From: a virus
UHGV virus genome: UHGV-0241329
Length of the DNA stretch: 31,428 nucleotides
Direction: 5' to 3' (one strand)
Part shown: positions 1 to 31,428 of the stretch, piece after piece
Layout of the letters: each line of letters starts with the position of its first letter
Position numbering within the stretch: the first letter of the stretch is position 1
The notes under the pieces: model-generated
What the model was told of the DNA's origin: nothing
The model's database searches: none
The model's input: only the letters and a program-made list of their open reading frames with translations
Program-made: the position numbers and the translations under genes

Positions 1-147
1 TTATAACGAGTGTCGTCCACATTCAGCACTGAATTATCAGACGCCATCAGAGTTTGCAGCACGGTGGCGAAATGGAAAATGTGAAGGTAAACAAACCGAC
101 CTTACTAACTGACGGTTGTATCTAATCCTGGGGGCAGGTCAGAGGCT

Positions 148-363
148 ATGAAATCCATGGATAAGTTAACAACGGGCATTGCCTACGGCACCTCCGCAGG
201 CAGTGCTGGCTACTGGTTTTTACAGCTGCTCGATAAAGTCACGCCCTCACAGTGGGCAGCAATAGGTGTGCTGGGTAGCTTGGTATTTGGCCTGCTGACG
301 TACCTGACAAACCTTTATTTCAAGATTAAAGAAGATAAGCGCAAGGCTGCGAGAGGTGAATAA
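148..363 (+). CDS. S: Class II holin (pinholin, phage-21 S-type) with dual-start motif MKSM (71-aa antiholin / 68-aa holin)
   Basis: 71-aa ORF; recalled near-identity to phage 21 S / DLP12 EssD ([17 protein letters not shown]...[22 protein letters not shown]); Met1-Lys-Ser-Met4 dual start; stop overlaps endolysin start (TAATG at 361-365). Confidence 0.85.
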
Positions 364-860
364 TGCCTCCATCATTACGAAAAGCCGTTGCTGCTGCTAT
401 TGGTGGCGGAGCAATTGCTATAGCATCAGTGTTAATCACTGGCCCAAGTGGTAACGATGGTCTGGAAGGTGTCAGCTACATACCATACAAAGATATCGTT
501 GGCGTATGGACTGTATGTCACGGGCATACAGGAAAAGACATCATTCCCGGTAAAACGTATACCGAAGCAGAATGCAAAACCCTCCTGAATAAAGACCTTG
601 CCACGGTAGCCAGACAAATTAACCCGTACATCAAAGTCGATATACCGGAAACAACGCGCGGCGCTCTTTACTCGTTCGTCTATAACGTGGGCGCAGGCAA
701 TTTCAGAACATCTACTCTTCTTCGCAAAATAAACCAGGGCGATATCAAGGGCGCATGTGACCAGCTACGTCGCTGGGCATACGCTGGCGGTAAGCAATGG
801 AAAGGCCTGATGACTCGTCGTGAGATTGAGCGTGAGGTCTGTTTGTGGGGGCAACAATGA
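363..860 (+). CDS. R: SAR endolysin (T4-lysozyme-like muramidase, R21/RrrD-type)
   Basis: 165-aa ORF directly after holin; Gly/Ala-rich N-terminal signal-anchor-release segment [20 protein letters not shown]; lysozyme core resembles R21. Confidence 0.85.
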
Positions 861-1324
861 GCAGGGTAACCGCGATTATCTCCGCTCTGGTTATCTGCAT
901 CATCGTCTGCCTGTCATGGGCTGTTAATCATTACCGTGATAATGCAATCGCCTACAAAGAACAGCGCGATAACAAGGCCAGTGAACTGGAGAAGGCGAAC
1001 GCCACCATTACTGACATGCAGCAGCGCCAGCGTGATGCTGATGCACTCGATGATAAATACACGAAGGAGTTAGCTGATGCGAAAGCTGAAAATGATGCTC
1101 TTCGGCGCAAGCTTGATAATGGTGGTCGGGTGCTCGTCAAAGGAAAATGCCCTGTGCCATCCTCAGTCGAAACCTCCAGCGCCTCCGGCATGGGCAATGA
1201 TGCCACCGTCGAACTCTCTCCAGTTGCTGGACGAAACGTTCTCGGTATCCGGGACGGAATTATCCGCGACCAAACAGCACTGAGAACGCTTCAGGAATAC
1301 ATCAGGACGCAATGCCTTCGATGA
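857..1324 (+). CDS. Rz: Rz i-spanin
   Basis: Starts [31 protein letters not shown], as in lambda Rz; N-terminal TM segment plus coiled-coil periplasmic domain; overlaps endolysin 3' end. Confidence 0.85.
1077..1283 (+). CDS. Rz1: Rz1 o-spanin lipoprotein, embedded in +1 frame of Rz
   Basis: 68-aa ORF entirely inside Rz; lipoprotein signal with lipobox VVGC; proline-rich mature part ([14 protein letters not shown]). Confidence 0.8.
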
Positions 1325-1498
1325 TAGCGATAATTTTACTCATCATCCTTCACATCTGGCTCTGTAGACAGGGTGGTGCTCACTTCTGGAGTGAATCCAG
1401 ATTAAACATCTCATTGCTGATGCTTGATATTGAGCATTTTGCGCGCGGTAAGGGGCTGCGTTGAGATAAGAGCCAGTCATTACAAATACCAGGATTTA

Positions 1499-1521
1499 GC
1501 CTCGCATTCGCGGGGCTTTTT
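1499..1521 (+). terminator. Putative intrinsic terminator downstream of lysis genes
   Basis: GCCTCGC-ATTC-GCGGGGC stem-loop (one G-U pair) followed by TTTTT. Confidence 0.45.
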
Positions 1522-1815
1522 ATTGCCATTACAAAAGCCACTTCCTACAGAGTGGCTTTGATAATGGCTTATACCCTACACGGGATAACTTAACTGATAT
1601 CCCTTTTAAAGGATAAAGGTATTCAAGCCTGACACATCATGCGCTGTATCGTCGCCGTATTCCCGTATTAACAGAGACCGTAGCCCGACGGGGAACTCCT
1701 TCTGCGCGAGTGTGTGGGAATAATCAAAAACGATGCACACCGGGGTTACCGGGTACACATATTTCATCATGCCAGCGAGTCCGGTTCTGGCACGGAAGAA
1801 ACCGGACGTTATGAT

Positions 1816-2241
1816 TTAGTGCGGAAATATTTGTGTAGTGTTCTGAATGTTCTCAGTAAAGAGTAATGAATTATCAAAGGTATAGTAATACCTTTTGTTT
1901 TCGTGGATATTTGTAATCCATCTGAAAACCCCTGCTGTAGCAAGATTTTTCCTGTATTCGTAAAATGATAACTCTCCTGATTTGAATCCTTTTAAGGTGG
2001 CTTCTATAAGGCATTTATTTTTTGAAAATCTTACATTTACAACCTTACCCTGTCCTTTTATTAAAACCGTATTATCGTTTTCAAGAACAAGATGAATATT
2101 CTCTGTGGCTAAATAGTAAATGTAATGTGAGACATTGTGACGTTTTAGTTCAGAATAAAACCAGTGATAGTTTAAATTATTTCGCACTTTATCGAATATT
2201 TGTTTAAAAATGGCAACCTGAGCCATTGTAGTACCTTCCAT
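1816..2241 (-). CDS. Hypothetical protein, visibly AT-rich moron between lysis cassette and cos
   Basis: 141-aa ORF on reverse strand, AT-rich relative to flanking phage genes; no motif recognised; true start may be the internal Met (MAQVAIF). Confidence 0.5.
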
Positions 2242-2282
2242 GTGATATGAGGGGTGTAGTCTGCACGATTATCTAAATTGCT

Positions 2283-2516
2283 TCAATCTGGTCTGATCTG
2301 TTTTCTGAGCAATTCAGTAATGTCACTCTTTTCTTTGTTTGCTTCAGGAGAAACTCTTTTTTCTGAGCACAGTCTCCGGCGGCAGGCTTCAATGACCCAG
2401 GCTGAGAAATTCCCGGACCCTTTTTGATCAAGAGCGATGTTAATTTGTTCAATCATTGGGTTAGGAAAGCGGATGTTGCGGGTTGTTGTTCTGCGGGTTC
2501 TGTTCTTCGTTGACAT
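2283..2516 (-). CDS. ylcI: Small DNA-binding protein, YlcI/DUF3950-like
   Basis: 77-aa ORF; recalled close match to DLP12 YlcI (MSTKNRTRRTTTRNIRFPN.MIEQINIAL.QKGSGNFSAWVIEACRRRL); sits immediately upstream of cos. Confidence 0.6.
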   Translation of the reverse strand: MSTKNRTRRTTTRNIRFPNPMIEQINIALDQKGSGNFSAWVIEACRRRLCSEKRVSPEANKEKSDITELLRKQIRPD

Positions 2517-2689
2517 GAGGTTGTCCCGTATTCAGTGTCGCTGATTTGTATTGTCTGAAGTTGTTTTTACGTTAAGTTGATGCAGATCAATTAATATGAT
2601 ACCTGCGTCATAATTGATTATTTGACGTGGTTTGATGGCGTAGATGCACGTTGTGACATGCAGATGATAATTATTATCATTTTGCGGGT

Positions 2690-2900
2690 CCTTTCCGGCG
2701 ATCCGACAGGTTACGGGGCGGCGACCTCGCGGGTTTTCGCTATTTATGAAAATTTTCCGGTTTAAGGTGTTTCCGTTCTTCTTCGTCGTAACTTAATGTT
2801 TTTATTTAAAATACCCCCTGAAAAGAAAGGAAACGACAGGTGCTGAAAGCGAGCTTTTTGGCCTCTGTCGTTTCCTTTCTCTGTTTTTGTCCGTGGAATG
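2690..2900 (+). other. cos: Prophage cos site (cosQ-cosN-cosB); 12-nt cohesive end GGGCGGCGACCT at 2716..2727
   Basis: Sequence ...ATCCGACAGGTTACG/GGGCGGCGACCTCGCGGGTTTTCGCTATTTATGAAAATTTTCCGG... matches the recalled lambda cos ends; R-site-like motifs (CGTTTCC) continue up to Nu1. Confidence 0.9.
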
Positions 2901-2904
2901 AACA

Positions 2905-3424
2905 ATGGAAGTCAACAAAAAGCAGCTGGCTGACATTTTCGGTGCGAGTATCCGTACCATTCAGAACTGGCAGGAACAGGGAATGCCCGTTCTGCGAGGC
3001 GGTGGCAAGGGTAATGAGGTGCTTTATGACTCTGCCGCCGTCATAAAATGGTATGCCAAAAGGGATGCTGAAATTGAGAACGAAAAGCTGCGCCGGGAGG
3101 TTGAAGAACTGCGGCAGGCCAGCGAGGCAGATCTCCAGCCAGGGACTATTGAGTACGAACGCCATCGACTTACGCGTGCGCAGGCCGACGCACAGGAACT
3201 GAAGAATGCCAGAGACTCCGCTGAAGTGGTGGAAACCGCATTCTGTACTTTCGTGCTGTCGCGGATCGCAGGTGAAATTGCCAGTATTCTCGACGGGATC
3301 CCCCTGTCGGTGCAGCGGCGTTTTCCGGAACTGGAAAACCGACATGTTGATTTCCTGAAACGGGATATCATCAAAGCCATGAACAAAGCAGCCGCGCTGG
3401 ATGAACTGATACCGGGGTTGCTGA

Positions 3425-3450
<26 letters not shown>
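2905..3450 (+). CDS. Nu1: Terminase small subunit
   Basis: 181-aa ORF starting MEVNKKQLADIFGASIRTIQNWQEQGMPVLRGGGKGNEVLYD, recalled lambda gpNu1; directly downstream of cos. Confidence 0.95.
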
Positions 3451-7131
<3,681 letters not shown>

Positions 7132-7151
<20 letters not shown>

Positions 7152-8451
7152 TCTCCCGCATATTGCCAGTATGGCCTTTAATGAGCCGCTGATGCTTGAA
7201 CCCGCCTATGCGCGGGTTTTCTTTTGTGCGCTTGCAGGCCAGCTTGGGATCAGCCGCCTGACGGATGCGGTGTCCGGCGACAGCCTGACTGCCGGAGAGG
7301 CACCCGCGGCGCTGGCGTTATCCGTTGATGATGACGGACCACGACAGGCCCGCAGTTATCAGGTCATGAACGGCATCGCCGTGCTGCCGGTGTCCGGCAC
7401 GCTGGTCAGCCGGACGCGGGCGCTGCAGCCGTATTCGGGGATGACCGGTTACAACGGCATTATCGCCCGTCTGCAACAGGCTGCCAGCGATCCGATGGTG
7501 GACGGCATTCTGCTGGATATGGACACACCGGGCGGGATGGTGGCGGGAGCATTTGACTGTGCTGACATCATCGCCCGTGTGCGAGACATAAAACCGGTAT
7601 GGGCGCTGGCCAACGACATGAACTGCAGTGCAGGTCAGCTGCTTGCCAGCGCCGCCTCCCGGCGTCTGGTCACGCAGACCGCCCGGACAGGCTCCATCGG
7701 CGTCATGATGGCTCACAGTAATTACGGTGCTGCGCTGGAGAAACAGGGCGTGGAAATCACGCTGATTTACAGCGGCAGCCATAAGGTGGATGGCAACCCC
7801 TACAGCCATCTACCGGATGATGTCCGGGAAACACTGCAGTCCCGGATGGATGCAACCCGCCGGATGTTTGCACAGAAGGTGTCGGCATATACCGGCCTGT
7901 CCGTGCAGGCTGTGCTGGATACCGAGGCTGCAGTGTACAGCGGTCAGGAGGCCATTGATGCCGGACTGGCTGATGAACTTGTGAACAGTACCGATGCGAT
8001 CACCGTCATGCGTGATGCACTGGATGCACGTAAATCCCGTCTCTCAGGAGGGCGAATGACCAAAGAGACTCAATCAACAACTGTTTCAGCCACTGCTTCG
8101 CAGGCTGACGTTACTGGCGTGGTGCAAGCGACGGAGGGCGAGAACGCCAGCGCTGCGCAGCCGGACGTGAACGCGCAGATCACCGCAGCGGTTGCGGCAG
8201 AAAACAGTCGCATTATGGGGATCCTCAACTGTGAGGAGGCTCACGGACGCGAAGAACAGGCATGCGTGCTGGCCGAAACCCCCGGTATGACCGTGGAAAC
8301 GGCCCGCCGTATTCTGGCCGCAGCACCACAGAGTGCACAGGCGCGCAGTGACACTGCGCTGGATCGTCTGATGCAGGGGGCACCGGCACCGCTGGCTGCA
8401 GGTAACCCGGCATCTGATGCCGTTAACGATTTGCTGAACACACCAGTGTAA
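7132..8451 (+). CDS. C: Head maturation protease / scaffold C
   Basis: GTG start at 7132 preceded by GAGGAGGAG gives a 439-aa product beginning (M)SAELRNLPHIASMAFNEPLML, lambda gpC-like; overlaps B 3' end. Confidence 0.85.
7846..8451 (+). CDS. Nu3: Scaffolding protein Nu3, in-frame internal start within C
   Basis: ATG at 7846 in the C frame; 606 nt, same length and nested arrangement as lambda Nu3. Confidence 0.75.
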   Translation: MDATRRMFAQKVSAYTGLSVQAVLDTEAAVYSGQEAIDAGLADELVNSTDAITVMRDALDARKSRLSGGRMTKETQSTTVSATASQADVTGVVQATEGENASAAQPDVNAQITAAVAAENSRIMGILNCEEAHGREEQACVLAETPGMTVETARRILAAAPQSAQARSDTALDRLMQGAPAPLAAGNPASDAVNDLLNTPV

Positions 8452-8460
8452 GGGATGTTT

Positions 8461-8793
8461 ATGACGAGCAAAGAAACCTTTACCCATTACCAGCCGCTGG
8501 GCAACAGTGACCCGGCTCATACCGCAACCGCGCCCGGCGGGTTGAGTGCGAAAGCGCCTGCAATGACCCCGCTGATGCTGGACACCTCCACCCGTAAGCT
8601 GGTTGCGTGGGATGGCACCACCGACGGTGCTGCCGTTGGCATTCTTGCAGTTGCTGCTGACCAGACCAGCACCACACTGACGTTCTACAAGTCCGGCACG
8701 TTCCGTTATGAGGATGTGCTCTGGCCGGAGGCTGCCAGCGACGAGACGAAAAAACGGACCGCGTTTGCCGGAACGGCAATCAGCATCGTTTAA
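8461..8793 (+). CDS. D: Head decoration protein D
   Basis: 110-aa product [27 protein letters not shown]..., recalled lambda gpD. Confidence 0.95.
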
Positions 8794-8814
8794 CCTGACC
8801 CTTCATCACTAAAG

Positions 8815-8835
8815 GCCGCCTGTGCGGCTTTTTTT
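8815..8835 (+). terminator. Stem-loop with T-run between D and E
   Basis: GCCGC-CTGT-GCGGC followed by TTTTTTT. Confidence 0.4.
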
Positions 8836-8848
8836 ACGGGATTTTTTT

Positions 8849-9124
8849 ATGTCGATGTACACAACCGCCCAGCTGCTGGCGGCAAATGAGCAGAAATTTA
8901 AGTTTGATCCGCTGTTTCTGCGTCTCTTTTTCCGTGAGAGCTATCCCTTCACCACGGAGAAAGTCTATCTCTCACAAATTCCTGGACTGGTAAACATGGC
9001 GCTGTACGTTTCGCCAATTGTTTCCGGTGAGGTTATCCGTTCCCGTGGCGGCTCCACCTCTGAATTTACGCCGGGTTATGTCAAGCCGAAGCACTTAGCA
9101 TGGCTTTCTGAGGCTTTCGTGTAG
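8849..9124 (+). pseudogene. E: Major capsid protein E, 5' fragment (about 82 codons) truncated by the insertion and fused to 9 foreign codons (LAWLSEAFV)
   Basis: MSMYTTAQLLAANEQKFKFDPLFLRLFFRESYPFTTEKVYLSQIPGLVNMALYVSPIVSGEVIRSRGGSTSEFTPGYVKPKH matches recalled lambda gpE N-terminus, then diverges at 9094. Confidence 0.9.
9084..9093. repeat. attL core, AGCCGAAGCA (left copy of 10-bp direct repeat)
   Basis: Identical 10-mer at 9084..9093 and 20351..20360, exactly where lambda E homology stops and resumes. Confidence 0.8.
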
Positions 9125-9203
9125 TTGCTGGTTTTTACACTTAATCTTTTGATAATAAAGAATAAGTTTATCTGGCGCTTTCACTGAATTTTCCTCGTTA
9201 TCT

Positions 9204-9245
9204 GTGTGTTGCAATCATCTCTGTATTGCAGCTTGTATTGCTTTT
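9204..9245. repeat. Putative integrase arm-type sites (TGTATTGCA-like repeats) in attL arm
   Basis: TGTTGCAA / TGTATTGCA / TGTATTGC at 9207..9241; same motif twice near attR (20253..20273). Confidence 0.45.
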
Positions 9246-9256
9246 TGGGGCTAAAA

Positions 9257-10492
9257 ATGGCTGGCGAGAACAAACTGAGCGACAAAGCGCTTAAAGGATA
9301 TCTGGGGAAACCCAGAGAAAAGCAGATCACCATTGCTGATGGAAAGGGGCTTTCTATTCGTGTGAGTACTAAAGGGGCTGTGAGCTTTGTTTTCTTCTAC
9401 AGGTTAGCAGGTGGCCGGGCTGCTCCGGTCTGGCTAACGTTGGGTAAATATCCTGATATGTCACTCAAATAGGCAAGGGAAAAGCGCGACGAGTGCCGTG
9501 GTTGGTTGGTTGACAAACGTGATCCGCGTATCCAGATTAAGATTCAGGCTGAAGAACGCTTAAAGCCGGTCACAGTGGAGGATGCACTAAATTACTGGTA
9601 TGAAAATTACTGTAAGGTGCGTCGTAAAACTCATGCTGTAACGCTTGGCAGATTTCGAAAGCATATCTTTCCCTATATCGGTCATTTGCCCGTAAATGAC
9701 ACTCACCTATATGAATGGCTGGACTGTTTTGACCGAATTAAACGTAATGCACCAGTTATGGCGGCGTATGTTTTTTCTGACACTAAATTAGCTCTTCGTT
9801 TTTGTCGGGTACGCCAGTACGCGACGTGTGATGCTTTAAAGGATTTGCGCATGAGTGATGTGGGGCAGATTGCAGGTAAGCGGGATCGGGTTCTGGATGA
9901 AGCCGAACTGGGCCAGCTCTGGAAGGCAATTTTTGTCGAGCCTGATTTAAAACTAATGTCTGAATACACGCGAAAAATGTTTGTGCTTTGTACAGTATTT
10001 GGATGTCGAATGAGTGAAGCCCGATTATCTGAATGGAGCGAATGGGATCTCGAAAGTTGGGTTTGGACTGTACCAAAAGATCACTCAAAAACTGGTGTTG
10101 AAATCGTCAGACCAGTACCTGAAATTCTACGACAGTGGGTAACGGATGTTCACGAAGAGACAAAACATACTGGTTATGTGCTGGGAAGTCTGCGAATTAG
10201 AGAAAGCGTAAGCAAGATTGGGGGGAAAATCGGTAAACGTTTGGGCCATGAAAAACAATGGTCACTACACGACCTTAGAAGAACGCTATCTACTCATCTA
10301 AGTGATCTCGGTGTTGAATTTTATGTAGTAGAACAACTGTTAGGCCATGCGCTACCTGGCGTGGCAGGTGTTTACAACAGGAGTAAGTTTATGGCTAAAA
10401 AACTGGATGCTCTGGAACTCTGGACTACATATCTCAATAGCATCGCAGCTGCTGATTCAAAAGTGACAATCCTCAAACAAAAGGCTGGTTAA
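9257..10492 (+). pseudogene. int: Tyrosine integrase (P4-like family) interrupted by in-frame amber codon TAG at 9470..9472
   Basis: Two same-frame ORFs (9206..9472 and 9506..10492) separated only by TAG; N-terminal arm-binding-like domain; C-terminal catalytic motifs HDLRRT and LLGH..GVAGVYNRS. Confidence 0.8.
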
Positions 10493-10493
10493 C

Positions 10494-10721
10494 ATGAAAA
10501 AAATGGCAATTGTTGATAAAAAGGGTCTGGAGTACATTCCTAACATTGACCGAATGATCCGTGAGAAAGAATGTCGGGAGCTAACCACTCTTGCGAACAG
10601 CACACGCTGGAAGCTGGAGAAGGAAGGAAAATTTCCTAAGCGGATCAAGATTGGCGCTACTGCGGTAGCTTATCGTCTCTCCGAAGTTCAGGCATGGATT
10701 AAGGGAGAATGGAGTAATTAA
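10494..10721 (+). CDS. alpA: AlpA-family phage transcriptional regulator / excisionase-like HTH protein
   Basis: 75-aa ORF immediately after int; sequence resembles CP4-57 AlpA-type HTH proteins (LSEVQAWIKG-like C-terminus). Confidence 0.7.
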   Translation: MKKMAIVDKKGLEYIPNIDRMIREKECRELTTLANSTRWKLEKEGKFPKRIKIGATAVAYRLSEVQAWIKGEWSN

Positions 10722-10739
10722 ATAATAAGGTATTTCGAT

Positions 10740-11561
10740 ATGACAATGTGTGTTATTTGGAAGTCAGTTGATGGAACTATTTATGCCGCCACAGATTCTC
10801 GACTGAGCTTTGAAGAAAAAAAGTTAGATCGTTGCGTTAAAATATCCCGAATCACATGTCTTTTACATGAGCCTAGTGATGCAGTAGATACAAGTAAGAT
10901 ACTTGTTGATAAGCGTGAGATTGCTACATTATTCTGTGGAGGCTTTACAAATGCCTATATCATCAAGGAGAGCCTTACTGAGATTTTAAATAAAATAGTT
11001 CTCATGAGGGAATACTCCGGTGTGCCCTTTTCGGAAATTATAGATATAGCGTTTTCCATTTATGAAGATACATCAAGAGATATGTTTGCATCATTAATGG
11101 ACCAACGATTTGGATGTGTTTTTTACATGATAAGTTACTGCCCTGTATATAAGGAAATGCAAGCATTTAAATTTGAATTCAAAATAAATGAAAGCGGTAT
11201 TAACTATTATAAATCTAAACTTTTTGAAGATCGTAACTATGAGGTTAATGGAAGTGGGGTGAGGTACTTGGAACAAAATCATCGTATTGAAGATCTAGTT
11301 AAAGAAGCTTATCAGAAGAATAAATACACACCACTTCTAGATATACTTGAGTCCGTAATTAATGATGACGACTGTGACTCTGTTGGAGGTGCAATGCAAT
11401 ACATTTCATGTAATAAAGATAGTCTAAAATTGTGTTGTCATATGTTATTTGAAGAAAATAATTATAAGTATATGAAAGCTGGGGTGGACTTAAATGAACT
11501 CAATGAGAAGTTTATACCTTCTGGTTTGTTTTTTGAGACAGATGCAATCATCAAAAGATAA
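10740..11561 (+). CDS. Hypothetical protein, AT-rich cargo gene
   Basis: 273-aa ORF, visibly AT-rich; no motif recognised; N-terminus MTMCVIW... gives only a faint hint of an N-terminal Cys nucleophile. Confidence 0.55.
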   Translation: MTMCVIWKSVDGTIYAATDSRLSFEEKKLDRCVKISRITCLLHEPSDAVDTSKILVDKREIATLFCGGFTNAYIIKESLTEILNKIVLMREYSGVPFSEIIDIAFSIYEDTSRDMFASLMDQRFGCVFYMISYCPVYKEMQAFKFEFKINESGINYYKSKLFEDRNYEVNGSGVRYLEQNHRIEDLVKEAYQKNKYTPLLDILESVINDDDCDSVGGAMQYISCNKDSLKLCCHMLFEENNYKYMKAGVDLNELNEKFIPSGLFFETDAIIKR

Positions 11562-11866
11562 ACGATAACCGACTTTGATTGTGATAATTTTATCAAGATT
11601 ATGATGAATGCTGCAGTATATCTAACATGCTGCAGTTAACTCAATTTGTATTATCGCTAATATTTTTAATAACAAGGATGTTTATTGCTTTTTTATTTGA
11701 GAGTGAACGTCTAACCATTGTTGTTCTTAGTTCTCATGGAGAGATTGGAGCTTAAAATACGCAATGTTTTGAAATCAGCGCAACTATATTCCGTAATTGT
11801 TCTTTGTCGTTCTTGCGTGGCACGGTGATACACCTCTCATGTCGGTTGTTTTTTTGAACGCAGAAA

Positions 11867-11896
11867 CATAAAACAAAGGCGACCGGGATGGTCGCC
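11867..11896 (-). terminator. Intrinsic terminator downstream of the SWIM gene
   Basis: GGCGACC-GGGAT-GGTCGCC perfect 7-bp stem; on reverse strand followed by TTTGTTTTAT. Confidence 0.6.
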
Positions 11897-11964
11897 AGTG
11901 GCATAACACTAAAATTGAGCGTATTCAGAATACCAAGTGTCGGCTGGTGGACAATGGAATCAGT

Positions 11965-12321
11965 TCAATATTTAGGTGGTTCAACAAGAGCGTTTATCAT
12001 TGCTCTCAAATTATCGCGAACACTTATCCAAGTCTGTTCTGCTCGTTCTAACTCATTAGTGTACAGCTTTAATGTTTTATCTATGCCATATGTGGCTATT
12101 AAATTTATAGCTTCTTGTAACTTTTCGGGATTATTCCTTCTTGGGGGAGTGAATATACCGCGGATTTTTCCGGTAATTAAAGCTTTACGGTGTCTACATA
12201 GAATACCTTTACTTCCTGCTGGACAATTACAAGTCATGATTAGCGAGCCAGAATCGTTTGATACAGTGACTATGTATACATCCAAACTACTGCTACTTGT
12301 TGCGAAGAATTCGTATTTCAT
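11965..12321 (-). CDS. Small SWIM-type zinc-finger protein
   Basis: 118-aa ORF with CNC-x9-CRH (CxCx(n)CxH) motif; co-oriented 28 bp downstream of RHH gene. Confidence 0.55.
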   Translation of the reverse strand: MKYEFFATSSSSLDVYIVTVSNDSGSLIMTCNCPAGSKGILCRHRKALITGKIRGIFTPPRRNNPEKLQEAINLIATYGIDKTLKLYTNELERAEQTWISVRDNLRAMINALVEPPKY

Positions 12322-12348
12322 GTGTTAGCTCCTTGACTTCAATTATTC

Positions 12349-12543
12349 TTATCCTTTTGGTTCAATACCGCGCCGTAGCAGCTCTTTGCGCCCTAACTCT
12401 TTAAGCCAGTTGGCAAGGCTTACCCCATCGTTACTGGCTTCGTTATCAAACTGCTCCTTCAATTCAGGAACTATGCGCATATGGAACGGTGGGGCCTTTC
12501 CTGTGCCTTTTTGTTTTTTATCGCGCTTAATAACCGTTGACAT
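12349..12543 (-). CDS. Ribbon-helix-helix (Arc/CopG-like) DNA-binding protein, candidate element repressor
   Basis: 64-aa ORF; FHMRIVPELKEQF beta-strand followed by helices; start codon overlaps a palindromic operator. Confidence 0.5.
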   Translation of the reverse strand: MSTVIKRDKKQKGTGKAPPFHMRIVPELKEQFDNEASNDGVSLANWLKELGRKELLRRGIEPKG

Positions 12544-12600
12544 GTGTACACCTATAGCGTTATGTTTTTATTCGATAGGTGTACACCTTAACATGTGTGC
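12541..12600. promoter_or_regulatory. Divergent control region with palindromic operators
   Basis: GTGTACACCTAT (12544..12555) and its inverted copy ATAGGTGTACAC (12575..12586), each containing palindrome GTGTACAC; ACATGTGT repeated; TTGACA at 12537..12542. Confidence 0.5.
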
Positions 12601-12878
12601 ATTTAAAAACGCAACGCCCCGCAGTGCGGGAACACATGCAGGGCGTCTAACCACCAACGATAGCAACAGTATCGAGGTAGCTATGAGAAATCATACCACA
12701 CACCCGCAAGGGCGGGACTCGCACAACCTGAATAAATTCACTTGGCGCTTTATCGCCCTGAGTGCGGCTAAACCGCGCATGCTTACCATCGTGGTCACCA
12801 GCGAGCAGGAAGACCGCCAGCAATCCCCAACTGGCTGCGTGATGATATTCGCCGCCCGTATTCGTCAGGAGGTGTGCC

Positions 12879-13103
12879 ATGAATGATCTTTATTTTAAAG
12901 TGCTGACACATGCTGAAAACGCGCTCGTTTGTGGCAAAAATATGCGAGAAATCTTATCAACCTGGCTTGATGGGACAACAAATGCGGAACACGATGAACG
13001 GGATGCTAATTTAGCTGGAGCGTTAATTACGTTACTTGATCCTGTCATCAAAGAGCTGGATGAAGCTATAAAAATACACGACCAGAGCTATACCGGAGAA
13101 TAA
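12879..13103 (+). CDS. Hypothetical small protein
   Basis: 74-aa ORF, first gene of the rightward operon leading to primase. Confidence 0.45.
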   Translation: MNDLYFKVLTHAENALVCGKNMREILSTWLDGTTNAEHDERDANLAGALITLLDPVIKELDEAIKIHDQSYTGE

Positions 13104-13106
13104 AAA

Positions 13107-13394
13107 ATGAAAAATAAATTTTCTGGCTTTATTGCCAGCGGTCAAACTCATTCAAAAATCAGCCTTGGGGATATTTTCAAAGACAGCTATGGCTATCGGG
13201 TAAAGATTATTTCGGTTGATGATCGTCGTGTCTCTTATTTGCGTGATGGTTATGATTTTGAATGTGTTATGCCGCGTCAGCAGTTCGAAAGAGATTTCAT
13301 TCTGGTAAAAAATTGCAAGACAGATAATCAGAGGCGTGCCGCAGGCTATATCCGTAAAATTCGGGCAATGTTAGTTGCCGGAGGTAACAAATGA
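13107..13394 (+). CDS. Hypothetical small protein
   Basis: 95-aa ORF; 3' end overlaps primase start (ATGA). Confidence 0.45.
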   Translation: MKNKFSGFIASGQTHSKISLGDIFKDSYGYRVKIISVDDRRVSYLRDGYDFECVMPRQQFERDFILVKNCKTDNQRRAAGYIRKIRAMLVAGGNK

Positions 13395-15211
13395 AACGTG
13401 CTCCGAACTTAAAATACCAACCGCGCGACAAAATGACGGAAGTCATCATTTTTGCTGGCAGTGATGCCTGGAGCCATGCAAAAGAATGGAATGAATGGGC
13501 AGGTAAGCATATTGCAGCAGATGATACACCACCAGTCATTCTGGGTACGGAACAACTGGAAAACCTGGATGATATGCAAATTATCGATGAAGGCCGTCAT
13601 TATGTGCGTGTTTATCGTGCCGGAAAGATTGCAGAGAAAAGTCTGACGAAGGTTGCGACATTACTTGCTATTGCAGGCGTAAAGGAAGCACGTTGTTACC
13701 GTAGCTTTGTTGATCGAGAGCCTGAAGACTGGACTCCGCGCCTTGTCGGCCTAAAAGCTGAAGCGGAGCATGGGGAAAGTCTGGTGATTGAACTGCCAGT
13801 GAAGAAGGCAGAGCGCAAAAATGACGAGCGTGCTTCATCTTTGGCGTTGAATCAGATGGGGGCCAGCCAGCGCGGTGAAGTTCTCCTTGCACATTACGGC
13901 GGTGAACTGGCAATCAATGCCGACTCTGACACCGTTCATCATTACAACGGCGTTGTATGGGAGCCGGTTCAGGATAAAGAGTTACAGCGTTCTATGGCGC
14001 AGATTTTCATTGATGCGGAGATCAGCTATTCGCAGAACGCTATTAAATCGGCGGTAGATACCATGAAGTTAAGTTTGCCTGTAATGGGGAATACAGCCCG
14101 TAACCTGATTGGATTCAGTAACGGGGTATTTGATACCAGAACTGGTAATTTTCGGGAGCATAACAAAAACGACTGGTTGTTAATTGCCAGTGAATTACCT
14201 TTCAGCCCACCAGCAGAGGGGGAAACGCTGGCAACACATGCGCCGAATTTCTGGAAGTGGTTGCGCCGTTCGGTGGCTGAGAATGACCGCAAGGCAGATC
14301 GCGTACTGGCGGCATTATTCATGGTGCTGGCGAACCGGTACGACTGGCAGTTATTCATTGAGGTAACAGGGCCGGGGGGAAGTGGTAAAAGTGTGATGGC
14401 GGAGATTTGCACCATGCTGGCGGGTAAGGCTAATACAGTATCAGCAAGCATGAAGGCGCTGGAAGATGCAAGGGAACGTGCGTTAGTGGTTGGCTTTTCG
14501 CTGATTATCATGCCGGATATGACCCGCTACGCTGGTGATGGGGCAGGGATTAAGGCCATTACAGGCGGTGACAAGGTGGCAATTGACCCGAAACACAAAG
14601 CCCCCTATTCAACGCGTATTCCGGCAGTAGTGCTGGCGGTTAACAATAACGCCATGTCATTCAGTGACCGCAGCGGGGGGATCTCACGTCGTCGGGTGAT
14701 ATTCAATTTTTCGGAAGTTGTACCGGAGAACGAACGCGATTCGATGCTGGCGGAAAAAATAGAAGGTGAGCTGGCGGTAGTGATTCGTCATCTGCTTACA
14801 AGGTTTGCTGATCAGGACGAAGCCAGACGCCTGTTATATGAGCAGCAGAAATCTGAAGAAGCACTGGCGATAAAGCGAGAGGGGGATTCGCTGGTGGACT
14901 TCTGCGGTTATCTCATGGCATCGGTAATGTGTGATGGCCTGTTAGTGGGTAATGCTGAAATTGTGCCATTCAGCCCACGCAGGTATCTCTATCATGCCTA
15001 TCTGGCTTATATGAGGGCACATGGGTTTGGTAAACCTGTAACACTGACGCGCTTCGGTAAAGATATGCCGGGGGCAATGGCGGAATATGGCAGGGAGTAT
15101 ATGAAACGGAAAACGAAGCACGGTTTGCGTTCAAACGTGACACTGACGGAGGAATCAGAAGACTGGATGCCATCATGTGTATCGGTCACTAATGACGATA
15201 GCAAAAATTAA
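13391..15211 (+). CDS. Primase-helicase replication protein (P4 alpha / PICI Pri-Rep-like)
   Basis: 606-aa ORF; Walker A EVTGPGGSGKS in C-terminal half; followed directly by iteron origin. Confidence 0.75.
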   Translation: MKRAPNLKYQPRDKMTEVIIFAGSDAWSHAKEWNEWAGKHIAADDTPPVILGTEQLENLDDMQIIDEGRHYVRVYRAGKIAEKSLTKVATLLAIAGVKEARCYRSFVDREPEDWTPRLVGLKAEAEHGESLVIELPVKKAERKNDERASSLALNQMGASQRGEVLLAHYGGELAINADSDTVHHYNGVVWEPVQDKELQRSMAQIFIDAEISYSQNAIKSAVDTMKLSLPVMGNTARNLIGFSNGVFDTRTGNFREHNKNDWLLIASELPFSPPAEGETLATHAPNFWKWLRRSVAENDRKADRVLAALFMVLANRYDWQLFIEVTGPGGSGKSVMAEICTMLAGKANTVSASMKALEDARERALVVGFSLIIMPDMTRYAGDGAGIKAITGGDKVAIDPKHKAPYSTRIPAVVLAVNNNAMSFSDRSGGISRRRVIFNFSEVVPENERDSMLAEKIEGELAVVIRHLLTRFADQDEARRLLYEQQKSEEALAIKREGDSLVDFCGYLMASVMCDGLLVGNAEIVPFSPRRYLYHAYLAYMRAHGFGKPVTLTRFGKDMPGAMAEYGREYMKRKTKHGLRSNVTLTEESEDWMPSCVSVTNDDSKN

Positions 15212-15220
15212 ACTTATGGA

Positions 15221-15455
15221 ATAACTGTTCACCACTGTTCACCCTGTCATAAATATCTTTTATATCAGTATATTATAGGGTGAACAGTTATTTATGAACT
15301 GTTCACCAAACTATTCACTGTTCACCTTTTTGATTGTTTATTGAGCTTCAAGGGTGAACAGTGGTGAACAGTTGGTGAATAGTTTTTGTGAAACTGTTCA
15401 CCCATTAACATTATGAATTAAAAGAGAAAATATCAAAAGGTGAACAGGTGAAGGG
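15221..15455. repeat. ori: Replication origin with iterons (TGTTCACC / GGTGAACA), at least 9 copies in both orientations
   Basis: CTGTTCACC at 15225 and 15235; GGTGAACAG at 15278, 15352, 15362, 15439; further copies at 15299, 15318, 15394; interspersed AT-rich stretches. Confidence 0.75.
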
Positions 15456-15498
15456 TTAAAACGCAAAAATTTTAATTTACTGCTGTGAGATAAAGCCT

Positions 15499-15744
15499 AT
15501 GACAGCGAAGCACACAAAAAAATCACAATCGCACGCCCTTGATTTGACGGAACACTGGTTAAGGGTGTCGATAAAAATCATCGACCGCAACGCCGGGGAA
15601 GGATACGCGAAAGCACATCCCGAACTGATTAGCGCATTCATGACAACGGCGGCTGCAAACTTTGCCACTCTGACCGAACGGGAGATTGCTGAAGCGGAGG
15701 AAGTGACAACAATCAATATTAAGTCCGGAGAGCAGGCAGCATGA
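15499..15744 (+). CDS. Hypothetical protein
   Basis: 81-aa ORF between ori and ssb; ATGA overlap with ssb. Confidence 0.45.
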   Translation: MTAKHTKKSQSHALDLTEHWLRVSIKIIDRNAGEGYAKAHPELISAFMTTAAANFATLTEREIAEAEEVTTINIKSGEQAA

Positions 15745-16190
15745 CGGCGCAAATATCAGTTTACGGGCGGTTGGTGGACGACCCGCAGACAAAACAGACC
15801 AGCAAGAGCACCCCCATGACGCTGGCACGTATGGCGGTATCACTGCCCTGCAGTCAGTCGGATGACGGTCAGGCGACGATGTGGTTATCTGTCCTGGCGT
15901 TTGGCAGACAAGCCGACGCGCTGGCAAAGCATCACAAAGGCGAACTCCTGAGCGTGGCGGGTAATATGCAGGTGAGCCAGTGGACTGGACAGAACGGTGA
16001 AACGCGGCAGGGCTGGCAGGTTATCGCAGACAGCGTAATCAGTGCGCGAACGGTGCGACCGGGCGGCAAAAAAGGTCAACAGGGTCAGGCTACTGACGCA
16101 CTGAACAGAGCAAAACAACAGGCAGATCAGCAAGGAAGCCATCCACCAGTGGGAGATAATGAGCAATGGGGAGATGATATTCCGTTTTAA
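15741..16190 (+). CDS. ssb: Single-stranded DNA-binding protein
   Basis: 149-aa ORF; Gly/Gln-rich linker and acidic C-terminal tail ...GDDIPF, typical of SSB. Confidence 0.8.
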   Translation: MTAQISVYGRLVDDPQTKQTSKSTPMTLARMAVSLPCSQSDDGQATMWLSVLAFGRQADALAKHHKGELLSVAGNMQVSQWTGQNGETRQGWQVIADSVISARTVRPGGKKGQQGQATDALNRAKQQADQQGSHPPVGDNEQWGDDIPF

Positions 16191-16402
16191 ATATTGCCAA
16201 TAAAAAAGGCCGGAAAAAAAATAAATTTTCCGGCATGCTACATAAATCCCGACCAAAGGGAGTGAAGATATTAACACTAATTATCCGCGCTGAAGTTGTT
16301 ATCCCAAAACTTTATACAACATTGCACTCGGTTGCATGTATTCGCATGATAAATATCGGTGATAGCATATATCCACAATTATTTTTAATGAATGCAAAGA
16401 GG

Positions 16403-17449
16403 ATGCGTATGGTTGATTTATATTCGCCTACCCAGCTTGTACAGGTGGTTAATGCTGTAGATGTACAAAAACAACTAAATGCGTTGTTTACCAGTTTGTT
16501 TTTTACTCGCTCGGTAATGTTTGAATCGCGCGATATTATTCTTGATACAATCGACGATCCAAATATCCCAATTGCAGCGTTTTGTTCTCCTATGGTGGGT
16601 AGTAAAGTTTCACGTGACGAAGGGTACGAATCAAAAACAATTCGTCCAGGCTATATGAAGCCGAAAAGCAGCATTGATCCAAATAAGTTAGCTGTGCGCC
16701 CTGCTGGTGTATCACCTGAGCAATACAATGCTTTTGGAGCGCGTAATATTAAAGTTAAACAGGCGATTGTAAATCAGGCTAAAGCTATTCGTGCACGTAT
16801 TGAATGGCTTGCCGTTCAGGCAATCACAACGGGGAAAAATATCATTGAGGGCGATGGTATTGAACGTTATGAGCTGGACTGGAATATTAAACCACAAAAT
16901 ATCATCACTCAGTCTGGCGGTGCTGAGTGGTCAGGTAAGGATAAAGAAACTTTTGATCCAAATGATGATATTGAGAGCTACGCAGAATTTAGTGAGGGCG
17001 TCACTAATATCATCATTATGGGCGGTAATGTATGGAAGAAATACCGTTCATTCAGAGCGATAAAAGAGGCTCTGGATACCCGTCGTGGTTCTAATTCCGA
17101 ACTGGAAACGGCCCTTAAAGACCTTGGTGATTCGGTGAGTTTTAAAGGGTATATGGGCGATGTTGCGATTGTTGTATACAGCGGGCGTTATACCGATGAG
17201 GACGGAACTGAAAAACATTTCCTTGATCCTGATTTGATGGTGCTTGGCAATACAGCTCTTCAGGGGATTGTCGCCTATGGCGGTATTCAGGATCCGGAGC
17301 TAATCCGAATGGGGCTGACTAAAGCCGAACTTGCACCGAAAAACTATATTGTGCCTGGTGATCCGGCTATTGAATATGTGCAGACACATTCAGCACCACA
17401 GCCAATACCGGCCCGCATCAATCGTTTTGTTACCGTTCGCATTGGCTAA
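16403..17449 (+). CDS. Major capsid protein, divergent homolog of lambda gpE, encoded by the element
   Basis: Aligns along its length with lambda gpE, e.g. ITQSGGAEWSGKDKETFDPNDDIESYA vs ITQSGGTEWSKRDKSTYDPTDDIEAYA, and LDTRRGSNSELETA identical; start uncertain among ATG 16388/16403/16409. Confidence 0.8.
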   Translation: MRMVDLYSPTQLVQVVNAVDVQKQLNALFTSLFFTRSVMFESRDIILDTIDDPNIPIAAFCSPMVGSKVSRDEGYESKTIRPGYMKPKSSIDPNKLAVRPAGVSPEQYNAFGARNIKVKQAIVNQAKAIRARIEWLAVQAITTGKNIIEGDGIERYELDWNIKPQNIITQSGGAEWSGKDKETFDPNDDIESYAEFSEGVTNIIIMGGNVWKKYRSFRAIKEALDTRRGSNSELETALKDLGDSVSFKGYMGDVAIVVYSGRYTDEDGTEKHFLDPDLMVLGNTALQGIVAYGGIQDPELIRMGLTKAELAPKNYIVPGDPAIEYVQTHSAPQPIPARINRFVTVRIG

Positions 17450-17458
17450 GGGGGAGCA

Positions 17459-17800
17459 ATGGCTACTCATTACACTGAACTCATGGCTGGCACTGAAGCA
17501 CTGGTGACTACGCTGGGGATATTTTCAGCTAATAAAGGGGTAATTCCTGCATTTACGCCACTGATGCAGGAAGATGCAACAGGTGCACTGGTGGTATGGG
17601 ATGGTTCGAGCGTAGGTAAAGCGGTTTATGTTTCCGCTGTACAAATCGACACCGCGAAAAAAACACAGGCTCAGGTCTATAAGACAGGTGTCTTAAATGT
17701 TGATGCTCTGAACTGGCCTGAGTCTGTAAAAGAACTGTCAGTAAAGATTGCAGCGTTTGTTGGCTCAGGTATTTCTGTTCAGCCGCTGGCTCGTGTGTAA
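17459..17800 (+). CDS. Head decoration protein, divergent homolog of lambda gpD
   Basis: 113 aa; LVVWDGSSVGKAVYVSAVQ...KTGVLNVDALNWPE...AAFVGSGISV parallels lambda gp[20 protein letters not shown]...[14 protein letters not shown]...[11 protein letters not shown]. Confidence 0.65.
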   Translation: MATHYTELMAGTEALVTTLGIFSANKGVIPAFTPLMQEDATGALVVWDGSSVGKAVYVSAVQIDTAKKTQAQVYKTGVLNVDALNWPESVKELSVKIAAFVGSGISVQPLARV

Positions 17801-17811
17801 AGGGGGATACA

Positions 17812-18195
17812 ATGCAGAATGATTACAATGACCTTAAGCCAATTGCCGAAATGATGTACCCGAATCCAGCTGTAGAGGAATTAAAAGCTATCGCTGACAA
17901 AATGTGTTTAAGCGAGCGCCTTGTTGATATGAATCAGGTGATGGAAATTACAACCCTGAGTCGGCGTACACTGCTAAACCTTGAGGCTAGTGGAGAGTTC
18001 CCGGAGCGTGTGCAGGTTACGGAAGGGCGTAAGGCCTGGTATTTAAGTGAAGTGATCGACTGGATAAATAATATTCCTCGCGCTTCTGAATATTGCCGCG
18101 TACCTGTCCCAAAAAAGCCAGATGCGGCGCTATGCCTCAAGATTGAGCGTGTACGCCGCAATGCACGGGATGGTCGCTATAAGCTGATTGGTTGA
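17812..18195 (+). CDS. HTH protein (AlpA-like DNA-binding segment) immediately upstream of element cos
   Basis: 127 aa; segment MNQVMEITTLSRRTLLNLEASGEFPERVQVTEGRKAWYLSEVIDWINN resembles AlpA/MerR-type HTH. Confidence 0.5.
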   Translation: MQNDYNDLKPIAEMMYPNPAVEELKAIADKMCLSERLVDMNQVMEITTLSRRTLLNLEASGEFPERVQVTEGRKAWYLSEVIDWINNIPRASEYCRVPVPKKPDAALCLKIERVRRNARDGRYKLIG

Positions 18196-18214
18196 TGAAA
18201 TTAGGGCCCGCTCT

Positions 18215-18425
18215 GGCTGGCGGGTCCTTTCTGGCGATCTGACAGGCTACGGGGCGTCAGGCGCGCAGATTCTTGCTATTTATGACAATTTTCTGCGATT
18301 TGCCGTTTCCGTTCTTCTTCCTCGTAACTTAGTGTTTTTATTAGAAATACCCTCTAAAAAGAAAGGAAATGACAGGTGCTGAAAACAGGCTTTTGGGTCT
18401 CCGTCATTTCCTTTCTCATTTTTAT
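18215..18425 (+). other. cos: Element cos site, homologous to prophage cos but with divergent cohesive-end sequence GGGCGTCAGGCG (18252..18263)
   Basis: Aligns with 2690..2900: cosQ-like GCGGGTCCTTTCTGGCGATCTGACAGGCTACG and cosB-like GTTTCCGTTCTTCTTC / AAAGAAAGGAAATGACAGGTGCTGAAA conserved; cohesive-end 12-mer differs at 5 of 12 positions. Confidence 0.8.
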
Positions 18426-18679
18426 CTAAAAGTAAGCATCGAGGCCACCCCAAATGCTTATAGAGGTTATTGTGTCACTATGCGTACTGTTCAGGATTTA
18501 AAGTAGCAAGACATCTAGTTGCTTGCAGTTTTGGCGAATGATGTGAGGTTCTGCTATAACAGATAATGTAACAAGTTACTGATATATTCTGTTATGGTTG
18601 ACTTTAAATTTTGTTGCTCCTTCAATGAATTATTGAGGGGTGAAAATTAGGCGTGATAAGAATCGATCACGCCTATTGT

Positions 18680-19996
18680 TTATCTTGAAGAAATTTTAGG
18701 CAGGCTTTTTAAAAATAAATCTTTATTTCTACTTGCATCAGTTAAAAGTGTTAGGAATATTTTATCTGTAGGAGTGCATGTGCTCTTGTTTAACAGTAAT
18801 TCACCAAGTTTCTGTAATCGAGAGAATTGCCCATCCTCTTGGATTCTGTGACGAAGTGTACTATCATTTTTAATAACATCAACAAATGCAGAAACCATGT
18901 TAATATCAAAGTGTTCAAACATTTCCAATATTAAAGGTGCAGCCCCATTTGAATAAAAATTCTTCCTTCCATACTGATAGCTGAAACCACGATGGCCAAC
19001 ATAAGTTTTTGTAATGGCTGAAACAAATTCAACAATATTATCTTCAGGGACGAAACTCGAGAATGGTAATAATTGGGTTACGATTTTTTCCTCTTCTGAC
19101 CAATTATCTAAAGACTCGGTGAGTTTATTAATGAGAGGCTCAATAATAACTTTTCGGGATGCAGGGCTAATATACATCAGTCCATCTACCAATAGTATGA
19201 ATTGTTGTGCCTTCTCTATCTTATTGTTGTTTCCTGAAACTAAATACTTGTCAAATTGTTGGCCGACTTTACGTCGGTCGTCTTTTGAAAGTAATGTCCA
19301 TAAAATAGGTGCGCAAAATTCAATGTTGTTTCTGAGTTCACTTGATATATTGGATGAGCAGTATGTGCCAAAAAAACGAGAGGATAATTCACTGATATAA
19401 ATTGCAGGTAGATCTGAAAAGGCTTGCTTAACTGCCAGGCTATTTTTATTAAATGTTGCCGAATCCATTTCTGAAAGATATGTAGATATATCTATGATGG
19501 CTGGTGGAAACTCTTTAGAAAGAACGTATTTATTACAATCATTAATCAGGTTCACTACTTTGATTAAATCAGGGTCGCTACTTTGTGGATGTCCACCAAA
19601 TAGATTCCTGGTTTCTCTAGCTTGTTGTAATAGTTTCTGACCTTCTCGATCGATAACTCCTATTTTAAATGCTCCATCTATTAAATCAAAGTCGCTCACA
19701 TAATCCTGAAAATCTTCATACGTTTTAATTTCTTTTTTTTGTTTACACTCTTTGTTGAATAGATCTAGGCTACGATGAATTATCTTTTGACGTAAATCAT
19801 CAACTACAGCATTCCAGTAAGCAGTGATGGCACTTCTATAACCTTTTACAGGAAGAACTCTTATTGCTTCTGAAATATATGGGCAGTCAACTACATCATG
19901 CCTCACAGTTGAGAGCGCAGTTTGTAACAATGTAACTTCTGTAGAGTCTAGTGGAGTTGGCTGCACTAAATGAGAACTTATCTCTGTACCCTTCAT
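18680..19996 (-). CDS. Hypothetical protein, AT-rich cargo gene at attR end
   Basis: 438-aa ORF on reverse strand, visibly AT-rich; no motif recognised; hairpin AGGCGTGAT-N8-ATCACGCCT at 18649..18674 just 3' of it. Confidence 0.55.
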   Translation of the reverse strand: MKGTEISSHLVQPTPLDSTEVTLLQTALSTVRHDVVDCPYISEAIRVLPVKGYRSAITAYWNAVVDDLRQKIIHRSLDLFNKECKQKKEIKTYEDFQDYVSDFDLIDGAFKIGVIDREGQKLLQQARETRNLFGGHPQSSDPDLIKVVNLINDCNKYVLSKEFPPAIIDISTYLSEMDSATFNKNSLAVKQAFSDLPAIYISELSSRFFGTYCSSNISSELRNNIEFCAPILWTLLSKDDRRKVGQQFDKYLVSGNNNKIEKAQQFILLVDGLMYISPASRKVIIEPLINKLTESLDNWSEEEKIVTQLLPFSSFVPEDNIVEFVSAITKTYVGHRGFSYQYGRKNFYSNGAAPLILEMFEHFDINMVSAFVDVIKNDSTLRHRIQEDGQFSRLQKLGELLLNKSTCTPTDKIFLTLLTDASRNKDLFLKSLPKISSR

Positions 19997-20350
19997 TTCA
20001 GGATTTTCCTATTCTTTTCCATTTTTCTACTCTATTGAATTTGAAAAAGATATCAAGTTCGTTCTTGCCAGTTTTAAGTGGAAAAATTGATGTTACCTTA
20101 TTGAGATAAGGCAGTTCTCTATAACCTATTGTTATTAATTATTTTTATTTTTTTTCCAATTCAGATGTTTAGGGCTAAGAAGTTAAGTGAGAGTTCACAG
20201 CAAAACTGCTTCTAGTTCCTCACCGAGGAGCAAAAGGTTAAGACAGCGTACTTTGTATTGCACAATGTATTGCAGAACCTTCTTTCGAAAGCTACAACAA
20301 TCAATTTTATATTGAAAATTCAATCATATCCTTTCGATATTGACTCATAT

Positions 20351-20360
20351 AGCCGAAGCA
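20351..20360. repeat. attR core, AGCCGAAGCA (right copy of 10-bp direct repeat)
   Basis: Identical to 9084..9093; lambda E homology resumes here. Confidence 0.8.
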
Positions 20361-21141
20361 TGAGGTGAATCCGCAGATGACCCTGCGTCGCCTGCCGGAT
20401 GAAGATCCGCAGAATCTGGCGGACCCGGCTTACCGCCGCCGTCGCATCATCCTGCAGAACATGCGTGACGAAGAGCTGGCCATTGCTCAGGTCGAAGAGA
20501 TGCAGGCAGTTTCTGCCGTGCTCAAGGGCAAATACACCATGACCGGTGAAGCCTTCGATCCGGTTGAGGTGGATATGGGCCGCAGTGCGGCGAACAACAT
20601 CACGCAGTCCGGCGGCACGGAGTGGAGCAAGCGTGACAAGTCCACGTATGACCCGACCGACGATATCGAAGCCTACGCGCTGAACGCCAGCGGCGTGGTG
20701 AATATCATCGTGTTTGATCCGAAAGGCTGGGCGCTGTTCCGTTCCTTCAAAGCCGTCAAGGAGAAGCTGGATACCCGTCGCGGCTCTAATTCCGAGCTGG
20801 AGACAGCGGTAAAAGACCTGGGCGAAGCGGTGTCCTATAAGGGGATGTATGGCGATACGGCGATCGTCGTGTATTCCGGACAGTACGTGGAAAACGACGT
20901 CAAAAAGAACTTCCTGCCGGACAACACGATGGTGCTGGGGAACACTCAGGCACGCGGTCTGCGCACCTATGGCTGCATTCAGGATGCGGACGCACAGCGC
21001 GAAGGTATTAACGCCTCTGCCCGCTACCCGAAAAACTGGGTGACCACCGGCGATCCGGCGCGTGAGTTCACCATGATTCAGTCAGCACCGCTGATGCTGC
21101 TGGCTGATCCTGATGCGTTCGTGTCCGTACAACTGGCGTAA
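20353..21141 (+). pseudogene. E: Major capsid protein E, 3' fragment (from codon about 80) lacking its native start
   Basis: PKHEVNPQMTLRRLPDEDPQNLADPAYRRRR...VSVQLA matches recalled lambda gpE C-terminal 260 aa; in-frame TAG at 20350..20352 immediately upstream. Confidence 0.9.
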
Positions 21142-21182
21142 TCATGGCCCTTCGGGGCCATTTTCTCTCTGTGGAGGAGTCC

Positions 21183-21578
21183 ATGACGAAAGATGAACTG
21201 ATTGCCCGTCTTCAGGTGCTGGGTGAGCAACTGAACCGTGATGTCAGCCTGACGGGGACGAAAGAAGAACTGGTGCTCCGTGTGGCAGAGCTGGAAGAGG
21301 AGCTTGATGACACGGATGACGCTGCCGGTCAGGACACATCTGTCAGCCCGGAAAATGCGCTGACCGGACATGAAAATGAGGTGGTATCAGCGCAGCCGGA
21401 TACCGTGATTGATACGGCTGCTCTGGTCACGGTCGTGGCACTGGTGACGCTGCATACTGATGCACTTCACGCCACGCGGGATGAGCCTGTGGCATTTGTG
21501 CTGCCGGGAACGGCGTTTCGTGTCTCTGCCGGTGTGGCAGCCGAAATGACAGAACATGGCCTGGCCAGAATGCAATAA
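21183..21578 (+). CDS. FI: DNA-packaging accessory protein FI
   Basis: MTKDELIARLQVLGEQLNRDVSLTGTKEEL..., recalled lambda gpFI; RBS GGAGGAG upstream. Confidence 0.9.
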   Translation: MTKDELIARLQVLGEQLNRDVSLTGTKEELVLRVAELEEELDDTDDAAGQDTSVSPENALTGHENEVVSAQPDTVIDTAALVTVVALVTLHTDALHATRDEPVAFVLPGTAFRVSAGVAAEMTEHGLARMQ

Positions 21579-21589
21579 CGGGAGGCGCT

Positions 21590-21943
21590 GTGGCTGATTC
21601 CGATAACCTGTTCGATGCTGCCATTGCCCGCGCCGATGAAACGATACGCGGGTACATGGGAACGTCAGCCACCATGACATCCGGTGAGCTGTCCGGTGCT
21701 GTGATACGTGGTGTTTTTGATGACCCTGAAAATATCAGCTATGCCGGACAGGGGGTGCGCGTTGAAGGCTCCAGCCCGTCCCTGTTTGTCCGGACTGATG
21801 ATGTGCGGCAGCTGCGGCGTGGAGACACACTGACCATCGGCGAGGAAAACTTCTGGGTGGACCGGATTTCGCCGGATGATGGCGGAAGCTGTCATCTCTG
21901 GCTTGGGCGTGGCGTGCCGCCTGCCGTTAACCGTCGCCGCTGA
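21590..21943 (+). CDS. FII: Head-tail connector protein FII
   Basis: 117 aa, lambda gpFII length and position. Confidence 0.9.
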   Translation: MADSDNLFDAAIARADETIRGYMGTSATMTSGELSGAVIRGVFDDPENISYAGQGVRVEGSSPSLFVRTDDVRQLRRGDTLTIGEENFWVDRISPDDGGSCHLWLGRGVPPAVNRRR

Positions 21944-21954
21944 AAGGGGGATGT

Positions 21955-22533
21955 ATGGCCATAAAAGGTCTTGAGCAGGCCGTTGAAAACCTCAGCCGTA
22001 TCAGCAAAACGGCGGTGCCTGGTGCCGCCGCAATGGCCATTAACCGCGTTGCGTCATCCGCGATATCGCAGTCTGCGTCACAGGTTGCCCGTGAGACAAA
22101 GGTACGCCGGAAACTGGTAAAGGAAAGGGCCAGGCTGAAAAGGGCCACGGTCAAAAATCCGCAGGCCAGAATCAGGGTTAACCGGGGGGATTTGCCCGTA
22201 ATCAAGCTGGGTAACGCGCGGGTTGTCCTTTCCCGCCGCAGACGTCGTAAAAAGGGGCAGCGTTCATCCCTGAAAGGTGGCGGCAGCGTGCTTGTGGTGG
22301 GAAACCGTCGTATTCCCGGCGCGTTTATTCAGCAACTGAAAAATGGCCGGTGGCATGTCATGCAGCGTGTGGCCGGGAAAAACCGTTACCCCATTGATGT
22401 GGTGAAAATCCCGATGGCGGTGCCGCTTACCACGGCGTTTAAACAGAATATTGAACGGATACGGCGTGAACGTCTTCCGAAAGAGCTGGGCTATGCGCTG
22501 CAGCATCAACTGAGAATGGTAATAAAGCGATGA
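21955..22533 (+). CDS. Z: Tail completion protein Z
   Basis: 192 aa, lambda gpZ length and position. Confidence 0.9.
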   Translation: MAIKGLEQAVENLSRISKTAVPGAAAMAINRVASSAISQSASQVARETKVRRKLVKERARLKRATVKNPQARIRVNRGDLPVIKLGNARVVLSRRRRRKKGQRSSLKGGGSVLVVGNRRIPGAFIQQLKNGRWHVMQRVAGKNRYPIDVVKIPMAVPLTTAFKQNIERIRRERLPKELGYALQHQLRMVIKR

Positions 22534-22925
22534 AACATACTGAACTCCGTGCAGCCGTACTGGATGCACTGGAGAAGCATGACACCGGGGCGACGCTTTT
22601 TGATGGTCGCCCCGCTGTTTTTGATGAGGCGGATTTTCCGGCAATTGCCGTTTATCTCACCGGCGCTGAATACACGGGCGAAGAGCTGGACAGTGATACC
22701 TGGCAGGCGGAGCTGCATATTGAAGTTTTCCTGCCTGCTCAGGTGCCGGATTCAGAGCTGGATGCGTGGATGGAGTCCCGGATTTATCCGGTGATGAGCG
22801 ATATCCCGGCACTGTCAGATTTGATCACCAGTATGGTGGCCAGCGGCTATGACTACCGGCGCGACGATGATGCGGGCCTGTGGAGTTCAGCCGATCTGAC
22901 TTATGTCATTACCTATGAAATGTGA
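22530..22925 (+). CDS. U: Tail terminator protein U
   Basis: 131 aa, lambda gpU length; ATGA overlap with Z. Confidence 0.9.
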
Positions 22926-22932
22926 GGACGCT

Positions 22933-23673
22933 ATGCCTGTACCAAATCCTACAATGCCGGTGAAAGGTGCCGGGACCACCCTGTGGGTTTATAAGGGGAG
23001 CGGTGACCCTTATGCGAATCCGCTTTCAGACGTTGACTGGTCGCGTCTGGCAAAAGTTAAAGACCTGACGCCCGGCGAACTGACCGCTGAGTCCTATGAC
23101 GACAGCTATCTCGATGATGAAGATGCAGACTGGACTGCGACCGGGCAGGGGCAGAAATCTGCCGGAGATACCAGCTTCACGCTGGCGTGGATGCCCGGAG
23201 AGCAGGGGCAGCAGGCGCTGCTGGCGTGGTTTAATGAAGGCGATACCCGTGCCTATAAAATCCGCTTCCCGAACGGCACGGTCGATGTGTTCCGTGGCTG
23301 GGTCAGCAGTATCGGTAAGGCGGTGACGGCGAAGGAAGTGATCACCCGCACGGTGAAAGTCACCAATGTGGGACGTCCGTCGATGGCAGAAGATCGCAGC
23401 ACGGTGACGGCGACAACCGGCATGACGGTGACACCCGCCAGTGCTTCCGTAGTGAAAGGGCAGAGCACCACGCTGACCGTGGCATTCCAGCCGGAGGGCG
23501 CAACCGACAAGAGCTTCCGTGCGGTGTCTGCGGATAAAACAAAAGCCACCGTGTCGGTCAGTGGTATGACCATCACCGTGAAAGGTGTTGCTGCAGGCAA
23601 GGTCAACATTCCGGTCGTATCCGGTAATGGTGAGTTTGCTGCGGTTGCAGAAATCAACGTCACCGCCAGTTAA
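22933..23673 (+). CDS. V: Major tail tube protein V
   Basis: 246-aa product [36 protein letters not shown]..., recalled lambda gpV; C-terminal Ig-like domain. Confidence 0.95.
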
Positions 23674-23688
23674 TCCGGAGAGTCAGCG

Positions 23689-24111
23689 ATGTTCCTGAAA
23701 ACCGAATCATTTGAACATAACGGTGTGACCGTCACGCTTTCTGAACTGTCAGCCCTGCAGCGTATTGAGCATCTCGCCCTGATGAAACGGCAGGCAGAAC
23801 AGGCGGAGTCAGACAGCAACCGGAAGTTTACTGTGGAAGACGCCATCAGAACCGGCGCGTTTCTGGTGGCGATGTCCCTGTGGCATAACCATCCGCAGAA
23901 GACGCAGATGCCGTCCATGAATGAAGCCGTTAAACAGATTGAGCAGGAAGTGCTTACCACCTGGCCCACGGAGGCAATTTCTCATGCTGAAAACGTGGTG
24001 TACCGGCTGTCTGGTATGTATGAGTTTGTGGTGAATAATGCCCCTGAACAGACAGAGGACGCCGGGCCCGCAGAGCCTGTTTCTGCGGGAAAGTGTTCGA
24101 CGGTGAGCTGA
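23689..24111 (+). CDS. G: Tail assembly chaperone G
   Basis: 140 aa, lambda gpG length and position. Confidence 0.9.
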   Translation: MFLKTESFEHNGVTVTLSELSALQRIEHLALMKRQAEQAESDSNRKFTVEDAIRTGAFLVAMSLWHNHPQKTQMPSMNEAVKQIEQEVLTTWPTEAISHAENVVYRLSGMYEFVVNNAPEQTEDAGPAEPVSAGKCSTVS

Positions 24112-24527
24112 GTTTTGCCCTGAAACTGGCGCGTGAGATGGGGCGACCCGACTGGCGTGCCATGCTTGCCGGGATGTCATCCACGGAGTATGCCGACTGG
24201 CACCGCTTTTACAGTACCCATTATTTTCATGATGTTCTGCTGGATATGCACTTTTCCGGGCTGACGTACACCGTGCTCAGCCTGTTTTTCAGCGATCCGG
24301 ATATGCATCCGCTGGATTTCAGTTTGCTGAACCGGCGTGAGGCTGACGAAGAGCCTGAAGATGATGTGCTGATGCAGAAAGCGGCAGGGCTTGCCGGAGG
24401 TGTCCGCTTTGGCCCGGACGGGAATGAAGTTATCCCTACTTCCCCGGATGTGGCGGACATGACGGAGGATGACGTAATGCTGATGACAGTATCAGAAGGG
24501 ATCGCAGGAGGAGTCCGGTATGGCTGA
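23689..24527 (+). CDS. T: Tail assembly chaperone G-T fusion, made by programmed -1 frameshift at G GGA AAG (24087..24093)
   Basis: Slippery heptamer GGGAAAG in the G frame near the G 3' end; -1 frame ORF continues to 24527, overlapping H start. Confidence 0.8.
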
Positions 24528-27081
24528 ACCGGTAGGCGATCTGGTCGTTGATTTGAGTCTGGATGCGGCCAGATTTGACGAGCAGATGGCCAGAGTCAGG
24601 CGTCATTTTTCCGGTACGGAAAGTGATGCGAAAAAAACAGCGGCAGTCGTTGAACAGTCGATGAACCGGCAGGCGCTGGCTGCACAGAAAGCGGGAATTT
24701 CCGTCGGGCAGTATAAAGCCGCCATGCGTATGCTGCCTGCGCAGTTCACTGACGTGGCCACGCAGCTTGCAGGCGGGCAAAGTCCGTGGCTGATCCTGCT
24801 GCAACAGGGGGGGCAGGTGAAGGACTCCTTCGGCGGGATGATCCCCATGTTCCGGGGGCTTGCCGGTGCGATCACCCTGCCGATGGTGGGGGCCACCTCG
24901 CTGGCGGTGGCGACCGGTGCGCTGGCGTATGCCTGGTATCAGGGCAACTCAACCCTGTCCGATTTCAACAAAACGCTGGTCCTTTCCGGCAATCAGGCCG
25001 GGCTGACGGCAGATCGTATGCTGGTCCTGTCCAGAGCCGGGCAGGCGGCAGGGCTGACGTTTAACCAGACCAGCGAGTCACTCAGCGCACTGGTTAAGGC
25101 GGGGGTAAGCGGTGAGGCTCAGATTGCGTCCATCAGCCAGAGTGTGGCGCGTTTCTCCTCTGCATCCGGCGTGGAGGTGGACAAGGTCGCTGAAGCCTTC
25201 GGGAAGCTGACCACTGACCCGACGTCGGGGCTGACAGCGATGGCGCGCCAGTTCCATAACGTGACGGCGGAGCAGATTGCGTATGTTGCTCAGTTGCAGC
25301 GTTCCGGCGAAGAAGCCGGGGCATTGCAGGCGGCGAACGAGGCCGCGACGAAAGGGTTTGATGACCAGACCCGCCGCCTGAAAGAGAACATGGGCACGCT
25401 GGAAACCTGGGCAGACAGGACAGCACGGGCATTCAAATCCATGTGGGATGCGGTGCTGGATATTGGTCGTCCTGATACCGCGCAGGAGATGCTGATTAAG
25501 GCAGAGGCCGCGTTTAAGAAAGCGGACGATATCTGGAATCTGCGCAAGGATGATTATTTTGTTAACGATGAAGCGCGGGCGCGTTACTGGGATGATCGTG
25601 AAAAGGCCCGTCTTGCGCTTGAAGCCGCCCGAAAGAAGGCTGAGCAGCAGAGTCAACAGGACAAAAATGCGCAGCAGCAGAGCGATACCGAAGCGTCACG
25701 GCTGAAATATACCGAAGAGGCGCAGAAGGCTTACGAACGGCTGCAGACGCCGCTGGAGAAATATACCGCCCGTCAGGAAGAACTGAACAAGGCACTGAAA
25801 GACGGGAAAATCCTGCAGGCGGATTACAACACGCTGATGGCGGCGGCGAAAAAGGATTATGAAGCGACGCTGAAAAAGCCGAAACAGTCCGGCGTGAAGG
25901 TGTCTGCGGGCGATCGTCAGGAAGACAGTGCTCATGCTGCCCTGCTGACGCTTCAGGCAGAACTCCGGACGCTGGAGAAGCATGCCGGAGCAAATGAGAA
26001 AATCAGCCAGCAGCGCCGGGATTTGTGGAAGGCGGAGAGTCAGTTCGCGGTACTGGAGGAGGCGGCGCAACGTCGCCAGCTGTCTGCACAGGAGAAATCC
26101 CTGCTGGCGCATAAAGATGAGACGCTGGAGTACAAACGCCAGCTGGCTGCACTTGGCGACAAGGTTACGTATCAGGAGCGCCTGAACGCGCTGGCGCAGC
26201 AGGCGGATAAATTCGCACAGCAGCAACGGGCAAAATGGGCCGCCATTGATGCGAAAAGCCGGGGGCTGACTGACCGGCAGGCAGAACGGGAAGCCACGGA
26301 ACAGCGCCTGAAGGAACAGTATGGCGATAATCCGCTGGCGCTGAATAACGTCATGTCAGAGCAGAAAAAGACCTGGGCGGCTGAAGACCAGCTTCGCGGG
26401 AACTGGATGGCAGGCCTGAAGTCCGGCTGGAGTGAGTGGGAAGAGAGCGCCACGGACAGTATGTCGCAGGTAAAAAGTGCAGCCACGCAGACCTTTGATG
26501 GTATTGCACAGAATATGGCGGCGATGCTGACCGGCAGTGAGCAGAACTGGCGCAGCTTCACCCGTTCCGTGCTGTCCATGATGACAGAAATTCTGCTTAA
26601 GCAGGCAATGGTGGGGATTGTCGGGAGTATCGGCAGCGCCATTGGCGGGGCTGTTGGTGGCGGCGCATCCGCGTCAGGCGGTACAGCCATTCAGGCCGCT
26701 GCGGCGAAATTCCATTTTGCAACCGGAGGATTTACGGGAACCGGCGGCAAATATGAGCCAGCGGGGATTGTTCACCGTGGTGAGTTTGTCTTCACGAAGG
26801 AGGCAACCAGCCGGATTGGCGTGGGGAATCTTTACCGGCTGATGCGCGGCTATGCCACCGGCGGTTATGTCGGTACACCGGGCAGCATGGCAGACAGCCG
26901 GTCGCAGGCGTCCGGGACGTTTGAGCAGAATAACCATGTGGTGATTAACAACGACGGCACGAACGGGCAGATAGGTCCGGCTGCTCTGAAGGCGGTGTAT
27001 GACATGGCCCGCAAGGGTGCCCGTGATGAAATTCAGACACAGATGCGTGATGGTGGCCTGTTCTCCGGAGGTGGACGATGA
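24520..27081 (+). CDS. H: Tape measure protein
   Basis: 853 aa, lambda gpH length and position. Confidence 0.95.
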   Translation: MAEPVGDLVVDLSLDAARFDEQMARVRRHFSGTESDAKKTAAVVEQSMNRQALAAQKAGISVGQYKAAMRMLPAQFTDVATQLAGGQSPWLILLQQGGQVKDSFGGMIPMFRGLAGAITLPMVGATSLAVATGALAYAWYQGNSTLSDFNKTLVLSGNQAGLTADRMLVLSRAGQAAGLTFNQTSESLSALVKAGVSGEAQIASISQSVARFSSASGVEVDKVAEAFGKLTTDPTSGLTAMARQFHNVTAEQIAYVAQLQRSGEEAGALQAANEAATKGFDDQTRRLKENMGTLETWADRTARAFKSMWDAVLDIGRPDTAQEMLIKAEAAFKKADDIWNLRKDDYFVNDEARARYWDDREKARLALEAARKKAEQQSQQDKNAQQQSDTEASRLKYTEEAQKAYERLQTPLEKYTARQEELNKALKDGKILQADYNTLMAAAKKDYEATLKKPKQSGVKVSAGDRQEDSAHAALLTLQAELRTLEKHAGANEKISQQRRDLWKAESQFAVLEEAAQRRQLSAQEKSLLAHKDETLEYKRQLAALGDKVTYQERLNALAQQADKFAQQQRAKWAAIDAKSRGLTDRQAEREATEQRLKEQYGDNPLALNNVMSEQKKTWAAEDQLRGNWMAGLKSGWSEWEESATDSMSQVKSAATQTFDGIAQNMAAMLTGSEQNWRSFTRSVLSMMTEILLKQAMVGIVGSIGSAIGGAVGGGASASGGTAIQAAAAKFHFATGGFTGTGGKYEPAGIVHRGEFVFTKEATSRIGVGNLYRLMRGYATGGYVGTPGSMADSRSQASGTFEQNNHVVINNDGTNGQIGPAALKAVYDMARKGARDEIQTQMRDGGLFSGGGR

Positions 27082-27407
27082 AGACCTTCCGCTGGAAAGT
27101 GAAACCCGGTATGGATGTGGCTTCGGTCCCTTCTGTAAGAAAGGTGCGCTTTGGTGATGGCTATTCTCAGCGAGCGCCTGCCGGGCTGAATGCCAACCTG
27201 AAAACGTACAACGTGACGCTTTCTGTCCCCCGTGAGGAGGCCACGGTACTGGAGTCGTTTCTGGAAGAGCACGGGGGCTGGAAATCCTTTCTGTGGACGC
27301 CGCCTTATGAGTGGCGGCAGATAAAGGTGACCTGCGCAAAATGGTCGTCGCGGGTCAGTATGCTGCGTGTTGAGTTCAGCGCAGAGTTTGAACAGGTGGT
27401 GAACTGA
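27078..27407 (+). CDS. M: Tail tip protein M
   Basis: 109 aa, lambda gpM length; ATGA overlap with H. Confidence 0.9.
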   Translation: MKTFRWKVKPGMDVASVPSVRKVRFGDGYSQRAPAGLNANLKTYNVTLSVPREEATVLESFLEEHGGWKSFLWTPPYEWRQIKVTCAKWSSRVSMLRVEFSAEFEQVVN

Positions 27408-28105
27408 TGCAGGATATCCGGCAGGAAACACTGAATGAATGCACCCGTGCGGAGCAGTCGGCCAGCGTGGTGCTCTGGGAAATCGACCTGACAGAGGTCG
27501 GTGGAGAACGTTATTTTTTCTGTAATGAGCAGAACGAAAAAGGTGAGCCGGTCACCTGGCAGGGGCGACAGTATCAGCCGTATCCCATTCAGGGGAGCGG
27601 TTTTGAACTGAATGGCAAAGGCACCAGTACGCGCCCCACGCTGACGGTTTCTAACCTGTACGGTATGGTCACCGGGATGGCGGAAGATATGCAGAGTCTG
27701 GTCGGCGGAACGGTGGTCCGGCGTAAGGTTTACGCCCGTTTTCTGGATGCGGTGAACTTCGTCAACGGAAACAGTTATGCCGATCCGGAGCAGGAGGTGA
27801 TCAGCCGCTGGCGCATTGAGCAGTGCAGCGAACTGAGCGCGGTGAGTGCCTCCTTTGTACTGTCCACGCCGACGGAAACGGATGGCGCTGTTTTTCCGGG
27901 ACGTATCATGCTGGCCAACACCTGCACCTGGACCTATCGCGGTGACGAGTGCGGTTATAGCGGTCCGGCTGTCGCGGATGAATATGACCAGCCAACGTCC
28001 GATATCACGAAGGATAAATGCAGCAAATGCCTGAGCGGTTGTAAGTTCCGCAATAACGTCGGCAACTTTGGCGGCTTCCTTTCCATTAACAAACTTTCGC
28101 AGTAA
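27407..28105 (+). CDS. L: Tail tip protein L
   Basis: 232 aa, lambda gpL length and position. Confidence 0.9.
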   Translation: MQDIRQETLNECTRAEQSASVVLWEIDLTEVGGERYFFCNEQNEKGEPVTWQGRQYQPYPIQGSGFELNGKGTSTRPTLTVSNLYGMVTGMAEDMQSLVGGTVVRRKVYARFLDAVNFVNGNSYADPEQEVISRWRIEQCSELSAVSASFVLSTPTETDGAVFPGRIMLANTCTWTYRGDECGYSGPAVADEYDQPTSDITKDKCSKCLSGCKFRNNVGNFGGFLSINKLSQ

Positions 28106-28110
28106 ATCCC

Positions 28111-28854
28111 ATGACACAGACAGAATCAGCGATTCTGGCGCACGCCCGGCGATGTGCGCCAGCGGAGTCGTGCGGCTTCGTGGTAAGCACGCCGGAGGGG
28201 GAAAGATATTTCCCCTGCGTGAATATCTCCGGTGAGCCGGAGGCGTATTTCCGTATGTCGCCGGAAGACTGGCTGCAGGCAGAAATGCAGGGTGAGATTG
28301 TGGCGCTGGTCCACAGCCACCCCGGTGGTCTGCCCTGGCTGAGTGAGGCCGACCGGCGGCTGCAGGTGCAGAGTGATTTGCCGTGGTGGCTGGTCTGCCG
28401 GGGGACGATTCATAAGTTCCGCTGTGTGCCGCATCTCACCGGGCGGCGCTTTGAGCACGGTGTGACGGACTGTTACACACTGTTCCGGGATGCTTATCAT
28501 CTGGCGGGGATTGAGATGCCGGACTTTCATCGTGAGGATGACTGGTGGCGTAACGGCCAGAATCTCTATCTGGATAATCTGGAGGCCACAGGGCTGTATC
28601 AGGTGCCGTTGTCATCAGCACAACCGGGCGATGTGCTGCTGTGCTGTTTTGGTTCATCGGTGCCGAATCATGCCGCCATTTACTGTGGTGATGGCGAGCT
28701 GCTGCACCATATTCCTGAACAACTGAGCAAACGAGAGAGGTATACCGACAAATGGCAGCGACGCACACACTCCCTCTGGCGTCACCGGGCATGGCGCGCA
28801 TCTGCCTTTACGGGGATTTACAACGATTTGGCCGCCGCATCGACCTTCGTGTGA
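28111..28854 (+). CDS. K: Tail tip assembly protein K (JAB/MPN plus NlpC/P60 domains)
   Basis: 247-aa ORF beginning right after L; HSHPGG JAMM-like motif in N-terminal half; 3' end coincides with the lambda K position. Confidence 0.8.
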   Translation: MTQTESAILAHARRCAPAESCGFVVSTPEGERYFPCVNISGEPEAYFRMSPEDWLQAEMQGEIVALVHSHPGGLPWLSEADRRLQVQSDLPWWLVCRGTIHKFRCVPHLTGRRFEHGVTDCYTLFRDAYHLAGIEMPDFHREDDWWRNGQNLYLDNLEATGLYQVPLSSAQPGDVLLCCFGSSVPNHAAIYCGDGELLHHIPEQLSKRERYTDKWQRRTHSLWRHRAWRASAFTGIYNDLAAASTFV

Positions 28855-29423
28855 AAACGGGGGCTGAAGCCATCCGCGCACTGGCCACACAGCTCCCGGC
28901 GTTTCGTCAGAAACTGAGCGACGGCTGGTATCAGGTACGGATTGCCGGGCAGGATGTCAGCACGTCCGGATTAACGGCGCAGTTACATGAGACTCTGCCT
29001 GATGGCGCTGTGATTCATATTGTTCCCAGAGTCGCCGGGGCCAAGTCAGGTGGCGTATTCCAGATTGTCCTGGGGGCTGCCGCCATTGCCGGATCATTCT
29101 TTACCGCCGGGGCCACCCTTGCAGCATGGGGGGCAGCCATTGGGGCCGGTGGTATGACCGGCATCCTGTTTTCTCTCGGTGCCAGTATGGTGCTCGGTGG
29201 TGTGGCGCAGATGCTGGCACCGAAAGCCAGAACTCCCCGTACACAGACAACGGATAACGGCAAACAGAACACCTATTTCTCCTCACTGGATAACATGGTT
29301 GCCCAGGGCAATGTTCTGCCGGTTCTGTACGGTGAAATGCGCGTGGGGTCGCGGGTGGTCTCTCAGGAGATCAGCACGGCAGACGAAGGGGATGGTGGTC
29401 AGGTTGTGGTGATTGGTCGCTGA
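28752..29423 (+). CDS. I: Tail tip assembly protein I
   Basis: 223 aa, lambda gpI length; overlaps K 3' end. Confidence 0.9.
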   Translation: MAATHTLPLASPGMARICLYGDLQRFGRRIDLRVKTGAEAIRALATQLPAFRQKLSDGWYQVRIAGQDVSTSGLTAQLHETLPDGAVIHIVPRVAGAKSGGVFQIVLGAAAIAGSFFTAGATLAAWGAAIGAGGMTGILFSLGASMVLGGVAQMLAPKARTPRTQTTDNGKQNTYFSSLDNMVAQGNVLPVLYGEMRVGSRVVSQEISTADEGDGGQVVVIGR

Positions 29424-29481
29424 TGAAAAACGTTTATGTGAAACCGCCTCCGGGCGGTTTTGTCGTTTATGGAGCGTGAGG

Positions 29482-31428
29482 AATGGGTAAAGGCAGCAGT
29501 AAGGGGCATACTCCGCGCGAAGCGAAGGACAACCTGAAGTCCACGCAGTTGCTGAGTGTGATCGATGCCATCAGCGAAGGGCCGGTTGAAGGTCCGGTGG
29601 ATGGATTAAAAAGCGTGCTGCTGAACAGTACGCCAGTGCTGGACAGTGAGGGGAATACCAATATCTCCGGCGTCACGGTGGTGTTCCGGGCCGGTGAGCA
29701 GGAGCAGACACCGCCGGAGGGATTTGAATCCTCCGGCTCCGAGACGGTGCTGGGTACGGAAGTGAAATACGACACGCCGATCACCCGGACCATCACGTCG
29801 GCAAACATTGACCGACTGCGTTTTACCTTCGGCGTGCAGGCACTGGTGGAAACCACCTCAAAGGGGGACAGGAATCCGTCGGAAGTCCGCCTGCTGGTTC
29901 AGATCCAGCGTAATGGTGGCTGGGTGACGGAAAAAGACATCACCATTAAGGGCAAAACCACCTCGCAGTATCTGGCCTCGGTGGTGGTGGGTAACCTGCC
30001 GCCGCGCCCGTTCAATATCCGGATGCGCAGGATGACGCCGGACAGCACCACAGACCAGCTGCAGAACAAAACGCTCTGGTCGTCATACACCGAAATCATC
30101 GATGTGAAACAGGGCTACCCGAACACGGCACTGGTCGGCGTGCAGGTGGATTCGGAGCAGTTCGGCAGCCAGCAGGTGAGCCGTAATTATCATCTGCGCG
30201 GGCGCATTCTGCAGGTGCCGTCGAACTATAACCCGCAGACGCGGCAATACAGCGGTATCTGGGACGGAACGTTTAAACCGGCATACAGCAACAACATGGC
30301 CTGGTGTCTGTGGGATATGCTGACCCATCCGCGCTACGGCATGGGGAAACGTCTTGGTGCGGCGGATGTGGATAAATGGGCGCTGTATGTCATCGGCCAG
30401 TACTGCGACCAGTCAGTGCCGGACGGCTTTGGCGGCACGGAGCCGCGCATCACCTGTAATGCGTACCTGACCACACAGCGCAAGGCGTGGGATGTGCTCA
30501 GTGATTTCTGCTCGGCGATGCGCTGTATGCCGGTATGGAACGGGCAGACGCTGACGTTCGTGCAGGACCGACCATCAGATAAGGTGTGGACCTATAACCG
30601 CAGTAATGTGGTGATGCCGGATGATGGCGCGCCGTTCCGCTACAGCTTCAGCGCCCTGAAGGACCGCCATAATGCCGTTGAGGTGAACTGGATTGACCCG
30701 AATAACGGCTGGGAGACGGCGACAGAGCTTGTTGAAGATACGCAGGCCATTCTCCGTTACGGTCGTAACGTCACGAAAATGGATGCTTTTGGCTGTACCA
30801 GCCGGGGGCAGGCACACCGCGCCGGGCTGTGGCTGATTAAAACAGAACTGCTGGAAACGCAGACTGTGGACTTCAGCGTGGGCGCAGAAGGGCTTCGCCA
30901 TGTGCCGGGCGATGTCATTGAAATCTGTGATGATGACTATGCGGGTATCAGCATCGGCGGGCGCGTGCTGGCGGTAAACAGCCAGACCCGGACGCTGACG
31001 CTCGACCGTGAAATCACGCTGCCATCCTCCGGTACCACGCTGATAAGCCTGGTTGACGGAAGTGGCAATCCGGTCAGCGTGGAGGTTCAGTCCGTCACCG
31101 ACGGCGTGAAGGTGAAAGTGAGCCGTGTTCCTGACGGTGTTGCTGAATACAGCGTGTGGGGGCTGAAGCTGCCGACGCTGCGCCAGCGCCTGTTCCGCTG
31201 CGTGAGTATCCGTGAGAACGACGACGGCACGTATGCCATCACCGCCGTGCAGCATGTACCGGAAAAAGAAGCCATCGTGGATAACGGGGCGCACTTTGAC
31301 GGCGACCAGAGCGGCACGGTGAATGGTGTCACGCCGCCAGCGGTGCAGCACCTGACCGCCGAAGTCACCGCAGACAGCGGGGAATATCAGGTGCTGGCGC
31401 GCTGGGACACGCCGAAGGTGGTGAAGGG
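29482..31428 (+). CDS. J: Central tail fibre / host specificity protein J (5' partial, runs off window)
   Basis: Open frame from ATG 29482 starting MGKGSSKGHTPREAKDNLKSTQLLSVIDAISEGPVEGPVDGLKSVLLNSTPVLD, recalled lambda gpJ; no stop before window end. Confidence 0.9.

Follow-up and report, generated by a model that had tools for sequence, protein, structure and literature searches.

The window analysed here, a stretch of 31,428 bp, holds a lambda-like prophage whose major capsid gene E is split by 11,267 bp of other DNA (core counted once), and raises the question of what this insert is and whether it can leave again to give the prophage back its capsid gene. The reading frame at 8822-9124 follows lambda gpE as far as ...PGYVKPKH and then continues through nine foreign codons (LAWLSEAFV) to a stop at 9122-9124, and lambda E resumes in the translation from 20353 (PKHEVNPQMTLRR...). 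The 10-mer AGCCGAAGCA is present exactly twice in the window (9084-9093 and 20351-20360), and the next base is C at the left copy but T at the right one, so that the codon reads CAC or CAT, both specifying His. E is interrupted at codons 79-82, where lambda E carries gtcaAGCCGAAGCAtga. A recombinant of 8849..9093 and 20361..21141 is 1,026 nt long, in frame, and encodes 341 aa, of which 334 (98%) are identical to lambda E (J02459) without gaps. The original prediction had described the divergence after ...PGYVKPKH, the resumption at 20353, the shared 10-mer with its two His codons, and the rebuilding of an uninterrupted E by excision across it, all of which were borne out; the join that it proposed, 8849..9096 plus 20353..21141, doubles the core and does not stay in frame. 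The 3' fragment of E lacks a start codon in register, and the attP brings no replacement sequence, the E frame ending in the satellite, so that the target is disrupted for as long as the element is integrated. The helper cannot express E while the satellite is in place, and the gene is restored when recombination takes place across the 10-bp core. The flanking head genes have a G+C content of 0.57-0.60, as compared with 0.34-0.50 within the insert. The predicted excision junctions read ...GTCAAGCCGAAGCATGAGGTG... for the rebuilt E site and ...CTCATATAGCCGAAGCACTTAGCATGG... for the satellite circle.

Judged by its sequence, the insert is a phage-inducible chromosomal island (PICI) of the helper-embedded kind (HE-PICI), of the site group E:Phage_cap_E:80 and a close relative of Eco567.11capE. 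HE-PICIs, including this group, were described by Tommasini, Mageeney & Williams (NAR Genom Bioinform 2023; PMC10111431); the supplement gives 201 instances at the E:Phage_cap_E:80 site and tabulates the att identity block "agccgaagca" 85 times, with passages that assign it to this group. The insert had been predicted to be a satellite integrated site-specifically in the major capsid gene of its helper and blocking the helper's own E, and so it is, in the same orientation as E; the accompanying view that it could not be placed in a described satellite family was wrong, since the same core is tabulated for this HE-PICI group (PMC10111431). Site, core and induction experiment are in the literature, as a 2022 preprint and the 2023 paper, so the element is already known and the window adds one more catalogued instance.

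Several features carry this assignment. The int, alpA, primase and capsid genes share the + strand with E and the neighbouring late genes, and AGCCGAAGCA stands at both junctions, as in the site group. The order int-alpA, variable zone, primase-SSB and late E-D matches the four zones of the published elements, namely integration with AlpA, variable ('Bro/dynamic'), replication with primase and SSB, and late (PMC10111431). This zone order and the length of 11,267 bp, within the class of about 10-15 kb, are those of Gram-negative PICIs, and lysis and tail genes are absent. The integrase is 99% identical over 328 aa to that of 11capE, its gene being broken at codon 72. In the published group, the attP centre has a doubled tgTGTATTGCantgTGTATTGCa motif on either side, one about 81 bp away upstream and one about 132 bp away downstream (PMC10111431). 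We found the doubled motif at 9222-9241 and 20254-20273, the only two matches in the window with 0 expected, at about 131.5 and 81.5 bp from the core centre and thus at the published spacing; it is probably bound by the arm domain of the integrase. No evidence against HE-PICI membership was found. Taken together, we give a probability of about 93% to the explanation as a whole, that is, an HE-PICI in helper E, its excision cycle, and an integrase lesion specific to this copy (Table 1).

Table 1. Positions of the split gene E, the attachment sites and the satellite features in the window, with the evidence for each.
Feature	Position	Strand	Evidence
Helper major capsid gene E, 5' part (codons 1-82)	8849..9093	+	Pfam Phage_cap_E, E=3e-15 over profile positions 1-78; no difference from lambda E over residues 1-82
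attL, 10-bp identity block AGCCGAAGCA	9084..9093	+	One of two copies in window; identity block of E_Phage_cap_E_80 HE-PICIs per PMC10111431 supplement
Doubled TGTATTGC motif (tcTGTATTGCagctTGTATTGCt), ~132 bp from core centre	9220..9242	+	Pattern count; motif and spacing match PMC10111431
Tyrosine integrase, in-frame TAA at 9470-9472 (codon 72)	9257..10492	+	Translation; Pfam Arm-DNA-bind_3 residues 1-71, Phage_integrase downstream
AlpA-family regulator/excisionase	10494..10721	+	Pfam Phage_AlpA, E=6e-15
273-aa protein, variable 'Bro/dynamic' zone	10740..11561	+	phrog_16034, no assigned function
SWIM zinc-finger protein	11965-12321	-	Pfam SWIM
64-aa Arc/HicB-like small DNA-binding protein	12349-12543	-	PHROG Arc-like repressor, E=2e-5
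Icd-like remnant	12611-12886	+	RefSeq annotation of near-identical ET665 copy
74-aa protein	12879-13103	+	RefSeq annotation of near-identical ET665 copy
DUF4222 protein	13107-13394	+	Pfam DUF4222
Primase/helicase (D5_N, DUF5906, Pox_D5)	13391..15211	+	Pfam
Putative replication origin, ~11 iterons GGTGAACAGT/ACTGTTCACC, both orientations	15212..15460	.	Repeat search
81-aa protein	within 15499..16190	+	phrog_1231, no assigned function
SSB	15741-16190	+	Pfam/PHROG
Satellite gpE-like major capsid protein, 346 aa, intact	16409..17449	+	Pfam Phage_cap_E, E=2e-41
Satellite gpD-like head decoration protein	17459..17800	+	Pfam HDPD, E=4e-15; 38% identical to helper D
Second AlpA-family winged-helix protein, 127 aa, directly upstream of cos-like site	17812..18195	+	Pfam Phage_AlpA; PDB 8c3t (AlpA-family), E=2e-9
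cos-like packaging site	18220..18423	+	blastn/alignment: 82.5% identical to helper cos region 2684-2887
Variable cargo, 438-aa protein, G+C ~0.35	18680..19996	-	phrog_27609, no assigned function
Second doubled TGTATTGC motif, ~81 bp from core centre	20252..20274	+	Pattern count; spacing match PMC10111431
attR, 10-bp identity block AGCCGAAGCA	20351..20360	+	Second of two copies in window
Helper gene E, 3' part (codons 83-341)	20361..21141	+	Pfam Phage_cap_E profile positions 94-328; lambda E alignment

Eco567.11capE, the type element in E. coli NRG857c, shares with the present copy the target gene and codon, the attL and attR flanks, the gene order, the doubled motif and a cos-like site at the same place. 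The integrases are 99% identical, the capsid proteins 100% identical (WP_000228111 in NRG857c), and the head decoration and second AlpA proteins identical by RefSeq accession. The two elements differ in the core, which reads AGCCGAAGCA in the present copy and AACCCAAGCA in that of NRG857c, the published supplement having both; in the variable zone, with the 273-aa and SWIM proteins here and other genes in NRG857c; in the cargo at the right end, a 438-aa protein here and HEPN plus DUF262 in NRG857c; and in the premature integrase stop of the present copy.

This stop codon bears directly on the question of whether the insert can leave. The TAA falls within the Arm-DNA-bind_3 domain, and the 328 aa that match the 11capE integrase are those downstream of it. 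The base at 9470 is T in the present copy, as against C in ET665 and 16 other copies, and no second occurrence of the nonsense allele was found in those 16 copies, in GTDB representative genomes or in JGI metagenomes. In lambda-type integrases, arm binding is needed for recombination between attL and attR. With the TAA at codon 72, therefore, self-excision of the present copy cannot be assumed. If the base at 9470 is real, the catalytic part is without its arm-binding domain and the satellite is probably unable to excise itself; the helper would then stay without its own E unless integrase came in trans. One possible explanation is that the same HE-PICI is fully functional, like 11capE, the TAA being a sequencing or assembly error, or excision being achieved with help in trans or by an integrase that re-initiates and lacks the arm domain. 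In ET665, the nearest complete genome, the helper sequence is a different one and the element differs by 4 substitutions and one 1-bp indel over 11,256 bp. As compared with this near-identical copy, the stop amounts to a single C-to-T change, all other satellite genes examined are open, and an allele seen nowhere else fits an error or a very recent mutation. However, T at 9470 is what the window shows, the codon lies inside the very domain on which attL x attR recombination depends, and the ET665 copy also carries one nonsense mutation, in its capsid gene, indicating that decay of embedded copies occurs. We regard full function of the present copy as quite conceivable, although short of probable.

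The gpE-like protein of the satellite is 42% identical to the rebuilt helper E, and the DNA at the homologous site reads AAGCCGAAAAGC, the core being absent. The original prediction that the element supplies its own shell genes stood only for the gpE-like and gpD-like genes; satellite portal, protease/scaffold, terminase and tail genes were not detected in the insert. The two proteins may serve to form satellite-sized heads or to stand in for the split E. A further reading, in which the nonsense codon is real and locks the satellite, helper heads come only from the satellite gpE and gpD paralogues, and the arrangement is an intermediate of capsid-gene replacement in a lambdoid phage or a permanent disarming of the prophage by its own satellite, seems improbable to us.

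At the position of the 273-aa protein, strain EC4 has a gene of equal length annotated as DUF2971; the 273-aa protein itself had no Pfam, PADLOC, NCBIfam or PDB match, and no Bro-N domain was detected in the variable zone. The iteron region is probably the replication origin of the satellite, a role suggested by its position downstream of the primase, where PICI origins map (PMC10111431). P4-like immunity RNAs are reported in some HE-PICIs (PMC10111431); in our Rfam search, C4 and isrK RNAs gave no match at gathering score or E<=1. The 438-aa cargo protein had no Pfam, PADLOC, NCBIfam or PDB match. In other copies, the cargo slot is occupied by HEPN plus DUF262, by an Abi protein, or by terS, and TIR-domain proteins are annotated in further copies.

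A cos-like site has been reported for 11capE (PMC10111431), and in the present copy its cosB-like part is conserved with the helper. The 12-nt cosN is GGGCGTCAGGCG in the satellite and GGGCGGCGACCT in the helper (2716-2727); it differs at 5/12 positions, so that cutting by the helper terminase is an assumption. The exact 19-mer with the variant cosN occurs in 57 viral contigs, mostly satellites. We considered GGGCGTCAGGCG as a satellite-specific signal and rejected this, as it also lies some 190 bp upstream of a Nu1 of the helper type (98-99% identical) in L015, L049 and L060; in L049, E is uninterrupted. The 127-aa protein was likewise considered as an Rpp-like packaging redirector and set aside, its sequence match being only to an AlpA-family structure, with no Rpp entry. 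The helper genes S, R, Rz, Nu1, A, B, C, D and J can be recognised and have open frames, J starting at 29483 and remaining open to the window end; apart from E, the late genes of this lambda-like prophage that fall in the window appear intact. On the + strand, the interval from the E fragment to int contained no terminator-like site.

A rival idea takes the insert for an integrative or defence island of a generic sort, or for what is left of a prophage, that landed by chance in a cryptic prophage and has no satellite-helper link. The right-end slot, with its defence-type cargo in other copies, would suit such an island, and virions or plaques were not recovered even for Eco567.11capE (PMC10111431). 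However, the gene set of int, AlpA and primase is the PICI hallmark and lysis and tail genes are missing, the cos-like site shares homology with that of the helper, the capsid and decoration genes belong to the helper's own family, and the insert has the orientation of the late operon. Furthermore, the 14 target sites of the HE-PICI integrase clade are all in prophage late genes (PMC10111431), and thus chance landing is no explanation. We consider an unrelated island very unlikely.

The original prediction had suggested a search for the same element at the same E codon and for alleles with an empty site, and both were found. Of 5,426 complete E. coli genomes, 173, among them NRG857c, have the attL junction, comprising the E 5' part and the satellite end, at a coverage of >=80%. 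Empty E sites occur in about 3,100 of the same 5,426 genomes, one of them 100% identical, and the rebuilt 400-bp empty site matches uninterrupted E in 80 phage records. That the junctions are an assembly chimera with nothing truly inside E, a reading for which we found no support, is excluded by the recurrence of the left junction in 173 independently assembled genomes and has next to no likelihood, given also the precise register of core copies and doubled motifs, the base-for-base alignment of attL and attR with NRG857c, EC4 and STEC711, and the precise excision of the type element in NRG857c after mitomycin C, as detected by qPCR and deep sequencing (PMC10111431).

For the HE-PICI that we favour, a life cycle can be outlined. 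In the HE-PICI family, SOS induction causes the composite of prophage and satellite to leave the chromosome and replicate, and later the satellite integrase recombines attL with attR across the 10-bp block, by which the circle is freed and E restored (PMC10111431). Helper late transcription would run into the co-oriented int, alpA, primase and capsid genes, and the satellite would replicate from its own iteron origin with its own primase and SSB. The helper terminase would then package the satellite from the cos-like site, and the heads would be joined to helper tails.

The element resembles EcCICFT073 and other Gram-negative PICIs (Fillol-Salom et al. 2018; 2019, PMC6739421) in its int-AlpA-primase arrangement, its size of about 11 kb, its lambdoid cos-type helper, and a cos site on the island for packaging, terS being absent from the present copy. 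In contrast, those PICIs are inserted into genes of the chromosome, their interaction with the helper being in trans only. Packaging of the Rpp type, known from EcCICFT073, goes with an Rpp protein and with a cosB that is unlike the helper's, and the present element does not fit it: the cosB-like region here is helper-like, cosN differs, and a relative of Rpp was not detected by sequence. By the abstract of a bioRxiv paper (10.1101/2022.09.08.507074), capsid-forming PICIs (cf-PICIs) have genes for every protein required in producing and filling their capsids, which we take to mean portal, protease/scaffold, head-tail connectors and terminase, and borrow just the tails from the helper; the present element likewise has capsid genes of its own, but these are limited to gpE-like and gpD-like genes.

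Excisable elements that interrupt a host gene are exemplified by the skin element in sigK of B. subtilis. As in such cases of regulated gene integrity, a class invoked in PMC10111431, a split gene is restored by precise excision at a defined time; here, however, the interrupted gene is that of another mobile element, the helper phage, and it is the satellite that the timing benefits. By excising itself, a parasite of a virus controls when that virus can produce capsid. The integrase stop in the present copy and the capsid stop in ET665 are a small reminder that embedded copies decay, which is relevant to the number of HE-PICIs on record, and of their helpers, that remain alive.

Gene E, which encodes the major capsid protein of the lambda-like helper prophage, is split in the window. 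Its 5' part starts at 8849 and matches lambda gpE through ...PGYVKPKH, followed by nine foreign codons and a stop, and the gpE sequence picks up again at 20353 (PKHEVNPQ...). The att core AGCCGAAGCA, a 10-bp identity block, is present in exactly two copies in the window, at 9084-9093 (attL) and 20351-20360 (attR). These data confirm the split E gene described in the original prediction. Its literal join of the two parts counted the core twice and was out of frame; the true recombinant is 8849..9093 plus 20361..21141 (1,026 nt, 341 aa). The recombined E showed gap-free identity to lambda E (J02459) at 334 of 341 residues, and lambda E carries AGCCGAAGCAT at the core-equivalent codons. With a single core copy, the insert is 11,267 bp long, and its G+C content of 0.34-0.50 is lower than that of the head genes (about 0.58). 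Element-free E alleles, as anticipated, were found: the rebuilt 400-bp empty site was uninterrupted in 80 phage records, and also in approximately 3,100 of 5,426 complete E. coli genomes, one at 100% identity. The attL junction was also seen in 173 of the 5,426 complete genomes, which rules out an assembly chimera.

In E. coli NRG857c, ET665, EC4 and STEC711, the element was likewise located between the halves of a lambdoid E gene, with the same late genes on either side as in the window. The core 9.3 kb of the element showed 98-99.7% identity in many complete E. coli genomes, indicating that the element family is common. We found that the att core has two alleles, AGCCGAAGCA and AACCCAAGCA, which are synonymous in E. 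The latter is present at both ends in NRG857c (5990-6000 and 17059-17069 of its locus, L002). In the four genomes examined (window, NRG857c, EC4 and STEC711), attL and attR carry one allele per genome, and the flanks in the att alignments are common to all four.

The gene content of the insert is the Gram-negative PICI satellite set, and portal, protease, terminase, tail and lysis genes are absent from it. The iteron block probably represents the satellite replication origin.

Features of the satellite insert, with the helper cosN for reference
Feature	Position in window	Remark
Helper cosN	2716-2727	exact lambda cosN
Doubled TGTATTGC motif, left copy	9222-9241	
Tyrosine integrase	9257-10492	
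AlpA	right of integrase	
Variable stretch	after AlpA	273-aa unknown protein, leftward SWIM protein, small Arc/HicB-like protein, Icd-like remnant
DUF4222 protein	between variable stretch and primase	
D5/DUF5906 primase	13391-15211	
Iterons GGTGAACAGT/ACTGTTCACC	15212-15460	about eleven 10-mers, both orientations, between primase gene and next ORF
SSB	between iteron block and gpE-like gene	
gpE-like capsid gene	16409-17449	42% identity to helper E
gpD-like decoration gene	right of gpE-like gene	38% identity to helper D
Second AlpA-family protein	between gpD-like gene and cos-like site	
cos-like stretch, 204 bp	18220-18423	82.5% identity to helper cos region 2684-2887
Cargo gene, 438 aa	right of cos-like site	low G+C, leftward, function unknown
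Doubled TGTATTGC motif, right copy	20254-20273	

The original prediction could place the insert in no described satellite family. This was incorrect, and the claim of novelty is unsupported because the element is already known. Helper-embedded PICIs (HE-PICIs) were described by Tommasini, Mageeney and Williams (NAR Genomics and Bioinformatics 2023, PMC10111431; preprint July 2022), who catalogued 491 of them at 14 late-gene sites, including 201 at this E site. Their type element, Eco567.11capE of NRG857c, is an 11-kb PICI that disrupts a lambda-E-type capsid gene by integration, carries its own capsid gene and has a 10-bp identity block (PMC10111431). As compared with this element, the window integrase is 99% identical and the satellite capsid protein 100% identical. 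The doubled motif tgTGTATTGCantgTGTATTGCa, whose published distances from the attP centre are 81±2 bp on the upstream side and 132±2 bp on the downstream side (PMC10111431), lies here at about 81.5 and 131.5 bp. In the supplementary table, 'agccgaagca' occurs 85 times and 'aacccaagca' 72 times, and both are assigned to this site group in the entries examined (PMC10111431). All defining features of HE-PICIs that can be tested on sequence were found, and on these features the insert is a member of the family. The biological interpretation originally offered, that of a satellite in its helper's capsid gene with shell genes of its own, was correct, the shell genes being limited to the gpE-like and gpD-like ones.

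With the type element, mitomycin C caused precise excision of the composite and its replication, followed by late excision of the satellite restoring E; the predicted attB and attP were obtained, and no particles were recovered by the authors (PMC10111431). In the scheme of these authors, with which the window is consistent, helper late transcription would enter the co-oriented satellite, the satellite would bring its own primase and origin, and packaging may occur at its cos-like site via the helper cos machinery. From the E fragment to int, the + strand showed no terminator-like site. At the att-homologous position (16655-16668), the satellite capsid gene reads AAGCCGAAAAGC. It matches the core over the leading 8 of its 10 bases (AGCCGAAG vs AGCCGAAA...) and diverges thereafter, in line with a published comment calling self-integration unlikely.

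In the cos-like site, the helper-like cosB repeats are kept, whereas the 12-nt cosN is GGGCGTCAGGCG in the satellite and GGGCGGCGACCT in the helper. The satellite form is conserved in four satellites, including those of NRG857c, EC4 and STEC711. It was also found upstream of a helper-type Nu1 in three IMG/VR contigs (L015, L049 and L060), one of which has an intact E, so that it is not exclusive to satellites and circulates among lambdoid phages too. Isolated phages in the GenBank set gave no match above 84.5% to the satellite cos region.

Between the cos-like site and attR lies a hotspot of variable cargo (window 18450-20250; NRG857c locus L002, 14936-16910; STEC711 locus L004, 22120-24113). 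This slot is occupied by the 438-aa protein (phrog_27609) in the window and in EC4, by HEPN and DUF262 in NRG857c, and by terS (small terminase) together with an Abi protein in STEC711. For the 438-aa protein, Pfam, PADLOC, NCBIfam and PDB gave no match. In other copies of the element, the annotation includes TIR-domain proteins.

The helper late region comprises holin, lysozyme, Rz, cosN, Nu1, A, portal, C protease and D, and the tail genes follow the insert up to J, which is still open at the window end. Two leftward helper genes (1816-2516, minus strand), encoding a DUF1398 protein and a DUF3950/YlcI-YnfO-type protein, lie where the G+C content is low (0.41), with the lysis cassette on one side and cos on the other, which is a typical lambdoid moron position.

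The reading frame of the satellite integrase is interrupted by a TAA at codon 72 (9470-9472). This stop falls inside the Arm-DNA-bind_3 domain, ahead of the core-binding and catalytic domains. The near-identical ET665 copy, differing only by four substitutions and one 1-bp indel, has CAA at this codon; its nonsense codon lies instead in the capsid gene of the satellite, where it has T and the window has G (window position 16802). All 16 other copies among the fetched loci have C at 9470, and neither GTDB representative genomes nor JGI metagenomes contained the T allele. If the base is real, the satellite is probably unable to excise unaided, leaving the helper E split. We give such a locked copy about the same chance as the alternatives, namely rescue in trans or an error in sequencing. 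Beyond the known family, this copy contributes an apparently decayed integrase.

Follow-up and report, generated by a model that had tools for sequence, protein, structure and literature searches.

Among the described phage satellites, the closest to the element discussed here is 11capE, a helper-embedded PICI (HE-PICI) reported by Tommasini, Mageeney and Williams in 2023 (NAR Genom Bioinform, PMC10111431). This element is inserted at codon 80 of the Phage_cap_E profile, in the homolog of the lambda E gene (site E:Phage_cap_E:80), and the same survey counted 201 instances at the E site and 290 at 13 other late-gene sites. Experiments in that study showed that, on induction with mitomycin C, 11capE excises precisely at the attB and attP that had been predicted. 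A doubled motif, tgTGTATTGCAntgTGTATTGCa, was found twice in every HE-PICI attP, at 81 ± 2 bp upstream and 132 ± 2 bp downstream of the attP centre, both copies in the same orientation; the integrase (Int), AlpA or another protein were all left possible as its binder. The motif was called unique to the HE-PICIs, and the fis PICIs, their sister group, were stated to lack it (PMC10111431).

The DNA analysed here is the virus genome UHGV-0241329, 31,428 nucleotides in all (hereafter the window), and it represents the late region of a lambdoid prophage with terminase, portal, protease, decoration protein and tail genes. An 11,267-bp insert with a lower G+C content than the surrounding prophage splits the lambda-E-like major capsid gene of this helper prophage. 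The 5' part of the gene (8849..9093, + strand) ends in the attL identity block AGCCGAAGCA (9084..9093, +); the second copy of this 10-bp duplication makes up the attR block (20351..20360, +), directly after which the 3' part of the gene resumes (20361..21141, +). The likely crossover, or overlap, segment is the first 7 bp of the block, since in the Kosakonia and Cedecea relatives (L002, L003) the identity between attL and attR covers only these 7 bp, A(A/G)CC(A/G)AA. An overlap region of seven base pairs is what one would expect of a tyrosine recombinase. A preliminary description of this DNA had drawn the boundaries of the element from the split E gene, and they hold up well: when 8822..9093 is joined to 20361..21141 an uninterrupted E-like capsid reading frame is obtained, and the distance from the repeats discussed below to the 7-bp crossover is fixed. 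The same 5' capsid pseudogene fragment is annotated in NZ_CP062853.

Judged by its sequence, the insert is an 11.27-kb helper-embedded PICI of the 11capE type. It has the motif tgTGTATTGCAntgTGTATTGCa, the E-homolog host gene, the orientation and the gene order (int-alpA-...-primase-SSB-capsid) of the published element. The first gene, int (9257..10492, +), codes for a P4-type tyrosine integrase with an N-terminal arm-binding domain recognized by Pfam, and is a pseudogene in the window. It is followed by alpA (10494..10721, +; PF05930, E 6e-15), which encodes an AlpA-family winged-helix protein (excisionase or transcription factor), by the genes of a D5-type primase/helicase (13391-15211, +) and an SSB (15741-16190, +), and by the satellite's own E-like capsid protein (16235-17449, +; Phage_cap_E, E 2e-41), its D-like decoration protein (HDPD; 17459-17800) and a second AlpA-like protein (17812-18195). 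The int, alpA, primase, SSB and capsid genes all lie on the + strand, co-oriented with the late genes of the prophage. The E and D homologs of the satellite (16235-17800) are the counterparts of the interrupted gene and its neighbour, and such homologs have already been discussed in PMC10111431. Nothing essential sets the window element apart from the published 11capE; its own traits are a stop codon within int and, at the right end, a rare cargo.

The right-end cargo deserves a few words of its own. A 438-residue open reading frame on the minus strand (about 18680-19996) sits just inside attR, in a segment of 34-36% G+C (surroundings 18200-20250). PADLOC returned no match for this frame or for those at 10740..11558, 12386..12883 and 11888..12325 (+, overlapping), and Pfam returned none for the frames at about 18680-19996 (-), 10740..11558 and 12386..12883. 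In other copies, the right end has a small terminase subunit and a DUF2971 gene instead of the 438-residue frame, and the right end of the element as found here is common to only 12 of 5426 E. coli genomes. The region just inside attR looks like a variable cargo slot. The left junction is shared by 174 E. coli complete-genome records and the right end by only 12, because the cargo next to attR varies.

Two tandem pairs of a short half-site flank the element from within. The left, or P'-arm, pair consists of TGTATTGCA at 9222-9230 (+) and TGTATTGCT at 9234-9242 (+), the latter ending 14 nt before the int ATG, so that the pair occupies the stretch 14-35 nt upstream of the start codon. The right, or P-arm, pair has TGTATTGCA twice, at 20254-20262 (+) and at 20266-20274 (+). 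Both are tandem pairs of the core 8-mer TGTATTGC on the + strand with a 12-bp period (9222/9234 and 20254/20266). From the first base of the attL identity block to the left pair there are 138 bp; on the other side, the attR block begins 97 bp after the start of the right pair and 85 bp after that of its second half-site, and the distance from pair to pair is 235 bp in this copy. Taken from the proximal edges of the two copies of the doubled motif, the distance to the centre of the crossover (AGCCGAA) is 80 bp on the right, from 20274 to 20354, and 133 bp on the left, from 9087 to 9220. The repeats had been placed by the preliminary description at 9207..9241, about 130 bp inward of attL, and at 20253..20273, about 90 bp inward of attR; they are real, the coordinates were right to within 2 bp, and the rounded distances were fair. 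The same description held that the motif would lose its meaning if it were equally frequent elsewhere in the window, and it is not: the exact 8-mer TGTATTGC is present in 8 copies where 1.18 would be expected, a count not reached in any of 100 shuffles that preserved dinucleotides. Four of the 8 copies are the two tandem pairs. The other four (11396, 16720, 17247 and 30244) are single, lie on the opposite strand, and are absent from the Kosakonia and Cedecea relatives; the three internal ones (11396, 16720, 17247) were considered as extra sites and rejected for their absence there.

A degenerate copy with one mismatch, TGTGTTGCA, is found at 9205-9213 (+), 17 bp upstream of the P' pair. It was considered as a general fifth site and rejected. 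Its function is doubtful, because it decays in close relatives, where it becomes TGCGTTGCA and CGCGTTGCG, and is not general across the insertion-site groups, the extra copies of other groups being placed elsewhere. The number of P'-arm half-sites does vary among HE-PICI groups (left arms L203, L013, L032 and L073): one group has three tandem P' copies, in another the pair is followed, 33-35 bp downstream, by a third copy, and the capE group has just the decaying one upstream.

A search of contigs from genomes with a single Int protein retrieved three relatives, which are close and make for a lenient test of conservation. In the strain Res13-Lact-PEB20-37-A the DNA of the right arm differs from that of the window, but TGTATTGCAC-nn-TGTATTGCA is retained in it, and from the start of the second copy to the identity block there are exactly 85 bp, the distance seen in the window. 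The pairs, with the 85 bp and the 138 bp, recur in the elements of Kosakonia and Cedecea, whose Ints show 88% and 83% identity, respectively. The 85 bp from the second P half-site to attR is the same in the window and in the relatives L001, L002 and L003 despite the diverged DNA in between.

A broader view was obtained by scanning IMG/VR for the exact pattern TGTATTGCNNNNTGTATTGC, with the counts taken among the first 120 matches listed. Of these, 80 are HE-PICI ends by our own classification, namely 46 left ends with an Int gene following and 34 right ends which abut a late-gene fragment in at least 5 junction classes; the remaining 40 of the 120 listed are unrelated or coding repeats. When the arms were made non-redundant, the doubled motif was the sole strongly conserved sequence in 12 left arms, whose Ints are 49-99% identical, and likewise in 18 right arms, among them 9 variants within the capE group; the first P' half-site is invariant across the 12 left-arm classes, and both P half-sites are conserved across the 18 right arms. 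Three insertion-site groups (capE, terminase or TerL, and a third one) keep the right pair 92-97 bp ahead of the identity block and the left pair 138-140 bp beyond it. The pairs are kept in relatives inserted in other late genes, though the surrounding DNA is unrelated. The motif search across homologous elements that had been proposed at the outset therefore came out in favour of conservation.

Several candidates for elements outside this group turned out to belong to it. An E. coli search was aimed at PICIs that would have the same AlpA without the motif, and the candidates inspected from it (H123, H126) are again capE HE-PICIs, and two supposed sister elements (H103, H105) were rejected as HE-PICIs at ClpP-type and TerL sites. 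A sister clade was also sought by scanning viral contigs with an Int alignment, and the best 80 loci were all HE-PICI members. Some of the members in other E. coli genomes have unusual surroundings. In NZ_CP023349 (L206) the HE-PICI is inserted in a ClpP-type head protease gene whose own neighbour is the primase gene of a PICI, a case of one satellite inside another; in NZ_AGTD01000001 (L005) it occupies the large terminase gene and comes with a full set of head genes. A metagenomic viral contig (L057) has two doubled TGTATTGCA motifs (7252-7271 and 7510-7529) 258 bp apart, plus an inverted copy, which adjoin the 3' end of the gene for an unrelated 456-residue tyrosine integrase (7556-8926, -) without a match to the window Int. 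This integrase may use the same half-site by convergence.

In the integrase of the window, PF13356 covers residues 7-93 (E 2.3e-18), PF00589 and PF14659 also score above threshold, and PF22022 comes just below its own; the N-terminal domain matches the solved arm-type binding domains 3ju0 and 3jtz of the HAI7 and HPI integrases. For AlpA, the alignment matches the solved structure 8c3t. The Ints of 174 E. coli elements with this E-gene junction are 99% identical to that of the window, and those from other late-gene sites with the same motif 50-56%, identities which point to a place within the HE-PICI clade and, there, in the capE subgroup. It is worth pointing out that this particular copy of int carries an in-frame TAG at codon 72 (9470-9472; LK*AR), where 58 of 58 closely related copies have CAG (Gln). 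The satellite of the window is probably unable to excise on its own, and the arm sites are probably idle in this copy because of the nonsense codon, unless Int is supplied in trans. Without suppression of the stop or Int in trans, the satellite would stay where it is and the E gene of the helper would be split permanently.

Which protein reads the repeats was left open in the 2023 study, and it is here that the comparison of many elements offers some help. We consider it likely that the repeats are the arm-type Int sites of the satellite attP, read by the N-terminal arm domain of Int. The arrangement had been described beforehand as that of integrase arm-binding sites; the PF13356 domain in Int, and a layout equal to that of the arm repeats in the P4 attP, speak for it. 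A further argument comes from an alignment of twelve Ints from different insertion-site groups. The arm domain has a mean pairwise identity of 66% with 39% of its columns invariant, compared to 44% and 14% for the core-binding domain, 49% and 24% for the catalytic domain, and 51% (down to 38%) and 27% for the AlpA encoded after int. Of the whole integration module, then, the arm domain has changed least, as would be expected if the core-binding domain had been retargeted repeatedly and the arm domain had gone on reading one invariant word.

Further support is found in the fis PICIs, which have a different half-site. Compared with the invariant residues of the HE-PICIs, their Int arm domain has R35 changed to K, F44 to W and W59 to R, along with a three-residue deletion. 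The three residues were placed in presumed strands by sequence alignment, and the DNA-contact residues of both Int and AlpA by homology. The replacements in the arm domain accompany the change in half-site, a covariation drawn from only four lineages, each a single evolutionary event.

The main alternative, which we hold to be improbable, is that the repeats are bound by the AlpA of the satellite, acting as an excisionase that bends both arms, as an activator of the int-alpA operon, or as both. AlpA was named as a candidate binder in PMC10111431, its gene comes directly after int in every complete HE-PICI examined, and it co-occurs with the motif as faithfully as Int does. The left pair, just ahead of int, is near the start of the int-alpA operon, and excision factors typically bind phased direct repeats, according to a passage in PMC7498355. 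However, the presumed recognition helix and wing of AlpA vary strongly among the groups that share the invariant motif (NSTRWKLEK, QAGLYRAEK, RRHRSLLEK and KSTRAFMEK), as does the protein as a whole, with the low identities given above. Excision factors normally have their sites on a single arm, in the interval from the arm-type sites to the core; the present motif occupies the distal positions of both arms. The layout of two plus two half-sites is also seen in phi80, which has Xis without AlpA, and in P4 and the fis PICIs, where the AlpA or Vis gene is far from int. Finally, the similarity among AlpA proteins does not follow the half-site class, because the fis-PICI AlpA shares 57% identity with the second AlpA of one HE-PICI, that in the large terminase gene (L005), and 46% with the AlpA of the window. 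On these grounds we favour Int over AlpA as the binder, a preference that we infer from the comparison of sequences.

Far less probable still is a host factor, or some other protein of the satellite or helper, as the binder of the repeats. Such a binder was left possible by PMC10111431, and the arms do have other features on which other factors probably act. An AAATCA-like block between the P pair and the core is weakly conserved (at least 60%) in the 18 non-redundant right arms. It lies near the position of two direct repeats of the window, ATTCAATCATAT (20318-20329) and ATTGACTCATAT (20339-20350), which are spaced by 21 bp and directly precede the crossover. Either these repeats or the block could be the site of a host bending protein, or an extra core-type or AlpA site. 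Against a host factor as the reader of the doubled motif stands the fact that elements in the same hosts (E. coli, Klebsiella) use differing half-sites, TGTATTGCA, TGTATAAACA, TTGGGGGCAT and TTGTGTAC, in the same layout; a host factor is unlikely for this reason, and a partner encoded by the element and co-evolving with its half-site is indicated. That the repeats are a chance similarity, or replication-origin iterons unrelated to recombination, is hardly credible: the 8-mer is short, and the 40 of the 120 IMG/VR matches listed that are not HE-PICI ends illustrate how tandem TGTATTGC can come about by chance or in coding repeats, but no shuffle reached the observed count, several insertion-site groups whose flanks are unrelated keep the same spacing to the crossover, and the PICI origin was placed downstream of the primase gene (PMC10111431).

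With Int as the reader, the repeats could be accommodated in a simple mechanism. One tandem pair would be on the P arm, now beside attR, and the other on the P' arm, now beside attL, so that each of the four half-sites could be held by the N-terminal arm-binding domain of one protomer in an Int tetramer. The C-terminal core-binding and catalytic domains would meanwhile occupy the core sites flanking the 7-bp crossover A(A/G)CC(A/G)AA. The fixed distances, about 81 and 132 bp from the crossover centre, together with bending by a host factor, by AlpA or by both, would fold the arms onto the core, with AlpA serving as the directionality factor. The folded complex would then carry out integration into E, or the precise excision that restores E. 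Int bound to the P' pair, 14 nt before its own start codon, would probably also repress int. A passage in PMC2951348, citing Piazzolla 2006, describes P4 Int as autoregulated, through its direct binding to DNA close to where int transcription begins; the same source reports negative autoregulation for IntS of KplE1. By analogy with these cases, autoregulation at the P' pair is a conjecture, because a search for the int promoter around the left pair gave one weak -35/-10 match upstream of it (9134-9163), not above shuffles.

As a discovery, the present finding adds little: the repeats are a rediscovery of the doubled motif published in 2023, and the element that contains them is known as well. 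Our additions are modest, namely the evidence that favours Int over AlpA and the two-plus-two layout held in common with the fis PICIs, phi80 and P4. The repeats are nonetheless of interest as the mark of the recombination machinery of a satellite that resides inside the capsid gene of its helper, a gene whose restoration needs precise excision. To identify the protein that reads them would explain how a constant scaffold goes together with repeated retargeting of the core to new phage late genes. The Int arm domain is the cleaner hypothesis compared to AlpA, and is open to a simple gel-shift test, for which TGTCGTGCA is proposed as a mutant version of the half-site TGTATTGCA in the control. 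There is also a practical use of the doubled motif, as a specific signature for HE-PICI ends, which make up the 80 of the 120 IMG/VR matches listed.

We would like to end with the integrase systems in which the same layout is seen, beginning with the fis PICIs. The record LR881103 ('vB_KppS-Ant', L209) is a packaged 16.5-kb satellite with an intact attP and an Int 50% identical to that of the window. It is without TGTATTGC; it has TGTATAAACAnnTGTATAAACA twice, co-oriented and 233 bp apart (4850-5106), the second copy 17 bp before the int ATG, and the reverse complement of the 3' end of fis lies between the two. A scan for the fis-variant pattern gave 76 stretches, of which 34 are right ends that have the fis block at +91, and 31 are left ends with Int after them. 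The 233-bp spacing occurs in three intact fis attPs, two from the pattern scan and one from a GenBank Klebsiella phage record, and at one fis-PICI locus a complete Fis reading frame abuts the element. The variant doubled motif TGTATAAACAnnTGTATAAACA is found at loci L264, L280, L286 and L230 as well. The half-site of the fis PICIs is thus TGTATAAACA, in pairs with a 12-bp period, co-oriented with int and with the P' pair just upstream of it. They differ from the HE-PICIs in having a chromosomal target and in the place of AlpA, 1.2 kb from int instead of directly after it. The published uniqueness of the HE-PICI motif is true of its sequence, not of its layout.

Phage phi80 has the same two-plus-two layout with the half-site TTGTGTAC and 244 bp between the pairs (L288, 333-352 and 577-616). 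An extra direct copy of the half-site overlaps the int start codon, the excision factor is a lambda-type Xis in place of AlpA, and the target is chromosomal. In phage P4 (NC_001609), two pairs at 4174-4151 and 3965-3942 are annotated as 'attP arm sequence repeat'. Their period is 12 bp, they lie one on each side of the core and both in the orientation of int, and the P' pair ends 16 bp before the int ATG (3926). The half-site of P4 is TTGGGGGCAT, not TGTATTGCA, the pairs are 209 bp apart versus 235 bp in the window, extra inverted copies are present at and inside the int start, and the Vis gene is 5 kb from int. The target of P4 is a tRNA-Leu gene, versus a phage gene for the HE-PICIs. Between P4 and the window the layout is homologous and the specificity different.

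The likeness to lambda is more distant. In lambda the two DNA-binding domains of Int bridge distal arm-type sites (P1, P2 and P'1-P'3) and core sites. The neighbouring P' sites are arranged as direct repeats, and accessory bending proteins determine the directionality. The arm domain of lambda Int is not PF13356, and its five sites are used in differing subsets for integration and excision, in contrast to the symmetric two plus two seen here. The attP of lambda also lies beyond the 3' end of int, whereas here it is upstream of int.

PF13356 is present in the integrases of all four systems, HE-PICIs, fis PICIs, phi80 and P4. Since the excision factors differ among them in kind and in position, Int alone accompanies the layout throughout. 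We lean, with some reserve, to the idea that the doubled motif is one allele of an older attP layout of the PF13356 (P4-type) integrases, in which each arm would have two half-sites with a 12-bp period, the pairs would be 209-244 bp apart, the P' pair would abut the start of int, and the half-sites would have co-evolved with residues in the presumed beta-strands of the arm domain. If this is true, it corrects the published statement that the fis PICIs lack such a motif, and TGTATTGCA of the HE-PICIs, TGTATAAACA of the fis PICIs, TTGTGTAC of phi80 and TTGGGGGCAT of P4 would form, with their arm domains, a natural set of orthogonal arm-domain/half-site pairs.

Follow-up and report, generated by a model that had tools for sequence, protein, structure and literature searches.

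The closest described relatives of the element analyzed here are the helper-embedded PICIs (HE-PICIs) of the 11capE type reported by Tommasini, Mageeney and Williams in 2023, whose type element is Eco567.11capE of E. coli NRG857c (PMC10111431). Upon induction with mitomycin C, the composite of satellite and helper in NRG857c excises and replicates, as demonstrated by qPCR and deep sequencing, and the satellite next excises precisely, thereby regenerating attB in the helper gene E (PMC10111431). For the HE-PICIs at E_Phage_cap_E_80, the supplement of that study lists the identity block agccgaagca; moreover, doubled motifs were described at a distance of 81 +/- 2 bp upstream and 132 +/- 2 bp downstream of the attP center, and the presence of a shared cos-like segment within the satellite was reported (PMC10111431). 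Like EcCICFT073-type Gram-negative PICIs and P4, the element studied here encodes a P4-type integrase that contains an Arm-DNA-bind_3 domain, together with AlpA and a P4-alpha-like primase, and further common traits are an Icd-like gene, which occurs in its relatives, and packaging via cos, for which a lambdoid helper is presumably responsible. By contrast, EcCICFT073 and P4 are located in chromosomal genes, while the satellite under study is embedded in one of its helper's late genes.

The window, i.e. the whole stretch of 31,428 nt that was analyzed, corresponds to a lambdoid prophage's late region, with lysis genes, Nu1, A, W, the portal and protease genes, D, E, FI and tail genes. An insertion of 11,267 bp, lying between 10-bp direct repeats of the sequence AGCCGAAGCA, divides the major capsid gene E into two fragments (Table 1). 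The annotations of homologous loci label the 5′ fragment of E as a partial major capsid protein. The satellite genes are arranged in the order integrase, alpA, variable zone, primase, SSB, E-family capsid, D-family decoration and a second AlpA-like gene, followed by a cos-like segment. The plus strand encodes the integrase, AlpA, the primase and the capsid protein of the satellite, whose genes thus share the orientation of the helper genes Nu1 to J, including the interrupted one. The capsid protein of the satellite (346 aa) is 41.5% identical to the reconstructed helper E. The helper cos region, to which the cos-like segment of the satellite is related, adjoins the upstream side of the helper Nu1 gene.

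Table 1. Features of the interrupted E gene and of the embedded satellite (coordinates refer to the window).
Feature	Position	Strand	Remarks
Helper E 5′ fragment, codons 1 to about 82	8849..9093	+	Pfam Phage_cap_E positions 1-78 of 329
attL core AGCCGAAGCA, 10-bp identity block	9084..9093	.	sole 10-mer common to both junctions
Doubled TGTATTGC motif, candidate arm-type site	9222..9241	+	starts about 133 bp downstream of the att center
Integrase codons 1-71, incomplete arm-binding domain	9257..9469	+	sole part translated before the stop
Amber codon TAG (Q72*)	9470..9472	+	from CAG via C-to-T at 9470
Integrase codons 73-411 plus TAA	9473..10492	+	rest of arm, core-binding and catalytic domains; otherwise undamaged
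alpA, excisionase/regulator, intact	10494..10721	+	Pfam Phage_AlpA, E 6e-15
Satellite primase/helicase, replication zone	13391..15211	+	Pfam D5_N, DUF5906, Pox_D5; primase annotation in homologous loci
Satellite's own E-family major capsid gene, intact	16409..17449	+	Pfam Phage_cap_E
Satellite's own D-family head decoration gene	17459..17800	+	Pfam HDPD
cos-like copy within the satellite	18220..18423	+	82.6% identity over 207 bp to 2684..2888 (helper cos region)
Second doubled TGTATTGC motif	20254..20273	+	ends about 82 bp upstream of the att center
attR core AGCCGAAGCA	20351..20360	.	same shared 10-mer
Helper E 3′ fragment	20361..21141	+	joins 8849..9093 into an open 341-codon E

The integrase gene deviates from that of NRG857c at only 5 of 1236 nt, four of them besides the amber site discussed below, resulting in 4 amino acid differences including the stop. 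The integration site, the orientation and the gene order are those of Eco567.11capE, with the left fragment of E ending close to the named Phage_cap_E position and the 10-bp identity block repeated at both junctions. The doubled TGTATTGC motif has two exact matches in the window, compared to 0.03 expected by chance; the two copies are co-oriented and, at 82.5 bp upstream and 133.5 bp downstream of the attP center, exhibit the published spacing. Judged by these features, the element is an already described HE-PICI of the 11capE type, inserted at site E:Phage_cap_E:80 (PMC10111431). What separates it from the type element is codon 72 of the integrase, TAG in the window and CAG in NRG857c, the att core, which reads AGCCGAAGCA here and AACCCAAGCA in NRG857c (both variants are listed in the supplement of PMC10111431), and the set of accessory genes in the two variable zones, where NRG857c carries HEPN and DUF262 genes.

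The accessory genes of the window (10740..11561 on the plus strand, 11965..12321 and 18680..19996 on the minus strand) occupy positions whose content differs between hosts, and in EC-10 an Abi-like gene was found in the same slots. The encoded products are a 273-aa protein without a Pfam or PADLOC match, a SWIM-zinc-finger-like protein of 118 aa and a 438-aa protein (PF27235, AF_1680). A PADLOC search with five satellite accessory proteins gave weak, uninformative matches only. It is possible that these genes constitute swappable defence cargo. Rfam did not return any family at gathering score over the window (1..31428), neither a recoding element nor the P4-type C4/isrK immunity RNAs that have been reported for some HE-PICIs.

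The integrase gene (9257..10492, plus strand) starts with an ATG at 9257 and extends to the TAA ending at 10492. Within this single frame of 411 codons, which specifies a P4-type tyrosine integrase, the only internal stop is the TAG at codon 72 (...YPDMSLK*AREKRDECR...). When Gln was substituted for the stop, the 411-aa product matched the Pfam families Arm-DNA-bind_3 (residues 7-93), Phage_int_SAM_3/Phage_int_M and Phage_integrase (213-377). The solved arm domains of CP4-like integrases (3JU0 and 3JTZ) align straight through the stop, over the conserved segment '...YP..SL..AR..RDE...'. According to these alignments, the stop falls within the arm-binding domain and not at a domain border. Downstream of it, the motifs CRMSE (250), HDLRR (338), LLGH (361) and VYNRS (372) are preserved, which we take to contain the catalytic residues Arg, His-x-x-Arg, His and Tyr, each assigned individually on the basis of motifs known for this class of enzymes. 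The uninterrupted frame through all three domains, which is expected of a functional recombinase, is broken at codon 72. The original prediction had described an integrase split by a single in-frame amber codon at a position where related integrases have a sense codon. Frame, translation and Pfam domains bear out the first statement, and CAG (Gln) in every relative examined the second. The proposed division into an arm-binding and a catalytic part is correct in that both share one frame, are separated by the TAG alone and match intact homologs; it has to be revised with regard to the site of the break, which lies inside the arm domain.

To assess the frequency of the allele, a 61-mer surrounding the site was searched in 5,426 complete E. 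coli genomes, 175 of which carry this stretch. The C version was found as an exact match in 173 of them, the other two having one other mismatch, while the T version was absent from all 175. Metagenome contigs gave the same picture, as all 23 contigs containing a 56-mer of this site have CAG and none has TAG. Complete integrase copies among metagenome contigs were intact in 17 of 18 cases. Neither allele is present in the GTDB species representatives. At codon 72, CAG was read in E. coli ET665, in EC-10 and in the type strain NRG857c, the activity of whose integrase has been demonstrated by experiment.

We consider it likely, with a probability of roughly 85%, that the stop goes back to a recent spontaneous C-to-T transition (CAG to TAG at Gln 72) and represents ordinary loss-of-function decay which locks the 11capE satellite in E. 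Evidence for this reading comes from ET665 (NZ_CP100933.1), the closest complete genome, whose satellite is likewise inserted into a lambdoid gene E and differs from that of the window at 7 of 11,267 bp (99.94% identity). Two of the differences are located in the attL core and another one is position 9470, a T in the window and a C in ET665, in which the integrase gene is intact. The flanking helper head genes diverge by 2.7-3.6%, the satellites by only 0.06%, and the att cores are different as well (AGCCGAAGCA in the window, AACCCAAGCA in ET665). These findings suggest that a single satellite lineage has integrated independently, and very recently, into helper prophages which are diverged. 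Since a near-identical satellite resides in two diverged helpers, it can be inferred that recent mobility with a working integrase preceded the nonsense mutation, which would have occurred afterwards in the lineage of the window. The TAG allele is apparently young because so few bases distinguish the element from that of ET665. Apart from the amber codon, the integrase gene and the remainder of the element are undamaged, and no lesion was detected in alpA, in the att cores or in the arm-type motifs.

Similar lesions occur in related elements. In ET665, the capsid gene of the satellite contains an ochre codon (GAA to TAA, codon 132; locus L001, 19260..20300, corresponding to 16409..17449 of the window, with the difference at window position 16802), and the gene is annotated with an 'internal stop'. 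The situation in ET665 is thus the reverse of that in the window, which has a broken integrase gene and an intact capsid gene. A metagenome contig (L028, SKEI01006090.1, about 1991..2958) has lost approximately 260 bp of the integrase gene (nt 504-763) but kept CAG at codon 72. This deletion and the ochre codon of ET665 indicate that single inactivating mutations are part of the normal turnover of such elements. The amber codon is best explained by the ordinary decay of a mobile element through mutation and not as a means of regulation.

If the integrase has decayed in this way, translation would terminate after 71 residues and yield a fragment without the conserved arm-domain helix, while a product restarted downstream would not have any arm domain. 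With such products, active integrase is expected to be absent or very scarce. The 11.3-kb satellite would then be unable to excise from the helper gene E, and E would not be rebuilt upon induction. For a satellite with the amber allele, excision after induction is predicted to be lost or strongly reduced. The composite, exceeding the helper by about 11 kb, would probably not be packaged, considering that packaging by lambda tolerates roughly 10% excess length (PMC10111431), and satellite and helper would both be immobilized. A pseudogenized integrase and an element locked in E had been foreseen in the original prediction; the location inside the helper E was verified, and this reading is the best supported one. 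The additional claim of a helper that remains without functional capsid gene in both cases turned out to be wrong, since excision at the 10-bp core would rebuild the 341-codon E, and an integrase produced by suppression or read-through would thus repair the gene. The claim also fails because the satellite has intact E-family capsid and D-family decoration genes of its own, which, as suggested for these elements, could replace the interrupted gene even before excision (PMC10111431).

Low-level read-through of UAG or a supE-type suppressor of the host might insert Gln at codon 72 and thereby provide wild-type integrase, permitting rare or condition-dependent excision. Termination at UAG is never fully efficient, and in E. 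coli this codon is occasionally read through by near-cognate tRNA-Gln. As CAG, the ancestral codon, specifies Gln, read-through by this tRNA or by a supE-type suppressor would restore the wild-type sequence exactly. The base following the TAG is a G. The remainder of the excision kit (alpA, the att cores and the two doubled motifs) is intact, and, as the part of the host genome seen here is the window alone, the host may possess an amber suppressor or another related integrase that acts in trans. Classical supE-suppressible amber mutants of phages are similar in that a CAG-to-TAG change is fully corrected by a Gln-inserting suppressor, but the allele described here arose naturally in a wild clone in which no suppressor is known to be present. 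On the other hand, no tRNA gene, and hence no suppressor tRNA, was found across the 31,428 nt of the window. Tyrosine recombinases act as tetramers, so that a large drop in the amount of protein should reduce excision more than proportionally. Furthermore, the stop is missing in all 198 other copies examined, which argues against a selected feature. We regard a leaky or conditional integrase as unlikely. Nothing in the sequences indicates that suppression is a designed feature, as none of the relatives shares the stop.

It is even more doubtful, and in our opinion very unlikely, that the amber allele has been selected in its clone, be it as a domestication that disarms a lethal composite while retaining the cargo, or as a switch by which read-through permits excision at very low frequency. 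In both cases, the arm fragment of 71 residues might block incoming related satellites at the arm sites.

The loss-of-function reading presupposes that the T at 9470 is real. An error of sequencing or assembly, with a C as the true base and an intact integrase gene, had been named as a possible objection to the original prediction. The window apparently is a metagenome assembly, as it is 100% identical to a contig (k141_30690) of ENA ERZ27316054, and no error could be smaller than one that affects a single base. However, the TAG was read directly not only in this contig, which is collinear with the window and identical to it over 20.5 kb, but also in the separately assembled contigs of Logan DRR171866 (seen in 2 samples) and Logan SRR31598941, which are 100% identical to the window over 4.1 and 2.2 kb, respectively. 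Since the same codon occurs in contigs of at least three archive samples, a sequencing error is highly improbable. The ENA analysis accession may re-assemble one of the public runs, but the DDBJ and NCBI runs would still be separate data sets; a literature search on the three sample accessions did not reveal anything, so that the origin and independence of the samples are documented by their distinct archive prefixes alone. Two more long contigs were reported as places similar to the window, and five contigs are known to contain the 328-codon downstream reading frame, which only the amber allele creates. The TAG allele is real, rare and derived, and it is confined to one clone. Its occurrence in several samples shows that this clone persists, so that the host, at least, does not suffer severely from the mutation.

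The least probable explanation is programmed recoding or a naturally split integrase, composed of an arm-domain peptide and a catalytic protein restarted at a domain boundary: a 328-codon reading frame does begin with TTG at 9506, 34 nt past the stop, but the Shine-Dalgarno pairing ahead of this codon and of the other in-frame candidates GTG 9575 and GTG 9617 is weak (-2.5 to -3.3 kcal/mol), further in-frame restart codons that were scored downstream were not convincing either, the stop cuts inside a domain, a restarted protein would be devoid of the arm domain whose need for arm-site-dependent recombination is established for lambda-type integrases, continuous reading frames of 411 codons were seen in the 17 intact metagenome copies and in every annotated genome copy that was inspected, no homolog being split, and none of the 175 genomes or of the 23 metagenome contigs has the conserved stop expected of programmed read-through. 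A phage-type reassignment of TAG to Gln was also considered and rejected, because a single gene contains a single TAG, the window lacks a suppressor tRNA and relatives that are nearly identical carry CAG.

Regarded as a natural loss of integrase function, the allele carries little weight on its own, because it is due to a single nonsense mutation, concerns one clone of an element family that has already been published and does not reveal a new mechanism. It is of practical value as an integrase-null allele that a helper-embedded PICI has acquired naturally, so that no genetic engineering is needed. A strain carrying it could be used to test whether the helper E remains silent unless the satellite excises, and whether the captured capsid gene of the satellite substitutes for E. 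It could also show what a locked composite with two cos regions packages. The helper cos and the cos-like copy of the satellite are co-oriented and 15.5 kb apart. One may speculate that, if the satellite cannot excise, terminase might cut at both sites and package sub-genomic cos-to-cos fragments.

Further amber alleles were initially suspected, since the exact product of 71 aa is known as WP_141033202.1 and from five other contigs, but all of them carry C (CAG). They were discarded as evidence because all six contigs (L006-L011), which stem from different assemblies, end at 9470 or 9471, i.e. at the polymorphic site, so that the genes are partial due to the contig end; one of the contigs is the source of the RefSeq entry WP_141033202.1, which is itself labeled 'partial'. 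The accumulation of ends at this position is probably a selection bias of an exact-sequence look-up among fragmentary contigs, as partial genes that differ in length recur just as often in the cluster. Such contig-end partials are a trap when amber alleles are counted via protein identity.

Follow-up and report, generated by a model that had tools for sequence, protein, structure and literature searches.

The stretch of DNA analysed here (the window; 31,428 nt) carries, directly after the integrase and alpA genes of a PICI, a 273-aa gene whose product almost certainly adopts the proteasome-beta/HslV-type fold of the N-terminal-nucleophile superfamily (T1). Its conserved residues suggest that this protein is probably an active Thr protease and, judged from genomic context only, there is about an even chance that it is a stand-alone Thr-nucleophile protease that serves as single-gene anti-phage or conflict cargo. 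More tentatively, it could represent the first proteasome-family (Thr1 Ntn) stand-alone bacterial immune effector, one that would act without an ATPase partner.

To our knowledge, bacterial proteasome-type proteases are only housekeeping or stress machines (e.g., HslV and the actinobacterial 20S proteasome) or orphans without an assigned role (Anbu, BPH, and families defined in silico). A compact, mobile, single-gene homologue provides an entry point for understanding both what orphan proteasome homologues do and what PICI cargo contributes. A search of a defence catalogue and of the open-access literature identified no immune system with a proteasome fold, and the open-access literature yielded no paper that connects a proteasome-like or HslV-like protein with defence against phages or with satellites; the link of the family to defence loci and satellites appears to be undescribed so far. 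If the proposed role in defence is correct, it would extend bacterial immunity by a new effector chemistry and would provide a further connection between the conflict systems of prokaryotes and the proteolytic machinery of eukaryotes; if it is not, a fold and a predicted active site have still been given to a family that is annotated as "hypothetical" everywhere.

The host island and its variable slot

The prophage that makes up the window is of the lambdoid type and belongs to E. coli; it includes genes for terminase, portal, S49 protease, decoration protein D, and the tail. An 11.3-kb island interrupts its major capsid gene E, leaving the two parts 8822-9124 and 20365-21141. The features of this island that surround the gene under study, referred to below as the target, are as follows.

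9084-20360, plus strand: host element, a helper-embedded PICI of about 11.3 kb inside the lambda-E-like major capsid gene, delimited by the split gene and the repeat
9084-9093 and 20351-20360: 10-bp identity block AGCCGAAGCA, repeated at both positions
9257-10492, plus strand: int, the tyrosine integrase of the island (Pfam Arm-DNA-bind_3 and Phage_integrase)
10494-10721, plus strand: alpA, of the PICI regulator/excisionase family (Pfam Phage_AlpA, E 6e-15; RefSeq annotation of the E. coli ET665 copy)
10727-10730, plus strand: Shine-Dalgarno-like AAGG, 9 nt 5' of the target ATG, read from the sequence
10740-11561, plus strand: target CDS with ATG start, 273 aa, encoding a stand-alone protein that is almost certainly proteasome-beta/HslV-like (T1-type Ntn hydrolase fold)
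11562-11964, no strand assigned: non-coding spacer that separates the target from the convergent SWIM-finger gene, with no ORF of 60 aa or more and a GC content of 0.375
11896-11878, minus strand: terminator-like hairpin within the spacer between the target and the SWIM-finger gene

Across the island, int, alpA, the target, the convergent SWIM-finger gene, and an Arc/HicB-like gene are followed by an Icd-like remnant, DUF4222, a D5/P4-type primase, and SSB, then by the island's own E-like capsid and D-like decoration genes and a second AlpA-like gene, and finally by another AT-rich ORF, which lies on the minus strand. Helper-embedded PICIs with E:Phage_cap_E as their site are defined by int and alpA together with a D5/P4-type primase and captured, co-oriented late genes, by insertion into a lambdoid major capsid gene, and by a short att identity block, all of which were found in this island. 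The prototype 11capE shows equal gene order and the 10-bp identity block (PMC10111431), and the type of island is therefore already known, as is the protein superfamily. A search of Rfam across the island returned no match. The int gene contains an in-frame TAA at 9470-9472 (Gln72 to TAA) that is not found in the otherwise matching E. coli ET665 copy; the copy of the island in the window is probably immobile. A preliminary description of this DNA, made from the sequence alone, mentioned neither the insertion into the prophage capsid gene that marks a helper-embedded PICI nor the inactivation of int.

That description had placed a 273-aa ORF of accessory character at 10740-11561, after int and alpA, and both its exact coordinates and its position were borne out. 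The ATG is the earliest start codon past an in-frame stop and lies 18 nt from the alpA stop. An identical 273-aa protein is encoded on 59 public E. coli contigs, where each annotation reads "hypothetical protein", and 14 homologues with 41-99% identity are found in Klebsiella, Pectobacterium, and Serratia/Yersinia, and on an Enterobacter plasmid. A profile searched against 1.8 billion cluster representatives identified at least 296 more distant relatives at E <=0.001; nearly all of these are 255-300 aa long and align from residue 1. Among four orthologues (from E. coli, K. aerogenes, Pectobacterium, and Serratia), dN/dS ranged from 0.08 to 0.17 (Nei-Gojobori). The target is thus under purifying selection, and it is a real gene rather than a chance ORF. 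With regard to composition, a clear departure from the flanking genes had also been claimed. The target ORF, with a GC content of 0.335 and a GC3 of 0.285, does depart from int (0.451), alpA (0.443), the island as a whole (0.426), and the flanking prophage genes (0.57-0.58); by contrast, its difference from the downstream SWIM gene (0.37) is small.

Of 5426 complete E. coli genomes, 181 contain the backbone that extends from int and alpA to the SWIM gene, but only 4 contain the target gene. Elsewhere, the slot between alpA and the SWIM gene holds either a protein of the DUF2971 family, which matches the PADLOC candidate PDC-S31 weakly (E 1e-4), or an unrelated 265-aa protein; a DUF2971 gene in the 3' slot of locus L008 matches PDC-S31 strongly (E 8e-26), and the slot at the right end of the island is likewise variable. 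The spacer at 11562-11964 forms the right edge of the variable slot, with backbone similarity restarting at the SWIM gene in other genomes. The target is therefore rare, exchangeable accessory cargo of a helper-embedded PICI, located in the slot after alpA, as the preliminary description had supposed. Immune systems are reported to be located at the 5' and at the 3' ends of PICIs (PMC11364771), and, since the contents of the slot swap between genomes, the earlier argument from placement, i.e., that the gene sits where integrative islands usually carry accessory or defence cargo, therefore holds. The target slot resembles the sites of accessory immune genes at PICI ends and at P4/P2 hotspots (PMC11364771; PMC9122126), as it lies after int-alpA in a Gram-negative PICI and contains differing AT-rich genes from strain to strain; unlike those genes, the target has no PADLOC match, and its element is the helper-embedded variant (PMC10111431).

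The target is co-oriented with int and alpA, and no plus-strand terminator was predicted either before or after it; joint transcription of these genes would therefore follow. A promoter of its own was considered and rejected, as promoter-like matches near the target were within chance (11 sites found versus 9.1 expected, not above shuffled controls); these matches thus give no indication of the constitutive expression that a sentinel defence gene would be expected to have. Read-through of helper late transcription, as has been proposed for 11capE (PMC10111431), may possibly reach the target as well.

The proteasome-type fold and its predicted active site

The preliminary description recognised no family for the target and saw in its N-terminus only a weak reminiscence of N-terminal-nucleophile hydrolases. 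As far as sequence families are concerned, the former statement stands. No family in Pfam or NCBIfam matched the target protein, no defence family in PADLOC-DB v2 matched it at E <=0.01, and PDB searches by sequence yielded no match either with the single protein or with a 15-sequence profile. A 110-sequence profile searched against PDB sequences with HMMER reached only E 0.35, to proteasome beta1i, and hhalign probabilities against T1 peptidases were 3-13%. The Pfam Proteasome family (PF00227) did not match the window protein, for which the gathering score was not reached, and gave marginal matches in 3 of the 110 family members (best E 0.0069). A single match, to the unannotated family phrog_16034, was found in PHROGs, and a search of BFVD viral structures produced only weak matches, which were to phage proteasome homologues and not to the target family.

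With regard to fold, a relationship could be recognised, and the hunch about Ntn hydrolases proved right at the superfamily level. The target has a four-layer alpha-beta-beta-alpha sandwich with proteasome topology, and the best 48 PDB clusters are all proteasome beta or alpha subunits, Anbu, HslV, or BPH. Superfamily membership is defined by fold and active site, and not by the Pfam family as it is now modelled. Beyond the proteasome core, the family has about 90 specific residues, including an extra helix between H3 and H4 as well as a C-terminal beta-hairpin and helix (residues about 225-261); helices H1 and H2 are both present. Family members come from Gammaproteobacteria, Bacteroidota, Verrucomicrobiota, and Balneolaceae.

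Conservation was tabulated for 110 family members, which are about 20-25% identical to the window protein. Met1, Asp19, Lys34, and Gly171 are found in all 110, and none has an N-terminal extension or propeptide. The codons for the predicted active site and for a family signature are located as follows (all on the plus strand; counts are out of 110).

10743-10745, plus strand: Thr2, predicted N-terminal nucleophile, corresponding to proteasome Thr1 (Thr in 106, Ser in 4)
10794-10802, plus strand: Asp19-Ser20-Arg21, corresponding to proteasome Asp17-Ser18-Arg19 (Asp19 in 110, Ser20 in 107, Arg21 in 103)
10839-10841, plus strand: Lys34, corresponding to proteasome Lys33 (in 110; aligned by HMMER with Lys33 of beta1i)
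10938-10940, plus strand: Gly67, candidate equivalent of the oxyanion-hole Gly47, in the motif F-[AC]-G-[SG] (in 109)
11250-11258, plus strand: Gly171-Ser172-Gly173, corresponding to proteasome Gly128-Ser129-Gly130 (in 110, 78, and 95, respectively)
11379-11402, plus strand: family signature S-V-G-G-x-x-Q-Y, residues 214-221 (Val215 in 106, Gly216 in 106, Gly217 in 109, Gln220 in 107)

Two alignments connect these positions to characterised relatives. HMMER aligned the family's SDSR...K with the SDSR (Asp17)...Lys33 of immunoproteasome beta1i, and hhalign, with an HslV reference sequence, paired Thr2 with Thr1, Asp19 with Asp17, FAGS with FAGG, and GSG with IGSG. Residue conservation and these pairings thus indicate that the constellation Thr1/Asp17/Lys33/Gly47/Ser129 is retained complete; Thr or Ser directly follows Met1, and equivalents of Asp17/Lys33, Gly47, and Gly128-Ser129-Gly130 are all present in the sequence. 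The equivalent of proteasome Asp166 (position 213) is not conserved in the family. Cys4 was considered as the nucleophile, given the N-terminal "MTMC" and a possible start at Met3, and was rejected: Cys is found in 90 of the 110 members as compared to 106 Thr and 4 Ser at position 2, members of the family share the consensus MTLC, in which Met occurs only once, and the residue paired with HslV Thr1 is Thr2. Thr2, rather than Cys4, is thus the most likely nucleophile.

Genomic contexts and the proposed role

Genomic contexts were collected for about 31 non-redundant loci, annotated in part; the search for related loci was run with a 14-sequence subset. In raw counts, ten of these loci, or roughly one-third, adjoin known defence systems, five are satellites, and two are ICEs. 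About six loci (L013, L018, L020, L023, L030, and L053), or about a fifth, represent ordinary chromosomal neighbourhoods, and about a quarter of the family contexts are uninformative. The contexts that bear on function include the following.

L022: gene order hsdS-target-hsdR, with overlapping reading frames
L021: gene order hsdM-hsdS-DUF4145-target-x-GmrSD-hsdR, repeated in L049 and L050
L019: adjoins a type I R-M operon; the proteasome domain is fused to a GrpB domain
L010: AbiZ-like neighbour
L027: MADS locus
L035: Gabija-like OLD-TOPRIM ATPase and UvrD helicase, with nSTAND3 and Hsp70/AAA genes
L033: integrase-bounded island with a NACHT NTPase
L046: two GmrSD genes and a YhcG nuclease
L048: immediately 3' of BREX pglZ-brxL
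L006: conjugative plasmid, with an adjoining AAA_16/nSTAND1 protein
Satellites: the window; L032 (K. aerogenes, same capsid-E site); L004/5 (K. variicola, inside prophage terL)
Further satellites: L034; L047, with a PICI-type primase
ICEs: Pectobacterium L002/3, with an ArdC-type anti-restriction gene 2.7 kb away; CTnDOT-like L025

A gene located between hsdS and hsdR is especially typical of defence, with PrrC as the classic case, and the contexts of the family appear to form a pattern that single-gene defence or abortive-infection genes usually show. The search of plasmids returned one match only, and that of IMG/VR one match on one contig. A conserved partner gene was sought by all-against-all BLAST of the neighbours at 19 loci, and none was found; a 179-aa ORF that overlaps the 3' end of the gene is confined to the Klebsiella subfamily, and the window lacks it.

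Based on the fold and the conserved residues, removal of Met1 would leave Thr2 as a free N-terminal nucleophile, which, together with Asp19 and Lys34 (the equivalents of Thr1/Asp17/Lys33), an oxyanion hole at Gly67, and the Gly171-Ser172-Gly173 loop, would cleave peptide bonds. The protein may oligomerise as its relatives do, and phage or host proteins would be proteolysed during infection, providing a defence that is possibly abortive. As an immune effector, a possibility to which we give somewhat less than an even chance, the single gene would be exchanged among satellites, ICEs, plasmids, and defence islands, and its product would halt the replication of phages by cleaving phage or host proteins.

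A different role, which we consider unlikely though worth keeping in mind, is that of a protease or amidase without any part in conflict, e.g., a niche protease for stress conditions, an enzyme that processes peptides, or a ligase similar to connectase, that is carried along as a hitch-hiking accessory gene. The ordinary chromosomal contexts, which make up about a fifth of the total, are consistent with such a role, as are the fusion to a GrpB domain in the L019 homologue and the precedent of the superfamily member connectase, which is a ligase; the superfamily also comprises many bacterial families that are uncharacterised (PMC8665760). It is rather improbable that the target is a counter-defence or establishment factor that degrades host immune or stress proteins in order to promote the establishment or spread of satellites, ICEs, and plasmids. 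While occurrence on PICIs, on ICEs (L002/3, near the ArdC-type gene, and L025), and on a conjugative plasmid would fit this role, several homologues are located within chromosomal defence operons or close them off (L022, L021, L048, and L035), a placement that is typical of defence and not of anti-defence genes, and a tblastn search of INPHARED found the target gene to be absent from bona fide phage genomes. Interference by the satellite with its helper, through processing or degradation of helper capsid or scaffold proteins in favour of island packaging, is highly unlikely. Such interference would be in keeping with the location of the target within a helper-embedded PICI, where it shares the orientation of the helper late genes, and with an island that has capsid and decoration homologues and no protease gene; however, only 4 of the 181 backbone islands carry the target, which so forms no part of the core satellite life cycle, and homologues are found near R-M, BREX, and Gabija systems and on ICEs and plasmids without capsid genes. 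The chance that the protein has the proteasome fold but no catalytic activity, and serves as a scaffold or sensor in the manner of proteasome alpha subunits, is slighter still, since the Met-Thr N-terminus, the Asp, and the Lys are near-invariant, even though catalysis is itself deduced, the Asp166 equivalent is not conserved, and position 172 is Ser in only 78 of the 110 members.

For the anti-phage protease that we favour, a possible functional analogue is Lit of prophage e14, a zinc metalloprotease and single-gene abortive-infection protease, in that Lit is encoded by a single gene of a mobile element and acts while the late genes of the phage are expressed; the fold of Lit is unrelated to that of the target, and the analogy is mechanistic speculation only.

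Relation to known proteasome-type proteins

Compared to 20S proteasome beta subunits (MEROPS T1, PF00227), the target is only 11-18% identical, which is under the Pfam threshold, and about 90 residues longer; it lacks a propeptide, an alpha-subunit partner, and a conserved equivalent of Asp166, and it is borne on a mobile element. HslV (ClpQ) is a bacterial two-ring Thr protease that is activated by HslU. The target is about 100 residues longer than HslV, its locus is not a housekeeping locus, and no HslU-like AAA+ gene was found beside members of the target family in the annotated contexts examined. Identity with HslV was rejected on the grounds that the family has no HslU-like neighbour in these contexts and, indeed, no conserved neighbour at all across the 19 loci compared.

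Anbu and BPH are stand-alone bacterial homologues of the proteasome, and the gene for Anbu belongs to a conserved operon that also includes ATP-grasp and transglutaminase-like genes. The target family differs from Anbu and BPH in this lack of a conserved neighbour as well as in its own motifs (MTLC-x-W and SVGG-x-x-QYG) and its C-terminal extension; on the other hand, Anbu and BPH, like the target family, have neither a propeptide nor a dedicated AAA+ partner (PMC5666114, PMC5777263).

Using iterative searches, Fuchs, Alva and Lupas (2021) described 22 uncharacterised families of proteasome homologues, which include GPH ("gammaproteobacterial"), PMI-1 to -6, DPH, and RPC (PMC8665760). As described there, these families, like the target family, are prokaryotic and uncharacterised and conserve the triad; C-terminal domains whose fold is unknown occur in some of them, and for some a link to phages is described. 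In the passages covered, no family is tied to defence systems or satellites. Compared by description only, the target family may be one of these 22; the accessions listed for 10 target-family clusters include none of the 22 representative accessions of that paper, of which WP_152342571.1 stands for GPH. If GPH is taken by its name, the target family is taxonomically wider, extending to Bacteroidota, Verrucomicrobiota, and Balneolaceae, and, unlike PPH and RPC as described in the same source (PMC8665760), it has both H1 and H2.

Insertion of the island in the capsid gene

The island carrying the gene for the 273-aa proteasome-beta/HslV-like protein splits the lambda-E-like major capsid gene of the surrounding prophage into two fragments (8822-9124 and 20365-21141), and also contains, at 16235-17800, E-like capsid and D-like decoration genes of its own.

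9084-20360, island, bounded by att repeats at 9084-9093 and 20351-20360

This island is a helper-embedded PICI of the type described in PMC10111431 and, because it fits that description, the element that hosts the proteasome-like gene is already known. An in-frame TAA at 9470-9472 converts Gln72 of the island integrase to a stop; this TAA is not present in the copy found in E. coli strain ET665, which otherwise matches. Excision of the satellite copy in the window is probably not possible, and a lack of excision would mean permanent disruption of the helper capsid gene.

Other genes of the island and the prophage

Further genes of the island include the following three.

11965-12321, minus strand, SWIM zinc-finger protein of 118 aa, island backbone
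12349-12543, Arc/HicB-like gene of 64 aa, adjoining the SWIM gene
18680-19996, minus strand, second AT-rich cargo ORF (438 aa, GC 0.349, phrog_27609), 3' end of the island

The 438-aa ORF, for which no match was found in Pfam, NCBIfam or PADLOC, is a candidate for a further immune gene; in related islands, its slot is filled by either a DUF2971/PDC-S31 protein or a 311-aa protein of unknown function. The SWIM gene, which is convergent with the proteasome-like gene, is kept across the island backbone, and its product showed a weak match (E 1e-4) to the PADLOC candidate defence family PDC-S62. In the prophage itself, GC content is low (0.38-0.44) at 1500-3000, upstream of the terminase genes; the ET665 counterpart of this segment carries minus-strand genes of the DUF1398 and YlcI/YnfO families, and the segment is a typical prophage moron region.

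Homologues in other loci and conserved cysteines

In a Klebsiella-type subfamily (approximately 40% identical to the window protein), a 179-aa ORF (L004, 8833-9372; L034, 6635-7174) lies immediately downstream of the proteasome-like gene. In L004/L005 it starts directly after this gene, and in L034 it overlaps the stop of the gene by 4 nt; the L004/L005 and L034 versions of this ORF share 73% identity. This ORF, which had no match in a Pfam search and is absent from the window, may represent a partner specific to the Klebsiella-type subfamily. In L004/L005 (Klebsiella variicola CP020847), the PICI with the homologue is inserted in the large-terminase gene of a prophage, with a 215-aa truncated TerL_ATPase immediately upstream of int, and its gene content includes capsid, S78 protease and portal.

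Other homologues are found beside or within type I R-M operons. In a Verrucomicrobiae MAG (L019, 6001-7404), a gene adjoining a type I R-M operon encodes a 467-aa fusion of a proteasome-like domain with a C-terminal GrpB domain. In a Flavobacteriales type I R-M operon (L021, 5200-8935; also L049 and L050), hsdS and hsdR are separated by four passenger genes, which encode a DUF4145 protein, the proteasome-like protein, a 236-aa unknown protein and a GmrSD-type protein; this arrangement is a compact, nested defence island.

Two cysteines of the window protein, which may be structural, redox-active or regulatory and neither of which has an equivalent in the set of proteasome catalytic residues, are kept in most of the 110 aligned family members: Cys4 (10749-10751) in 90 and Cys134 (11139-11141) in 101.

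Follow-up and report, generated by a model that had tools for sequence, protein, structure and literature searches.

The question raised by this locus is whether a short leftward operon, which encodes a 64-aa ribbon-helix-helix (RHH) protein followed by a 118-aa SWIM protein and is preceded by palindromes, controls the induction of the element that carries it and, if so, which of its two genes is the regulator. We examined it in UHGV virus genome UHGV-0241329 (31,428 nt, hereafter the window). Both reading frames are as described in the original prediction, which took the pair for a repressor/anti-repressor control point. The control point is retained here (a genuine RHH protein, palindromes on both predicted promoters and co-variation of the palindromes with the RHH beta-strand) and the anti-repressor is not: at a probability of roughly 0.65, and judging from sequence comparison, we favor a reading in which the RHH protein would repress both the replication operon and its own expression and the SWIM protein would be cargo.

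The operon belongs to a helper-embedded PICI satellite that sits inside the capsid gene of a lambda-like prophage. This element is of an already known type: it is integrated in a helper late gene (lambda E-like), which is split by AGCCGAAGCA, a 10-bp identity block found at 9084-9093 and 20351-20360, and it shows the int-alpA-primase order. Its content comprises int, alpA, a dynamic zone, a replication zone and capsid and decoration genes of its own. Insertion site and gene order are identical to those of the '11capE' type of helper-embedded PICI (Tommasini, Mageeney and Williams 2023, PMC10111431), whose description treats the leftward genes as hypothetical, places Bro-network proteins and immunity RNAs in the zone, and includes neither an RHH repressor nor operators. 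For Gram-negative PICIs, the repressor has been called 'unclear' and AlpA is the helper-induced activator (PMC6092414). Our literature search for an RHH protein or a repressor in Gram-negative PICIs found nothing relevant. The features of the locus are collected in Table 1.

Table 1. Features of the RHH-SWIM locus, with positions in the window
Feature	Position	Strand	Basis or remark
Terminator-like hairpin and T-run ending the RHH-SWIM operon	11878..11896	-	Consensus scan
Gene for SWIM zinc-finger protein (118 aa), second in leftward operon	11965..12321	-	Pfam SWIM, invariant motif, AF2
Putative RHH (Arc-like) repressor gene, 64 aa	12349..12543	-	ORF list, Arc profile match, phrog_228, AF2
Predicted promoter of Icd-like/replication operon (TTGACA, 18 nt, TATGTT)	12537..12566	+	Consensus scan, 10/12 matches
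Candidate operator O1, ATGTGTACACCT	12542-12553		Abuts RHH start codon, within rightward-promoter spacer
Candidate operator O2, AGGTGTACACCT	12577-12588		Perfect 12-bp palindrome; overlaps RHH promoter -10
Predicted extended -10 of RHH-SWIM promoter (TGtTAAGGT)	12585..12593	-	Overlaps left half of O2
Possible weak third site, AACATGTGTGCA	12590..12601		Direct-repeat family D1
Candidate antisense RNA, ~80 nt	12603..12698	-	Putative promoter TGgTATGAT at 12698..12690, terminator H1
Hairpin H1, conserved	12614..12646	-	Minus-strand UUGCGUUUUU after stem: intrinsic terminator for leftward transcription
Leader of rightward operon	12647..12682	+	Conserved CUAACCACC, hairpin H2 (12658-12674), Shine-Dalgarno GAGG
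Icd-like gene, 67 aa, first of rightward operon	12683..12886	+	NF033153 E 1.6e-10; PGAP annotation of homologues

The evidence supports an Arc/Mnt-type ribbon-helix-helix identity for the 64-aa protein, which would imply DNA binding. Its profile matches Arc repressor 1b28 (E 7e-4, residues 12-59), phrog_228 'Arc-like repressor' (E 2.4e-5) and TraJ NF010451 (E 1.1e-3), and structure prediction with AF2, which had been proposed as a check, gave a confident two-helix model (pLDDT >90 in the helices) with the RHH core: a PPFHMRI strand, helix 26-38, a DGVS turn and helix 43-57. The frame is unbroken in 52/52 unique homologous coding sequences (pN/pS 0.22). This bears on an alternative according to which the small ORF is non-functional, the palindromes are there for another protein (e.g. 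AlpA) or for replication, and a plus-strand ORF is the real gene. PGAP does annotate this ORF in EDL933 (247 or 216 aa there and in JNE141411), and it is open in the window at 12386-12886. However, this antisense frame is broken by stops in 14/52 unique sequences and carries an 'internal stop' flag in a related locus (L020), whereas the RHH frame is always intact, matches Arc and has a beta-strand that is tracked by the operator core (below); we consider a plus-strand gene extremely improbable. Relatives of the RHH protein occur at the equivalent position in the cf-PICI prototype EcCIEDL933, in P4-like elements and in CFT073-type PICIs, and Klebsiella and CFT073-like PICIs have a homologous YlcI/YnfO-type RHH protein in a like layout with an inverted repeat of its own. 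In databases the gene often has no annotation, goes under the name HicB or YlcI/YnfO, or is displaced by the spurious antisense ORF (EDL933), and only three cultured phage records encode it.

The inverted repeat reported upstream of the RHH gene (GTGTACACCTAT / ATAGGTGTACAC) is a perfect one with arms at 12544-12555 and 12575-12586, but each arm proved to be a 12-bp palindrome in itself (O1 and O2, with core centers 35 bp apart), and the RHH start codon (ATG, 12543..12541), which had been placed inside the repeat, only abuts it. Both palindromes are unique to the RHH upstream region within the window. The sequence AGGTGTACAC occurs five times in the window with up to one mismatch, four of them at 12542-12588, and 0/100 shuffles reached five occurrences. 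The possible third site is confined to the specificity class of the window and is not conserved in other classes. Across 104 loci, we obtained 57 distinct RHH/upstream combinations, and these carry two operator copies at a fixed offset. In this set, changes in the operator core go with changes in the RHH beta-strand at the positions corresponding to Arc Q9/N11/R13, and the association between core and residue triple is perfect over seven specificity classes: PHR with GTGTACAC, QRR with GTGRYCAC, AQR with GTRYGTAC, TQR with GTACGTAC, MNR with GTATAGAC, ISR with GTATGGAC and, in Cedecea, QQR with TGTAATTACA.

All promoters and start sites considered here are consensus-based, and for the leftward promoter the consensus scan made no call. 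Of the 57 unique loci, 56 keep the TTGACA of the predicted rightward promoter; in six loci from different classes, read by eye, a -10-like hexamer follows it after 17–18 nt. The TGnTAnnnT pattern of the putative leftward promoter is kept in 55/57 despite the changing O2 sequence. Just upstream of the latter lies the H1 terminator, whose stem shows compensatory changes among the 57 leaders; H1 has a z of -6.0. For these leaders, RNAalifold on a MAFFT alignment gave no consensus because stem indels threw the alignment out of register, and per-sequence folding was used instead. H1 would also terminate a candidate antisense RNA complementary to the start codon and ribosome site of the Icd-like gene, with a weak SymR-like match; a minus-strand start is predicted near 12683, and the RNA would end at about 12605. 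At gathering thresholds, Rfam returned no match in the window, and relaxing the limit to E 10 for 12300-13100 brought up no convincing hit either, C4 and IsrK being absent. The rightward operon had been thought to depart from 12879; its actual first gene is the Icd-like one, at 12683. We considered the Icd-like protein as a partner co-adapted to the RHH protein and rejected this, as Icd-like types assort independently of RHH class and as homology between the window and another related locus (L019) stops at 12659, within the leader.

The second leftward gene follows the RHH gene after a 27-nt gap, with an AAGGAG Shine-Dalgarno at 12334..12329, and homology with L020 starts beyond it, at 11875. 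Its product is a small zinc-finger/coiled-coil protein that matches Pfam SWIM (PF04434; 24.1 bits against a cut-off of 19.6) and has an AF2 model with a pLDDT of 81. The SWIM-type motif is present as predicted, with a spacing of x8 and not x9: CxC-x8-CxH (C31, C33, C42, H44) is invariant in 25 diverse homologues. In Pfam, PHROGs and NCBIfam, the protein matches only SWIM or phrog_13130 (unknown function), with no homology to the anti-repressors Ant, KilAC, Bro-N or AntA/B. A search for structural or fold matches found none, no cultured phage record encodes the protein, and a literature search on SWIM proteins in satellites found nothing relevant. The one defense model with any match was the candidate PDC-S62 in PADLOC, a weak hit (E 1e-4). 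A related-loci search with a narrower SWIM alignment yielded only two genomes.

What the SWIM gene does at this position is best judged from what replaces it. Behind the RHH gene, SWIM is found more often than any other occupant (20 loci), while PD-T7-1 fills the slot in 7 loci (E 2e-153) and putAbiC in 5 (E 2.8e-16); other loci have membrane proteins, other proteins or nothing there, for more than 10 occupant families in total. PD-T7-1 and putAbiC are the only occupants with defense-family matches, and the others, SWIM included, have none. The slot thus combines variable genes, a fixed position and known defense genes, as a defense hotspot does. The exchange is sharply bounded: the window and L017 have an identical RHH protein (WP_001306492.1) and almost the same operators, yet the next gene is SWIM in the former and encodes an unrelated 176-aa membrane protein in the latter, and the boundary of homology between these two loci falls exactly on the RHH stop codon. 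We regard SWIM as interchangeable cargo because the RHH gene elsewhere precedes PD-T7-1, AbiC-like proteins, membrane proteins or nothing. SWIM is therefore most plausibly cargo that occupies an accessory or defense slot co-transcribed with the repressor, probably outside the switch. PICI immune genes have been found near the 5' end (PMC11364771).

The original prediction had instead proposed that the SWIM protein is an anti-repressor or helper-sensing partner that relieves RHH repression upon helper induction. SWIM domains (PF04434) can mediate protein or DNA contacts, the order of the two genes parallels arc-ant of P22 immI, and the pair turns up repeatedly in PICIs of E. coli, Klebsiella and Cedecea, where SWIM stays beside RHH even at 34–54% SWIM identity (Cedecea, Klebsiella); this persistent adjacency could reflect a functional tie beyond a shared insertion slot. 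A dedicated partner is nevertheless unlikely, considering that the identical RHH protein stands beside unrelated genes or none and that SWIM combines freely with six or more RHH specificities, a DUF3950-type RHH among them. SWIM is also found alone in a Phytobacter prophage and beside ligA in free-living bacteria, and a constitutive anti-repressor made from the repressor's own promoter would require an extra layer of control, of which none was seen. The named refutation of the original prediction, a type II toxin-antitoxin module with RHH as antitoxin and SWIM as toxin that stabilizes the island, fares worse still and is highly improbable. A small RHH gene in first position and autoregulatory palindromes are typical of such modules, and NCBI names close RHH homologues HicB antitoxin, but PF05534 HicB stays below its cut-off (16.4 against 21 bits) with only residues 20-48 aligned, HicA is absent, and the operators sit on the promoter of the replication operon. 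The genes downstream of WP_001306492.1 differ, RHH neighbors in general are SWIM, PD-T7-1, membrane proteins or nothing, RHH occurs without SWIM in more than 1000 contigs, which does not fit an obligate pair, and only 7 residues follow RHH helix 2, so the protein is without a toxin-neutralizing tail.

Distant SWIM relatives adjoin ligA in several bacterial lineages, which opens a further reading: the SWIM protein could be a satellite copy of a LigA-associated factor that modulates or blocks the host NAD-dependent ligase or acts on nicked or cohesive DNA ends, for instance to counter rival phages or to skew how the DNA of the helper is processed. Full-length homologues (profile E to 1e-7 or lower) lie directly downstream of ligA or within two genes of it, in 3/3 chromosomal contexts looked up and 9/27 metagenome loci, and the LigA proteins concerned are 33–65% identical to one another. 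Speculatively, a widespread SWIM/coiled-coil family might partner the NAD-dependent ligase, and copies captured by satellites and prophages, expressed from the repressor promoter during dormancy, might hinder ligase-dependent steps of competing or helper phages such as the joining of cos ends and the sealing of replication nicks. We give this idea a low probability: the evidence is one of neighborhood, a P0216-like subclade mostly has no ligA link, the PICI copies are 25–35% identical to the ligA-linked ones, a structural match was not found, and literature on a SWIM-ligA link yielded nothing relevant.

We return to the reading of RHH as an autoregulated repressor, which we prefer because operator and beta-strand co-vary and because the operators are positioned on both predicted promoters. 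RHH dimers would bind the two palindromes. O1 would separate the -35 (TTGACA, overlapping RHH codons 1-3) from the -10 of the rightward promoter. That promoter presumably serves both the Icd-like gene and those for replication (DUF4222, primase); with O1 occupied, replication would thus stay silent in the integrated state. O2 would cover the leftward promoter at its extended -10 and start site, and occupation of O2 would give negative autoregulation. The starts predicted near 12573 on the plus strand and near 12578 on the minus strand point toward one another across a gap of a few bases, so that interference between the two transcription units is to be expected as well. Whatever gene follows the RHH stop codon would be exchangeable cargo expressed together with the repressor, and SWIM would most likely be accessory, e.g. 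with an anti-phage or exclusion activity. Induction would most likely proceed as published, through helper-dependent transcription that enters from int-alpA and runs antisense through SWIM-RHH into the replication operon, both bypassing and hindering the repressor. The published AlpA-activator model needs no repressor, which counts against our reading.

Induction has so far been explained by the activator AlpA alone, and the RHH gene could fill the repressor role. With defined candidate operators on a replication promoter, in several specificity classes, the question of how quiescence gives way to induction becomes directly testable. If the reading is true, operator classes would explain how related satellites coexist in one cell without cross-repression. 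The cargo position co-transcribed with the repressor already holds validated defense genes and provides a short list of candidates, with SWIM first.

The slot resembles the defense hotspots known from phages and satellites (Rousset 2022) and the 5'/3' accessory regions of PICIs, which likewise hold varied genes between conserved ones, and it also includes validated or family-assigned anti-phage proteins (PD-T7-1 of Vassallo 2022). What sets it apart is its place as second cistron in the operon of the repressor itself, and SWIM is absent from defense catalogues apart from the weak PDC-S62 similarity. As in the P1 immI (c4 RNA, icd, ant) and P4 CI RNA regions, a structured leader precedes an icd-like first early gene, but here the Rfam C4/IsrK match is lacking, the conserved hairpin looks like a terminator on the opposite strand, and a protein repressor is predicted in addition. 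With Stl/Rpr of Gram-positive PICIs (SaPIs), the locus shares a repressor transcribed away from the satellite replication operon and a predicted role in quiescence. In contrast, Stl is a larger helix-turn-helix protein inactivated by binding of a helper protein, whereas the 64-aa RHH protein has no obvious sensor domain, and the published induction of Gram-negative PICIs is via AlpA (PMC6092414). Arc/Mnt of P22 immI are similar in size, with an RHH core that the window protein matches, and provide the parallel of palindromic operators on promoter elements and of an autoregulated first gene in a short operon with a second gene. The second gene of the window is not Ant-like, the divergent partner is the replication operon and not mnt, and where P22 has one 21-bp operator, the window has two separate 12-bp sites 35 bp apart at which RHH binding is predicted.

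The leftward operon is composed as first described, with a 64-aa ribbon-helix-helix gene (RHH) followed by a 118-aa zinc-finger gene (SWIM); the 27 nt between them contain no terminator, and an AAGGAG ribosome site precedes SWIM. The upstream inverted repeat is likewise exact, and each of its arms is itself a 12-bp palindrome. We refer to these predicted operators, whose cores lie 35 bp apart in the window, as O1 and O2. The original prediction had placed the RHH start codon inside the repeat, where the ATG merely abuts O1, and had started the rightward operon at 12879, although its first gene is a 67-aa Icd-like gene starting at 12683. Allowing one mismatch at most, the window has five copies of AGGTGTACAC, of which four fall at 12542-12588 and one within the SWIM gene; 0/100 shuffles reached this count. 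The copy in the SWIM coding region is an operator-like GTGTACAGCT, which differs from AGGTGTACAC at one position when read on the minus strand. It may be fortuitous, as the window should contain about one match of this kind.

We gathered 104 loci with an RHH homologue, which collapsed to 57 unique protein/upstream combinations. The palindromic site is present twice in all 57, its proximal copy adjoining the RHH start codon, and the distance from the start of one copy to the start of the other varies little (mode 31 nt). The operator core varies by group, following the RHH residues aligned to Q9, N11 and R13 of Arc, the positions with which Arc reads DNA. Proteins with the beta-strand motif PFHMRI are paired with GTGTACAC (11 combinations, the window among them), QFRMRI with GTG[GA][TC]CAC (13/14; in the 14th, locus L086, the RHH start was mis-assigned by our script), AFQ[IV]RI with GT[GA][CT]GTAC (23 combinations), TFQIRI with GTACGTAC (5), MFNVRI with GTATAGAC (2), IFSIRL with GTATGGAC (1) and QYQIRL, from Cedecea, with TTGTAATTACAA. 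On the strand opposite RHH, 56/57 combinations have a TTGACA, complementary to RHH codons 1-3, and O1 occupies the spacer behind it. Six loci of different classes, inspected by eye, have a -10-like hexamer 17-18 nt past the TTGACA: the window has TATGTT, other loci have TATTAT, TAGTAT or TAAGAT, and EDL933 has no more than a poor TAGCCT. Along the RHH strand, 55/57 show an extended -10 (TGnTAnnnT) that overlaps O2 in its distal half, despite the changes in O2 sequence. We infer RHH binding and both start sites, which are predicted to face each other (about 12573 rightward, about 12578 leftward). Judged by sequence comparison, this arrangement of operators and promoters is characteristic of a repressor that has specificity classes; O1 would then block the promoter of the replication operon, and O2 that of RHH itself. 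The control-point half of the original prediction was right, and the comparison of RHH and operators across PICIs (phage satellites) makes it more general than supposed.

The 64-aa gene is real, and its product is of the Arc type. A profile built from 17 homologues matched Arc repressor (residues 12-59, E 7e-4), the PHROGs match is 'Arc-like repressor' (2.4e-5), and a Pfam HicB match, under the cut-off, is restricted to the RHH part. The AF2 model has an extended segment followed by confident helices 26-38 and 43-57. A plus-strand open frame (12386-12886) overlaps the gene in the same wobble phase, and PGAP annotates a comparable frame in EDL933 and one other genome. The RHH frame (pN/pS 0.22) is unbroken in all 52 unique homologous coding sequences, of which 14 have stop codons in the antisense frame. 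A toxin-antitoxin reading was also considered and is without support, because only seven residues follow helix 2.

In some genomes, RefSeq places over RHH a long Cys/Ser/Arg-rich plus-strand protein, or a pseudogene broken by an internal stop. In EcCIEDL933 (L014), a plus-strand 'hypothetical protein' (8558-9301) covers RHH (9001-9192, minus strand), and comparable entries are found in two further loci (L019, 2139-2789; L020, 2502-2768). These annotations thus omit the intact RHH ORF of 63-64 aa.

SWIM had been proposed as a regulatory partner of RHH and a possible helper sensor. That half of the prediction is probably wrong: the gene that comes next on the same strand, 3-32 nt past the RHH stop codon, differs between loci. 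This slot holds SWIM in 20 loci, a 135-147-aa membrane protein in 9, PD-T7-1 (PADLOC E 2e-153), a validated defence gene (PMC9519451), in 7, a 395-aa DUF5677 protein in 5, a 227-aa putAbiC protein (Pfam E 2.8e-16) in 5, proteins of 241, 176 and 180 aa in a few loci each, and small ORFs or nothing in the remainder. One identical RHH protein with near-identical operators is followed by SWIM in the window and by a 176-aa membrane protein in locus L017, and nucleotide homology between the two runs from exactly the RHH stop codon to the end of the Icd-like gene. SWIM, in turn, is found beside RHH of classes PHR, QRR, AQR and TQR (triples of DNA-reading residues), the Cedecea RHH and the Klebsiella DUF3950 type, and a lone SWIM lies antisense inside the early operon of a Phytobacter prophage. 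SWIM is probably cargo with no fixed RHH partner; immune genes near the PICI 5' end are known (PMC11364771). Its SWIM-type zinc motif is present as claimed, with a spacing of CxC-x8-CxH rather than x9. In the AF2 model (pLDDT 81), a three-stranded sheet and short helices surround the zinc site and are followed by helices 65-77 and 80-113, which we read as a helical hairpin; no structural match to the model was found. A full-library search gave 196 representative clusters sharing its size and architecture, and a profile search gave 298 clusters from many phyla. Distant full-length homologues adjoin the NAD-dependent DNA ligase gene ligA in several bacterial lineages (loci L107-L112, L126, L128, L129, L131 and L135-L139), mostly directly downstream and sometimes overlapping it, and in three chromosomal contexts that we looked up SWIM stands directly after ligA or within two genes. 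Among 27 metagenome loci, ligA is adjacent on the same strand in 9 (immediately upstream of SWIM in 8, about 1.5 kb downstream in 1), and the LigA proteins of these loci share 33-65% mutual identity. One SWIM subclade is mostly without the ligA link. We found nothing on this neighbourhood in the literature.

Almost every leader retains a 33-nt hairpin, and its stem shows compensatory changes. As an A-tract precedes it on the plus strand, it reads on the minus strand as an intrinsic terminator, one that stands a short way upstream of the RHH promoter. Two hairpins form when the minus-strand RNA between 12690 and 12600 is folded (-38.5 kcal/mol, z -6.0), and TATG[AC]T is conserved on that strand 4-10 nt past the Icd-like start codon, with an upstream TG in the window. 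Together, the hairpin and TATGAT suggest a candidate antisense RNA of about 80 nt covering the Icd-like ribosome site; Rfam gave only a weak SymR-like match to this region (E 0.13). Homology to L017 and to a further locus, L018, begins at the RHH stop codon, a sharp mosaic junction at window position 12349, and homology to L019 ends at 12659, in the leader's conserved CTAACCA motif, so RHH, its operators and the hairpin travel as one unit. Icd-like types assort independently of this unit, and the conserved sequences at both junctions suggest sites where modules are exchanged by recombination.

The window covers the late region of a lambdoid prophage, with terminase, portal, S49 protease, decoration protein and tail genes, and a satellite of about 11.3 kb (roughly 9094-20360) interrupts its lambda E-like major capsid gene. 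The satellite encodes, in order, int, alpA, a 273-aa ORF, SWIM and RHH (leftward), the Icd-like gene, a 74-aa ORF, DUF4222, a D5/P4-type primase, SSB, its own capsid and decoration genes, an HTH protein and a 438-aa leftward ORF. It is of the helper-embedded PICI type already published for the capsid-E site, the leftward genes of which were treated as hypothetical (PMC10111431). The 273-aa and 438-aa ORFs, both of low GC (34-40%), lie on either side of the core genes and occupy positions that hold DUF2971 or other genes in related islands, and are thus probably more accessory cargo.

Coordinates of features in the window and, where a locus is named, in compared loci
Feature	Coordinates	Strand	Remark
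Identity block, 10 bp	9084-9093 and 20351-20360		AGCCGAAGCA; both satellite junctions
273-aa ORF after alpA	10740-11561	+	phrog_16034
Hairpin and T-run 3' of SWIM	11896..11878	-	
SWIM	11965..12321	-	118 aa
Operator-like sequence	12059-12068	-	GTGTACAGCT
RHH	12349..12543	-	64 aa
Inverted-repeat arms	12544-12555 and 12575-12586		
O1 (predicted)	12542-12553		ATGTGTACACCT; abuts RHH ATG
O2 (predicted)	12577-12588		AGGTGTACACCT
Candidate antisense RNA	12603-12698	-	over Icd-like ribosome site and start codon
Leader hairpin	12614-12646		
-10-like TATGAT	12695-12690	-	
Satellite capsid and decoration genes	16235-17449, 17459-17800		
438-aa ORF, satellite 3' end	18680-19996	-	weak PD-T7-3 similarity, E 0.023
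YlcI/YnfO (DUF3950), L140	2701-2880		divergent position; ABU 83972, CFT073-like PICI
YlcI/YnfO (DUF3950), L141	2571-2876		divergent position
YlcI/YnfO (DUF3950), L008	6791-6973		divergent position; Klebsiella

In the mechanism we propose, RHH at O1 would repress the replication-operon promoter of the dormant island and RHH at O2 would limit its own operon, with the cargo gene co-expressed; this dormant-state step is supported by the conserved sequence pattern. On helper induction, int-alpA transcription would enter unstopped, cross SWIM and RHH antisense and then reach the replication operon, and this read-through would both get round the repressed promoter and hinder synthesis of the repressor. 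No plus-strand terminator was found within 11600-13200. We infer the induction and read-through steps from this layout and published AlpA data; helper late transcription has been proposed as a possible entry in the embedded configuration (PMC10111431).

The RHH family occupies the same place, between alpA and the replication operon on the opposite strand, in E. coli P4-like elements (>1000 contigs), in the cf-PICI prototype EcCIEDL933 and in PICIs of Edwardsiella, Providencia, Yersinia, Symbiopectobacterium and Cedecea. By blastn, RHH and its operators are present in 222/5426 complete E. coli genomes, and the adjoining leader and Icd-like region in 1155/5426. At the RHH position, two of these genomes (ABU 83972 and 2014C-3057) and a Klebsiella PICI have a YlcI/YnfO (DUF3950) protein. 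DUF3950 is probably an RHH repressor family, because hhalign aligns the Klebsiella protein (L008) with the RHH profile (92%, E 7e-7) and both L008 and L140 have upstream inverted repeats of their own (GGTGTATTTCACC / GGTGAAATACACC in L140). A 2026 survey gave HicB and YlcI/YnfO in PICIs solely as accessory or toxin-antitoxin genes, and we found no literature description of an RHH repressor in these satellites. As a protein RHH is of a common type, but the setting is one in which a repressor had previously gone unrecognised.

Follow-up and report, generated by a model that had tools for sequence, protein, structure and literature searches.

The two small genes that lead into the primase gene of a phage-inducible chromosomal island (PICI) of Escherichia coli encode an acidic protein predicted to form a helical hairpin (ORF74) and a basic protein of the RgdR/DUF4222 family (ORF95). 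From the identity and fold class of these proteins, and from the selection, coupling geometry, and synteny of their genes, we infer that ORF95 is an initiator-linked, DNA-binding accessory factor and that ORF74 is a protein-binding partner or modulator within the replication operon of the island. We assign this overall explanation a probability of roughly 55%. The genes are located in a window, by which we mean the whole 31,428-nucleotide stretch of viral DNA that was analyzed (UHGV virus genome UHGV-0241329).

ORF74 and ORF95 in a chain of overlapping or abutting genes

ORF74 (74 aa) occupies positions 12879-13103 of the plus strand, from an ATG at 12879 to a TAA at 13103, and has an AGGAGG sequence 6 nt upstream of its start codon. 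After a gap of 3 nt, ORF95 (95 aa) extends along the same strand from 13107 to 13394 (ATG at 13107, TGA at 13394), with a GGAG sequence 8 nt upstream of its ATG. Both ORFs are thus present where a previous sequence-only reading of this DNA had placed them. The last link of the chain is a 606-aa primase-helicase of the P4 alpha type (13391-15211, plus strand), as judged by matches to the D5_N, DUF5906, and Pox_D5 families. Its ATG at 13391 shares an ATGA with the stop codon of ORF95 and follows a GGAGG sequence by 6 nt, and this geometry agrees with the proposal in that reading that the two small ORFs are probably coupled translationally to the primase-helicase gene. The start at 13391 is the true one because the N-terminus of the protein aligns from residue 1 with Pri-Rep of EcCICFT073, the PICI of strain CFT073, to which it is 44% identical over the full length.

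The first link of the chain is a 67-aa Icd-like ORF (12683-12886, plus strand) that is preceded by an SD sequence (GAGG, 12674-12677) and that matches the full NF033153 model (2.1e-17). Because this ORF overlaps the start of ORF74 by 8 nt (ATGAATGA), the unit is best described as a four-gene coupled chain composed of the Icd-like ORF, ORF74, ORF95, and the primase-helicase gene. Homologues of the Icd-like protein with lengths of 66-68 aa are annotated at the equivalent position in other PICIs, and the 35-aa protein listed in the annotation of an identical genome is a truncated prediction. When the Icd-like protein was compared with phages by tblastn, the sole match was a record for a capsid-forming, PICI-like element.

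Chance alone yields many ORFs of such lengths, as the window has 110 that are 70 aa or longer. The case for the reality of ORF74 and ORF95 therefore rests on homology, selection, and synteny. In comparisons of copies that have diverged to saturation at synonymous sites, pN was 0.27 and pS 0.71 for ORF74 (dN/dS of 0.12-0.33), and the corresponding values for ORF95 were 0.24 and 0.59 (dN/dS of 0.22-0.29). Hence, both genes are under purifying selection, with dN/dS values of 0.1-0.3. Furthermore, the gene order is kept in more than 15 related elements. The sequence-only reading had made the standing of the two ORFs depend on their conservation in such elements, and both are conserved there. Judged by these sequence comparisons, ORF74 and ORF95 are genuine conserved genes that form the last two small links of the chain before the primase-helicase gene.

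A divergent RgdR/DUF4222 protein encoded by ORF95

Residues 17-68 of ORF95 match positions 2-53 of the 53-position Pfam model for DUF4222 (PF13973) with a score of 78.2 bits, relative to a cutoff of 27 (E = 3.4e-22), and the protein also belongs to PHROG 285, whose function is listed as unknown. ORF95 is basic (pI 9.9), and its AlphaFold model (pLDDT 77) predicts a disordered N-terminus that carries an SGFIASG motif, a five-stranded Tudor/SH3-like barrel (residues 23-68), and a C-terminal helix (residues 70-94). A search of structures in BFVD retrieved uncharacterized phage barrels and DUF1653 only, and a sequence search of the PDB with the DUF4222 family profile retrieved nothing.

In a MAFFT alignment with 41 invariant columns, ORF95 is 47% identical to ECs1581 of strain Sakai and 50% identical to c1493 of strain CFT073, and the corresponding values from pairwise alignment are 44% and 47%. 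The earlier statement that nothing in the sequence identifies the two ORFs is therefore wrong for ORF95, which is a DUF4222 protein with 44-50% identity to these relatives. ECs1581 is RgdR, a 99-aa protein of pI 10 that is encoded by O-island 51, that activates the LEE1 promoter without Ler, that represses motility, and that binds DNA non-specifically (PMC3378721). RgdR contains the DUF4222 domain (PMC10877973) and is encoded by all E. coli PICIs analyzed by Fillol-Salom et al. (PMC6092414).

RgdR (O-island 51/CP-933C of E. coli O157:H7) and its orthologue c1493 resemble ORF95 in Pfam family, basic character, size (99 aa versus 95 aa), and the presence of an N-terminal K-rich/SG.xASG segment. 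Their genes are likewise found directly 5′ of a PICI primase gene, with an ATGA overlap. ORF95 differs from RgdR in the sequence of its C-terminal helix, which it has in common instead with the copy at locus L015, and in carrying LGD in place of the name-giving RGD motif at residues 20-22. Among 35 representatives of the DUF4222 family, residue 20 takes one of five identities (R, L, H, N, or P), whereas G21 and D22 are invariant. Because position 20 varies in this manner, the RGD motif marks a functional subtype rather than the family. On the basis of these features, ORF95 is a divergent RgdR/DUF4222 protein that is small and basic and in which a Tudor/SH3-like beta-barrel is followed by a basic C-terminal helix.

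The barrel was also compared by fold, which is generic, with the Tudor-like domains known to bind RNA polymerase, including the C-terminal domain of UvrD/PcrA, the RID of CarD/Mfd, and the KOW domain of Spt5/NusG. Sequence similarity between ORF95 and these domains is absent (6-19% identity). Thus, it is solely the predicted fold that suggests the hypothesis that ORF95 might contact RNA polymerase.

A word-indexed protein search gave 8 matches for ORF95 and 4 for ORF74, and a search of the contigs of the genome with the DUF4222 profile identified a single locus. The ‘LEE repressor’ of EcCIMP1 was considered as a DUF4222 protein and was rejected because it is a PerC homologue.

ORF74 represents a narrow family of acidic helical hairpins

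Residues 1-73 of ORF74 match positions 1-73 of the 74-position profile for PHROG 2196 (E = 3.9e-35), a family with no annotated function, and the protein was unmatched in Pfam and NCBIfam. When 1.84 billion representatives were searched exhaustively with HMMER, 23 matches were obtained at E<=0.001, and approximately 17 of these represent true small proteins (44-84 aa). Because there are just 23 matches, we consider the family to be narrow. Its members include ECs1580/z1841 (strains Sakai and EDL933) and the CFT073 gene located 5′ of c1493 (positions 4707-4940 of locus L003), both of which occupy the equivalent position. ORF74 is 24-43% identical to these two proteins, which match the HMM of the ORF74 family with E values of 4.8e-34 and 2.4e-10. 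Functional work on this family was not found in the literature on c1492, c1493, ECs1580, and z1841.

ORF74 has a pI of 4.6, and its AlphaFold2 model (pLDDT 85.7) predicts a two-helix hairpin formed by residues 2-32 and 40-71. Structure prediction had been proposed as a check on both ORFs, and it yields this hairpin for ORF74 and the barrel with a C-terminal helix for ORF95. The best structural neighbors of ORF74 in a Foldseek search of the PDB were generic helical hairpins, such as Rop variants and designed bundles, and none reached significance (all E>0.5). Likewise, a sequence search of the PDB with the family profile returned noise only (E>0.06), and no Pfam family was matched at E<=1 by more than one of 17 family members. 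The charges of the two families are opposite, with pI values of 4.2-5.5 for ORF74 homologues versus 8.8-10.4 for the DUF4222 proteins of PICIs. Overall, the family that ORF74 represents is narrow and PICI-restricted. Its members are acidic helical hairpins of approximately 75 aa whose genes are almost always located immediately 5′ of a DUF4222 gene.

The element is an EcCICFT073-type PICI within a prophage capsid gene

Over a 3-kb region that includes the two genes, the element matches several E. coli chromosomes with 100% identity, and 1355 of 5426 complete genomes carry related sequence. In strain A37, which carries an identical element, the order of genes is integrase, AlpA-type HTH protein, 273-aa ORF, SWIM protein (minus strand), 64-aa Arc/HicB-like protein (minus strand), Icd-like ORF, ORF74, DUF4222 protein, primase, 81-aa ORF, SSB, major capsid protein, and head-decoration proteins. 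This arrangement, in which int and alpA are accompanied by a zone of co-oriented small ORFs, primase and SSB genes, and late genes for capsid and decoration proteins, is the layout of a PICI, and the A37 annotation matches the map of EcCICFT073, the prototype of Gram-negative PICIs. The whole element sits between the two halves of the major capsid gene of a lambdoid prophage, and the fragments of this split gene flank the element at locus L001. PICIs embedded in the capsid gene of a helper are a published class (site E:Phage_cap_E) (PMC10111431). Thus, the element is an EcCICFT073-type PICI of E. coli that resides inside gene E (capsid) of a lambdoid prophage. The setting is already known, and what the locus carries is an ordinary allele of a gene pair that EcCICFT073 and O-island 51 also have. 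The strains that carry the ORF95 allele are commensal or animal isolates.

DUF4222 genes precede replication initiators of unrelated types

Gene neighborhoods were examined by scanning the loci of divergent ORF74 homologues, together with all other fetched loci, with the HMMs of both families. The diversity of these loci was drawn from the exhaustive HMMER search, contig look-ups, and E. coli BLAST. An ORF74-family gene adjoins a DUF4222 gene on its 5′ side in 11 distinct loci, and one ORF intervenes at loci L012/13. Exceptions occur in both directions. At L007, a capsid-forming, PICI-like element, the ORF74 homologue is directly 5′ of the primase gene and a DUF4222 gene is absent, and at L020 and L021 an unrelated 106-aa ORF replaces ORF74. 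Adjacency could also stem from inherited linkage within a mobile module and not from a joint function.

The DUF4222 gene is located directly 5′ of a replication gene, and the two share a 4-nt ATGA overlap in nearly all PICIs, including those of strains Sakai and CFT073. The initiator encoded by the downstream gene is of the D5_N/DUF5906/Pox_D5 type in the window, CFT073, and L009, a Zn-ribbon primase/Toprim/D5_N protein in L011, a DUF927 protein in L012, and an AAA_25 RepA-like helicase in L015. A fifth type, which is lambda-O-like and whose gene is overlapped by 11 nt, is found in SfIV, mEp390, KpF5, Eeyore, and e14. Because the position of DUF4222 is kept over five unrelated initiator types, it argues for a function tied to the expression or action of the initiator.

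A tblastn search with ORF95 matched 50 phage records. In SfIV, mEp390, KpF5, and Eeyore, the DUF4222 ORF encodes 59-73 aa and extends 11 nt into the lambda-O-like replication gene. These lambdoid phage copies are near-neutral in charge and consist of the barrel only, whereas the PICI versions also have the SG(L/F)(T/I)ASG N-terminal motif and a basic helix. The fact that DUF4222 precedes a replication gene in non-satellite phages as well argues against a function that sets satellite against helper. Both the constant junction of DUF4222 and initiator genes across initiator types and into lambdoid phages, and the ORF74 family as a PICI-specific neighbor of DUF4222, appear to be unreported in the papers that we searched.

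The e14 copy in E. coli K-12 is an unannotated 59-aa ORF (positions 5002-5181 of locus L014, with a TTG start at NC_000913.3 position 1204001) that scores 67.3 bits to DUF4222. It is nested out of frame within ymfM, in the 3′ half of this gene, whose annotation is that of a cell-division inhibitor, and it overlaps the start of oweE. Among e14, mEp390, KpF5, and Eeyore, selection acts on the DUF4222 frame, in which pN/pS is 0.08-0.16 and the third positions account for 161 of 227 differences. In the ymfM frame of the same overlap, pN/pS is 1.8-3.5, which is like that of non-coding sequence. An expression clone of ymfM has been used to show filamentation (bioRxiv 10.1101/2020.11.19.390815), and this clone would include most of the hidden DUF4222 ORF.

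The control region carries a candidate repressor gene, a candidate operator, and a putative antisense RNA

Divergent from the chain is a 64-aa ribbon-helix-helix gene of the Arc/HicB-like type (12349-12543, minus strand) that matches the PHROG 228 Arc-like repressor (2.4e-5), and weakly Pfam HicB, and that is a candidate for the repressor of the rightward operon. The protein at the equivalent place in L001 and L015 has the accession WP_001306492.1. A sigma-70-like promoter on the plus strand (TTGACA-18-TATGTT, 12537-12566) is predicted from its match to the consensus, and the arms of a perfect inverted repeat of 12 bp (12544-12555 and 12575-12586), a candidate operator, bracket this promoter. 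Thus, the operator region that the sequence-only reading had placed upstream of the two ORFs is represented by this promoter and repeat adjoining the divergent gene.

Between the promoter and the ATG of the Icd-like ORF is a putative cis-antisense RNA of approximately 80 nt (12605-12684, minus strand), as indicated by folding, covariation, and a strand bias in G.U pairs. An extended -10 sequence (TGgTATGAT) is located at 12698-12690 of the minus strand. The predicted RNA forms two hairpins, the second of which is GC-rich and terminator-like and is followed by a U-run, and it is complementary to the SD sequence (GAGG, 12674-12677) and the ATG (12683) of the Icd-like ORF. Its MFE is -38.5 kcal/mol (z of -6.0). 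Among 13 diverged copies, the helices have a consensus of 24 pairs, of which 6 exhibit compensatory change. Overall, 95.5% of cells are paired, versus 31-53% when the partners are slid, and 0 of 500 shuffles reach the observed values. The two strands were also compared, with the caveat that the structure itself came from a fold of the minus strand. On that strand the helices include 77 G.U cells, whereas the plus strand has none, and only 53% and 83.5% of cells are paired when the two helices are read on the plus strand.

No Rfam family was matched at its gathering score anywhere in the window, including C4, CI, and isrK. In a search of positions 12200-13500 at E<=10, RNAs of the C4, isrK, or CI type were absent, and the best candidate was SymR, with 22 bits relative to a gathering score of 61. 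We read the minus-strand structure as a probable cis-antisense RNA that covers the SD sequence and ATG of the first ORF, and it appears to be unreported in the papers that we searched. By analogy with the R1, IncI, and P1 systems compared below, a block at this first ribosome-binding site would silence every gene of the coupled chain, with ORF74, ORF95, and the primase gene among them.

Possible functions of ORF95 and ORF74

We propose that ORF95 serves the early/replication module as a small accessory factor that binds DNA, and that termination-reinitiation keeps its synthesis in a set ratio to that of the initiator. Its candidate roles would include the remodeling or un-silencing of an AT-rich origin or early region, or contact with RNA polymerase, and the changes that RgdR is reported to cause in LEE and motility genes of the host would be a spill-over of this accessory activity. 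Increased LEE1 expression and decreased motility are an outcome of the loss of H-NS function. Because the RgdR phenotype matches that of H-NS loss, H-NS counter-silencing is an attractive specific model. A CarD-like contact with RNA polymerase is an alternative model that only the predicted fold suggests. We also propose that ORF74 serves as a protein-binding partner or modulator, most likely of the basic ORF95 or of the N-terminal domain of the initiator. Expression of the chain would be set at the first ribosome-binding site by the divergent repressor and operator acting together with the cis-antisense RNA, in a manner that would resemble plasmid copy control.

Some observations count against this proposed role. 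For EcCICFT073, mutants have been published only in int, alpA, pri-rep, c1499, and c1500 (PMC6092414), the phenotypes known for the RgdR/DUF4222 family are confined to host genes (PMC3378721), and the pairing of ORF74 with DUF4222 is not obligatory, as seen at L007, L020, and L021. The same holds for the lack of a significant structural match to the ORF74 hairpin and for the LGD that replaces, in ORF95, the RGD motif to which RgdR activity has been linked. We consider a broader version of the proposal to be less likely than not. This version holds that DUF4222/RgdR proteins are not virulence cargo but general initiator-coupled accessory factors of enterobacterial PICIs and lambdoid phages, including the e14 copy, that the LEE and motility effects are by-products of a general activity such as H-NS counter-silencing or RNA polymerase contact, that ORF74 is a partner specific to PICIs, and that the chain is throttled by the cis-antisense RNA, which would block the first ribosome site in the manner of plasmid copy-number control.

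The host phenotypes are the only experimental data for the family, and they include activation of LEE/T3SS, repression of motility, and sheep colonization (PMC3378721). In addition, the PICI literature classes RgdR as an accessory virulence gene (PMC6092414). These facts are what would be expected if ORF95 and RgdR were products of host-directed ‘moron’ genes that reprogram host transcription (virulence and motility) for the lysogen, with the primase-proximal place of the genes being incidental. However, a DUF4222 gene is carried by essentially every E. coli PICI, including those in commensal and LEE-negative hosts, it also occurs in other enterobacteria with different primases, and a minimal form precedes gene O of lambdoid phages. 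Moreover, the gene always overlaps the start of the initiator gene, whereas the cargo genes of such elements occupy variable zones and not the replication operon (PMC10111431). For these reasons, we consider a host-directed function to be unlikely. A different possibility, which is prompted by the consistently opposite charges and very frequent adjacency of the two genes, is that the acidic ORF74 inhibits or chaperones the basic ORF95, perhaps as an antitoxin-like protein or DNA mimic, and that the two form a self-contained module. This seems quite improbable given that either gene can be found alone (at L007, at L020/L021, and in all the lambdoid phages) and that similarity to TA families is absent.

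It is also conceivable that the peptides are functionless and that only the translation of ORF74 and ORF95 matters, to deliver ribosomes to the primase start and to prevent Rho-dependent polarity. Stop and start codons do overlap or abut along the whole chain in every related element, and the small ORFs between the Icd-like and DUF4222 genes vary in number from 1 to 4. Still, we give this reading little credence because the amino acids of both proteins are under purifying selection (dN/dS of 0.1-0.3), both have confident predicted folds, conservation of the DUF4222 domain reaches from PICIs to lambdoid phages (pN/pS of 0.08-0.16), and RgdR supplied in trans gives phenotypes (PMC3378721). Least probable of all, in our view, is the suggestion in the sequence-only reading that the ORFs act in helper interference or derepression, by targeting helper late proteins or the satellite repressor. 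The genes are small, early-expressed, and carried by a satellite, and many known interference proteins are indeed encoded by small unannotated ORFs. However, neither ORF matched an interference or defense family in Pfam, NCBIfam, PHROGs, or PADLOC, DUF4222 occupies the equivalent position in lambdoid phages that are not satellites, and known interference by E. coli PICIs maps elsewhere, to Rpp and the late zone (PMC6739421). Derepression is further disfavored because Gram-negative PICIs are induced via the activator AlpA and not by derepression of a Stl-type repressor (PMC6092414). This suggestion is thus unsupported.

If the initiator-linked function proposed for ORF95 is correct, then RgdR, so far known only as a ‘virulence regulator’ of EHEC, in fact belongs to the machinery with which satellites and lambdoid phages start replication. 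This would explain how the load of prophages and PICIs alters LEE and motility expression. It would also provide a testable role for two of the many unnamed small ORFs that precede the primase genes of satellites.

Comparison with known control systems

The arrangement of the chain and its control region suggests how satellites might silence primase in the lysogen, with a repressor and an antisense RNA both acting on a chain of coupled ORFs. Similar logic is seen elsewhere. In the CopA-tap-repA system of plasmid R1, the Inc RNA-repY-repZ systems of IncI/IncB plasmids, and the c4-icd-ant system of phage P1, a replication or antirepressor gene is translated only via one or more coupled upstream small ORFs, and a structured small RNA targets the ribosome site of the first ORF. 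The likeness extends to gene content for phage P1, in which an ORF of the Icd family heads the chain, as in the PICI described herein. There are also differences. Three sizeable ORFs that are conserved at the protein level are present in the PICI chain, in contrast to a short leader peptide. Furthermore, the P1 C4 and P4 CI RNAs are processed from the sense transcript, whereas the PICI RNA is putatively a cis-antisense transcript.

A DUF4222 gene hidden within ymfM

The family of the 95-aa ORF lying upstream of the primase-helicase gene extends to a gene that has escaped annotation in Escherichia coli K-12. In the e14 region (locus L014 among the related loci compared), an unannotated DUF4222 gene scoring 67 bits occupies L014:5002-5181, which is NC_000913.3 1204001-1204180. 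It lies in another reading frame within the 3′ half of ymfM, which encodes the SfiC cell-division inhibitor, and it overlaps the beginning of oweE, an O-like gene. The same gene is found at further related loci (L005:3438-3659, L006:3480-3665, L023, and L024). When e14, mEp390, KpF5, and Eeyore are compared, pN/pS is 0.08-0.16 for the DUF4222 frame and 1.8-3.5 for the ymfM frame over the same stretch. Judged from these substitution patterns, selection acts on the DUF4222 frame and not on that of ymfM. The hidden gene may affect how ymfM over-expression phenotypes are read.

Modules shared with related DUF4222 loci

Residues 7-13 of the 95-aa ORF (13125-13145) form an SG(L/F)(T/I)ASG motif that is kept in PICI-type DUF4222 proteins, very divergent members included, and that is missing from the lambdoid-phage versions. 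Disorder is predicted for the segment that carries the motif, and a possible role is that of a short linear binding motif.

Directly 3′ of the DUF4222 gene, the N-terminal domain of the primase-helicase (residues 1-130; 13391-13780) is a swappable module of about 130 aa. It is also present in CFT073 Pri-Rep, the EcCICFT073 primase, and is shared at 39% identity with the AAA_25 RepA-like helicase of locus L015, an otherwise unrelated protein.

The Icd-like ORF and a putative antisense RNA

At the head of the coupled chain, the Icd-like ORF (12683-12886) encodes 67 aa from the ATG at 12683 and gives a full NF033153 match, whereas the PGAP annotation in E. coli strain A37 allots it 35 aa, a call that is too short. 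Its reading frame is open upstream as far as 12386, and longer "Icd-like" proteins annotated from this open frame in other genomes span the RNA leader, whose sequence is matched in 1644 of 5426 E. coli genomes.

A putative antisense RNA of about 80 nt (12605-12698, minus strand), structured and conserved, is complementary to the Shine-Dalgarno sequence and ATG of this ORF. An extended -10 (TGgTATGAT) is present, and the RNA comprises two hairpins and ends in a terminator-like element. Covariation is seen across thirteen diverged copies, with G.U pairs that form only on the minus strand. An Rfam search assigned it to no family, the best hit being SymR at 22 bits.

SWIM protein, cargo, and insertion site

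The minus-strand SWIM zinc-finger protein (11965-12321; PHROG 13130) weakly matches PDC-S62 (E = 9.9e-5), a candidate system in PADLOC. Cargo is what distinguishes this element from the otherwise identical one in A37: a 438-aa ORF (18680-19996, minus strand), for which PADLOC returned no match, stands where A37 encodes a small terminase together with a DUF2971 protein. The satellite splits the major capsid gene E of the lambdoid prophage, whose parts flank it at ~8822-9124 and ~20365-21141, and itself encodes capsid and decoration proteins (16235-17449 and 17459-17800). It belongs to the helper-embedded class of PICIs described in PMC10111431.

Follow-up and report, generated by a model that had tools for sequence, protein, structure and literature searches.

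The cluster of short repeats at positions 15224-15456 is, with high probability, the cognate replication origin of an 11.3-kb satellite of the 11capE type, which lies in the capsid gene of a lambdoid prophage. The window, by which we mean the whole stretch of DNA analyzed, comprises 31,428 bp. An iteron origin at this location had been proposed in a preliminary description of the window, and the proposal is upheld by several lines of evidence. First, the repeated octamer is the type 1 repeat of the ori and crr of satellite phage P4. Second, residues 498-594 of the protein encoded immediately upstream match the origin-binding domain of the P4 α protein. Third, the layout of the array is homologous to that of the P4 ori core and crr, and to that of the origin of the E. 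coli satellite EcCICFT073. Finally, the array comes after the gene in every one of 80 relatives, and its core, which differs between clades, covaries with the binding domain of the protein.

The octamer TGTTCACC/GGTGAACA is present in nine exact copies at 15226-15446, five on the + strand and four on the − strand, in line with the "at least nine" copies in both orientations that had been reported; three degenerate copies also lie within 15224-15456. In the window as a whole, TGTTCACC occurs 10 times, with the sole copy outside the array at 26769. Dinucleotide-preserving shuffles of the window contained 1.0 ± 0.98 copies (maximum 4), and none of 100 shuffles reached 10. The true repeat unit is a 10-mer, ACTGTTCACC, of which there are eight exact copies, all within 15224-15402, and four near copies, at 15310, 15374, 15439, and 15447. 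Adjacent iterons are 10-11 bp apart, measured from start to start. Together, the copies form a single 233-bp cluster, and no second iteron cluster was found in the satellite, or anywhere else in the window.

The array starts 13 bp past the TAA stop codon (15209-15211) of a 606-amino acid ORF (13391-15211, + strand), and ends 43 bp ahead of the next ORF, which starts at 15499. Its G+C content is 28-37%, compared to about 46-58% in the flanking genes. The preliminary description had given its coordinates as 15221-15455, which proved accurate, and had correctly noted both its position directly after the helicase gene and the AT-rich DNA between the repeats, which includes one spacer of 35 bp (80% A+T) and another of 36 bp (83% A+T).

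The iterons are organized in two modules. The left module (15224-15326, + strand) consists of two direct iterons, the 35-bp AT-rich spacer, one inverted iteron, a 13-bp gap, and three direct iterons, the middle one of which is degenerate. Iterons 1 (15226-15233) and 2 (15236-15243) are exact copies of TGTTCACC on the + strand, and are followed by spacer 1 (15244-15278), the proposed DNA-unwinding element. Iteron 3 (15279-15286) is an exact copy on the − strand, and so reads GGTGAACA on the + strand. Iterons 4 (15300-15307) and 6 (15319-15326) are exact + strand copies, and the degenerate iteron 5 between them (15312-15319, + strand) reads TATTCACT; relatives often have a TATTCAC copy here. The right module (15353-15456, + strand) comprises three inverted iterons, one of them degenerate, a direct iteron, the 36-bp AT-rich spacer, and two further inverted iterons, one of which is again degenerate. 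Iterons 7 (15353-15360) and 8 (15363-15370) are exact − strand copies, and the first base of iteron 8 (15363) is the sole difference from 11capE. Iteron 9 (15374-15381, − strand) has one mismatch, reading GGTGAATA on the + strand, and iteron 10 (15395-15402) is an exact + strand copy. Beyond spacer 2 (15403-15438) lie iteron 11 (15439-15446), an exact − strand copy, and iteron 12 (15447-15454), a degenerate − strand copy that reads GGTGAAGG on the + strand and corresponds in position to a GTGAA copy in the P4 crr and in relatives. The array is closed by an A-tract/T-tract, TAAAACGCAAAAATTTTAATTT, at 15457-15482; the P4 crr units and most relatives have a tract of like composition at the equivalent point.

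Of all 30-mer duplexes in the window, that at positions 15249-15278, within spacer 1, has the lowest stability (−27.0 kcal/mol vs. a mean of −41.5 kcal/mol, sd 4.1), and spacer 2 ranks seventh among the window's non-overlapping segments. We also considered a classical plasmid iteron origin, in which a Rep protein acts together with a DnaA box, an IHF site, and a GATC cluster. The array does not conform to this type, as neither a DnaA box (TTATNCACA, allowing up to one mismatch), nor the IHF consensus (WATCAANNNNTTR), nor GATC is present in 15150-15550. A scan for oriC 13-mers gave nothing meaningful.

The 606-residue protein encoded upstream of the array (Pri-Rep, or "DNA primase family protein") can be divided into an N-terminal domain (residues 1-~130), a D5_N region (163-292), an SF3 helicase core (326-434), and an origin-binding domain (498-594). 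The corresponding Pfam matches are D5_N at 163-292, DUF5906 at 326-434, and Pox_D5 at 497-592. The Walker A motif, GPGGSGKS, which had been pointed out in the preliminary description, is indeed found at residues 327-334 within the SF3 core (14369-14392, + strand), and its columns are invariant in five relatives. Residues 498-594 (14882-15172, + strand), a winged-helix domain, match PDB 1KA8, the C-terminal domain of P4 α, with an E value of 1.9e-24 (phmmer), and the helicase region matches PDB 7OLA, which we take to be the Rep protein of SaPI5, with an E value of 2.6e-10. Overall, the protein shares 50.6% identity with P4 α across residues 149-596, and its C-terminal region matches TIGR01613 ("primase, P4 family") at an E value of 3.6e-27, which is below the family cut-off.

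The N-terminal portion is different. Residues 1 to ~150 do not align with the Zn-finger/TOPRIM primase region of P4 α, and have no match in Pfam or NCBIfam. The idea that this domain is a relative of the α primase region was rejected by hhalign, which returned a probability of 0.3%. Its invariant residues (F21, A22, G23, S24, D25, A26, W27, R73, A77, and G78) do not include the TOPRIM glutamate and DxD motif, and an AlphaFold model of the full-length protein, made without an alignment, had a pLDDT of just 33. The upstream gene had been described as encoding a "P4-alpha-like primase-helicase". Given the domain matches, and an N-terminus without the TOPRIM acidic residues, we conclude that "helicase with a P4-type origin-binding domain" is justified, but that the label "primase" is not, as the α Zn-finger/TOPRIM domain is absent. 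The module made up of helicase, binding domain, and origin is found paired with three different N-terminal domains, and also occurs in vB_KppS-Ant, a 16.5-kb capsid-encoding element that was deposited as a phage. Separately, the databases contain proteins in which the N-terminal domain of the window protein is fused directly to SSB, capsid E, or PerC; these resemble remnants of such satellites in which a deletion has removed helicase, binding domain, and origin.

The satellite itself spans 9084-20360 inside capsid gene E of the lambda-like prophage. Gene E is split at codon ~82, and joining the two fragments restores a lambda E-like protein. The boundaries are marked by a 10-bp identity block, AGCCGAAGCA, located at 9084-9093 (attL), inside the prophage gene E, and at 20351-20360 (attR), where gene E resumes. 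The integrase gene (9257-10492), alpA (10494-10721; a regulator/excisionase, Pfam Phage_AlpA, E 6e-15), and the initiator gene are all on the + strand, and together with the defined att blocks and the 11.3-kb length, which falls in the range of about 10-20 kb for such elements, these are the traits of a phage-inducible chromosomal island (PICI). The element belongs to the helper-embedded PICIs, as it is inserted in a late gene, is co-oriented with it, and has a short identity block. Such an element, Eco567.11capE, has been described in E. coli NRG857c, complete with a 10-bp att identity block (Mageeney et al., 2023; PMC10111431). It occupies the same insertion point in a lambda-like gene E and has the same 10-bp block. 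Its origin region is identical to window positions 15200-15500 at 300 of 301 bases, and its initiator to that of the window at 604 of 606 residues. In contrast, the genes between alpA and icd differ between the two elements. An identical locus is found in E. coli ET665, where, by its annotation, lambda-like head genes and a capsid gene without its C-terminus are followed by integrase, AlpA, further genes, DUF4222, "primase", a small ORF, SSB, a second capsid gene, decoration, an AlpA-like gene, further genes, a capsid gene without its N-terminus, and tail genes. Among 5426 complete E. coli genomes, the gene and array are present in 502, and 173 share the attL junction.

Around the initiator gene, the replication module includes a DUF4222 gene (13107-13394, + strand), which overlaps the initiator start codon (ATGA) and precedes the initiator in EcCICFT073 and 11capE as well. 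We considered it as a counterpart of P4 Cnr, the copy-number regulator that precedes α, but there is no similarity between the two. Directly after the array come an 81-amino acid ORF (15499-15744, + strand), which has the same protein accession in the 11capE record and in ET665, and an SSB homologue (15741-16190, + strand; Pfam SSB, E 4.5e-15; PHROG 44). These are followed by the satellite's own homologues of capsid protein E (16235-17449) and decoration protein D (17459-17800), and by a second AlpA-family gene at 17812-18195. Elsewhere in the satellite, a SWIM zinc-finger gene in the early region (11965-12321, − strand) has a weak match to PADLOC PDC-S62. A 438-amino acid ORF (18680-19996, − strand; PHROG 27609, with no Pfam or PADLOC match) sits where 11capE has HEPN and DUF262 genes, which suggests that variable accessory genes, perhaps for defence, are accommodated at this position. 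The satellite also has a cos-like region: 18220-18423 is 82.5% identical over 204 bp to the cos region of the prophage (2684-2887). The exact lambda cosN 12-mer occurs in the prophage at 2716-2727, and no copy with two or fewer mismatches is present in the satellite, where the cos-like region is nevertheless found.

The integrase gene of the window copy contains an amber codon at 9470-9472 (codon 72), caused by a C-to-T change at 9470 (CAG to TAG) that is absent from 11capE and ET665. Excision of this particular copy is therefore doubtful. This raises the alternative that the array is an origin by descent but is inactive here, in a decaying satellite that is copied passively along with the prophage or the chromosome. 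The fusion proteins described above suggest that deletions have occurred among database relatives, and the replication data for 11capE are ambiguous, in that two of three experiments gave attP and attB at about the same level, so that replication after excision was not clearly seen (PMC10111431). Nevertheless, we regard an inactive copy as unlikely. The initiator ORF is intact and, like the array region, almost identical to that of 11capE; the other genes of the replication module are all open; and the single C-to-T change could be a sequencing error, or the amber codon could be suppressed.

A close biochemical precedent for the array is provided by P4. Its GenBank record marks 8-bp "ori type 1 repeats" at two places, namely the origin (9086-9809) and, immediately 3′ of the α gene, the "cis required region for replication" (crr). 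All 11 exact copies of TGTTCACC in the P4 genome fall within ori or crr. The C-terminal domain of α is known to bind these type 1 iterons. P4 thus has the identical octamer in both orientations and with the same 10-11 bp spacing as the window, and its α protein has the SF3 helicase and the origin-binding domain in common with the window initiator. Furthermore, crr adjoins the 3′ end of the α gene, just as the array adjoins the 3′ end of the initiator gene.

The resemblance extends to the layout of the individual sites. With P4 oriented along the α gene, its ori core starts with a pair of direct iterons, followed by an AT-rich stretch of 35 bp, a single inverted iteron, a gap of 13-14 bp, and three direct iterons. 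When aligned with P4 9296-9424 on the − strand, the left module is 61.9% identical, with like iteron order and spacing (alignment A1). The right module is 55.8% and 56.6% identical to the two 120-bp crr units of P4 (alignment A2), and spacer 2 aligned with the crr spacer scores 30, compared to 15.0 ± 2.8 for shuffled sequences, with none of 2000 shuffles as good. Both modules are collinear with their P4 counterparts, in the same orientation relative to the gene. With the left module resembling the ori core, and the right module a crr unit, the window has both P4 cis elements side by side. There are also clear differences. In P4, the two cis elements are about 4.5 kb apart and crr is duplicated, whereas the window has one ori-like and one crr-like module that are contiguous. 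The type 2 repeat of P4 is absent from the window, as is a terminator between gene and array. In place of the ~330-residue Zn-finger/TOPRIM primase domain of α, the window protein has an unrelated domain of ~130 residues. Lastly, sid, delta, psu, and cnr of P4 are missing from the satellite, whose gene order is that of a PICI.

Since the region directly after α in P4 is crr, and not the site of initiation, position alone cannot identify the start point. The array might, by this argument, be only a crr-like enhancer or copy-control site that acts in cis through handcuffing or looping, with initiation at another site, in the satellite or the helper prophage. The right module does resemble crr, spacer included, the P4 origin lies away from α at 9086-9809, and 11capE may be replicated passively inside its helper prophage. 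We think that there is only a small chance that this is the whole role of the array. As noted above, neither the element nor the window contains a second iteron cluster, and the left module reproduces the layout of the P4 ori core. Furthermore, in EcCICFT073, plasmid maintenance reportedly required no more than pri and a single intergenic block (PMC6092414).

EcCICFT073 is the sole relative that has been tested experimentally. A segment comprising its pri and ori supports maintenance of a temperature-sensitive plasmid; deletion of pri abolished colonies at the restrictive temperature, and deletion of ori significantly reduced them (Fillol-Salom et al., 2018; PMC6092414). According to the same study, the origins of E. 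coli PICIs lie immediately 3′ of the pri-rep gene and always consist of two iteron sets that flank an AT-rich region, an organization described as shared by no other known replicon. In S. aureus, an AT-rich region between iteron sets is likewise found in the SaPI Rep/ori, just 3′ of the gene for a self-loading helicase (PMC6092414), but the iterons and the DNA-binding domain are different, the similarity is only distant, and the host is Gram-positive. The window array likewise lies immediately 3′ of pri-rep, and its iterons flank AT-rich spacers. The order of genes in EcCICFT073 is also that of the window (int, alpA, further genes, DUF4222, pri-rep, array, small ORF, SSB, further genes, capsid, decoration), and its Pri-Rep is 44% identical over 598 aligned residues (E 4e-172), N-terminal domain included. 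Its array begins, like that of the window, with two direct iterons, an AT-rich spacer, one inverted iteron, and three direct iterons, and the second half ends with two inverted iterons and an A/T tract. What differs is the iteron core, which is CTGTCTACC/CTATCTACC in EcCICFT073, compared to TGTTCACC in the window, and the binding domain has diverged as well. The two elements also differ in location, with EcCICFT073 integrated in the chromosome, and the window satellite in a prophage gene.

One genome per species was scanned for relatives, which yielded 80 Enterobacterales loci with 62-86% identity. In most of the 80, iteron-like repeats are the most frequent 8-mers of the 450 bp that follow the gene, and TGTTCACC is nearly absent, with 0-2 copies, from the other ~6 kb analyzed per locus. 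The iteron core is TGTTCACC in 62 loci, TGTCTACC in five, TCTCCACC in eight, TGTCCGCC/TGTCCACC in four, and TATCTACC in one, so that there are at least five iteron classes on one common scaffold. Among relatives of the same class from other genera, iteron cores are 92% conserved vs. 75% for the spacers, and none of 232 circular shifts was as extreme. In 11 relatives, the spacer lengths are kept at 34-35 and 36 bp, with an A+T content of 66-89%. In the protein alignment, the positions most strongly associated with iteron class all fall within the binding domain, at residue 542 and residues 566-585. Mean normalized mutual information with iteron class is 0.37 at 566-585 vs. 0.08-0.18 along the helicase, although shared ancestry inflates covariation, and we therefore take these values to be consistent with recognition by the binding domain, and not as proof of it. 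The segment 566-585 also contains class-specific insertions at ~574-578, of five residues in most of classes B/D, and one residue in class C.

Among more distant relatives, the full-size Serratia phage Scapp has a 38%-identical primase that is followed by AAAGTGCA/TGCACTTT repeats in both orientations (2930-3240), which hints at an origin built on the same principle but with a further specificity. In Pasteurella phage Pmp8 (34% identity), no obvious array was seen after the gene, and so the rule that an array follows the gene may fail for the most distant relatives.

The array might instead serve as an operator for AlpA, the second AlpA-like protein, or some other regulator, which would control the operon running from the 81-residue ORF through SSB to the capsid gene, with no role in replication. 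The array does lie between two co-oriented blocks of genes, and the satellite has two AlpA-family genes from which a regulator could be drawn. We nonetheless consider this very improbable, given that no σ70-like promoter or terminator is predicted in 14900-15800, that the same octamer is annotated as an origin repeat in the P4 record, and that iteron classes go together with differences in the C-terminal domain of the initiator next to the array. That the inverted copies specify a structured RNA or a single-strand hairpin (a terminator, sRNA, or single-strand origin) is scarcely credible. The + strand does have a stable fold (−102 kcal/mol, z = −9.0 vs. shuffles), but such a fold is a necessary consequence of having one 10-mer in inverted copies, and base pairing does not explain the direct copies in tandem. 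Where the octamer differs in a relative, it does so in every copy, direct and inverted alike, as is typical of sites recognized by a protein, and not of compensation within individual helices. In addition, there is neither an Rfam match in 9000-20500 (E ≤ 0.1) nor a terminator-like site.

With the array taken as the origin, replication of the satellite could proceed as follows. Once the satellite operon is expressed, the winged-helix domain at the C-terminus of the 606-residue protein would bind the iterons, which are 10 bp long with TGTTCACC as their core. Neighboring iterons are one helical turn apart, and sets of iterons flank both AT-rich spacers, one of which, most likely that at 15244-15278, would be melted by the iteron-bound protein. 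The SF3 helicase part of the same protein would then load itself at the melted spacer, and the SSB homologue of the satellite would coat the single strands, with theta-type replication ensuing as in P4. Because the protein has no α-type primase domain, priming may depend on host DnaG, or else on an activity residing in the N-terminal domain. We infer the steps of binding, melting, and helicase loading, as well as the source of primers. Autonomous replication after excision, which the preliminary description had read from the array, is likewise suggested by analogy with related elements.

More broadly, we offer a tentative generalization, which we consider less likely than not to hold. Origins of Gram-negative PICIs, helper-embedded and capsid-forming ones among them, may be a head-to-tail arrangement of a P4 ori core and one crr unit, served by a single α-type winged-helix domain whose iteron specificity is re-programmed by small insertions and deletions at 566-585. 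In these elements, a TOPRIM-like domain without the catalytic acidic residues may have replaced the primase, leaving priming to the host or helper.

The origin of this family of elements, and the 11capE module itself, have already been published, and our results leave the current view of satellites unchanged. The collinearity with P4 ori and crr, and the series of paired iteron and binding-domain specificities, which as far as we could find are not described in the literature searched, are a modest new part. What the analysis provides is the location of the cis-acting replication site for a satellite that is found in a few percent of sequenced E. coli. By tying the replication module of PICIs to α, ori, and crr of P4, it also allows the biochemistry worked out for P4 to be applied to PICIs. 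In addition, the iteron classes that occur naturally on a common scaffold offer a simple system in which to study how initiator-origin specificity changes, and from which to build orthogonal replicons.

Follow-up and report, generated by a model that had tools for sequence, protein, structure and literature searches.

The helper-embedded phage-inducible chromosomal island (HE-PICI) Eco567.11capE (11capE) of E. coli NRG857c was published in 2023 by Tommasini, Mageeney and Williams (NAR Genom Bioinform, PMC10111431). After induction, this satellite excises late, in 42–98% of replicated composites, and E is thereby restored; recovery of helper or satellite virions was unsuccessful with this prototype (PMC10111431). 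HE-PICIs are organized in integration, Bro/immunity, replication and late zones, in this order, and their attP carries a doubled tgTGTATTGCantgTGTATTGCa motif 81 ± 2 bp upstream and 132 ± 2 bp downstream of its centre (PMC10111431). The idea that a satellite capsid could be a ‘backup copy’ was raised in the same work (PMC10111431).

A capsid gene (c1499) and a head decoration gene (c1500) without other head genes were reported in the classical E. coli PICI EcCICFT073 by Fillol-Salom et al. (ISME J 2018, PMC6092414). Deletion of c1499 or c1500 altered neither transfer nor lambda interference, thus giving no phenotype, and the packaged DNA of EcCICFT073 was all phage-sized (PMC6092414). On the other hand, capsid-forming PICIs (cfPICIs) also carry genes for a protease, a portal, head-tail connectors, HNH, TerS and TerL, and produce complete capsids of small size (Alqurainy et al., bioRxiv 10.1101/2022.09.08.507074). 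We found no later literature on what the PICI capsid/decoration pair does.

Results

A satellite inserted in the helper E gene

An 11.27-kb element occupies positions 9084–20360 of the window, which here refers to the whole 31,428-nt stretch of viral DNA that was analysed (UHGV-0241329). It is inserted in the E gene of a lambda-like helper prophage, which it cuts after codon 82, at the codon 80–82 site, without supplying any replacement sequence. The 5′ fragment of helper E (codons 1–82; 8849–9093, + strand), identified by translation and labeled ‘major capsid protein, missing C-terminus’ by PGAP in relatives, reads into satellite DNA for eight foreign codons and then meets a stop at 9124. The 3′ fragment (codons 83–341; 20361–21141, +) was likewise identified by translation. 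When the two parts are joined at the 10-bp core, an intact 341-aa E results; the disruption of helper E described in an earlier, sequence-only reading of this DNA is real.

The core, AGCCGAAGCA, is a 10-bp identity block repeated exactly at attL (9084–9093, +) and attR (20351–20360, +), and a scan of the whole window finds it at 9084 and 20351 only. The supplement of PMC10111431 gives this block for the E_Phage_cap_E_80 group, and its alignment and table agree with the attL flank and core. A doubled TGTATTGC arm motif starts ~132 bp downstream from the centre of the core (9220–9242, +), and another ends 81 bp upstream of it (20252–20274, +); both match the HE-PICI attP motif in position and sequence (PMC10111431). 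The reconstructed attP accordingly has the doubled TGTATTGC motifs at −81 and +132. The attL junction was found in 173 of 5,426 complete E. coli genomes. We conclude that the element is an HE-PICI of the published E:Phage_cap_E:80 group, the prototype of which is 11capE.

Genes carried by the element

Every core satellite gene lies on the + strand, co-oriented with the helper late operon, and the integration (int, alpA), replication (primase, SSB) and late zones occur in HE-PICI order. The tyrosine integrase (9257–10492, +), with Arm-DNA-bind_3 and Phage_integrase domains, is identical to the 11capE integrase at 408 of 412 residues and would thereby belong with the HE-PICI integrases, but is broken in the window copy by an in-frame TAA at 9470–9472, where ET665 and NRG857c have CAA. 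Next to it lies an AlpA-family regulator/excisionase (10494–10721, +; Pfam Phage_AlpA, 6e-15). The variable hotspot after alpA, occupied by DUF2971 in relatives, holds here a 273-aa cargo ORF (10740–11561, +) that matched PHROG 16034 (unknown function) only, Pfam and PADLOC searches giving no match. The second zone contains an Icd-like remnant with SWIM and Arc-like ORFs, but a Bro-N domain was not detected in it. Rfam detected no C4/isrK immunity RNAs, which are known from the Bro zones of some PICIs, at E ≤ 0.1 across 9000–20500.

The replication genes encode a P4-type primase/helicase (13391–15211, +; D5_N, DUF5906 and Pox_D5 domains by Pfam/PHROG matches) and a single-strand DNA-binding protein (15741–16190, +; Pfam SSB, 4.5e-15). 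Behind the capsid and decoration genes is a second AlpA-family helix-turn-helix protein of 127 aa (17812–18195, +; Pfam Phage_AlpA, 7.6e-9; AlpA structure PDB 8C3T, 2e-9). An Rpp-type terminase-redirecting protein was considered for this ORF and rejected, as the PDB sequence search returned AlpA (8C3T) only and no Rpp structure. Sequence comparison revealed no Rpp homologue, and the element would not need one because its cosB is helper-like.

The late zone ends with the satellite cos (18220–18423, +), 82.5% identical to the helper prophage cos (2684–2887, +), which has its cosN, GGGCGGCGACCT, at 2716–2727 and lies upstream of Nu1 at 2905. The satellite cos contains lambda-like cosN flanks and a likewise lambda-like cosB, whose R sites are conserved in alignment with the helper. 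Its 12-nt cohesive end, GGGCGTCAGGCG, is a variant that is kept in relatives. A second variable hotspot follows cos, and holds a 438-aa cargo ORF (18680–19996, − strand) that matched PHROG 27609 (unknown function) only, with nothing from Pfam or PADLOC defence annotation; in relatives this hotspot holds TIR, HEPN+DUF262, DUF2971 or terS.

Between the att cores (9084–20360), no ORF of at least 50 aa matched portal, protease or terminase families in Pfam or PHROGs, bearing out the previous claim that they are missing from the element, and no structural genes besides capsid and decoration were found there with the same databases. The helper genes Nu1, A, W, B, C and D are present at 2905–8793. 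Because its head genes are the capsid and decoration genes only, the element must rely on a helper to provide portal, protease/scaffold, terminase and tail, as had been presumed, and its cos is helper-like.

The satellite capsid and decoration proteins

The satellite major capsid protein (346 aa; 16409–17449, +) is a gpE-family protein with the HK97 fold, supported by Pfam, PHROG, BLASTP and PDB matches. It scores 143 bits against Pfam Phage_cap_E (gathering score, 22.9 bits; E = 1.4e-41; profile positions 4–327 of 329), and matches PHROG 29 ‘major head protein’ at 1.2e-89. Pairwise BLASTP with lambda gpE gave 147 identical positions of 349 (42%) with 59% positives and E = 3e-86 in an end-to-end alignment, and the capsid is also 42% identical to the helper's own E. 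The PDB matches are lambda gpE (7VI9, 2.3e-76) and 3BQW (2.6e-121). The ATG at 16409 is more likely the start than 16403, because GAGG (16399–16402) sits 6 nt upstream of the former but directly abuts the latter; PGAP annotates the 346-aa form in relatives too. The sequence-only reading was thus correct about the full-length alignment with gpE and the LDTRRGSNSELETA shared by the two proteins, whereas its start at 16403 is the less likely one and its estimate of roughly half the residues matching was too high.

The next gene encodes a head decoration protein of the gpD/SHP family (113 aa; 17459–17800, +), supported by Pfam, PHROG and PDB matches. It scores 56.3 bits against Pfam HDPD (gathering score, 29.1 bits), and matches PHROG 49 ‘head decoration’ at 1.2e-25. 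The PDB matches include phage 21 SHP (1TD0, 6e-16) and lambda gpD (1C5E and 7VII, 1e-11). Lambda gpD and the D protein of the helper both share 38% identity with it. The order of the pair, capsid and then decoration, is opposite to the lambda order D–E, and a gpD-like gene in this position had been read from the letters alone. These similarities to gpE and gpD are significant against profiles and solved structures alike, and we take the gpE and gpD/SHP folds as settled because the matches to solved structures are direct, with E from 1e-11 to 1e-121.

Conservation of the pair

The capsid and decoration proteins match their 11capE counterparts (WP_000228111.1 and WP_000190772.1, respectively) at 100% identity, the window and the prototype differing in the two genes by three synonymous and no non-synonymous changes. 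Comparison with a chromosomal PICI homologue gave dN/dS values of 0.08 (capsid gene) and 0.11 (decoration gene). Of the seven E-embedded copies inspected, all have an intact decoration gene and six an intact capsid gene; ET665 has a nonsense codon in its capsid gene. Judged from these sequences, both genes are functional and under strong purifying selection (dN/dS ~0.1).

The SSB-capsid-decoration-HTH cassette is also present in chromosomal PICIs at unrelated sites. The capsid and decoration proteins are 84% and 94% identical to those of the window in one of them (L006), and 55% and 55% in the EcN PICI (L005), which was used in the comparisons, together with PDB 3BQW, in place of the related EcCICFT073. 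The pair is a conserved ‘late zone’ module of E. coli PICIs generally, and occurs in ~7% of complete E. coli genomes. No phage capsid more than 42% identical to the satellite capsid was found among 50,697 records, the best being that of lambda, and the best phage matches to the decoration protein are ~40% identical. The pair is an old satellite-specific capsid-plus-cement lineage, without a second-prophage origin.

Discussion

Proposed role of the pair

We consider that the element is a published HE-PICI type carrying an old satellite-specific pair with a late structural role in helper-built heads, and give this whole explanation a probability of about 0.85. By analogy with the published prototype, the composite prophage would excise and replicate upon induction, helper late transcription would run into the co-oriented satellite, and Int and AlpA would excise the satellite late, restoring E. 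The helper terminase would then recognise the lambda-like satellite cos and package concatemers into phage-sized helper heads with helper tails. Because a consensus scan for a promoter-like site before the capsid gene gave nothing above shuffled expectation, we only infer that the capsid operon is expressed by read-through. The pair would be working structural proteins that are made late and assemble on the helper portal and scaffold, supplying shell subunits and matched cement while helper E is interrupted, which corresponds to the ‘backup copy’ idea (PMC10111431).

The integrase nonsense codon of the window copy argues against self-excision, and the satellite is probably locked in place there; the composite would therefore have no intact major capsid gene other than that of the satellite. 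Both this copy and ET665, with their nonsense codons in the integrase and the capsid gene, respectively, may be decaying. While embedded, the pair might form the shell of the composite's particle on the helper portal, scaffold-protease, terminase and tail, either by substitution or as mixed gpE/satellite shells, a proposal that we hold as a tentative and rather improbable one. The satellite capsid, being 42% identical to gpE, may not be compatible with the B portal and the Nu3/C scaffold-protease of the helper.

Alternative explanations

In a stronger form, the capsid-shell substitution put forward in the sequence-only reading would be an obligatory replacement of the helper shell by the gpE/gpD-like shell, built on the portal, protease and terminase of the helper, and would generate smaller or phage-incompatible capsids in an undescribed ‘shell-only’ piracy. 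It could draw on a helper E that is interrupted without replacement sequence, a satellite pair that is intact and under purifying selection, and an integrase so broken here that the element itself would be unable to restore E, and SaPIbov5 Ccm is reported as a precedent for a satellite capsid homologue making small capsids. However, the arrangement has already been described (11capE and EcCICFT073), and shell substitution is not required because the prototype satellite excises late with E restored, in as many composites as stated above (PMC10111431). Moreover, EcCICFT073 DNA is all phage-sized with either gene deletable without effect (PMC6092414), and four copies of the 11.27-kb element make 45.1 kb, which fits a full lambda-size head. 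We regard obligatory replacement as unlikely, and by the same analogies a size-redirection device is disfavoured.

Because the pair is conserved yet dispensable for EcCICFT073 transfer (PMC6092414), it might rather act against the helper or other phages, as poison subunits co-assembling with gpE, or as decoys or triggers for capsid-sensing host systems. PICIs generally interfere with their helpers, and relatives of the element carry variable defence-type cargo at the two hotspots. Lambda interference, however, stayed in place after deletion of c1499 or c1500, and that of EcCICFT073 maps to RppA acting on TerS. A role as poison or decoy would also leave unexplained why a matched decoration protein is kept, its divergence in L006 and L005 going along with that of the capsid, and thus we find it doubtful. 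Far less probable still are leftovers of a second prophage's head module or inert passengers recently captured from the helper, even though HE-PICIs and PICIs can capture prophage late genes and the ET665 capsid gene carries a nonsense codon. The pair has no adjacent portal, protease or terminase remnants, and lies inside an element precisely bounded by att sites that has int, alpA, primase, SSB and cos, so a second-prophage remnant was rejected. A recent origin by capture, whether from the helper or from a known phage, was rejected as well with 42% and 38% identity to helper E and D and no sequenced phage closer than the best matches above, and neither origin agrees with dN/dS of ~0.1 or with the same cassette in PICIs at unrelated chromosomal sites.

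The late structural role in helper-built heads concerns a pair that is under strong purifying selection and has no close phage relative, yet could be deleted without phenotype in the one model tested. If the embedded pair forms a shell, a function would be given to this conserved, phenotype-less PICI pair, and the element would be an intermediate between classical and capsid-forming PICIs. Helper-embedded copies, above all naturally locked ones such as that of the window appears to be, are the easiest setting in which a capsid-supplying role could be shown or excluded.

Comparison with known systems

The two proteins share the Phage_cap_E and HDPD families with lambda gpE/gpD and phage 21 SHP in full-length alignments, but unlike in lambda, to which they are 42% and 38% identical, the gene order is reversed and the pair belongs to a satellite that lacks the other genes of a head operon. 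Ccm of SaPIbov5 is similarly reported to be a satellite homologue of the major capsid protein of its helper, a cos phage, without other head genes, but it makes the helper capsid protein form small capsids and has no partner decoration gene. SaPIbov5 is of an unrelated, Gram-positive lineage, and such size redirection is unseen in EcCICFT073 (PMC6092414).

P4-like satellites have sid, psu, delta and epsilon (ash) in addition to int, alpA and alpha. The element is not one of them, as its P4-like features are int, alpA and the P4-type primase only, and Sid, Psu and Delta had no PHROG or Pfam match in it. The classical PICI core set of SatelliteFinder (PMC10085698) consists of int, an alpA-type regulator, a primase-replicase, a capsid-morphogenesis homologue and a small terminase, with no other structural or lysis genes. 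The element conforms to this set: four of the five components are present, terS being absent here and present in close relatives. Like cfPICIs (e.g., EcCIEDL933), the element has its own HK97-fold major capsid protein and an int-alpA-rep backbone, but unlike them it lacks portal, protease, connectors, HNH, TerS and TerL (Pfam/PHROGs, ORFs of at least 50 aa). The comparison in the sequence-only reading was limited to cfPICIs, which carry a full head module.

EcCICFT073 has the same int-alpA-primase-SSB-capsid-decoration architecture without portal or protease, is also cos-packaged by the terminase of a lambdoid helper, and also has the capsid-then-decoration order (PMC6092414; Fillol-Salom et al., Mol Cell 2019, PMC6739421). 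The capsid of its relative, the EcN PICI, which is 55% identical to that of the window, is nearly identical to PDB 3BQW. In contrast, EcCICFT073 resides in the chromosome rather than inside the helper, and has a divergent cosB with RppA retargeting TerS, whereas the window element keeps a helper-like cosB.

The closest system is 11capE, with the same lambda-type E insertion site at codon 80–82 (PMC10111431), the same 10-bp core class with doubled arm motifs at the same distances, and the same gene order, int-alpA-...-primase-orf81-SSB-capsid-decoration-alpA2-cos. The two share capsid, decoration, AlpA2 and orf81 proteins without a single difference (100% identity), and their integrases (99%) and primases (605/607) are nearly identical. 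They differ in the core, AGCCGAAGCA in the window and AACCCAAGCA in the prototype, both variants being in the supplement of PMC10111431, and in the hotspot cargo, the 273-aa and 438-aa ORFs here and HEPN+DUF262 and others in the prototype, as well as in the nonsense codon of the window integrase. The earlier view that the arrangement is distinct from described systems therefore does not hold, since it is that of published 11capE, with the pair already known in EcCICFT073 (c1499/c1500). The element type, the E insertion and the own capsid gene have been known since 2023, and the pair in E. coli PICIs since 2018; to these the present analysis adds purifying selection on both genes, the absence of a phage capsid closer than 42% among 50,697 records and the integrase nonsense codon.

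A satellite interrupting the major capsid gene of its helper

The window holds the late region of a lambda-like prophage. Lysis genes (148-1324) are followed by cos, whose cohesive end (2716-2727) is that of lambda, GGGCGGCGACCT, and by Nu1 (2905-3450), A (3425-5350), W, B (5550-7151), C and D (8461-8793). E is split into a 5′ piece of codons 1-82 (8849-9093) and a 3′ piece of codons 83-341 (20361-21141), and FI, FII, Z, U, V, G, T, H, M, L, K and I lie in that order 3′ of the interruption. Separating the E pieces are 11,267 bp of AT-richer DNA, bounded by a 10-bp direct repeat AGCCGAAGCA (9084-9093 and 20351-20360) that has no third copy in the whole window. When the pieces are fused at the 10-bp core, an unbroken 341-aa lambda-type E protein results. 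Between the helper lysis genes and cos, minus-strand ORFs of the DUF1398 (YcgX/YbcV-like) and YlcI/YnfO families (1816-2516) are placed as in DLP12/Qin-type prophages.

Capsid and decoration genes of the satellite

The satellite ORF whose 3′ end is at 17449 scores 143 bits against Pfam Phage_cap_E (cut-off 22.9) and also matches PHROG 29. Its product can be aligned with lambda gpE from one end to the other (42% identity, 59% similarity, E = 3e-86); identity to the reconstituted helper E is 42% as well. The likeness over full length claimed in the sequence-only reading thus stands, as does the shared segment LDTRRGSNSELETA, identical in both proteins, but 'roughly half' of the residues matching was too high. 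The start had been put at 16403; ATG 16409 is the probable start, because GAGG at 16399-16402 lies 6 nt upstream of it, while immediately adjoining 16403, and because PGAP also annotates the 346-aa form.

The next gene (17459-17800), proposed to be gpD-like, proved so by matches to Pfam HDPD (56 bits, cut-off 29) and PHROG 49, its product being 38% identical to lambda gpD and likewise to helper D. Both folds are settled without modelling by sequence matches to solved structures. The top PDB match of the capsid is 3BQW, 'putative capsid protein of prophage' (2.6e-121), with lambda gpE cryo-EM chains also matched (7VI9, 2.3e-76), and the best matches of the decoration protein are phage 21 SHP (1TD0, 6e-16) and lambda gpD (1e-11).

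Other satellite genes and cos

The remaining ORFs encode an integrase, two AlpA-family proteins, a P4-type primase, an SSB, small conserved proteins and two cargo proteins without assigned function. As had been claimed, Pfam and PHROG comparisons gave no portal, protease or terminase match for any ORF of the element. For terminase this holds for the window copy and the prototype, Eco567.11capE (11capE) of E. coli NRG857c, rather than for the whole E-embedded group, because two relatives carry a small-terminase gene directly after cos (L008, 10541-11092; L009, 10442-10993), 72% identical to helper Nu1.

The cargo ORFs, of 273 aa (10740-11561, plus strand) and 438 aa (18680-19996, minus strand), match only PHROG families of unknown function, and nothing in Pfam or PADLOC. 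They sit at the two variable cargo positions, where related elements have DUF2971, TIR, HEPN+DUF262, restriction endonuclease or Nu1-like terS genes, and are candidate uncharacterised anti-phage genes. The alpA-to-replication zone (11965-12886) contains two minus-strand ORFs, one with a SWIM zinc finger and one Arc/HicB-like, and, on the plus strand, an Icd-like remnant annotated by PGAP as a pseudogene in E. coli ET665; neither a Bro-N domain nor a C4/isrK RNA was detected there.

At 18220-18423 the element has a cos-like site that shares 82.5% identity with the helper cos, with conserved cosB repeats and lambda-like cosN flanks. Its 12-nt cohesive end, within 18250-18275, is GGGCGTCAGGCG, against GGGCGGCGACCT in the helper; satellite ends would not anneal with helper ends. 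The GGGCGTCAGGCG variant is common to the ET665, NRG857c and Res13 elements, and a helper-like cos was likewise described for 11capE (PMC10111431).

Opposite defects in two near-identical copies

The satellite integrase (9257-10492) has an in-frame TAA at 9470-9472, between the arm-binding and catalytic domains, where ET665 and NRG857c have CAA. The window satellite is therefore probably incapable of self-excision and locked in helper E, in which case E would stay broken and the satellite capsid would be the sole intact major capsid gene. In the ET665 element, which shows only 5 differences over 11.27 kb, the defect is reversed: the integrase is intact, and the capsid gene carries a nonsense codon at position 19703 (window 16802; 'internal stop' in PGAP). 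The ET665 prophage apparently lacks early genes upstream of the holin.

Whereas the satellite (9094-20350) is almost identical in the two, the flanking helper head genes B, C, D, E, FI and FII (5400-9093 and 20361-22100) differ by ~3-5%, and both att cores differ in concert (AGCCGAAGCA in the window, AACCCAAGCA in ET665). This suggests that the satellite moved recently from one helper to another, or that the head region of the helper underwent recombination.

Role of the capsid-decoration pair

The two genes are not junk. Against the homologues in a chromosomal phage-inducible chromosomal island (PICI), L006, dN/dS is 0.08 for capsid and 0.11 for decoration. The capsid genes of window and prototype differ at 3 nucleotides, all synonymous, and the protein is unchanged in four other genomes despite differing cargo. 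Among seven embedded copies inspected, capsid is intact in six and decoration in all. Identity to the window pair (capsid/decoration) is 84%/94% in L006 and 55%/55% in the E. coli EcN PICI (L005), the two proteins diverging together across PICI lineages. Since no capsid among 50,697 phage records is closer than lambda's 42%, the pair belongs to an old satellite lineage rather than being a recent capture.

Real interest remains only in what the pair does. The sequence-only reading saw shell substitution, possibly yielding small or incompatible capsids, with the helper supplying the rest. Helper dependence is supported by the lack of portal, protease and terminase family matches and by the helper-like cos. 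Results for the closest relatives with experimental data disfavour both obligatory substitution and size redirection: in the classical PICI EcCICFT073, deletion of c1499 (capsid) or c1500 (decoration) leaves island transfer and lambda interference unchanged (PMC6092414), and in the 11capE composite precise excision occurs in 42-98% of replicated composites 2 h post-induction, restoring E (PMC10111431). Four elements of 11.27 kb make 45.1 kb, and the size fits multimer packaging in full-size heads.

We prefer to read capsid and decoration as working structural proteins, expressed late. Because a consensus scan found no promoter-like site upstream of the two genes, expression would probably come from read-through of helper late transcription. 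The satellite proteins may assemble on the helper portal and scaffold, and the pair would then supply a shell and matched cement for as long as E is interrupted. The same idea, of a 'backup copy', was voiced earlier by Tommasini et al. (PMC10111431).

Comparison with described PICIs

The element is, on sequence comparison, of a known kind, and its sequence is essentially known as well. 'Helper-embedded PICIs' (HE-PICIs) were described by Tommasini, Mageeney and Williams in 2023, with 201 instances mapped at site E:Phage_cap_E:80 (PMC10111431). The 10-bp identity block and attL flank of the window agree with the alignment and table in their supplement, which includes 'agccgaagca' among the core variants. 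The HE-PICI-specific doubled TGTATTGC motif occurs twice in the element. Relative to the attP core centre, one copy ends 81 bp upstream and the second begins ~132 bp downstream, the distances reported for HE-PICIs. Genes follow the same order as in the prototype region (NC_017634.1, 1199333-1210409). Four proteins (capsid, decoration, second AlpA, orf81) match those of the prototype at 100% identity, integrase at 408/412 and primase at 605/607 residues. Among 5,426 complete E. coli genomes, the E/satellite attL junction is found in 173 and the capsid-decoration pair, at ≥80% coverage, in 395.

The arrangement had been thought distinct from described PICIs, but it is that of the published HE-PICI type. 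A capsid-decoration pair lacking other head genes had been reported in EcCICFT073 by Fillol-Salom et al. in 2018 (PMC6092414), and the SSB-capsid-decoration-HTH cassette stands in the same order, without other head genes, in the chromosomal PICIs of EcN (adjoining tRNA-Pro; its capsid nearly identical to the 3BQW sequence) and L006 (between abgR and smrA). Of 29 reference Gram-negative PICIs, 21 have a capsid gene (PMC10111431), and a capsid-morphogenesis homologue is a core PICI component in SatelliteFinder (PMC10085698). The full head module invoked in the sequence-only reading is a trait of cfPICIs (bioRxiv 10.1101/2022.09.08.507074), a group to which the window element, with its shell genes only, does not belong.

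Follow-up and report, generated by a model that had tools for sequence, protein, structure and literature searches.

A second cos site (cos2, 18220..18423), identified by alignment and with a repeat finder, lies inside an element inserted in the stretch of viral DNA analysed here (UHGV virus genome UHGV-0241329, 31,428 nucleotides, hereafter the window; all features are on the plus strand unless stated otherwise). Our analysis leads us to regard cos2 as probably the packaging site of a helper-embedded PICI of the 11capE type, with a variant cohesive end that would be a tolerated allele and not a device for packaging discrimination. Both the type of element and the presence of a helper-like cos within it are already known in kind (PMC10111431).

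The window corresponds to the late part of a prophage resembling lambda, running from the lysis genes through cos, Nu1, gpA, W, portal, protease and D to the tail genes, and its major capsid gene E is interrupted by an insert of 11,267 bp, of lower GC content and co-oriented with the genes of the late operon. The N-terminal fragment of the helper E gene (8849..9093) covers positions 1-78 of Pfam Phage_cap_E and appears as a partial capsid gene in the ET665 annotation; the C-terminal fragment (20353..21141) covers positions 94-328. The attL (9086..9093) and attR (20353..20360) cores read CCGAAGCA, the sole 8-mer common to both junctions, and thus measure 8 bp, as compared to the att identity block of 10 bp in NRG857c (PMC10111431). 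Moreover, collinearity between the window and L047, a prophage in which the E gene is uninterrupted, stops at 9093.

The genes of the insert follow the zone order described in PMC10111431, namely integration, variable/Bro, replication (primase, SSB) and late (capsid), with the integrase and an AlpA gene at the upstream end of the satellite, directed inward. The tyrosine integrase (9257..10492; Pfam Phage_integrase, Arm-DNA-bind_3) is disrupted by an amber codon (9470-9472), as found by translation and comparison with L001; in ET665 this codon encodes Gln72. Because of this amber codon, the present copy of the satellite is probably unable to excise by itself. The integrase is followed by the first AlpA-family regulator (10494..10721, so annotated in ET665), the primase/helicase (13391..15211; D5_N, DUF5906, Pox_D5) and the SSB (15741..16190). 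The late zone begins with an E-like major capsid protein (16409..17449; Pfam Phage_cap_E, 2.4e-41; PHROG 29), 44-50% identical to the helper E by tblastn, and a D-like head decoration protein (17459..17800; Pfam HDPD), 38% identical to the helper D. Downstream of cos2, the slot that separates cos from attR, which is variable, holds a cargo ORF of 438 aa (18680..19996, minus strand), which belongs to PHROG 27609 (unknown function) and had no match in Pfam, PADLOC or NCBIfam.

Between the D-like gene and cos2 lies the gene for a second AlpA-family HTH protein of 127 aa (17812..18195; Pfam Phage_AlpA; PDB 8c3t AlpA, 2e-9; PHROG 2790), which is 95-100% conserved in 80 loci, always directly 5' of the satellite cos. 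We considered this protein as a TerS- or Rpp-like factor and rejected it, as it returned AlpA and excisionase matches only and no similarity to RppA. Likewise, BLASTP revealed no similarity to the 137-aa protein found at the equivalent position in EcCICFT073. By its sequence, the 127-aa protein is an AlpA-family regulator, with no support for a role in cos cleavage.

Elements of this type were described by Tommasini, Mageeney & Williams 2023 (PMC10111431), who reported "11capE" in E. coli NRG857c as a PICI located inside gene E of a lambdoid helper (a "helper-embedded PICI"), and counted 201 instances at the E insertion site. Excision and replication of 11capE upon helper induction were demonstrated, and virions from the type strain were undetected (PMC10111431). 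The same authors noted a 258-bp, 90% cos-like sequence common to 11capE and its helper, and presumed helper cos packaging (PMC10111431); the text and supplements of that work make no mention of a difference in cosN or in the cohesive end. A literature search found no later experimental work on 11capE-type elements. The earlier note on this DNA had overlooked that the element belongs to this published type, with its cos homology already noted (PMC10111431).

The longest direct repeat in the window pairs 2684-2887 with 18220-18423 (204 nt, 82% identity, by repeat finder and pairwise alignment), which bears out the alignment of about 200 bp that the earlier note had described between the two sites, with accurate coordinates (18215-18425). 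Counted in lambda positions from -32 to +166, the two sites align without gaps and are identical at 163 of 198 positions (82%), and in the sequence adjoining the block identity drops to 11/48 (23%) on the upstream side and 35/94 (37%) on the downstream side. This drop on both sides indicates that the homology runs from cosQ to R1, i.e., over the functional limits of the lambda cos. The first member of the pair is the cos of the helper prophage (2684..2887; cosQ, cosN, and cosB with R3-I1-R2-R1), which is near-identical to that of phage lambda and has the canonical overhang GGGCGGCGACCT at 2716-2727.

In cos2, the cosQ heptamer GGGTCCT (18222..18228) is identical to the helper cosQ and to lambda 48473-48479, and stands in lambda register about 17 bp 5' of cosN. 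With nick positions inferred from the same register, the predicted 12-nt cohesive end is GGGCGTCAGGCG (18252..18263), which is identical to the helper overhang at 7/12 positions and differs at bp 6, 8, 9, 10 and 12. The five differences had been correctly counted in the earlier note, and they support its view that the ends of cos2 would not anneal with those of this helper. G1-G5, C11 and both nick-flanking CG dinucleotides are retained, within the context ACG-GGGCGTCAGGCG-CGC. Further downstream, the R3 core CGTTTCCGTTCTT (18304..18316) is identical to lambda bp 53-65, at the same distance from cosN as in the helper and in lambda, with zero indels. It is followed by the I1 interval between R3 and R2 (18317..18351), a candidate IHF site identical to that of the helper at 30/34 positions, by the inverted R2 (18360..18375, minus strand) and by R1 (18403..18416), where the phage cos homology stops. 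R2 and R1 have one substitution each, at the equivalent of R3 bp 54 in both cases, outside the bp 55-63 segment that constitutes the contact with the small terminase (PMC9026076). Pairwise alignment of both cos regions, which the earlier note had proposed, therefore recovered within the element the full lambda-type cos architecture, in lambda register, and the conserved cosQ flank and both R-site motifs that it had quoted were found.

Searches around cos2 added no further feature. In the window, neither a small terminase (Nu1) gene directly 3' of cos2 nor an Rpp gene after it is present, and there is no plus-strand ORF in that place. An Rfam search of the window gave zero matches, and a promoter and terminator scan around cos2 gave nothing beyond expectation. 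A hairpin of the satellite left flank with cosQ was also tried as a candidate, and it was no better than shuffled sequences (z = -1.8).

The terminase available in the window is that of the helper. Its small subunit Nu1 (2905..3450; Pfam Phage_Nu1, 4.5e-100) is 98.9% identical to lambda Nu1, with 2 substitutions as compared to NC_001416, and its large subunit gpA (3425..5350; Pfam GpA_ATPase, GpA_nuclease) is 99.7% identical to lambda gpA. The conserved recognition subsites make it plausible that, as the earlier note had proposed, the element is packaged by a lambda-type terminase, in this case the enzyme of the helper. Upon induction, the satellite would excise and replicate to concatemers, and helper Nu1, together with IHF, would bind R3, R2 and R1 of the satellite DNA and position gpA. 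Nicks between 18251 and 18252 in the top strand, and between 18263 and 18264 in the bottom strand, would then generate 5' overhangs of sequence GGGCGTCAGGCG. Packaging would proceed rightwards, through the cargo, attP and int, up to the capsid and AlpA genes, and would stop at a later cosQ-cosN. Four units amount to 45,068 bp, or 92.9% of the lambda genome, which would be a full load for a head of lambda size, as has been shown for the related PICI EcCICFT073. The variant overhang, in turn, would most simply mark a lineage, having been inherited along with the cosN-cosB module from rare lambdoid phages carrying GGGCGTCAGGCG.

We then considered whether cos2 is a non-functional relic, that is, captured phage DNA (cos and the start of Nu1) decaying in the late zone with no packaging role. 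Among 25 distinct lambda-type satellite cos sequences, no variable columns were found in cosQ, in the flanking CGs or in the overhang, and few in R3 (2/13), R2 (1/16) and R1 (3/15), as opposed to 34-48% of the columns in the spacers and 89% beyond R1. Comparison of subsites (6/67 variable) with spacers (52/123) gives a Fisher p = 1e-6, in which columns and genomes are non-independent. In addition, the cosQ GGGTCCT is the same in 48/49 distinct satellite sequences. Downstream replacements are of many kinds, all of them starting after R1. The DNA that follows cos is highly variable in the relatives: some have a TerS of the Nu1 family whose N-terminus is lambda-identical and whose C-terminus has diverged, and others have a 34%-identical TerS paired with a wholly distinct cosB, remnants of a truncated terS, or lack terS. 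As the subsites are conserved while the spacers are not, cos2 looks functional, the pattern read from these sequences being that of a site kept functional. Recombination with selected phage cos sites could nevertheless import part of this conservation.

Several observations do fit a relic. The Nu1-family terS that follows cos in relatives is often truncated or has internal stops, terS is wholly absent from the satellite in the window, the integrase is broken in this copy as is the capsid gene in that of ET665, virions of the type element went undetected (PMC10111431), and the published model proposes that late genes are captured from helpers. Decay of a captured fragment is, however, difficult to reconcile with a homology block whose end coincides exactly with the functional limits of cos, with functional subsites kept amid spacers and a region beyond R1 that diverge or are replaced, and with a preserved cosN-R3 spacing. 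Moreover, a PICI lacking a terminase needs a cos for its mobilisation, and transfer of the related EcCICFT073 does depend on its cos. We thus regard a relic as very unlikely. In the deposited phage records, none carries the satellite late module, none matches cos2 above 84.5%, and none matches the variant phage-type cos above 96.9%. Metagenomes were scanned with a 17-nt GC-rich pattern for contigs that end at cosN and for excised forms; the matches listed were chance ones, and none of them had the cosQ context. One contig, L365 (11,268 bp), was considered as an excised form of the satellite, and its length proved to be a coincidence.

Turning to the overhang, the earlier note had taken the different cohesive end to be consistent with packaging discrimination, and this part of its reading is not supported. 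In lambda genetics, specificity resides in cosB and TerS (in Rpp, in the case of PICIs), and bp 7-12 are tolerant. Indeed, lambda and N15 terminases display no cosN specificity, mutations at bp 7-12 of the lambda cosN have minimal effect, and TerL-lambda nicks right-half variants efficiently (PMC4669245). Changes in the left half are harmful, as G2C cuts yield ten-fold while the symmetric C11G is without effect, and this half is reported to be under selection (PMC4669245). Accordingly, natural alleles vary mostly in the right half, with cosQ, the left half and the flanking CGs conserved (PMC4669245; PMC12315714): N15 and phiD326 differ at bp 9 and 12, Gifsy-1 at bp 8, 9 and 11, and mEp213/LLS reads GGGCGGCGCGCT. 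As compared to these phage alleles, with two or three changes, GGGCGTCAGGCG has five, including bp 6, and is found mainly in satellites. Its G6T change is in the left half, outside the documented tolerant half, at the position farthest from both nicks. In addition, the cosB of cos2 is of the same type as that of the helper, and helper Nu1 should therefore bind both sites alike. A mention of GGGCGTCAGGCG as a reported cos end was absent from the searchable text, which did not extend to Vahanian et al. 2017, a survey of natural cosN alleles.

To place the variant among its relatives, these were gathered in three ways, through the variant motif (IMG/VR), through the neighbouring AlpA gene and from complete E. 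coli genomes; as the motif-based IMG/VR scan selects on the variant itself, overhang frequencies were taken from the AlpA-anchored sample. This sample is polymorphic in cosN, with 49 variant loci, about 30 canonical ones, and GGGCGGAAGGCG and GGGCGGCTGACG at one locus each. In other genera the allele GGGCGTCGACCT was found, and probably also GGGCGTAAGACG, both with G6T. G1-G5, C11 and the CGs on either side are retained in every allele found. These allele counts come from related genomes and represent non-independent events.

Distribution also bears on the possibility that the non-helper overhang is adaptive, kept by selection in satellites that share the cosB of their helper. If that were the case, a DNA molecule with a helper cos at one end and a satellite cos at the other, the two sites being 15.5 kb apart in cis, could not cyclise, and satellite and helper ends could not anneal, which would keep the two replicons separate or define an end-compatibility group. 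Were this true, the sequence of the cohesive end would be a code of insulation or compatibility that separates a parasite from the phage it inhabits. A mismatch at 2/12 overhang positions already lowers yield about four-fold (PMC4669245), and the counts are suggestive. In all E-site composites examined (7/7), the satellite is variant and its helper canonical, and satellites with a lambda-type cosB have the variant in 41/41 loci (25 distinct sequences, four spot checks). Of the 57 occurrences of the variant overhang in IMG/VR, 51 are in satellites and 3-4 in phage contexts, and the canonical sites among the matches listed (at least 120) are mostly in phages. Furthermore, although the sequence flanking the overhang is mosaic on both sides, a synthetic query joining the satellite flank, the canonical overhang and the lambda R3 found no near-exact counterpart in 5,426 complete genomes, the best full-length match (95.7%) being the variant allele.

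Other observations weigh against selection for a different end. As mentioned above, cosN is no determinant of packaging specificity in lambda-like phages. Sister satellites inserted in the portal gene, with the same AlpA-cos module, have the canonical overhang inside canonical helpers in 2/2 composites, and also in 11/11 IMG/VR loci, and three satellites at the E site are canonical as well. Phages of the helper type with the variant also exist: L047 carries it while being collinear with the helper from cos to the intact E (6.4 kb, 97.5%), and L013 and L058 carry it in phage-type flanks similar to those of L047. Both the portal-gene satellites and the L047-type prophages thus argue against the discrimination put forward in the earlier note, as does EcCICFT073, which is canonical along with its helper. 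Hybrid cos1/cos2 molecules, for their part, would be defective for the satellite regardless of their ends, so that the benefit of such selection is unclear. Finally, the late module of the satellites, at 95-100% identity, is almost clonal, so that a founder effect can yield the same counts. On balance, an adaptive overhang appears to us rather unlikely. The strict association between the variant and the lambda-type cosB is not predicted by pure neutrality; given the near-clonality of the late module, it is most simply accounted for by a founder effect, with a cosN-cosB module co-inherited from rare variant phages.

The existence of lambdoid phages with the variant overhang also raises the possibility that the resident terminase uses cos2 poorly, on account of G6T and the right-half changes, and that the true helpers are rare phages of the L047 type with a co-adapted terminase. 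The location of G6T in the half reported to be under selection would agree with this, as would the gpA of L047, which is 99.1% identical to that of the window and differs in six amino acids, of which two fall within the nuclease domain. However, these six differences are conservative and the Nu1 of L047 is 98% identical, G6T recurs in the GGGCGTCGACCT and GGGCGTAAGACG alleles of other genera, and bp 6 lies as far as possible from either nick. Moreover, the E-site satellites are embedded in helpers with the canonical overhang in all seven composites, which implies that they arrived and persist there. A requirement for a co-adapted helper is therefore highly improbable, and we retain the reading of the variant as a tolerated allele, which the resident enzyme would cut.

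The new details on the overhang are small ones, namely a satellite-dominated allele, GGGCGTCAGGCG, that includes a change at bp 6, and its presence in every satellite with a lambda-type cosB. As the terminases of the helper and of lambda are 99% identical, packaging, and a role of sticky ends beyond cyclisation, are accessible to the usual assays for lambda.

When compared with known systems, the element resembles cos SaPIs of the SaPIbov5 type with Ccm, as both are satellites with a copy of the helper cos and a homolog of the helper capsid protein. The SaPIs are, however, from Gram-positive hosts and use another terminase system, and their Ccm small capsids have been demonstrated, whereas the E-like/D-like pair in the window is at most a candidate for small-head formation. 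Cos2 shares with the lambda cos itself the cosQ heptamer, the cosQ-cosN spacing, the 12-bp stagger with GGGCG and flanking CG, the cosN-R3 spacing, and the order and orientation of R3-I1-R2-R1. The lambda cos departs from cos2 in being followed by the Nu1 gene, in five bp of the overhang and in one position each of R2 and R1.

EcCICFT073 (Fillol-Salom et al. 2018, 2019) shares with the window the int-alpA-pri-ssb-capsid-decoration-cos layout without a terminase of its own, a lambda-like cosQ and cosN, mobilisation by a lambda-type helper terminase, and a unit of about 11 kb. Lambda and phi80 package it as phage-length DNA, its transfer requires its cos, and its capsid/decoration pair is dispensable for interference (PMC6092414). 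In contrast to the element described here, EcCICFT073 is chromosomal and has the canonical overhang at both cos sites; as its phage 4 is canonical too, we discarded it as proof that lambda cuts the variant overhang. Its cosB, which is devoid of R sites, is recognised by a heterodimer of Rpp and TerS, with the specificity for packaging lying in Rpp (PMC6739421), whereas the window has the lambda R3, R2 and R1 and no Rpp; BLASTP of RppA against the TerS-like protein of the satellite family gave no similarity. Hence, in contrast to the Rpp-redirected cos of this model PICI, cos2 is a complete lambda-type cos that the lambda-identical terminase of the helper should read directly.

The type element is Eco567.11capE of NRG857c, at the E:Phage_cap_E:80 site. 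The two copies differ in their cargo, which is DUF262 plus HEPN in NRG857c and the 438-aa ORF in the window, and the window copy is set apart by its amber integrase, the single substitutions in R2 and R1, and the lack of a Nu1 remnant after cos. Nevertheless, both have the same insertion point in gene E, the same order of genes (int, alpA, variable zone, pri, ssb, E-like, D-like, second AlpA, cos and cargo), and an identical 127-aa AlpA protein (WP_001178671.1), and in NRG857c, too, the satellite carries the GGGCGTCAGGCG overhang inside a helper with the canonical one.

The slot between the satellite cos and attR is filled in the window by a 438-aa ORF on the minus strand (18680-19996), which belongs to PHROG 27609, category unknown function, and returned no match in Pfam, PADLOC and NCBIfam searches. 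In relatives the same slot holds TIR, DUF262 plus HEPN, Abi, DUF2971 or restriction-endonuclease genes, and the ORF is a candidate for an uncharacterised anti-phage gene. A second variable slot lies directly past the first alpA, where the window carries a 273-aa ORF (10740-11561) without a family match; at this position, TIR, DUF2971 or Bro-N genes are found in the relatives. The variable zone also includes two small minus-strand ORFs (11965-12543), whose annotations in relatives are SWIM zinc-finger protein and HicB-like antitoxin; the first has a weak PADLOC match to PDC-S62 (1e-4).

The invariant, satellite-specific left flank of cos together with cosQ (18204-18229) can fold into a 10-bp stem (-18.8 kcal/mol) followed by UUUCU. 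This stem is a possible weak terminator for the late operon of the satellite; compared with shuffled controls, it showed no difference (z = -1.8).

The satellite copies of the window and of its relative ET665 are 99.9% identical, and each has acquired its own inactivating mutation, one in the integrase and the other in the capsid gene. In the window, an amber codon (TAG, 9470-9472) interrupts the integrase reading frame where the ET665 copy encodes Gln72 (CAG); in ET665, it is the satellite capsid gene that has an internal stop (window 16802, G versus T). The att core reads CCGAAGCA in the window and CCCAAGCA in ET665, with the same base departing from ET665 in attL and attR alike (window 9088 and 20355).

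The overhang of "satellite" type, GGGCGTCAGGCG, was also observed in four lambdoid prophages (L047, L013, L058 and L022), all with phage-type flanks and with a terminase 98-99% identical to that of the window helper; in L047, gene E is intact. The late module of capsid, decoration, AlpA127 (the second AlpA-family HTH protein) and cos also occurs in satellites located inside the helper portal gene B (L144 and L148), whose integrase differs and whose overhang is canonical. In E. coli S1bESBLb (L146), a satellite with a cosB of lambda type and a terS pseudogene, also of lambda type, lies within a helper whose cos has a phage-21-type cosB; therefore, the packaging specificities of satellite and helper are not always matched.

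In the window, the small terminase gene after cos has been wholly lost. Many relatives have a Nu1-family small terminase gene directly 3' of cos (e.g., L002, 18009-18560; L144, 18307-18849), and these genes frequently carry truncations or stops. One type among them is a 34%-identical TerS that goes with an entirely different cosB. In another type, the N-terminal ~105 aa are almost identical to lambda Nu1, and the C-terminal ~75 aa, the gpA-binding end, have diverged from it.

What the first reader, a model, noticed from the sequence alone, without database searches (positions are those of the whole stretch)
18680..19996. AT-rich 438-aa reverse-strand cargo gene between element cos and attR
This is the largest unknown ORF in the element. 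It is oppositely oriented, AT-rich, and flanked by a hairpin and the attR arm. Its end-of-island position is typical of anti-phage or competition cargo. No catalytic motif recognised.
Basis: inference. Interest (0 to 1): 0.65.

Follow-up and report, generated by a model that had tools for sequence, protein, structure and literature searches.

The report
HEPN RNase defence candidate on satellite
The 438-aa reverse-strand gene is real and encodes an uncharacterised two-domain protein (a predicted HEPN ribonuclease head plus a helical-repeat tail) that sits in the anti-phage cargo slot of a phage satellite embedded in a prophage capsid gene, so it is a good but untested candidate for a single-gene phage-defence system.

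Summary
ORF 18680-19996 (-) encodes 438 aa at 34.9% GC. A hairpin (18648-18675) follows its stop codon. It lies between a lambda-like cos region (18220-18423) and the attR core (20351-20360) of an 11-kb satellite. That satellite is a known type, an "11capE" helper-embedded PICI inserted in the capsid gene of a lambdoid prophage.

In sister satellites the same slot holds TIR, PD-T4-2/NsnA-like and AbiJ genes. A 93%-identical copy lies beside the ppl defence gene on a Klebsiella plasmid.

The best reading is a lone HEPN RNase acting as an abortive-infection-type defence. Its architecture parallels DARNA (PD-T7-3), but it fails that family's sequence model (E 0.023). The function is inferred and no phenotype was tested. 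I rate it a new member of a known kind, of moderate interest.

The parts
18680..19996 (-). Gene for the 438-aa protein (stop codon 18680-18682); identical to WP_024046884.1 of E. coli ET665
   Evidence: ORF list; annotated as a hypothetical protein in ET665; 100% identical to the ET665 copy; PHROG 27609 full length, E 2.8e-189; homologs carry the precomputed Pfam tag PF27235 'AF_1680'
19502..19996 (-). N-terminal HEPN domain (aa 1-165; the ordered helical core is about aa 39-159)
19589..19618 (-). Predicted catalytic motif RETRNLFGGH (R127, R130, N131, H136); Rx5H of the HEPN type
   Evidence: Translation; R130, G135, H136 and P137 invariant and N131 in 118 of 120 close homologs; Rx4-6H present in 57/62 distant full-length representatives
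18683..19489 (-). C-terminal all-helical solenoid domain (aa 170-438), the proposed sensor or regulatory module
18648..18675 (.). G+C-rich hairpin just downstream of the stop codon; likely a terminator separating the cargo gene from the cos region
   Evidence: Terminator scan; sequence
20029..20056 (-). Sigma-70-like promoter candidate (TTGATA-16-TAGAGT), 33-60 nt upstream of the ATG
   Evidence: Consensus scan, 9 of 12 matches; the number of such sites in the region is no higher than in shuffles, so this is only a candidate
20003..20042 (.). Weak 18-nt x 2.2 tandem repeat in the 5' leader/promoter region; significance unknown
   Evidence: TRF score 45, 77% matches
18220..18423 (+). Satellite cos-like region, the left border of the cargo slot
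   Evidence: 82.6% identity over 207 bp to the prophage cos region 2684-2888; homology to sister satellites ends at about 18285-18426
20351..20360 (.). attR core (AGCCGAAGCA), the right border of the cargo slot; its partner attL core is at 9084-9093
   Evidence: These are the only two copies in the window, and they lie exactly at the capsid-gene break; this matches the 10-bp identity block described for 11capE (PMC10111431)
9094..20350 (+). Host element: an 11capE-type helper-embedded PICI (int, alpA, variable zone, primase, SSB, capsid, decoration, alpA-like, cos, cargo)
   Evidence: Annotation of the 99.1%-identical ET665 locus; literature description

Best explanation
The gene encodes a stand-alone, two-domain anti-phage effector of the abortive-infection type, carried as 3'-end cargo by a helper-embedded PICI satellite. 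It is transcribed from its own promoter, opposite to the satellite and helper late genes, so it is probably made in the lysogen. The N-terminal HEPN domain (Rx5H: R130, N131, H136) is a metal-independent endoribonuclease that needs homodimerisation to form a composite active site. The C-terminal ARM/HEAT-like solenoid (aa ~170-438) keeps it inactive and acts as the sensor for an infection cue. On activation it cuts cellular and/or phage RNA (tRNA is the likeliest target, by analogy with DARNA, PrrC and RloC), translation stops and the infecting phage fails to propagate. That protects the clonal population and therefore the satellite-prophage composite. Shown here by computation: the gene is real; the HEPN fold; motif invariance; the domain boundary and the portability of the C-terminal domain; lone-gene status; residence in a hotspot. 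Inferred: RNase activity, dimerisation, the trigger, the RNA target, and the defence phenotype itself.
Confidence: 0.6

Rival explanations
1. It is a true but very divergent member of the DARNA (PD-T7-3) family and works the same way: it forms a large oligomer (a dodecamer in DARNA), its C-terminal domain binds ssDNA presented by phage SSB, and the HEPN domain then cuts tRNA anticodon loops.
Against: The hit is only 11.9 bits at E 0.023 and covers part of the HEPN domain only. None of 40 other superfamily members hits the PD-T7-3 model. The spacing is Rx5H or Rx6H rather than Rx4H in 119/120 close homologs. No DARNA sequence or coordinates could be obtained for a direct comparison. Solenoid similarity is generic.
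Confidence: 0.15
2. It is the toxin of an addiction (toxin-antitoxin) module that stabilises the satellite or plasmid carrying it, neutralised by an unrecognised small protein or RNA antitoxin, and has no role in phage defence.
For: HEPN RNases are common toxins (HepT/MntA; the AbiF-type with an RNA antitoxin is mentioned). The family is frequent on plasmids (86 records) and lies near other toxin-antitoxin genes. There is a weak 18-nt x 2.2 repeat in the leader.
Against: No MNT or other conserved neighbour appears in more than 10 independent contexts. No Rfam family matches, and the repeat is short and weak. A 270-residue conserved solenoid domain is not expected for a simple toxin. The slot it occupies holds defence genes in sister elements.
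Confidence: 0.08
3. It acts in the satellite's own life cycle or in satellite-helper conflict. For example, it could cut helper or competitor transcripts after induction to favour satellite packaging, rather than defending the cell against unrelated phages.
For: It sits in a satellite embedded in its helper's capsid gene, next to cos. PICIs are known to interfere with helpers (PMC8989297, listed).
Against: Only 12 of 403 genomes with this satellite backbone carry it, so it is dispensable for the satellite life cycle. The same protein family occurs outside satellites, on plasmids and as a lone chromosomal gene in Xanthomonas, Campylobacterota and others. It is transcribed against the late operon.
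Confidence: 0.08
4. It is a non-defence protein: a HEPN-fold RNA-binding, regulatory or housekeeping RNA-processing factor, or a decaying remnant.
Against: Length is strictly conserved (~430-440 aa), identity is 51-59% across phyla and the catalytic motif is invariant, which argues against decay. The gene is identical in two strains whose flanking prophage differs at more than 200 positions. Presence in only 12 of 5426 E. coli genomes and carriage on mobile elements argue against housekeeping.
Confidence: 0.07

Closest known systems
DARNA (PD-T7-3), the ssDNA-activated HEPN tRNA anticodon nuclease of E. coli ECOR30 (bioRxiv 10.64898/2026.02.22.705581; Vassallo et al. 2022, PMC9519451)
   Same: Single-gene system of similar size (456 against 438 aa). 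N-terminal HEPN domain and C-terminal all-helical solenoid, with the boundary at about residue 160-170. Csm6 6tug is a shared structural neighbour of the HEPN domain. The catalytic His sits at the start of a loop following the Arg-bearing helix. It is the only (marginal) PADLOC hit.
   Different: It fails the PD-T7-3 sequence model (E 0.023, 11.9 bits, partial), and none of its relatives hit it. Spacing is Rx5H rather than Rx4H. It belongs to its own family (PF27235 'AF_1680', PHROG 27609). Oligomeric state, trigger and RNA target are unknown. No direct structural superposition was possible.
Other HEPN-based defence cargo in the same satellite slot: the PD-T4-2/NsnA-like DUF262+HEPN pair and AbiJ
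   Same: They occupy the identical cos-to-attR position in sister 11capE-type PICIs, are mostly on the reverse strand, and carry a HEPN effector.
   Different: These are either two-gene systems or have the HEPN domain at the C-terminus (AbiJ). There is no sequence similarity to the 438-aa protein, and none has the solenoid domain.
HepT/MntA-type HEPN toxins and minimal HEPN proteins (e.g. 5yep, 7ae2, 2hsb)
   Different: Those are ~120-140-aa proteins paired with an MNT antitoxin. Here there is no partner gene, and a 270-aa solenoid is fused to the HEPN domain.
PADLOC candidate PDC-S50 (through chimera P0188)
   Same: P0188 joins a PDC-S50-type N-terminal domain (E 1.6e-31) to a C-terminal domain homologous to aa 169-428 of this protein (E 3e-18).
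   Different: The N-terminal domain differs (not HEPN, no Pfam match). PDC-S50 is itself only a computational candidate.
11capE helper-embedded PICI (Tommasini, Mageeney & Williams 2023, PMC10111431), the host element
   Same: A 10-bp identity block within the lambda-E-like capsid gene, the same gene order, its own capsid homolog, and a cos region shared with the helper.
   Different: That paper did not analyse the reverse-strand 'hypothetical' cargo or a defence role. In this window the integrase also carries a premature stop.

Membership tests
HEPN superfamily | Four-helix up-and-down HEPN fold | tested here: met
HEPN superfamily | Conserved Rx4-6H motif | tested here: met
   R130-NLFGG-H136; present in 120/120 close homologs and 57/62 distant representatives
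HEPN superfamily | Match to a curated HEPN sequence model | tested here: not met
   No HEPN family in Pfam-A or NCBIfam for this protein or 40 relatives; only a weak PDB sequence hit to 'Dandelion-hepn', E 0.037
HEPN superfamily | Metal-independent endoribonuclease activity at a dimer interface | not testable with these tools
   Needs biochemistry or a multimer model; model coordinates are not exposed
PD-T7-3 / DARNA | Significant full-length match to the PADLOC PD-T7-3 model (PDLC04108) | tested here: not met
   E 0.023, 11.9 bits, aa 40-132 only; 0 of 40 other superfamily members match
PD-T7-3 / DARNA | N-terminal HEPN plus C-terminal helical (Pds5-like) domain, single gene | tested here: met
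   Domains aa ~1-165 and ~170-438, against DARNA 1-159 and 160-456; lone gene in all contexts
PD-T7-3 / DARNA | Rx4H catalytic spacing (R117x4H122) | tested here: not met
   Rx5H here; spacing x5 in 100, x6 in 19 and x4 in 1 of 120 close homologs. All are within the HEPN range, so this is a minor difference.
PD-T7-3 / DARNA | Structural superposition on DARNA (PDB 9tra, 9trc, 9trd, 9tre) | not testable with these tools
PD-T7-3 / DARNA | Dodecamer, activation by ssDNA presented by phage SSB, tRNA anticodon cleavage | not testable with these tools
   Experimental properties
PF27235 'AF_1680' / PHROG 27609 (uncharacterised family) | Full-length sequence match | tested here: met
   PHROG 27609 E 2.8e-189 over aa 1-438; homologs of 81-93% identity carry the precomputed PF27235 tag. 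The model itself is not in the local Pfam copy.
PICI 3'-end immune/accessory hotspot cargo | Located between the packaging/cos region and attR of a PICI | tested here: met
   cos-like region 18220-18423, gene 18680-19996, attR core 20351-20360
PICI 3'-end immune/accessory hotspot cargo | Slot content varies among sister elements and includes recognised defence genes | tested here: met
   Six alternative contents in 10 sampled capE-embedded elements, three of them matching PADLOC families (TIR, NsnA/PD-T4-2, AbiJ)
PICI 3'-end immune/accessory hotspot cargo | Confers phage resistance | not testable with these tools
   Needs plaque and infection assays
HEPN toxin-antitoxin modules (HepT/MntA; RNA-antitoxin types) | Adjacent cognate antitoxin gene | tested here: not met
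   No MNT or any other conserved neighbour across E. coli, Cronobacter, Xanthomonas, Klebsiella plasmid, Campylobacterota and metagenomic contexts
HEPN toxin-antitoxin modules (HepT/MntA; RNA-antitoxin types) | Upstream repeat array encoding an RNA antitoxin | tested here: inconclusive
   Only an 18-nt x 2.2 repeat of 77% identity at 20003-20042; no Rfam match
11capE-type helper-embedded PICI (host element) | 10-bp attL/attR identity block inside a lambda-E-like capsid gene; int-alpA...pri...capsid order; cos shared with the helper | tested here: met
   compared with the description in PMC10111431

The most novel reading that the evidence does not exclude
The family is an independent, DARNA-like sensor-RNase whose solenoid is a portable infection-sensing module, shared with at least one other effector type (the PDC-S50-type chimera P0188), that recognises a trigger not yet described. 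In a helper-embedded satellite that also encodes its own SSB (15741-16190), it might tell the helper or satellite replication machinery apart from that of competing phages, so that the satellite polices which phages may replicate in its host.
Probability: 0.12. Interest if true: 0.7.

Novelty: new member of a known kind. Interest (0 to 1): 0.45.

Why it matters
If the gene protects against phages, it would turn a widespread uncharacterised family into a new single-gene HEPN defence system. That family has hundreds of clusters across Gammaproteobacteria, Campylobacterota, Bacteroidota-like metagenomic lineages, Firmicutes plasmids and others; it is tagged Pfam PF27235 and PHROG 27609 and is absent from PADLOC v2. 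It would also give a second, sequence-unrelated example of the DARNA architecture, a HEPN head with a helical sensor tail. That would help show which features of the design are general, such as an occluded active site, oligomer-gated activation and nucleic-acid sensing. The analysis further shows that helper-embedded PICIs, so far described only for their integration biology, have a 3' defence hotspot like those of P4 and classical PICIs. That hotspot is a ready place to look for further unknown systems, for example the 311-aa and DUF3892-containing cargo sets seen in sister elements.

Tried and rejected
- Pfam-A and NCBIfam scans of the protein and 40 relatives gave no meaningful family.
- PADLOC on 30 distant relatives, run to bridge to PD-T7-3, gave no bridge.
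- PDB sequence searches with both profiles gave nothing significant and no DARNA entry.
- Foldseek against PDB was dominated by generic solenoids, with E >= 0.015. Foldseek against viral structures found nothing. The AFDB library was unavailable.
- tblastn against 50,697 phage genomes gave no match.
- I tried to obtain the DARNA sequence. I found the accession RCP48690.1 and PDB ids 9tra-9tre, but no sequence or coordinates are reachable with these tools and the preprint supplements are not held. A direct comparison was therefore not possible.
- My guess that the N-terminus of P0188 is Schlafen/AlbA_2-like was not supported: no Pfam match, and no mention of PDC-S50 in the Schlafen paper.
- The exact lambda cosN search in the element was negative.
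- I first misread the integrase as frameshifted. It is a nonsense codon.
- Literature searches for PF27235, AF_1680, WP_024046884 and Dandelion-HEPN returned nothing relevant.
- Rfam and tandem-repeat scans for an RNA antitoxin found nothing convincing.

Full report
**1. The observation**

The ORF exists exactly as described: 18680..19996, minus strand, ATG start, 438 aa. Its GC content is 34.9% (26% at third codon positions). The rest of the element is at 44% and the flanking prophage at 53-58%. A 10-bp-stem hairpin at 18648-18675 lies 5 nt beyond the stop codon.

But blastn shows that 18220-18423 is 82.6% identical over 207 bp (E 1e-47) to the prophage cos region at 2684-2888, with a diverged cosN (GGGCGTCAGGCG).

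The attR claim also holds. The 10-bp repeat AGCCGAAGCA occurs only at 9084-9093 and 20351-20360. Those are the exact points where a lambda-E-like capsid gene is broken, between ...PGYVKPKH and EVNPQM....

The ORF is a real gene. It has 858 homologs at E <= 1e-3 in one database and 526 cluster representatives in another.

**2. The surroundings**

The best annotated match is E. coli ET665, 99.1% identical over 27 kb. There a lambdoid prophage head-tail module (terminase, portal, S49 protease, decoration protein) is interrupted inside its major capsid gene by an ~11-kb element. The element encodes an integrase, AlpA, a variable zone, a primase, an SSB, its own capsid and decoration homologs, a second AlpA-like regulator, the cos-like region, and finally the 438-aa gene on the opposite strand.

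This is the "11capE" helper-embedded PICI (HE-PICI) described by Tommasini, Mageeney and Williams (PMC10111431). That element has the same 10-bp identity block in capsid gene E, its own capsid homolog, and a cos region shared with the helper. The host element is therefore already known. That paper did not analyse the reverse-strand "hypothetical" cargo.

**3. The protein**

Sequence libraries say little. Pfam-A and NCBIfam give nothing. PHROG 27609, of unknown function, matches full length at E 2.8e-189. Homologs carry a precomputed Pfam tag, PF27235 "AF_1680", that is newer than the local Pfam copy. PADLOC gives only a marginal hit to PD-T7-3: E 0.023, aa 40-132 against profile positions 21-117.

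Close family members are all ~430-440 aa and 51-59% identical across Campylobacterota, Xanthomonas, Stenotrophomonas, Cronobacter and many metagenomic lineages.

RETRNLFGGH (aa 127-136, nt 19589-19618) is a HEPN-type Rx5H with Asn after the Arg. R130 and H136 are present in 120/120 close homologs. An Rx4-6H is present in 57/62 distant full-length representatives. Across that wider superfamily (19-26% identity), R130, N131, H136, W61, R69, W233 and E302 are almost the only conserved residues.

So the protein has an N-terminal HEPN domain (aa ~1-165) and a C-terminal solenoid (aa ~170-438).

**4. The C-terminal domain is a portable module**

One distant representative, P0188 (453 aa), aligns to this protein only over aa 169-428 (BLASTP E 3e-18). 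Its first 167 residues match the PADLOC candidate PDC-S50 instead (E 1.6e-31). The break coincides with the structural domain boundary.

Pairing one conserved domain with alternative N-terminal domains is typical of defence proteins that join a sensor to exchangeable effectors. I treat this as supporting a sensor or regulatory role for the solenoid. That role is an inference.

**5. The genomic position is a defence hotspot**

The backbone just upstream (decoration gene, AlpA, cos; 17459-18600) occurs in 403 of 5426 complete E. coli genomes. The 438-aa gene occurs in only 12. Homology to sister elements stops at ~18285-18426, just past the cos region.

In ten sampled capE-embedded sister elements, the cos-to-attR slot holds six different contents:
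- this gene (the window and ET665)
- a TIR protein (22KM0354; PADLOC Aga_TIR 1.6e-17)
- a DUF262+HEPN pair (G12, L1PEag1; NsnA 6e-59, PD-T4-2_A 1.9e-38, PD-T4-2_B 2e-4)
- an AbiJ homolog (C 237-04; 2.2e-21; a similar "abortive infection family protein" is annotated in RM14723)
- small hypotheticals plus DUF3892 (1218KP, 13E0767)
- a 311-aa unknown protein (EC-10)

Most of these are on the reverse strand. [quoted passage not shown]

Contexts outside E. coli agree:
- An 81%-identical copy ends a fis-integrated island carrying TerL, TerS, portal, protease and capsid genes in Cronobacter.
- A 93%-identical copy lies beside the annotated anti-phage gene ppl, a P-loop NTPase, a Fic protein and a DUF4041 protein on a Klebsiella variicola plasmid.
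- Distant homologs sit on 86 plasmids among toxin-antitoxin and recombinase genes.
- Chromosomal copies are lone genes next to IS elements, toxin-antitoxin pairs or a TIR/beta-propeller protein, although two contexts look ordinary.

No neighbouring gene is conserved anywhere.

**6. Mechanism**

The best-supported reading is a single-protein, abortive-infection-type defence. The gene would be transcribed from its own promoter, for which TTGATA-16-TAGAGT at 20029-20056 is only a candidate. The hairpin would insulate it from the cos region. The HEPN domains would dimerise to form an RNase site. The solenoid would hold that site inactive until an infection cue arrives. RNA cleavage, most likely of tRNA, would then stop translation. 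The fold, motif, modularity and hotspot residence are shown computationally. Catalysis, dimerisation, trigger, target and phenotype are inferred. I put this at 0.6.

**7. Closest known system**

Membership is a separate question, and the sequence test is not met. The PD-T7-3 model scores 11.9 bits on part of the HEPN domain only, none of 40 relatives hits it, and the spacing is Rx5H or Rx6H. I could not obtain the DARNA sequence or coordinates, since 9tra-9tre are absent from the PDB copies and the supplements are not held. Whether the two are remote homologs or convergent stays open. I give true DARNA membership 0.15.

**8. Other rivals**

- A toxin-antitoxin addiction toxin is unlikely (0.08). 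There is no partner gene in more than 10 contexts, no Rfam hit, and only a weak 18-nt x 2.2 repeat upstream.
- A role in the satellite's own life cycle is unlikely (0.08). Only 12 of 403 backbones carry the gene, and the family lives outside satellites.
- A non-defence or decaying gene is unlikely (0.07). The motif is invariant, the length is conserved, and the gene is 100% identical in two strains whose flanking prophage differs at more than 200 sites.

**9. Verdict**

The statement that there is no catalytic motif is corrected. The host satellite type is already known. The protein family is uncharacterised and absent from PADLOC v2 and from the literature I could search. I classify it as a new member of a known kind, a HEPN sensor-RNase defence protein, and rate its interest as moderate (0.45). 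It is a clean and widespread candidate that is easy to test, but not a surprising one.

Noticed in passing
window 9084-20360: The whole ~11.3-kb element is a satellite (an 11capE-type helper-embedded PICI) inserted inside the major capsid gene of a lambda-like prophage. The helper cannot make its capsid protein until the satellite excises. This type is already described in PMC10111431.
   Followed up: yes
window 9257-10492 (stop at 9470-9472): The satellite integrase carries a premature stop (Gln72 to TAG) in this window but is intact (411 aa) in the 99.1%-identical ET665 copy. If real, the satellite here may be unable to excise, which would leave the helper prophage's capsid gene permanently split.
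   Followed up: partly
window 10740-12330: There is a second AT-rich variable zone (GC 0.32-0.41) after int/alpA. It holds a 273-aa protein with no Pfam or PADLOC match (10740-11561, +) and a 118-aa SWIM zinc-finger protein (11965-12321, -; weak PADLOC PDC-S62, 1e-4). In sister element EC-10 the same zone holds a protein annotated 'putative phage abortive infection protein' (weak AbiC/AbiP hits). This may be a 5' cargo slot.
   Followed up: partly
window 15741-16190: The satellite encodes its own single-stranded DNA-binding protein. Since DARNA is triggered by ssDNA presented by phage SSBs, a satellite SSB sitting next to a DARNA-like cargo gene could matter for self/non-self discrimination. 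This is pure speculation.
   Followed up: no
window 15214-15402: A cluster of repeated and inverted TGAACTGTTCACC-type motifs (4-5 copies, including a 29-nt palindromic unit) lies just downstream of the primase gene. This is where PICI replication origins are reported, so they are probably ori iterons.
   Followed up: no
window 18252-18263 vs 2716-2727: The satellite cos region is 82.6% identical to the helper's, but the cosN 12-mer itself differs at 6 of 12 positions (GGGCGTCAGGCG against GGGCGGCGACCT). It is unclear how the helper terminase would nick it.
   Followed up: partly
L016 (E. coli APEC O2-211) and L017/L027 (RM13322, 1919D62): Sister satellites with the same capsid-decoration-AlpA backbone sit in a prophage portal gene or next to chromosomal clpS. 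Those copies carry a terminase small subunit gene after the AlpA-like gene, and no large reverse-strand cargo is annotated between it and the element end.
   Followed up: partly
P0188 (metagenomic protein, 453 aa): A natural chimera: a PDC-S50-type N-terminal domain (PADLOC 1.6e-31) is fused to the C-terminal solenoid of this family (E 3e-18). This is evidence that the solenoid is an exchangeable module.
   Followed up: yes
P0168, P0193 (distant superfamily members, 456 and 464 aa): These full-length relatives have lost the Rx4-6H motif (LISGYLKTAKF and LVMGYAQSDRF at the aligned position). They are possibly catalytically dead HEPN variants.
   Followed up: no
window 16409-17449 vs L001 12010-13050: The satellite's own capsid homolog is annotated as a pseudogene with an internal stop in ET665, but it lies within an uninterrupted ORF (16235-17449) in this window. 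The two copies differ at one base in that kilobase.
   Followed up: partly
L011 14791-15726 (E. coli EC-10); L014 and L026 cargo slots: Sister-element cargo with no PADLOC or Pfam match occupies the same defence slot: a 311-aa protein in EC-10, and a set of small proteins plus DUF3892 in the other two. These are further unknown candidates.
   Followed up: partly
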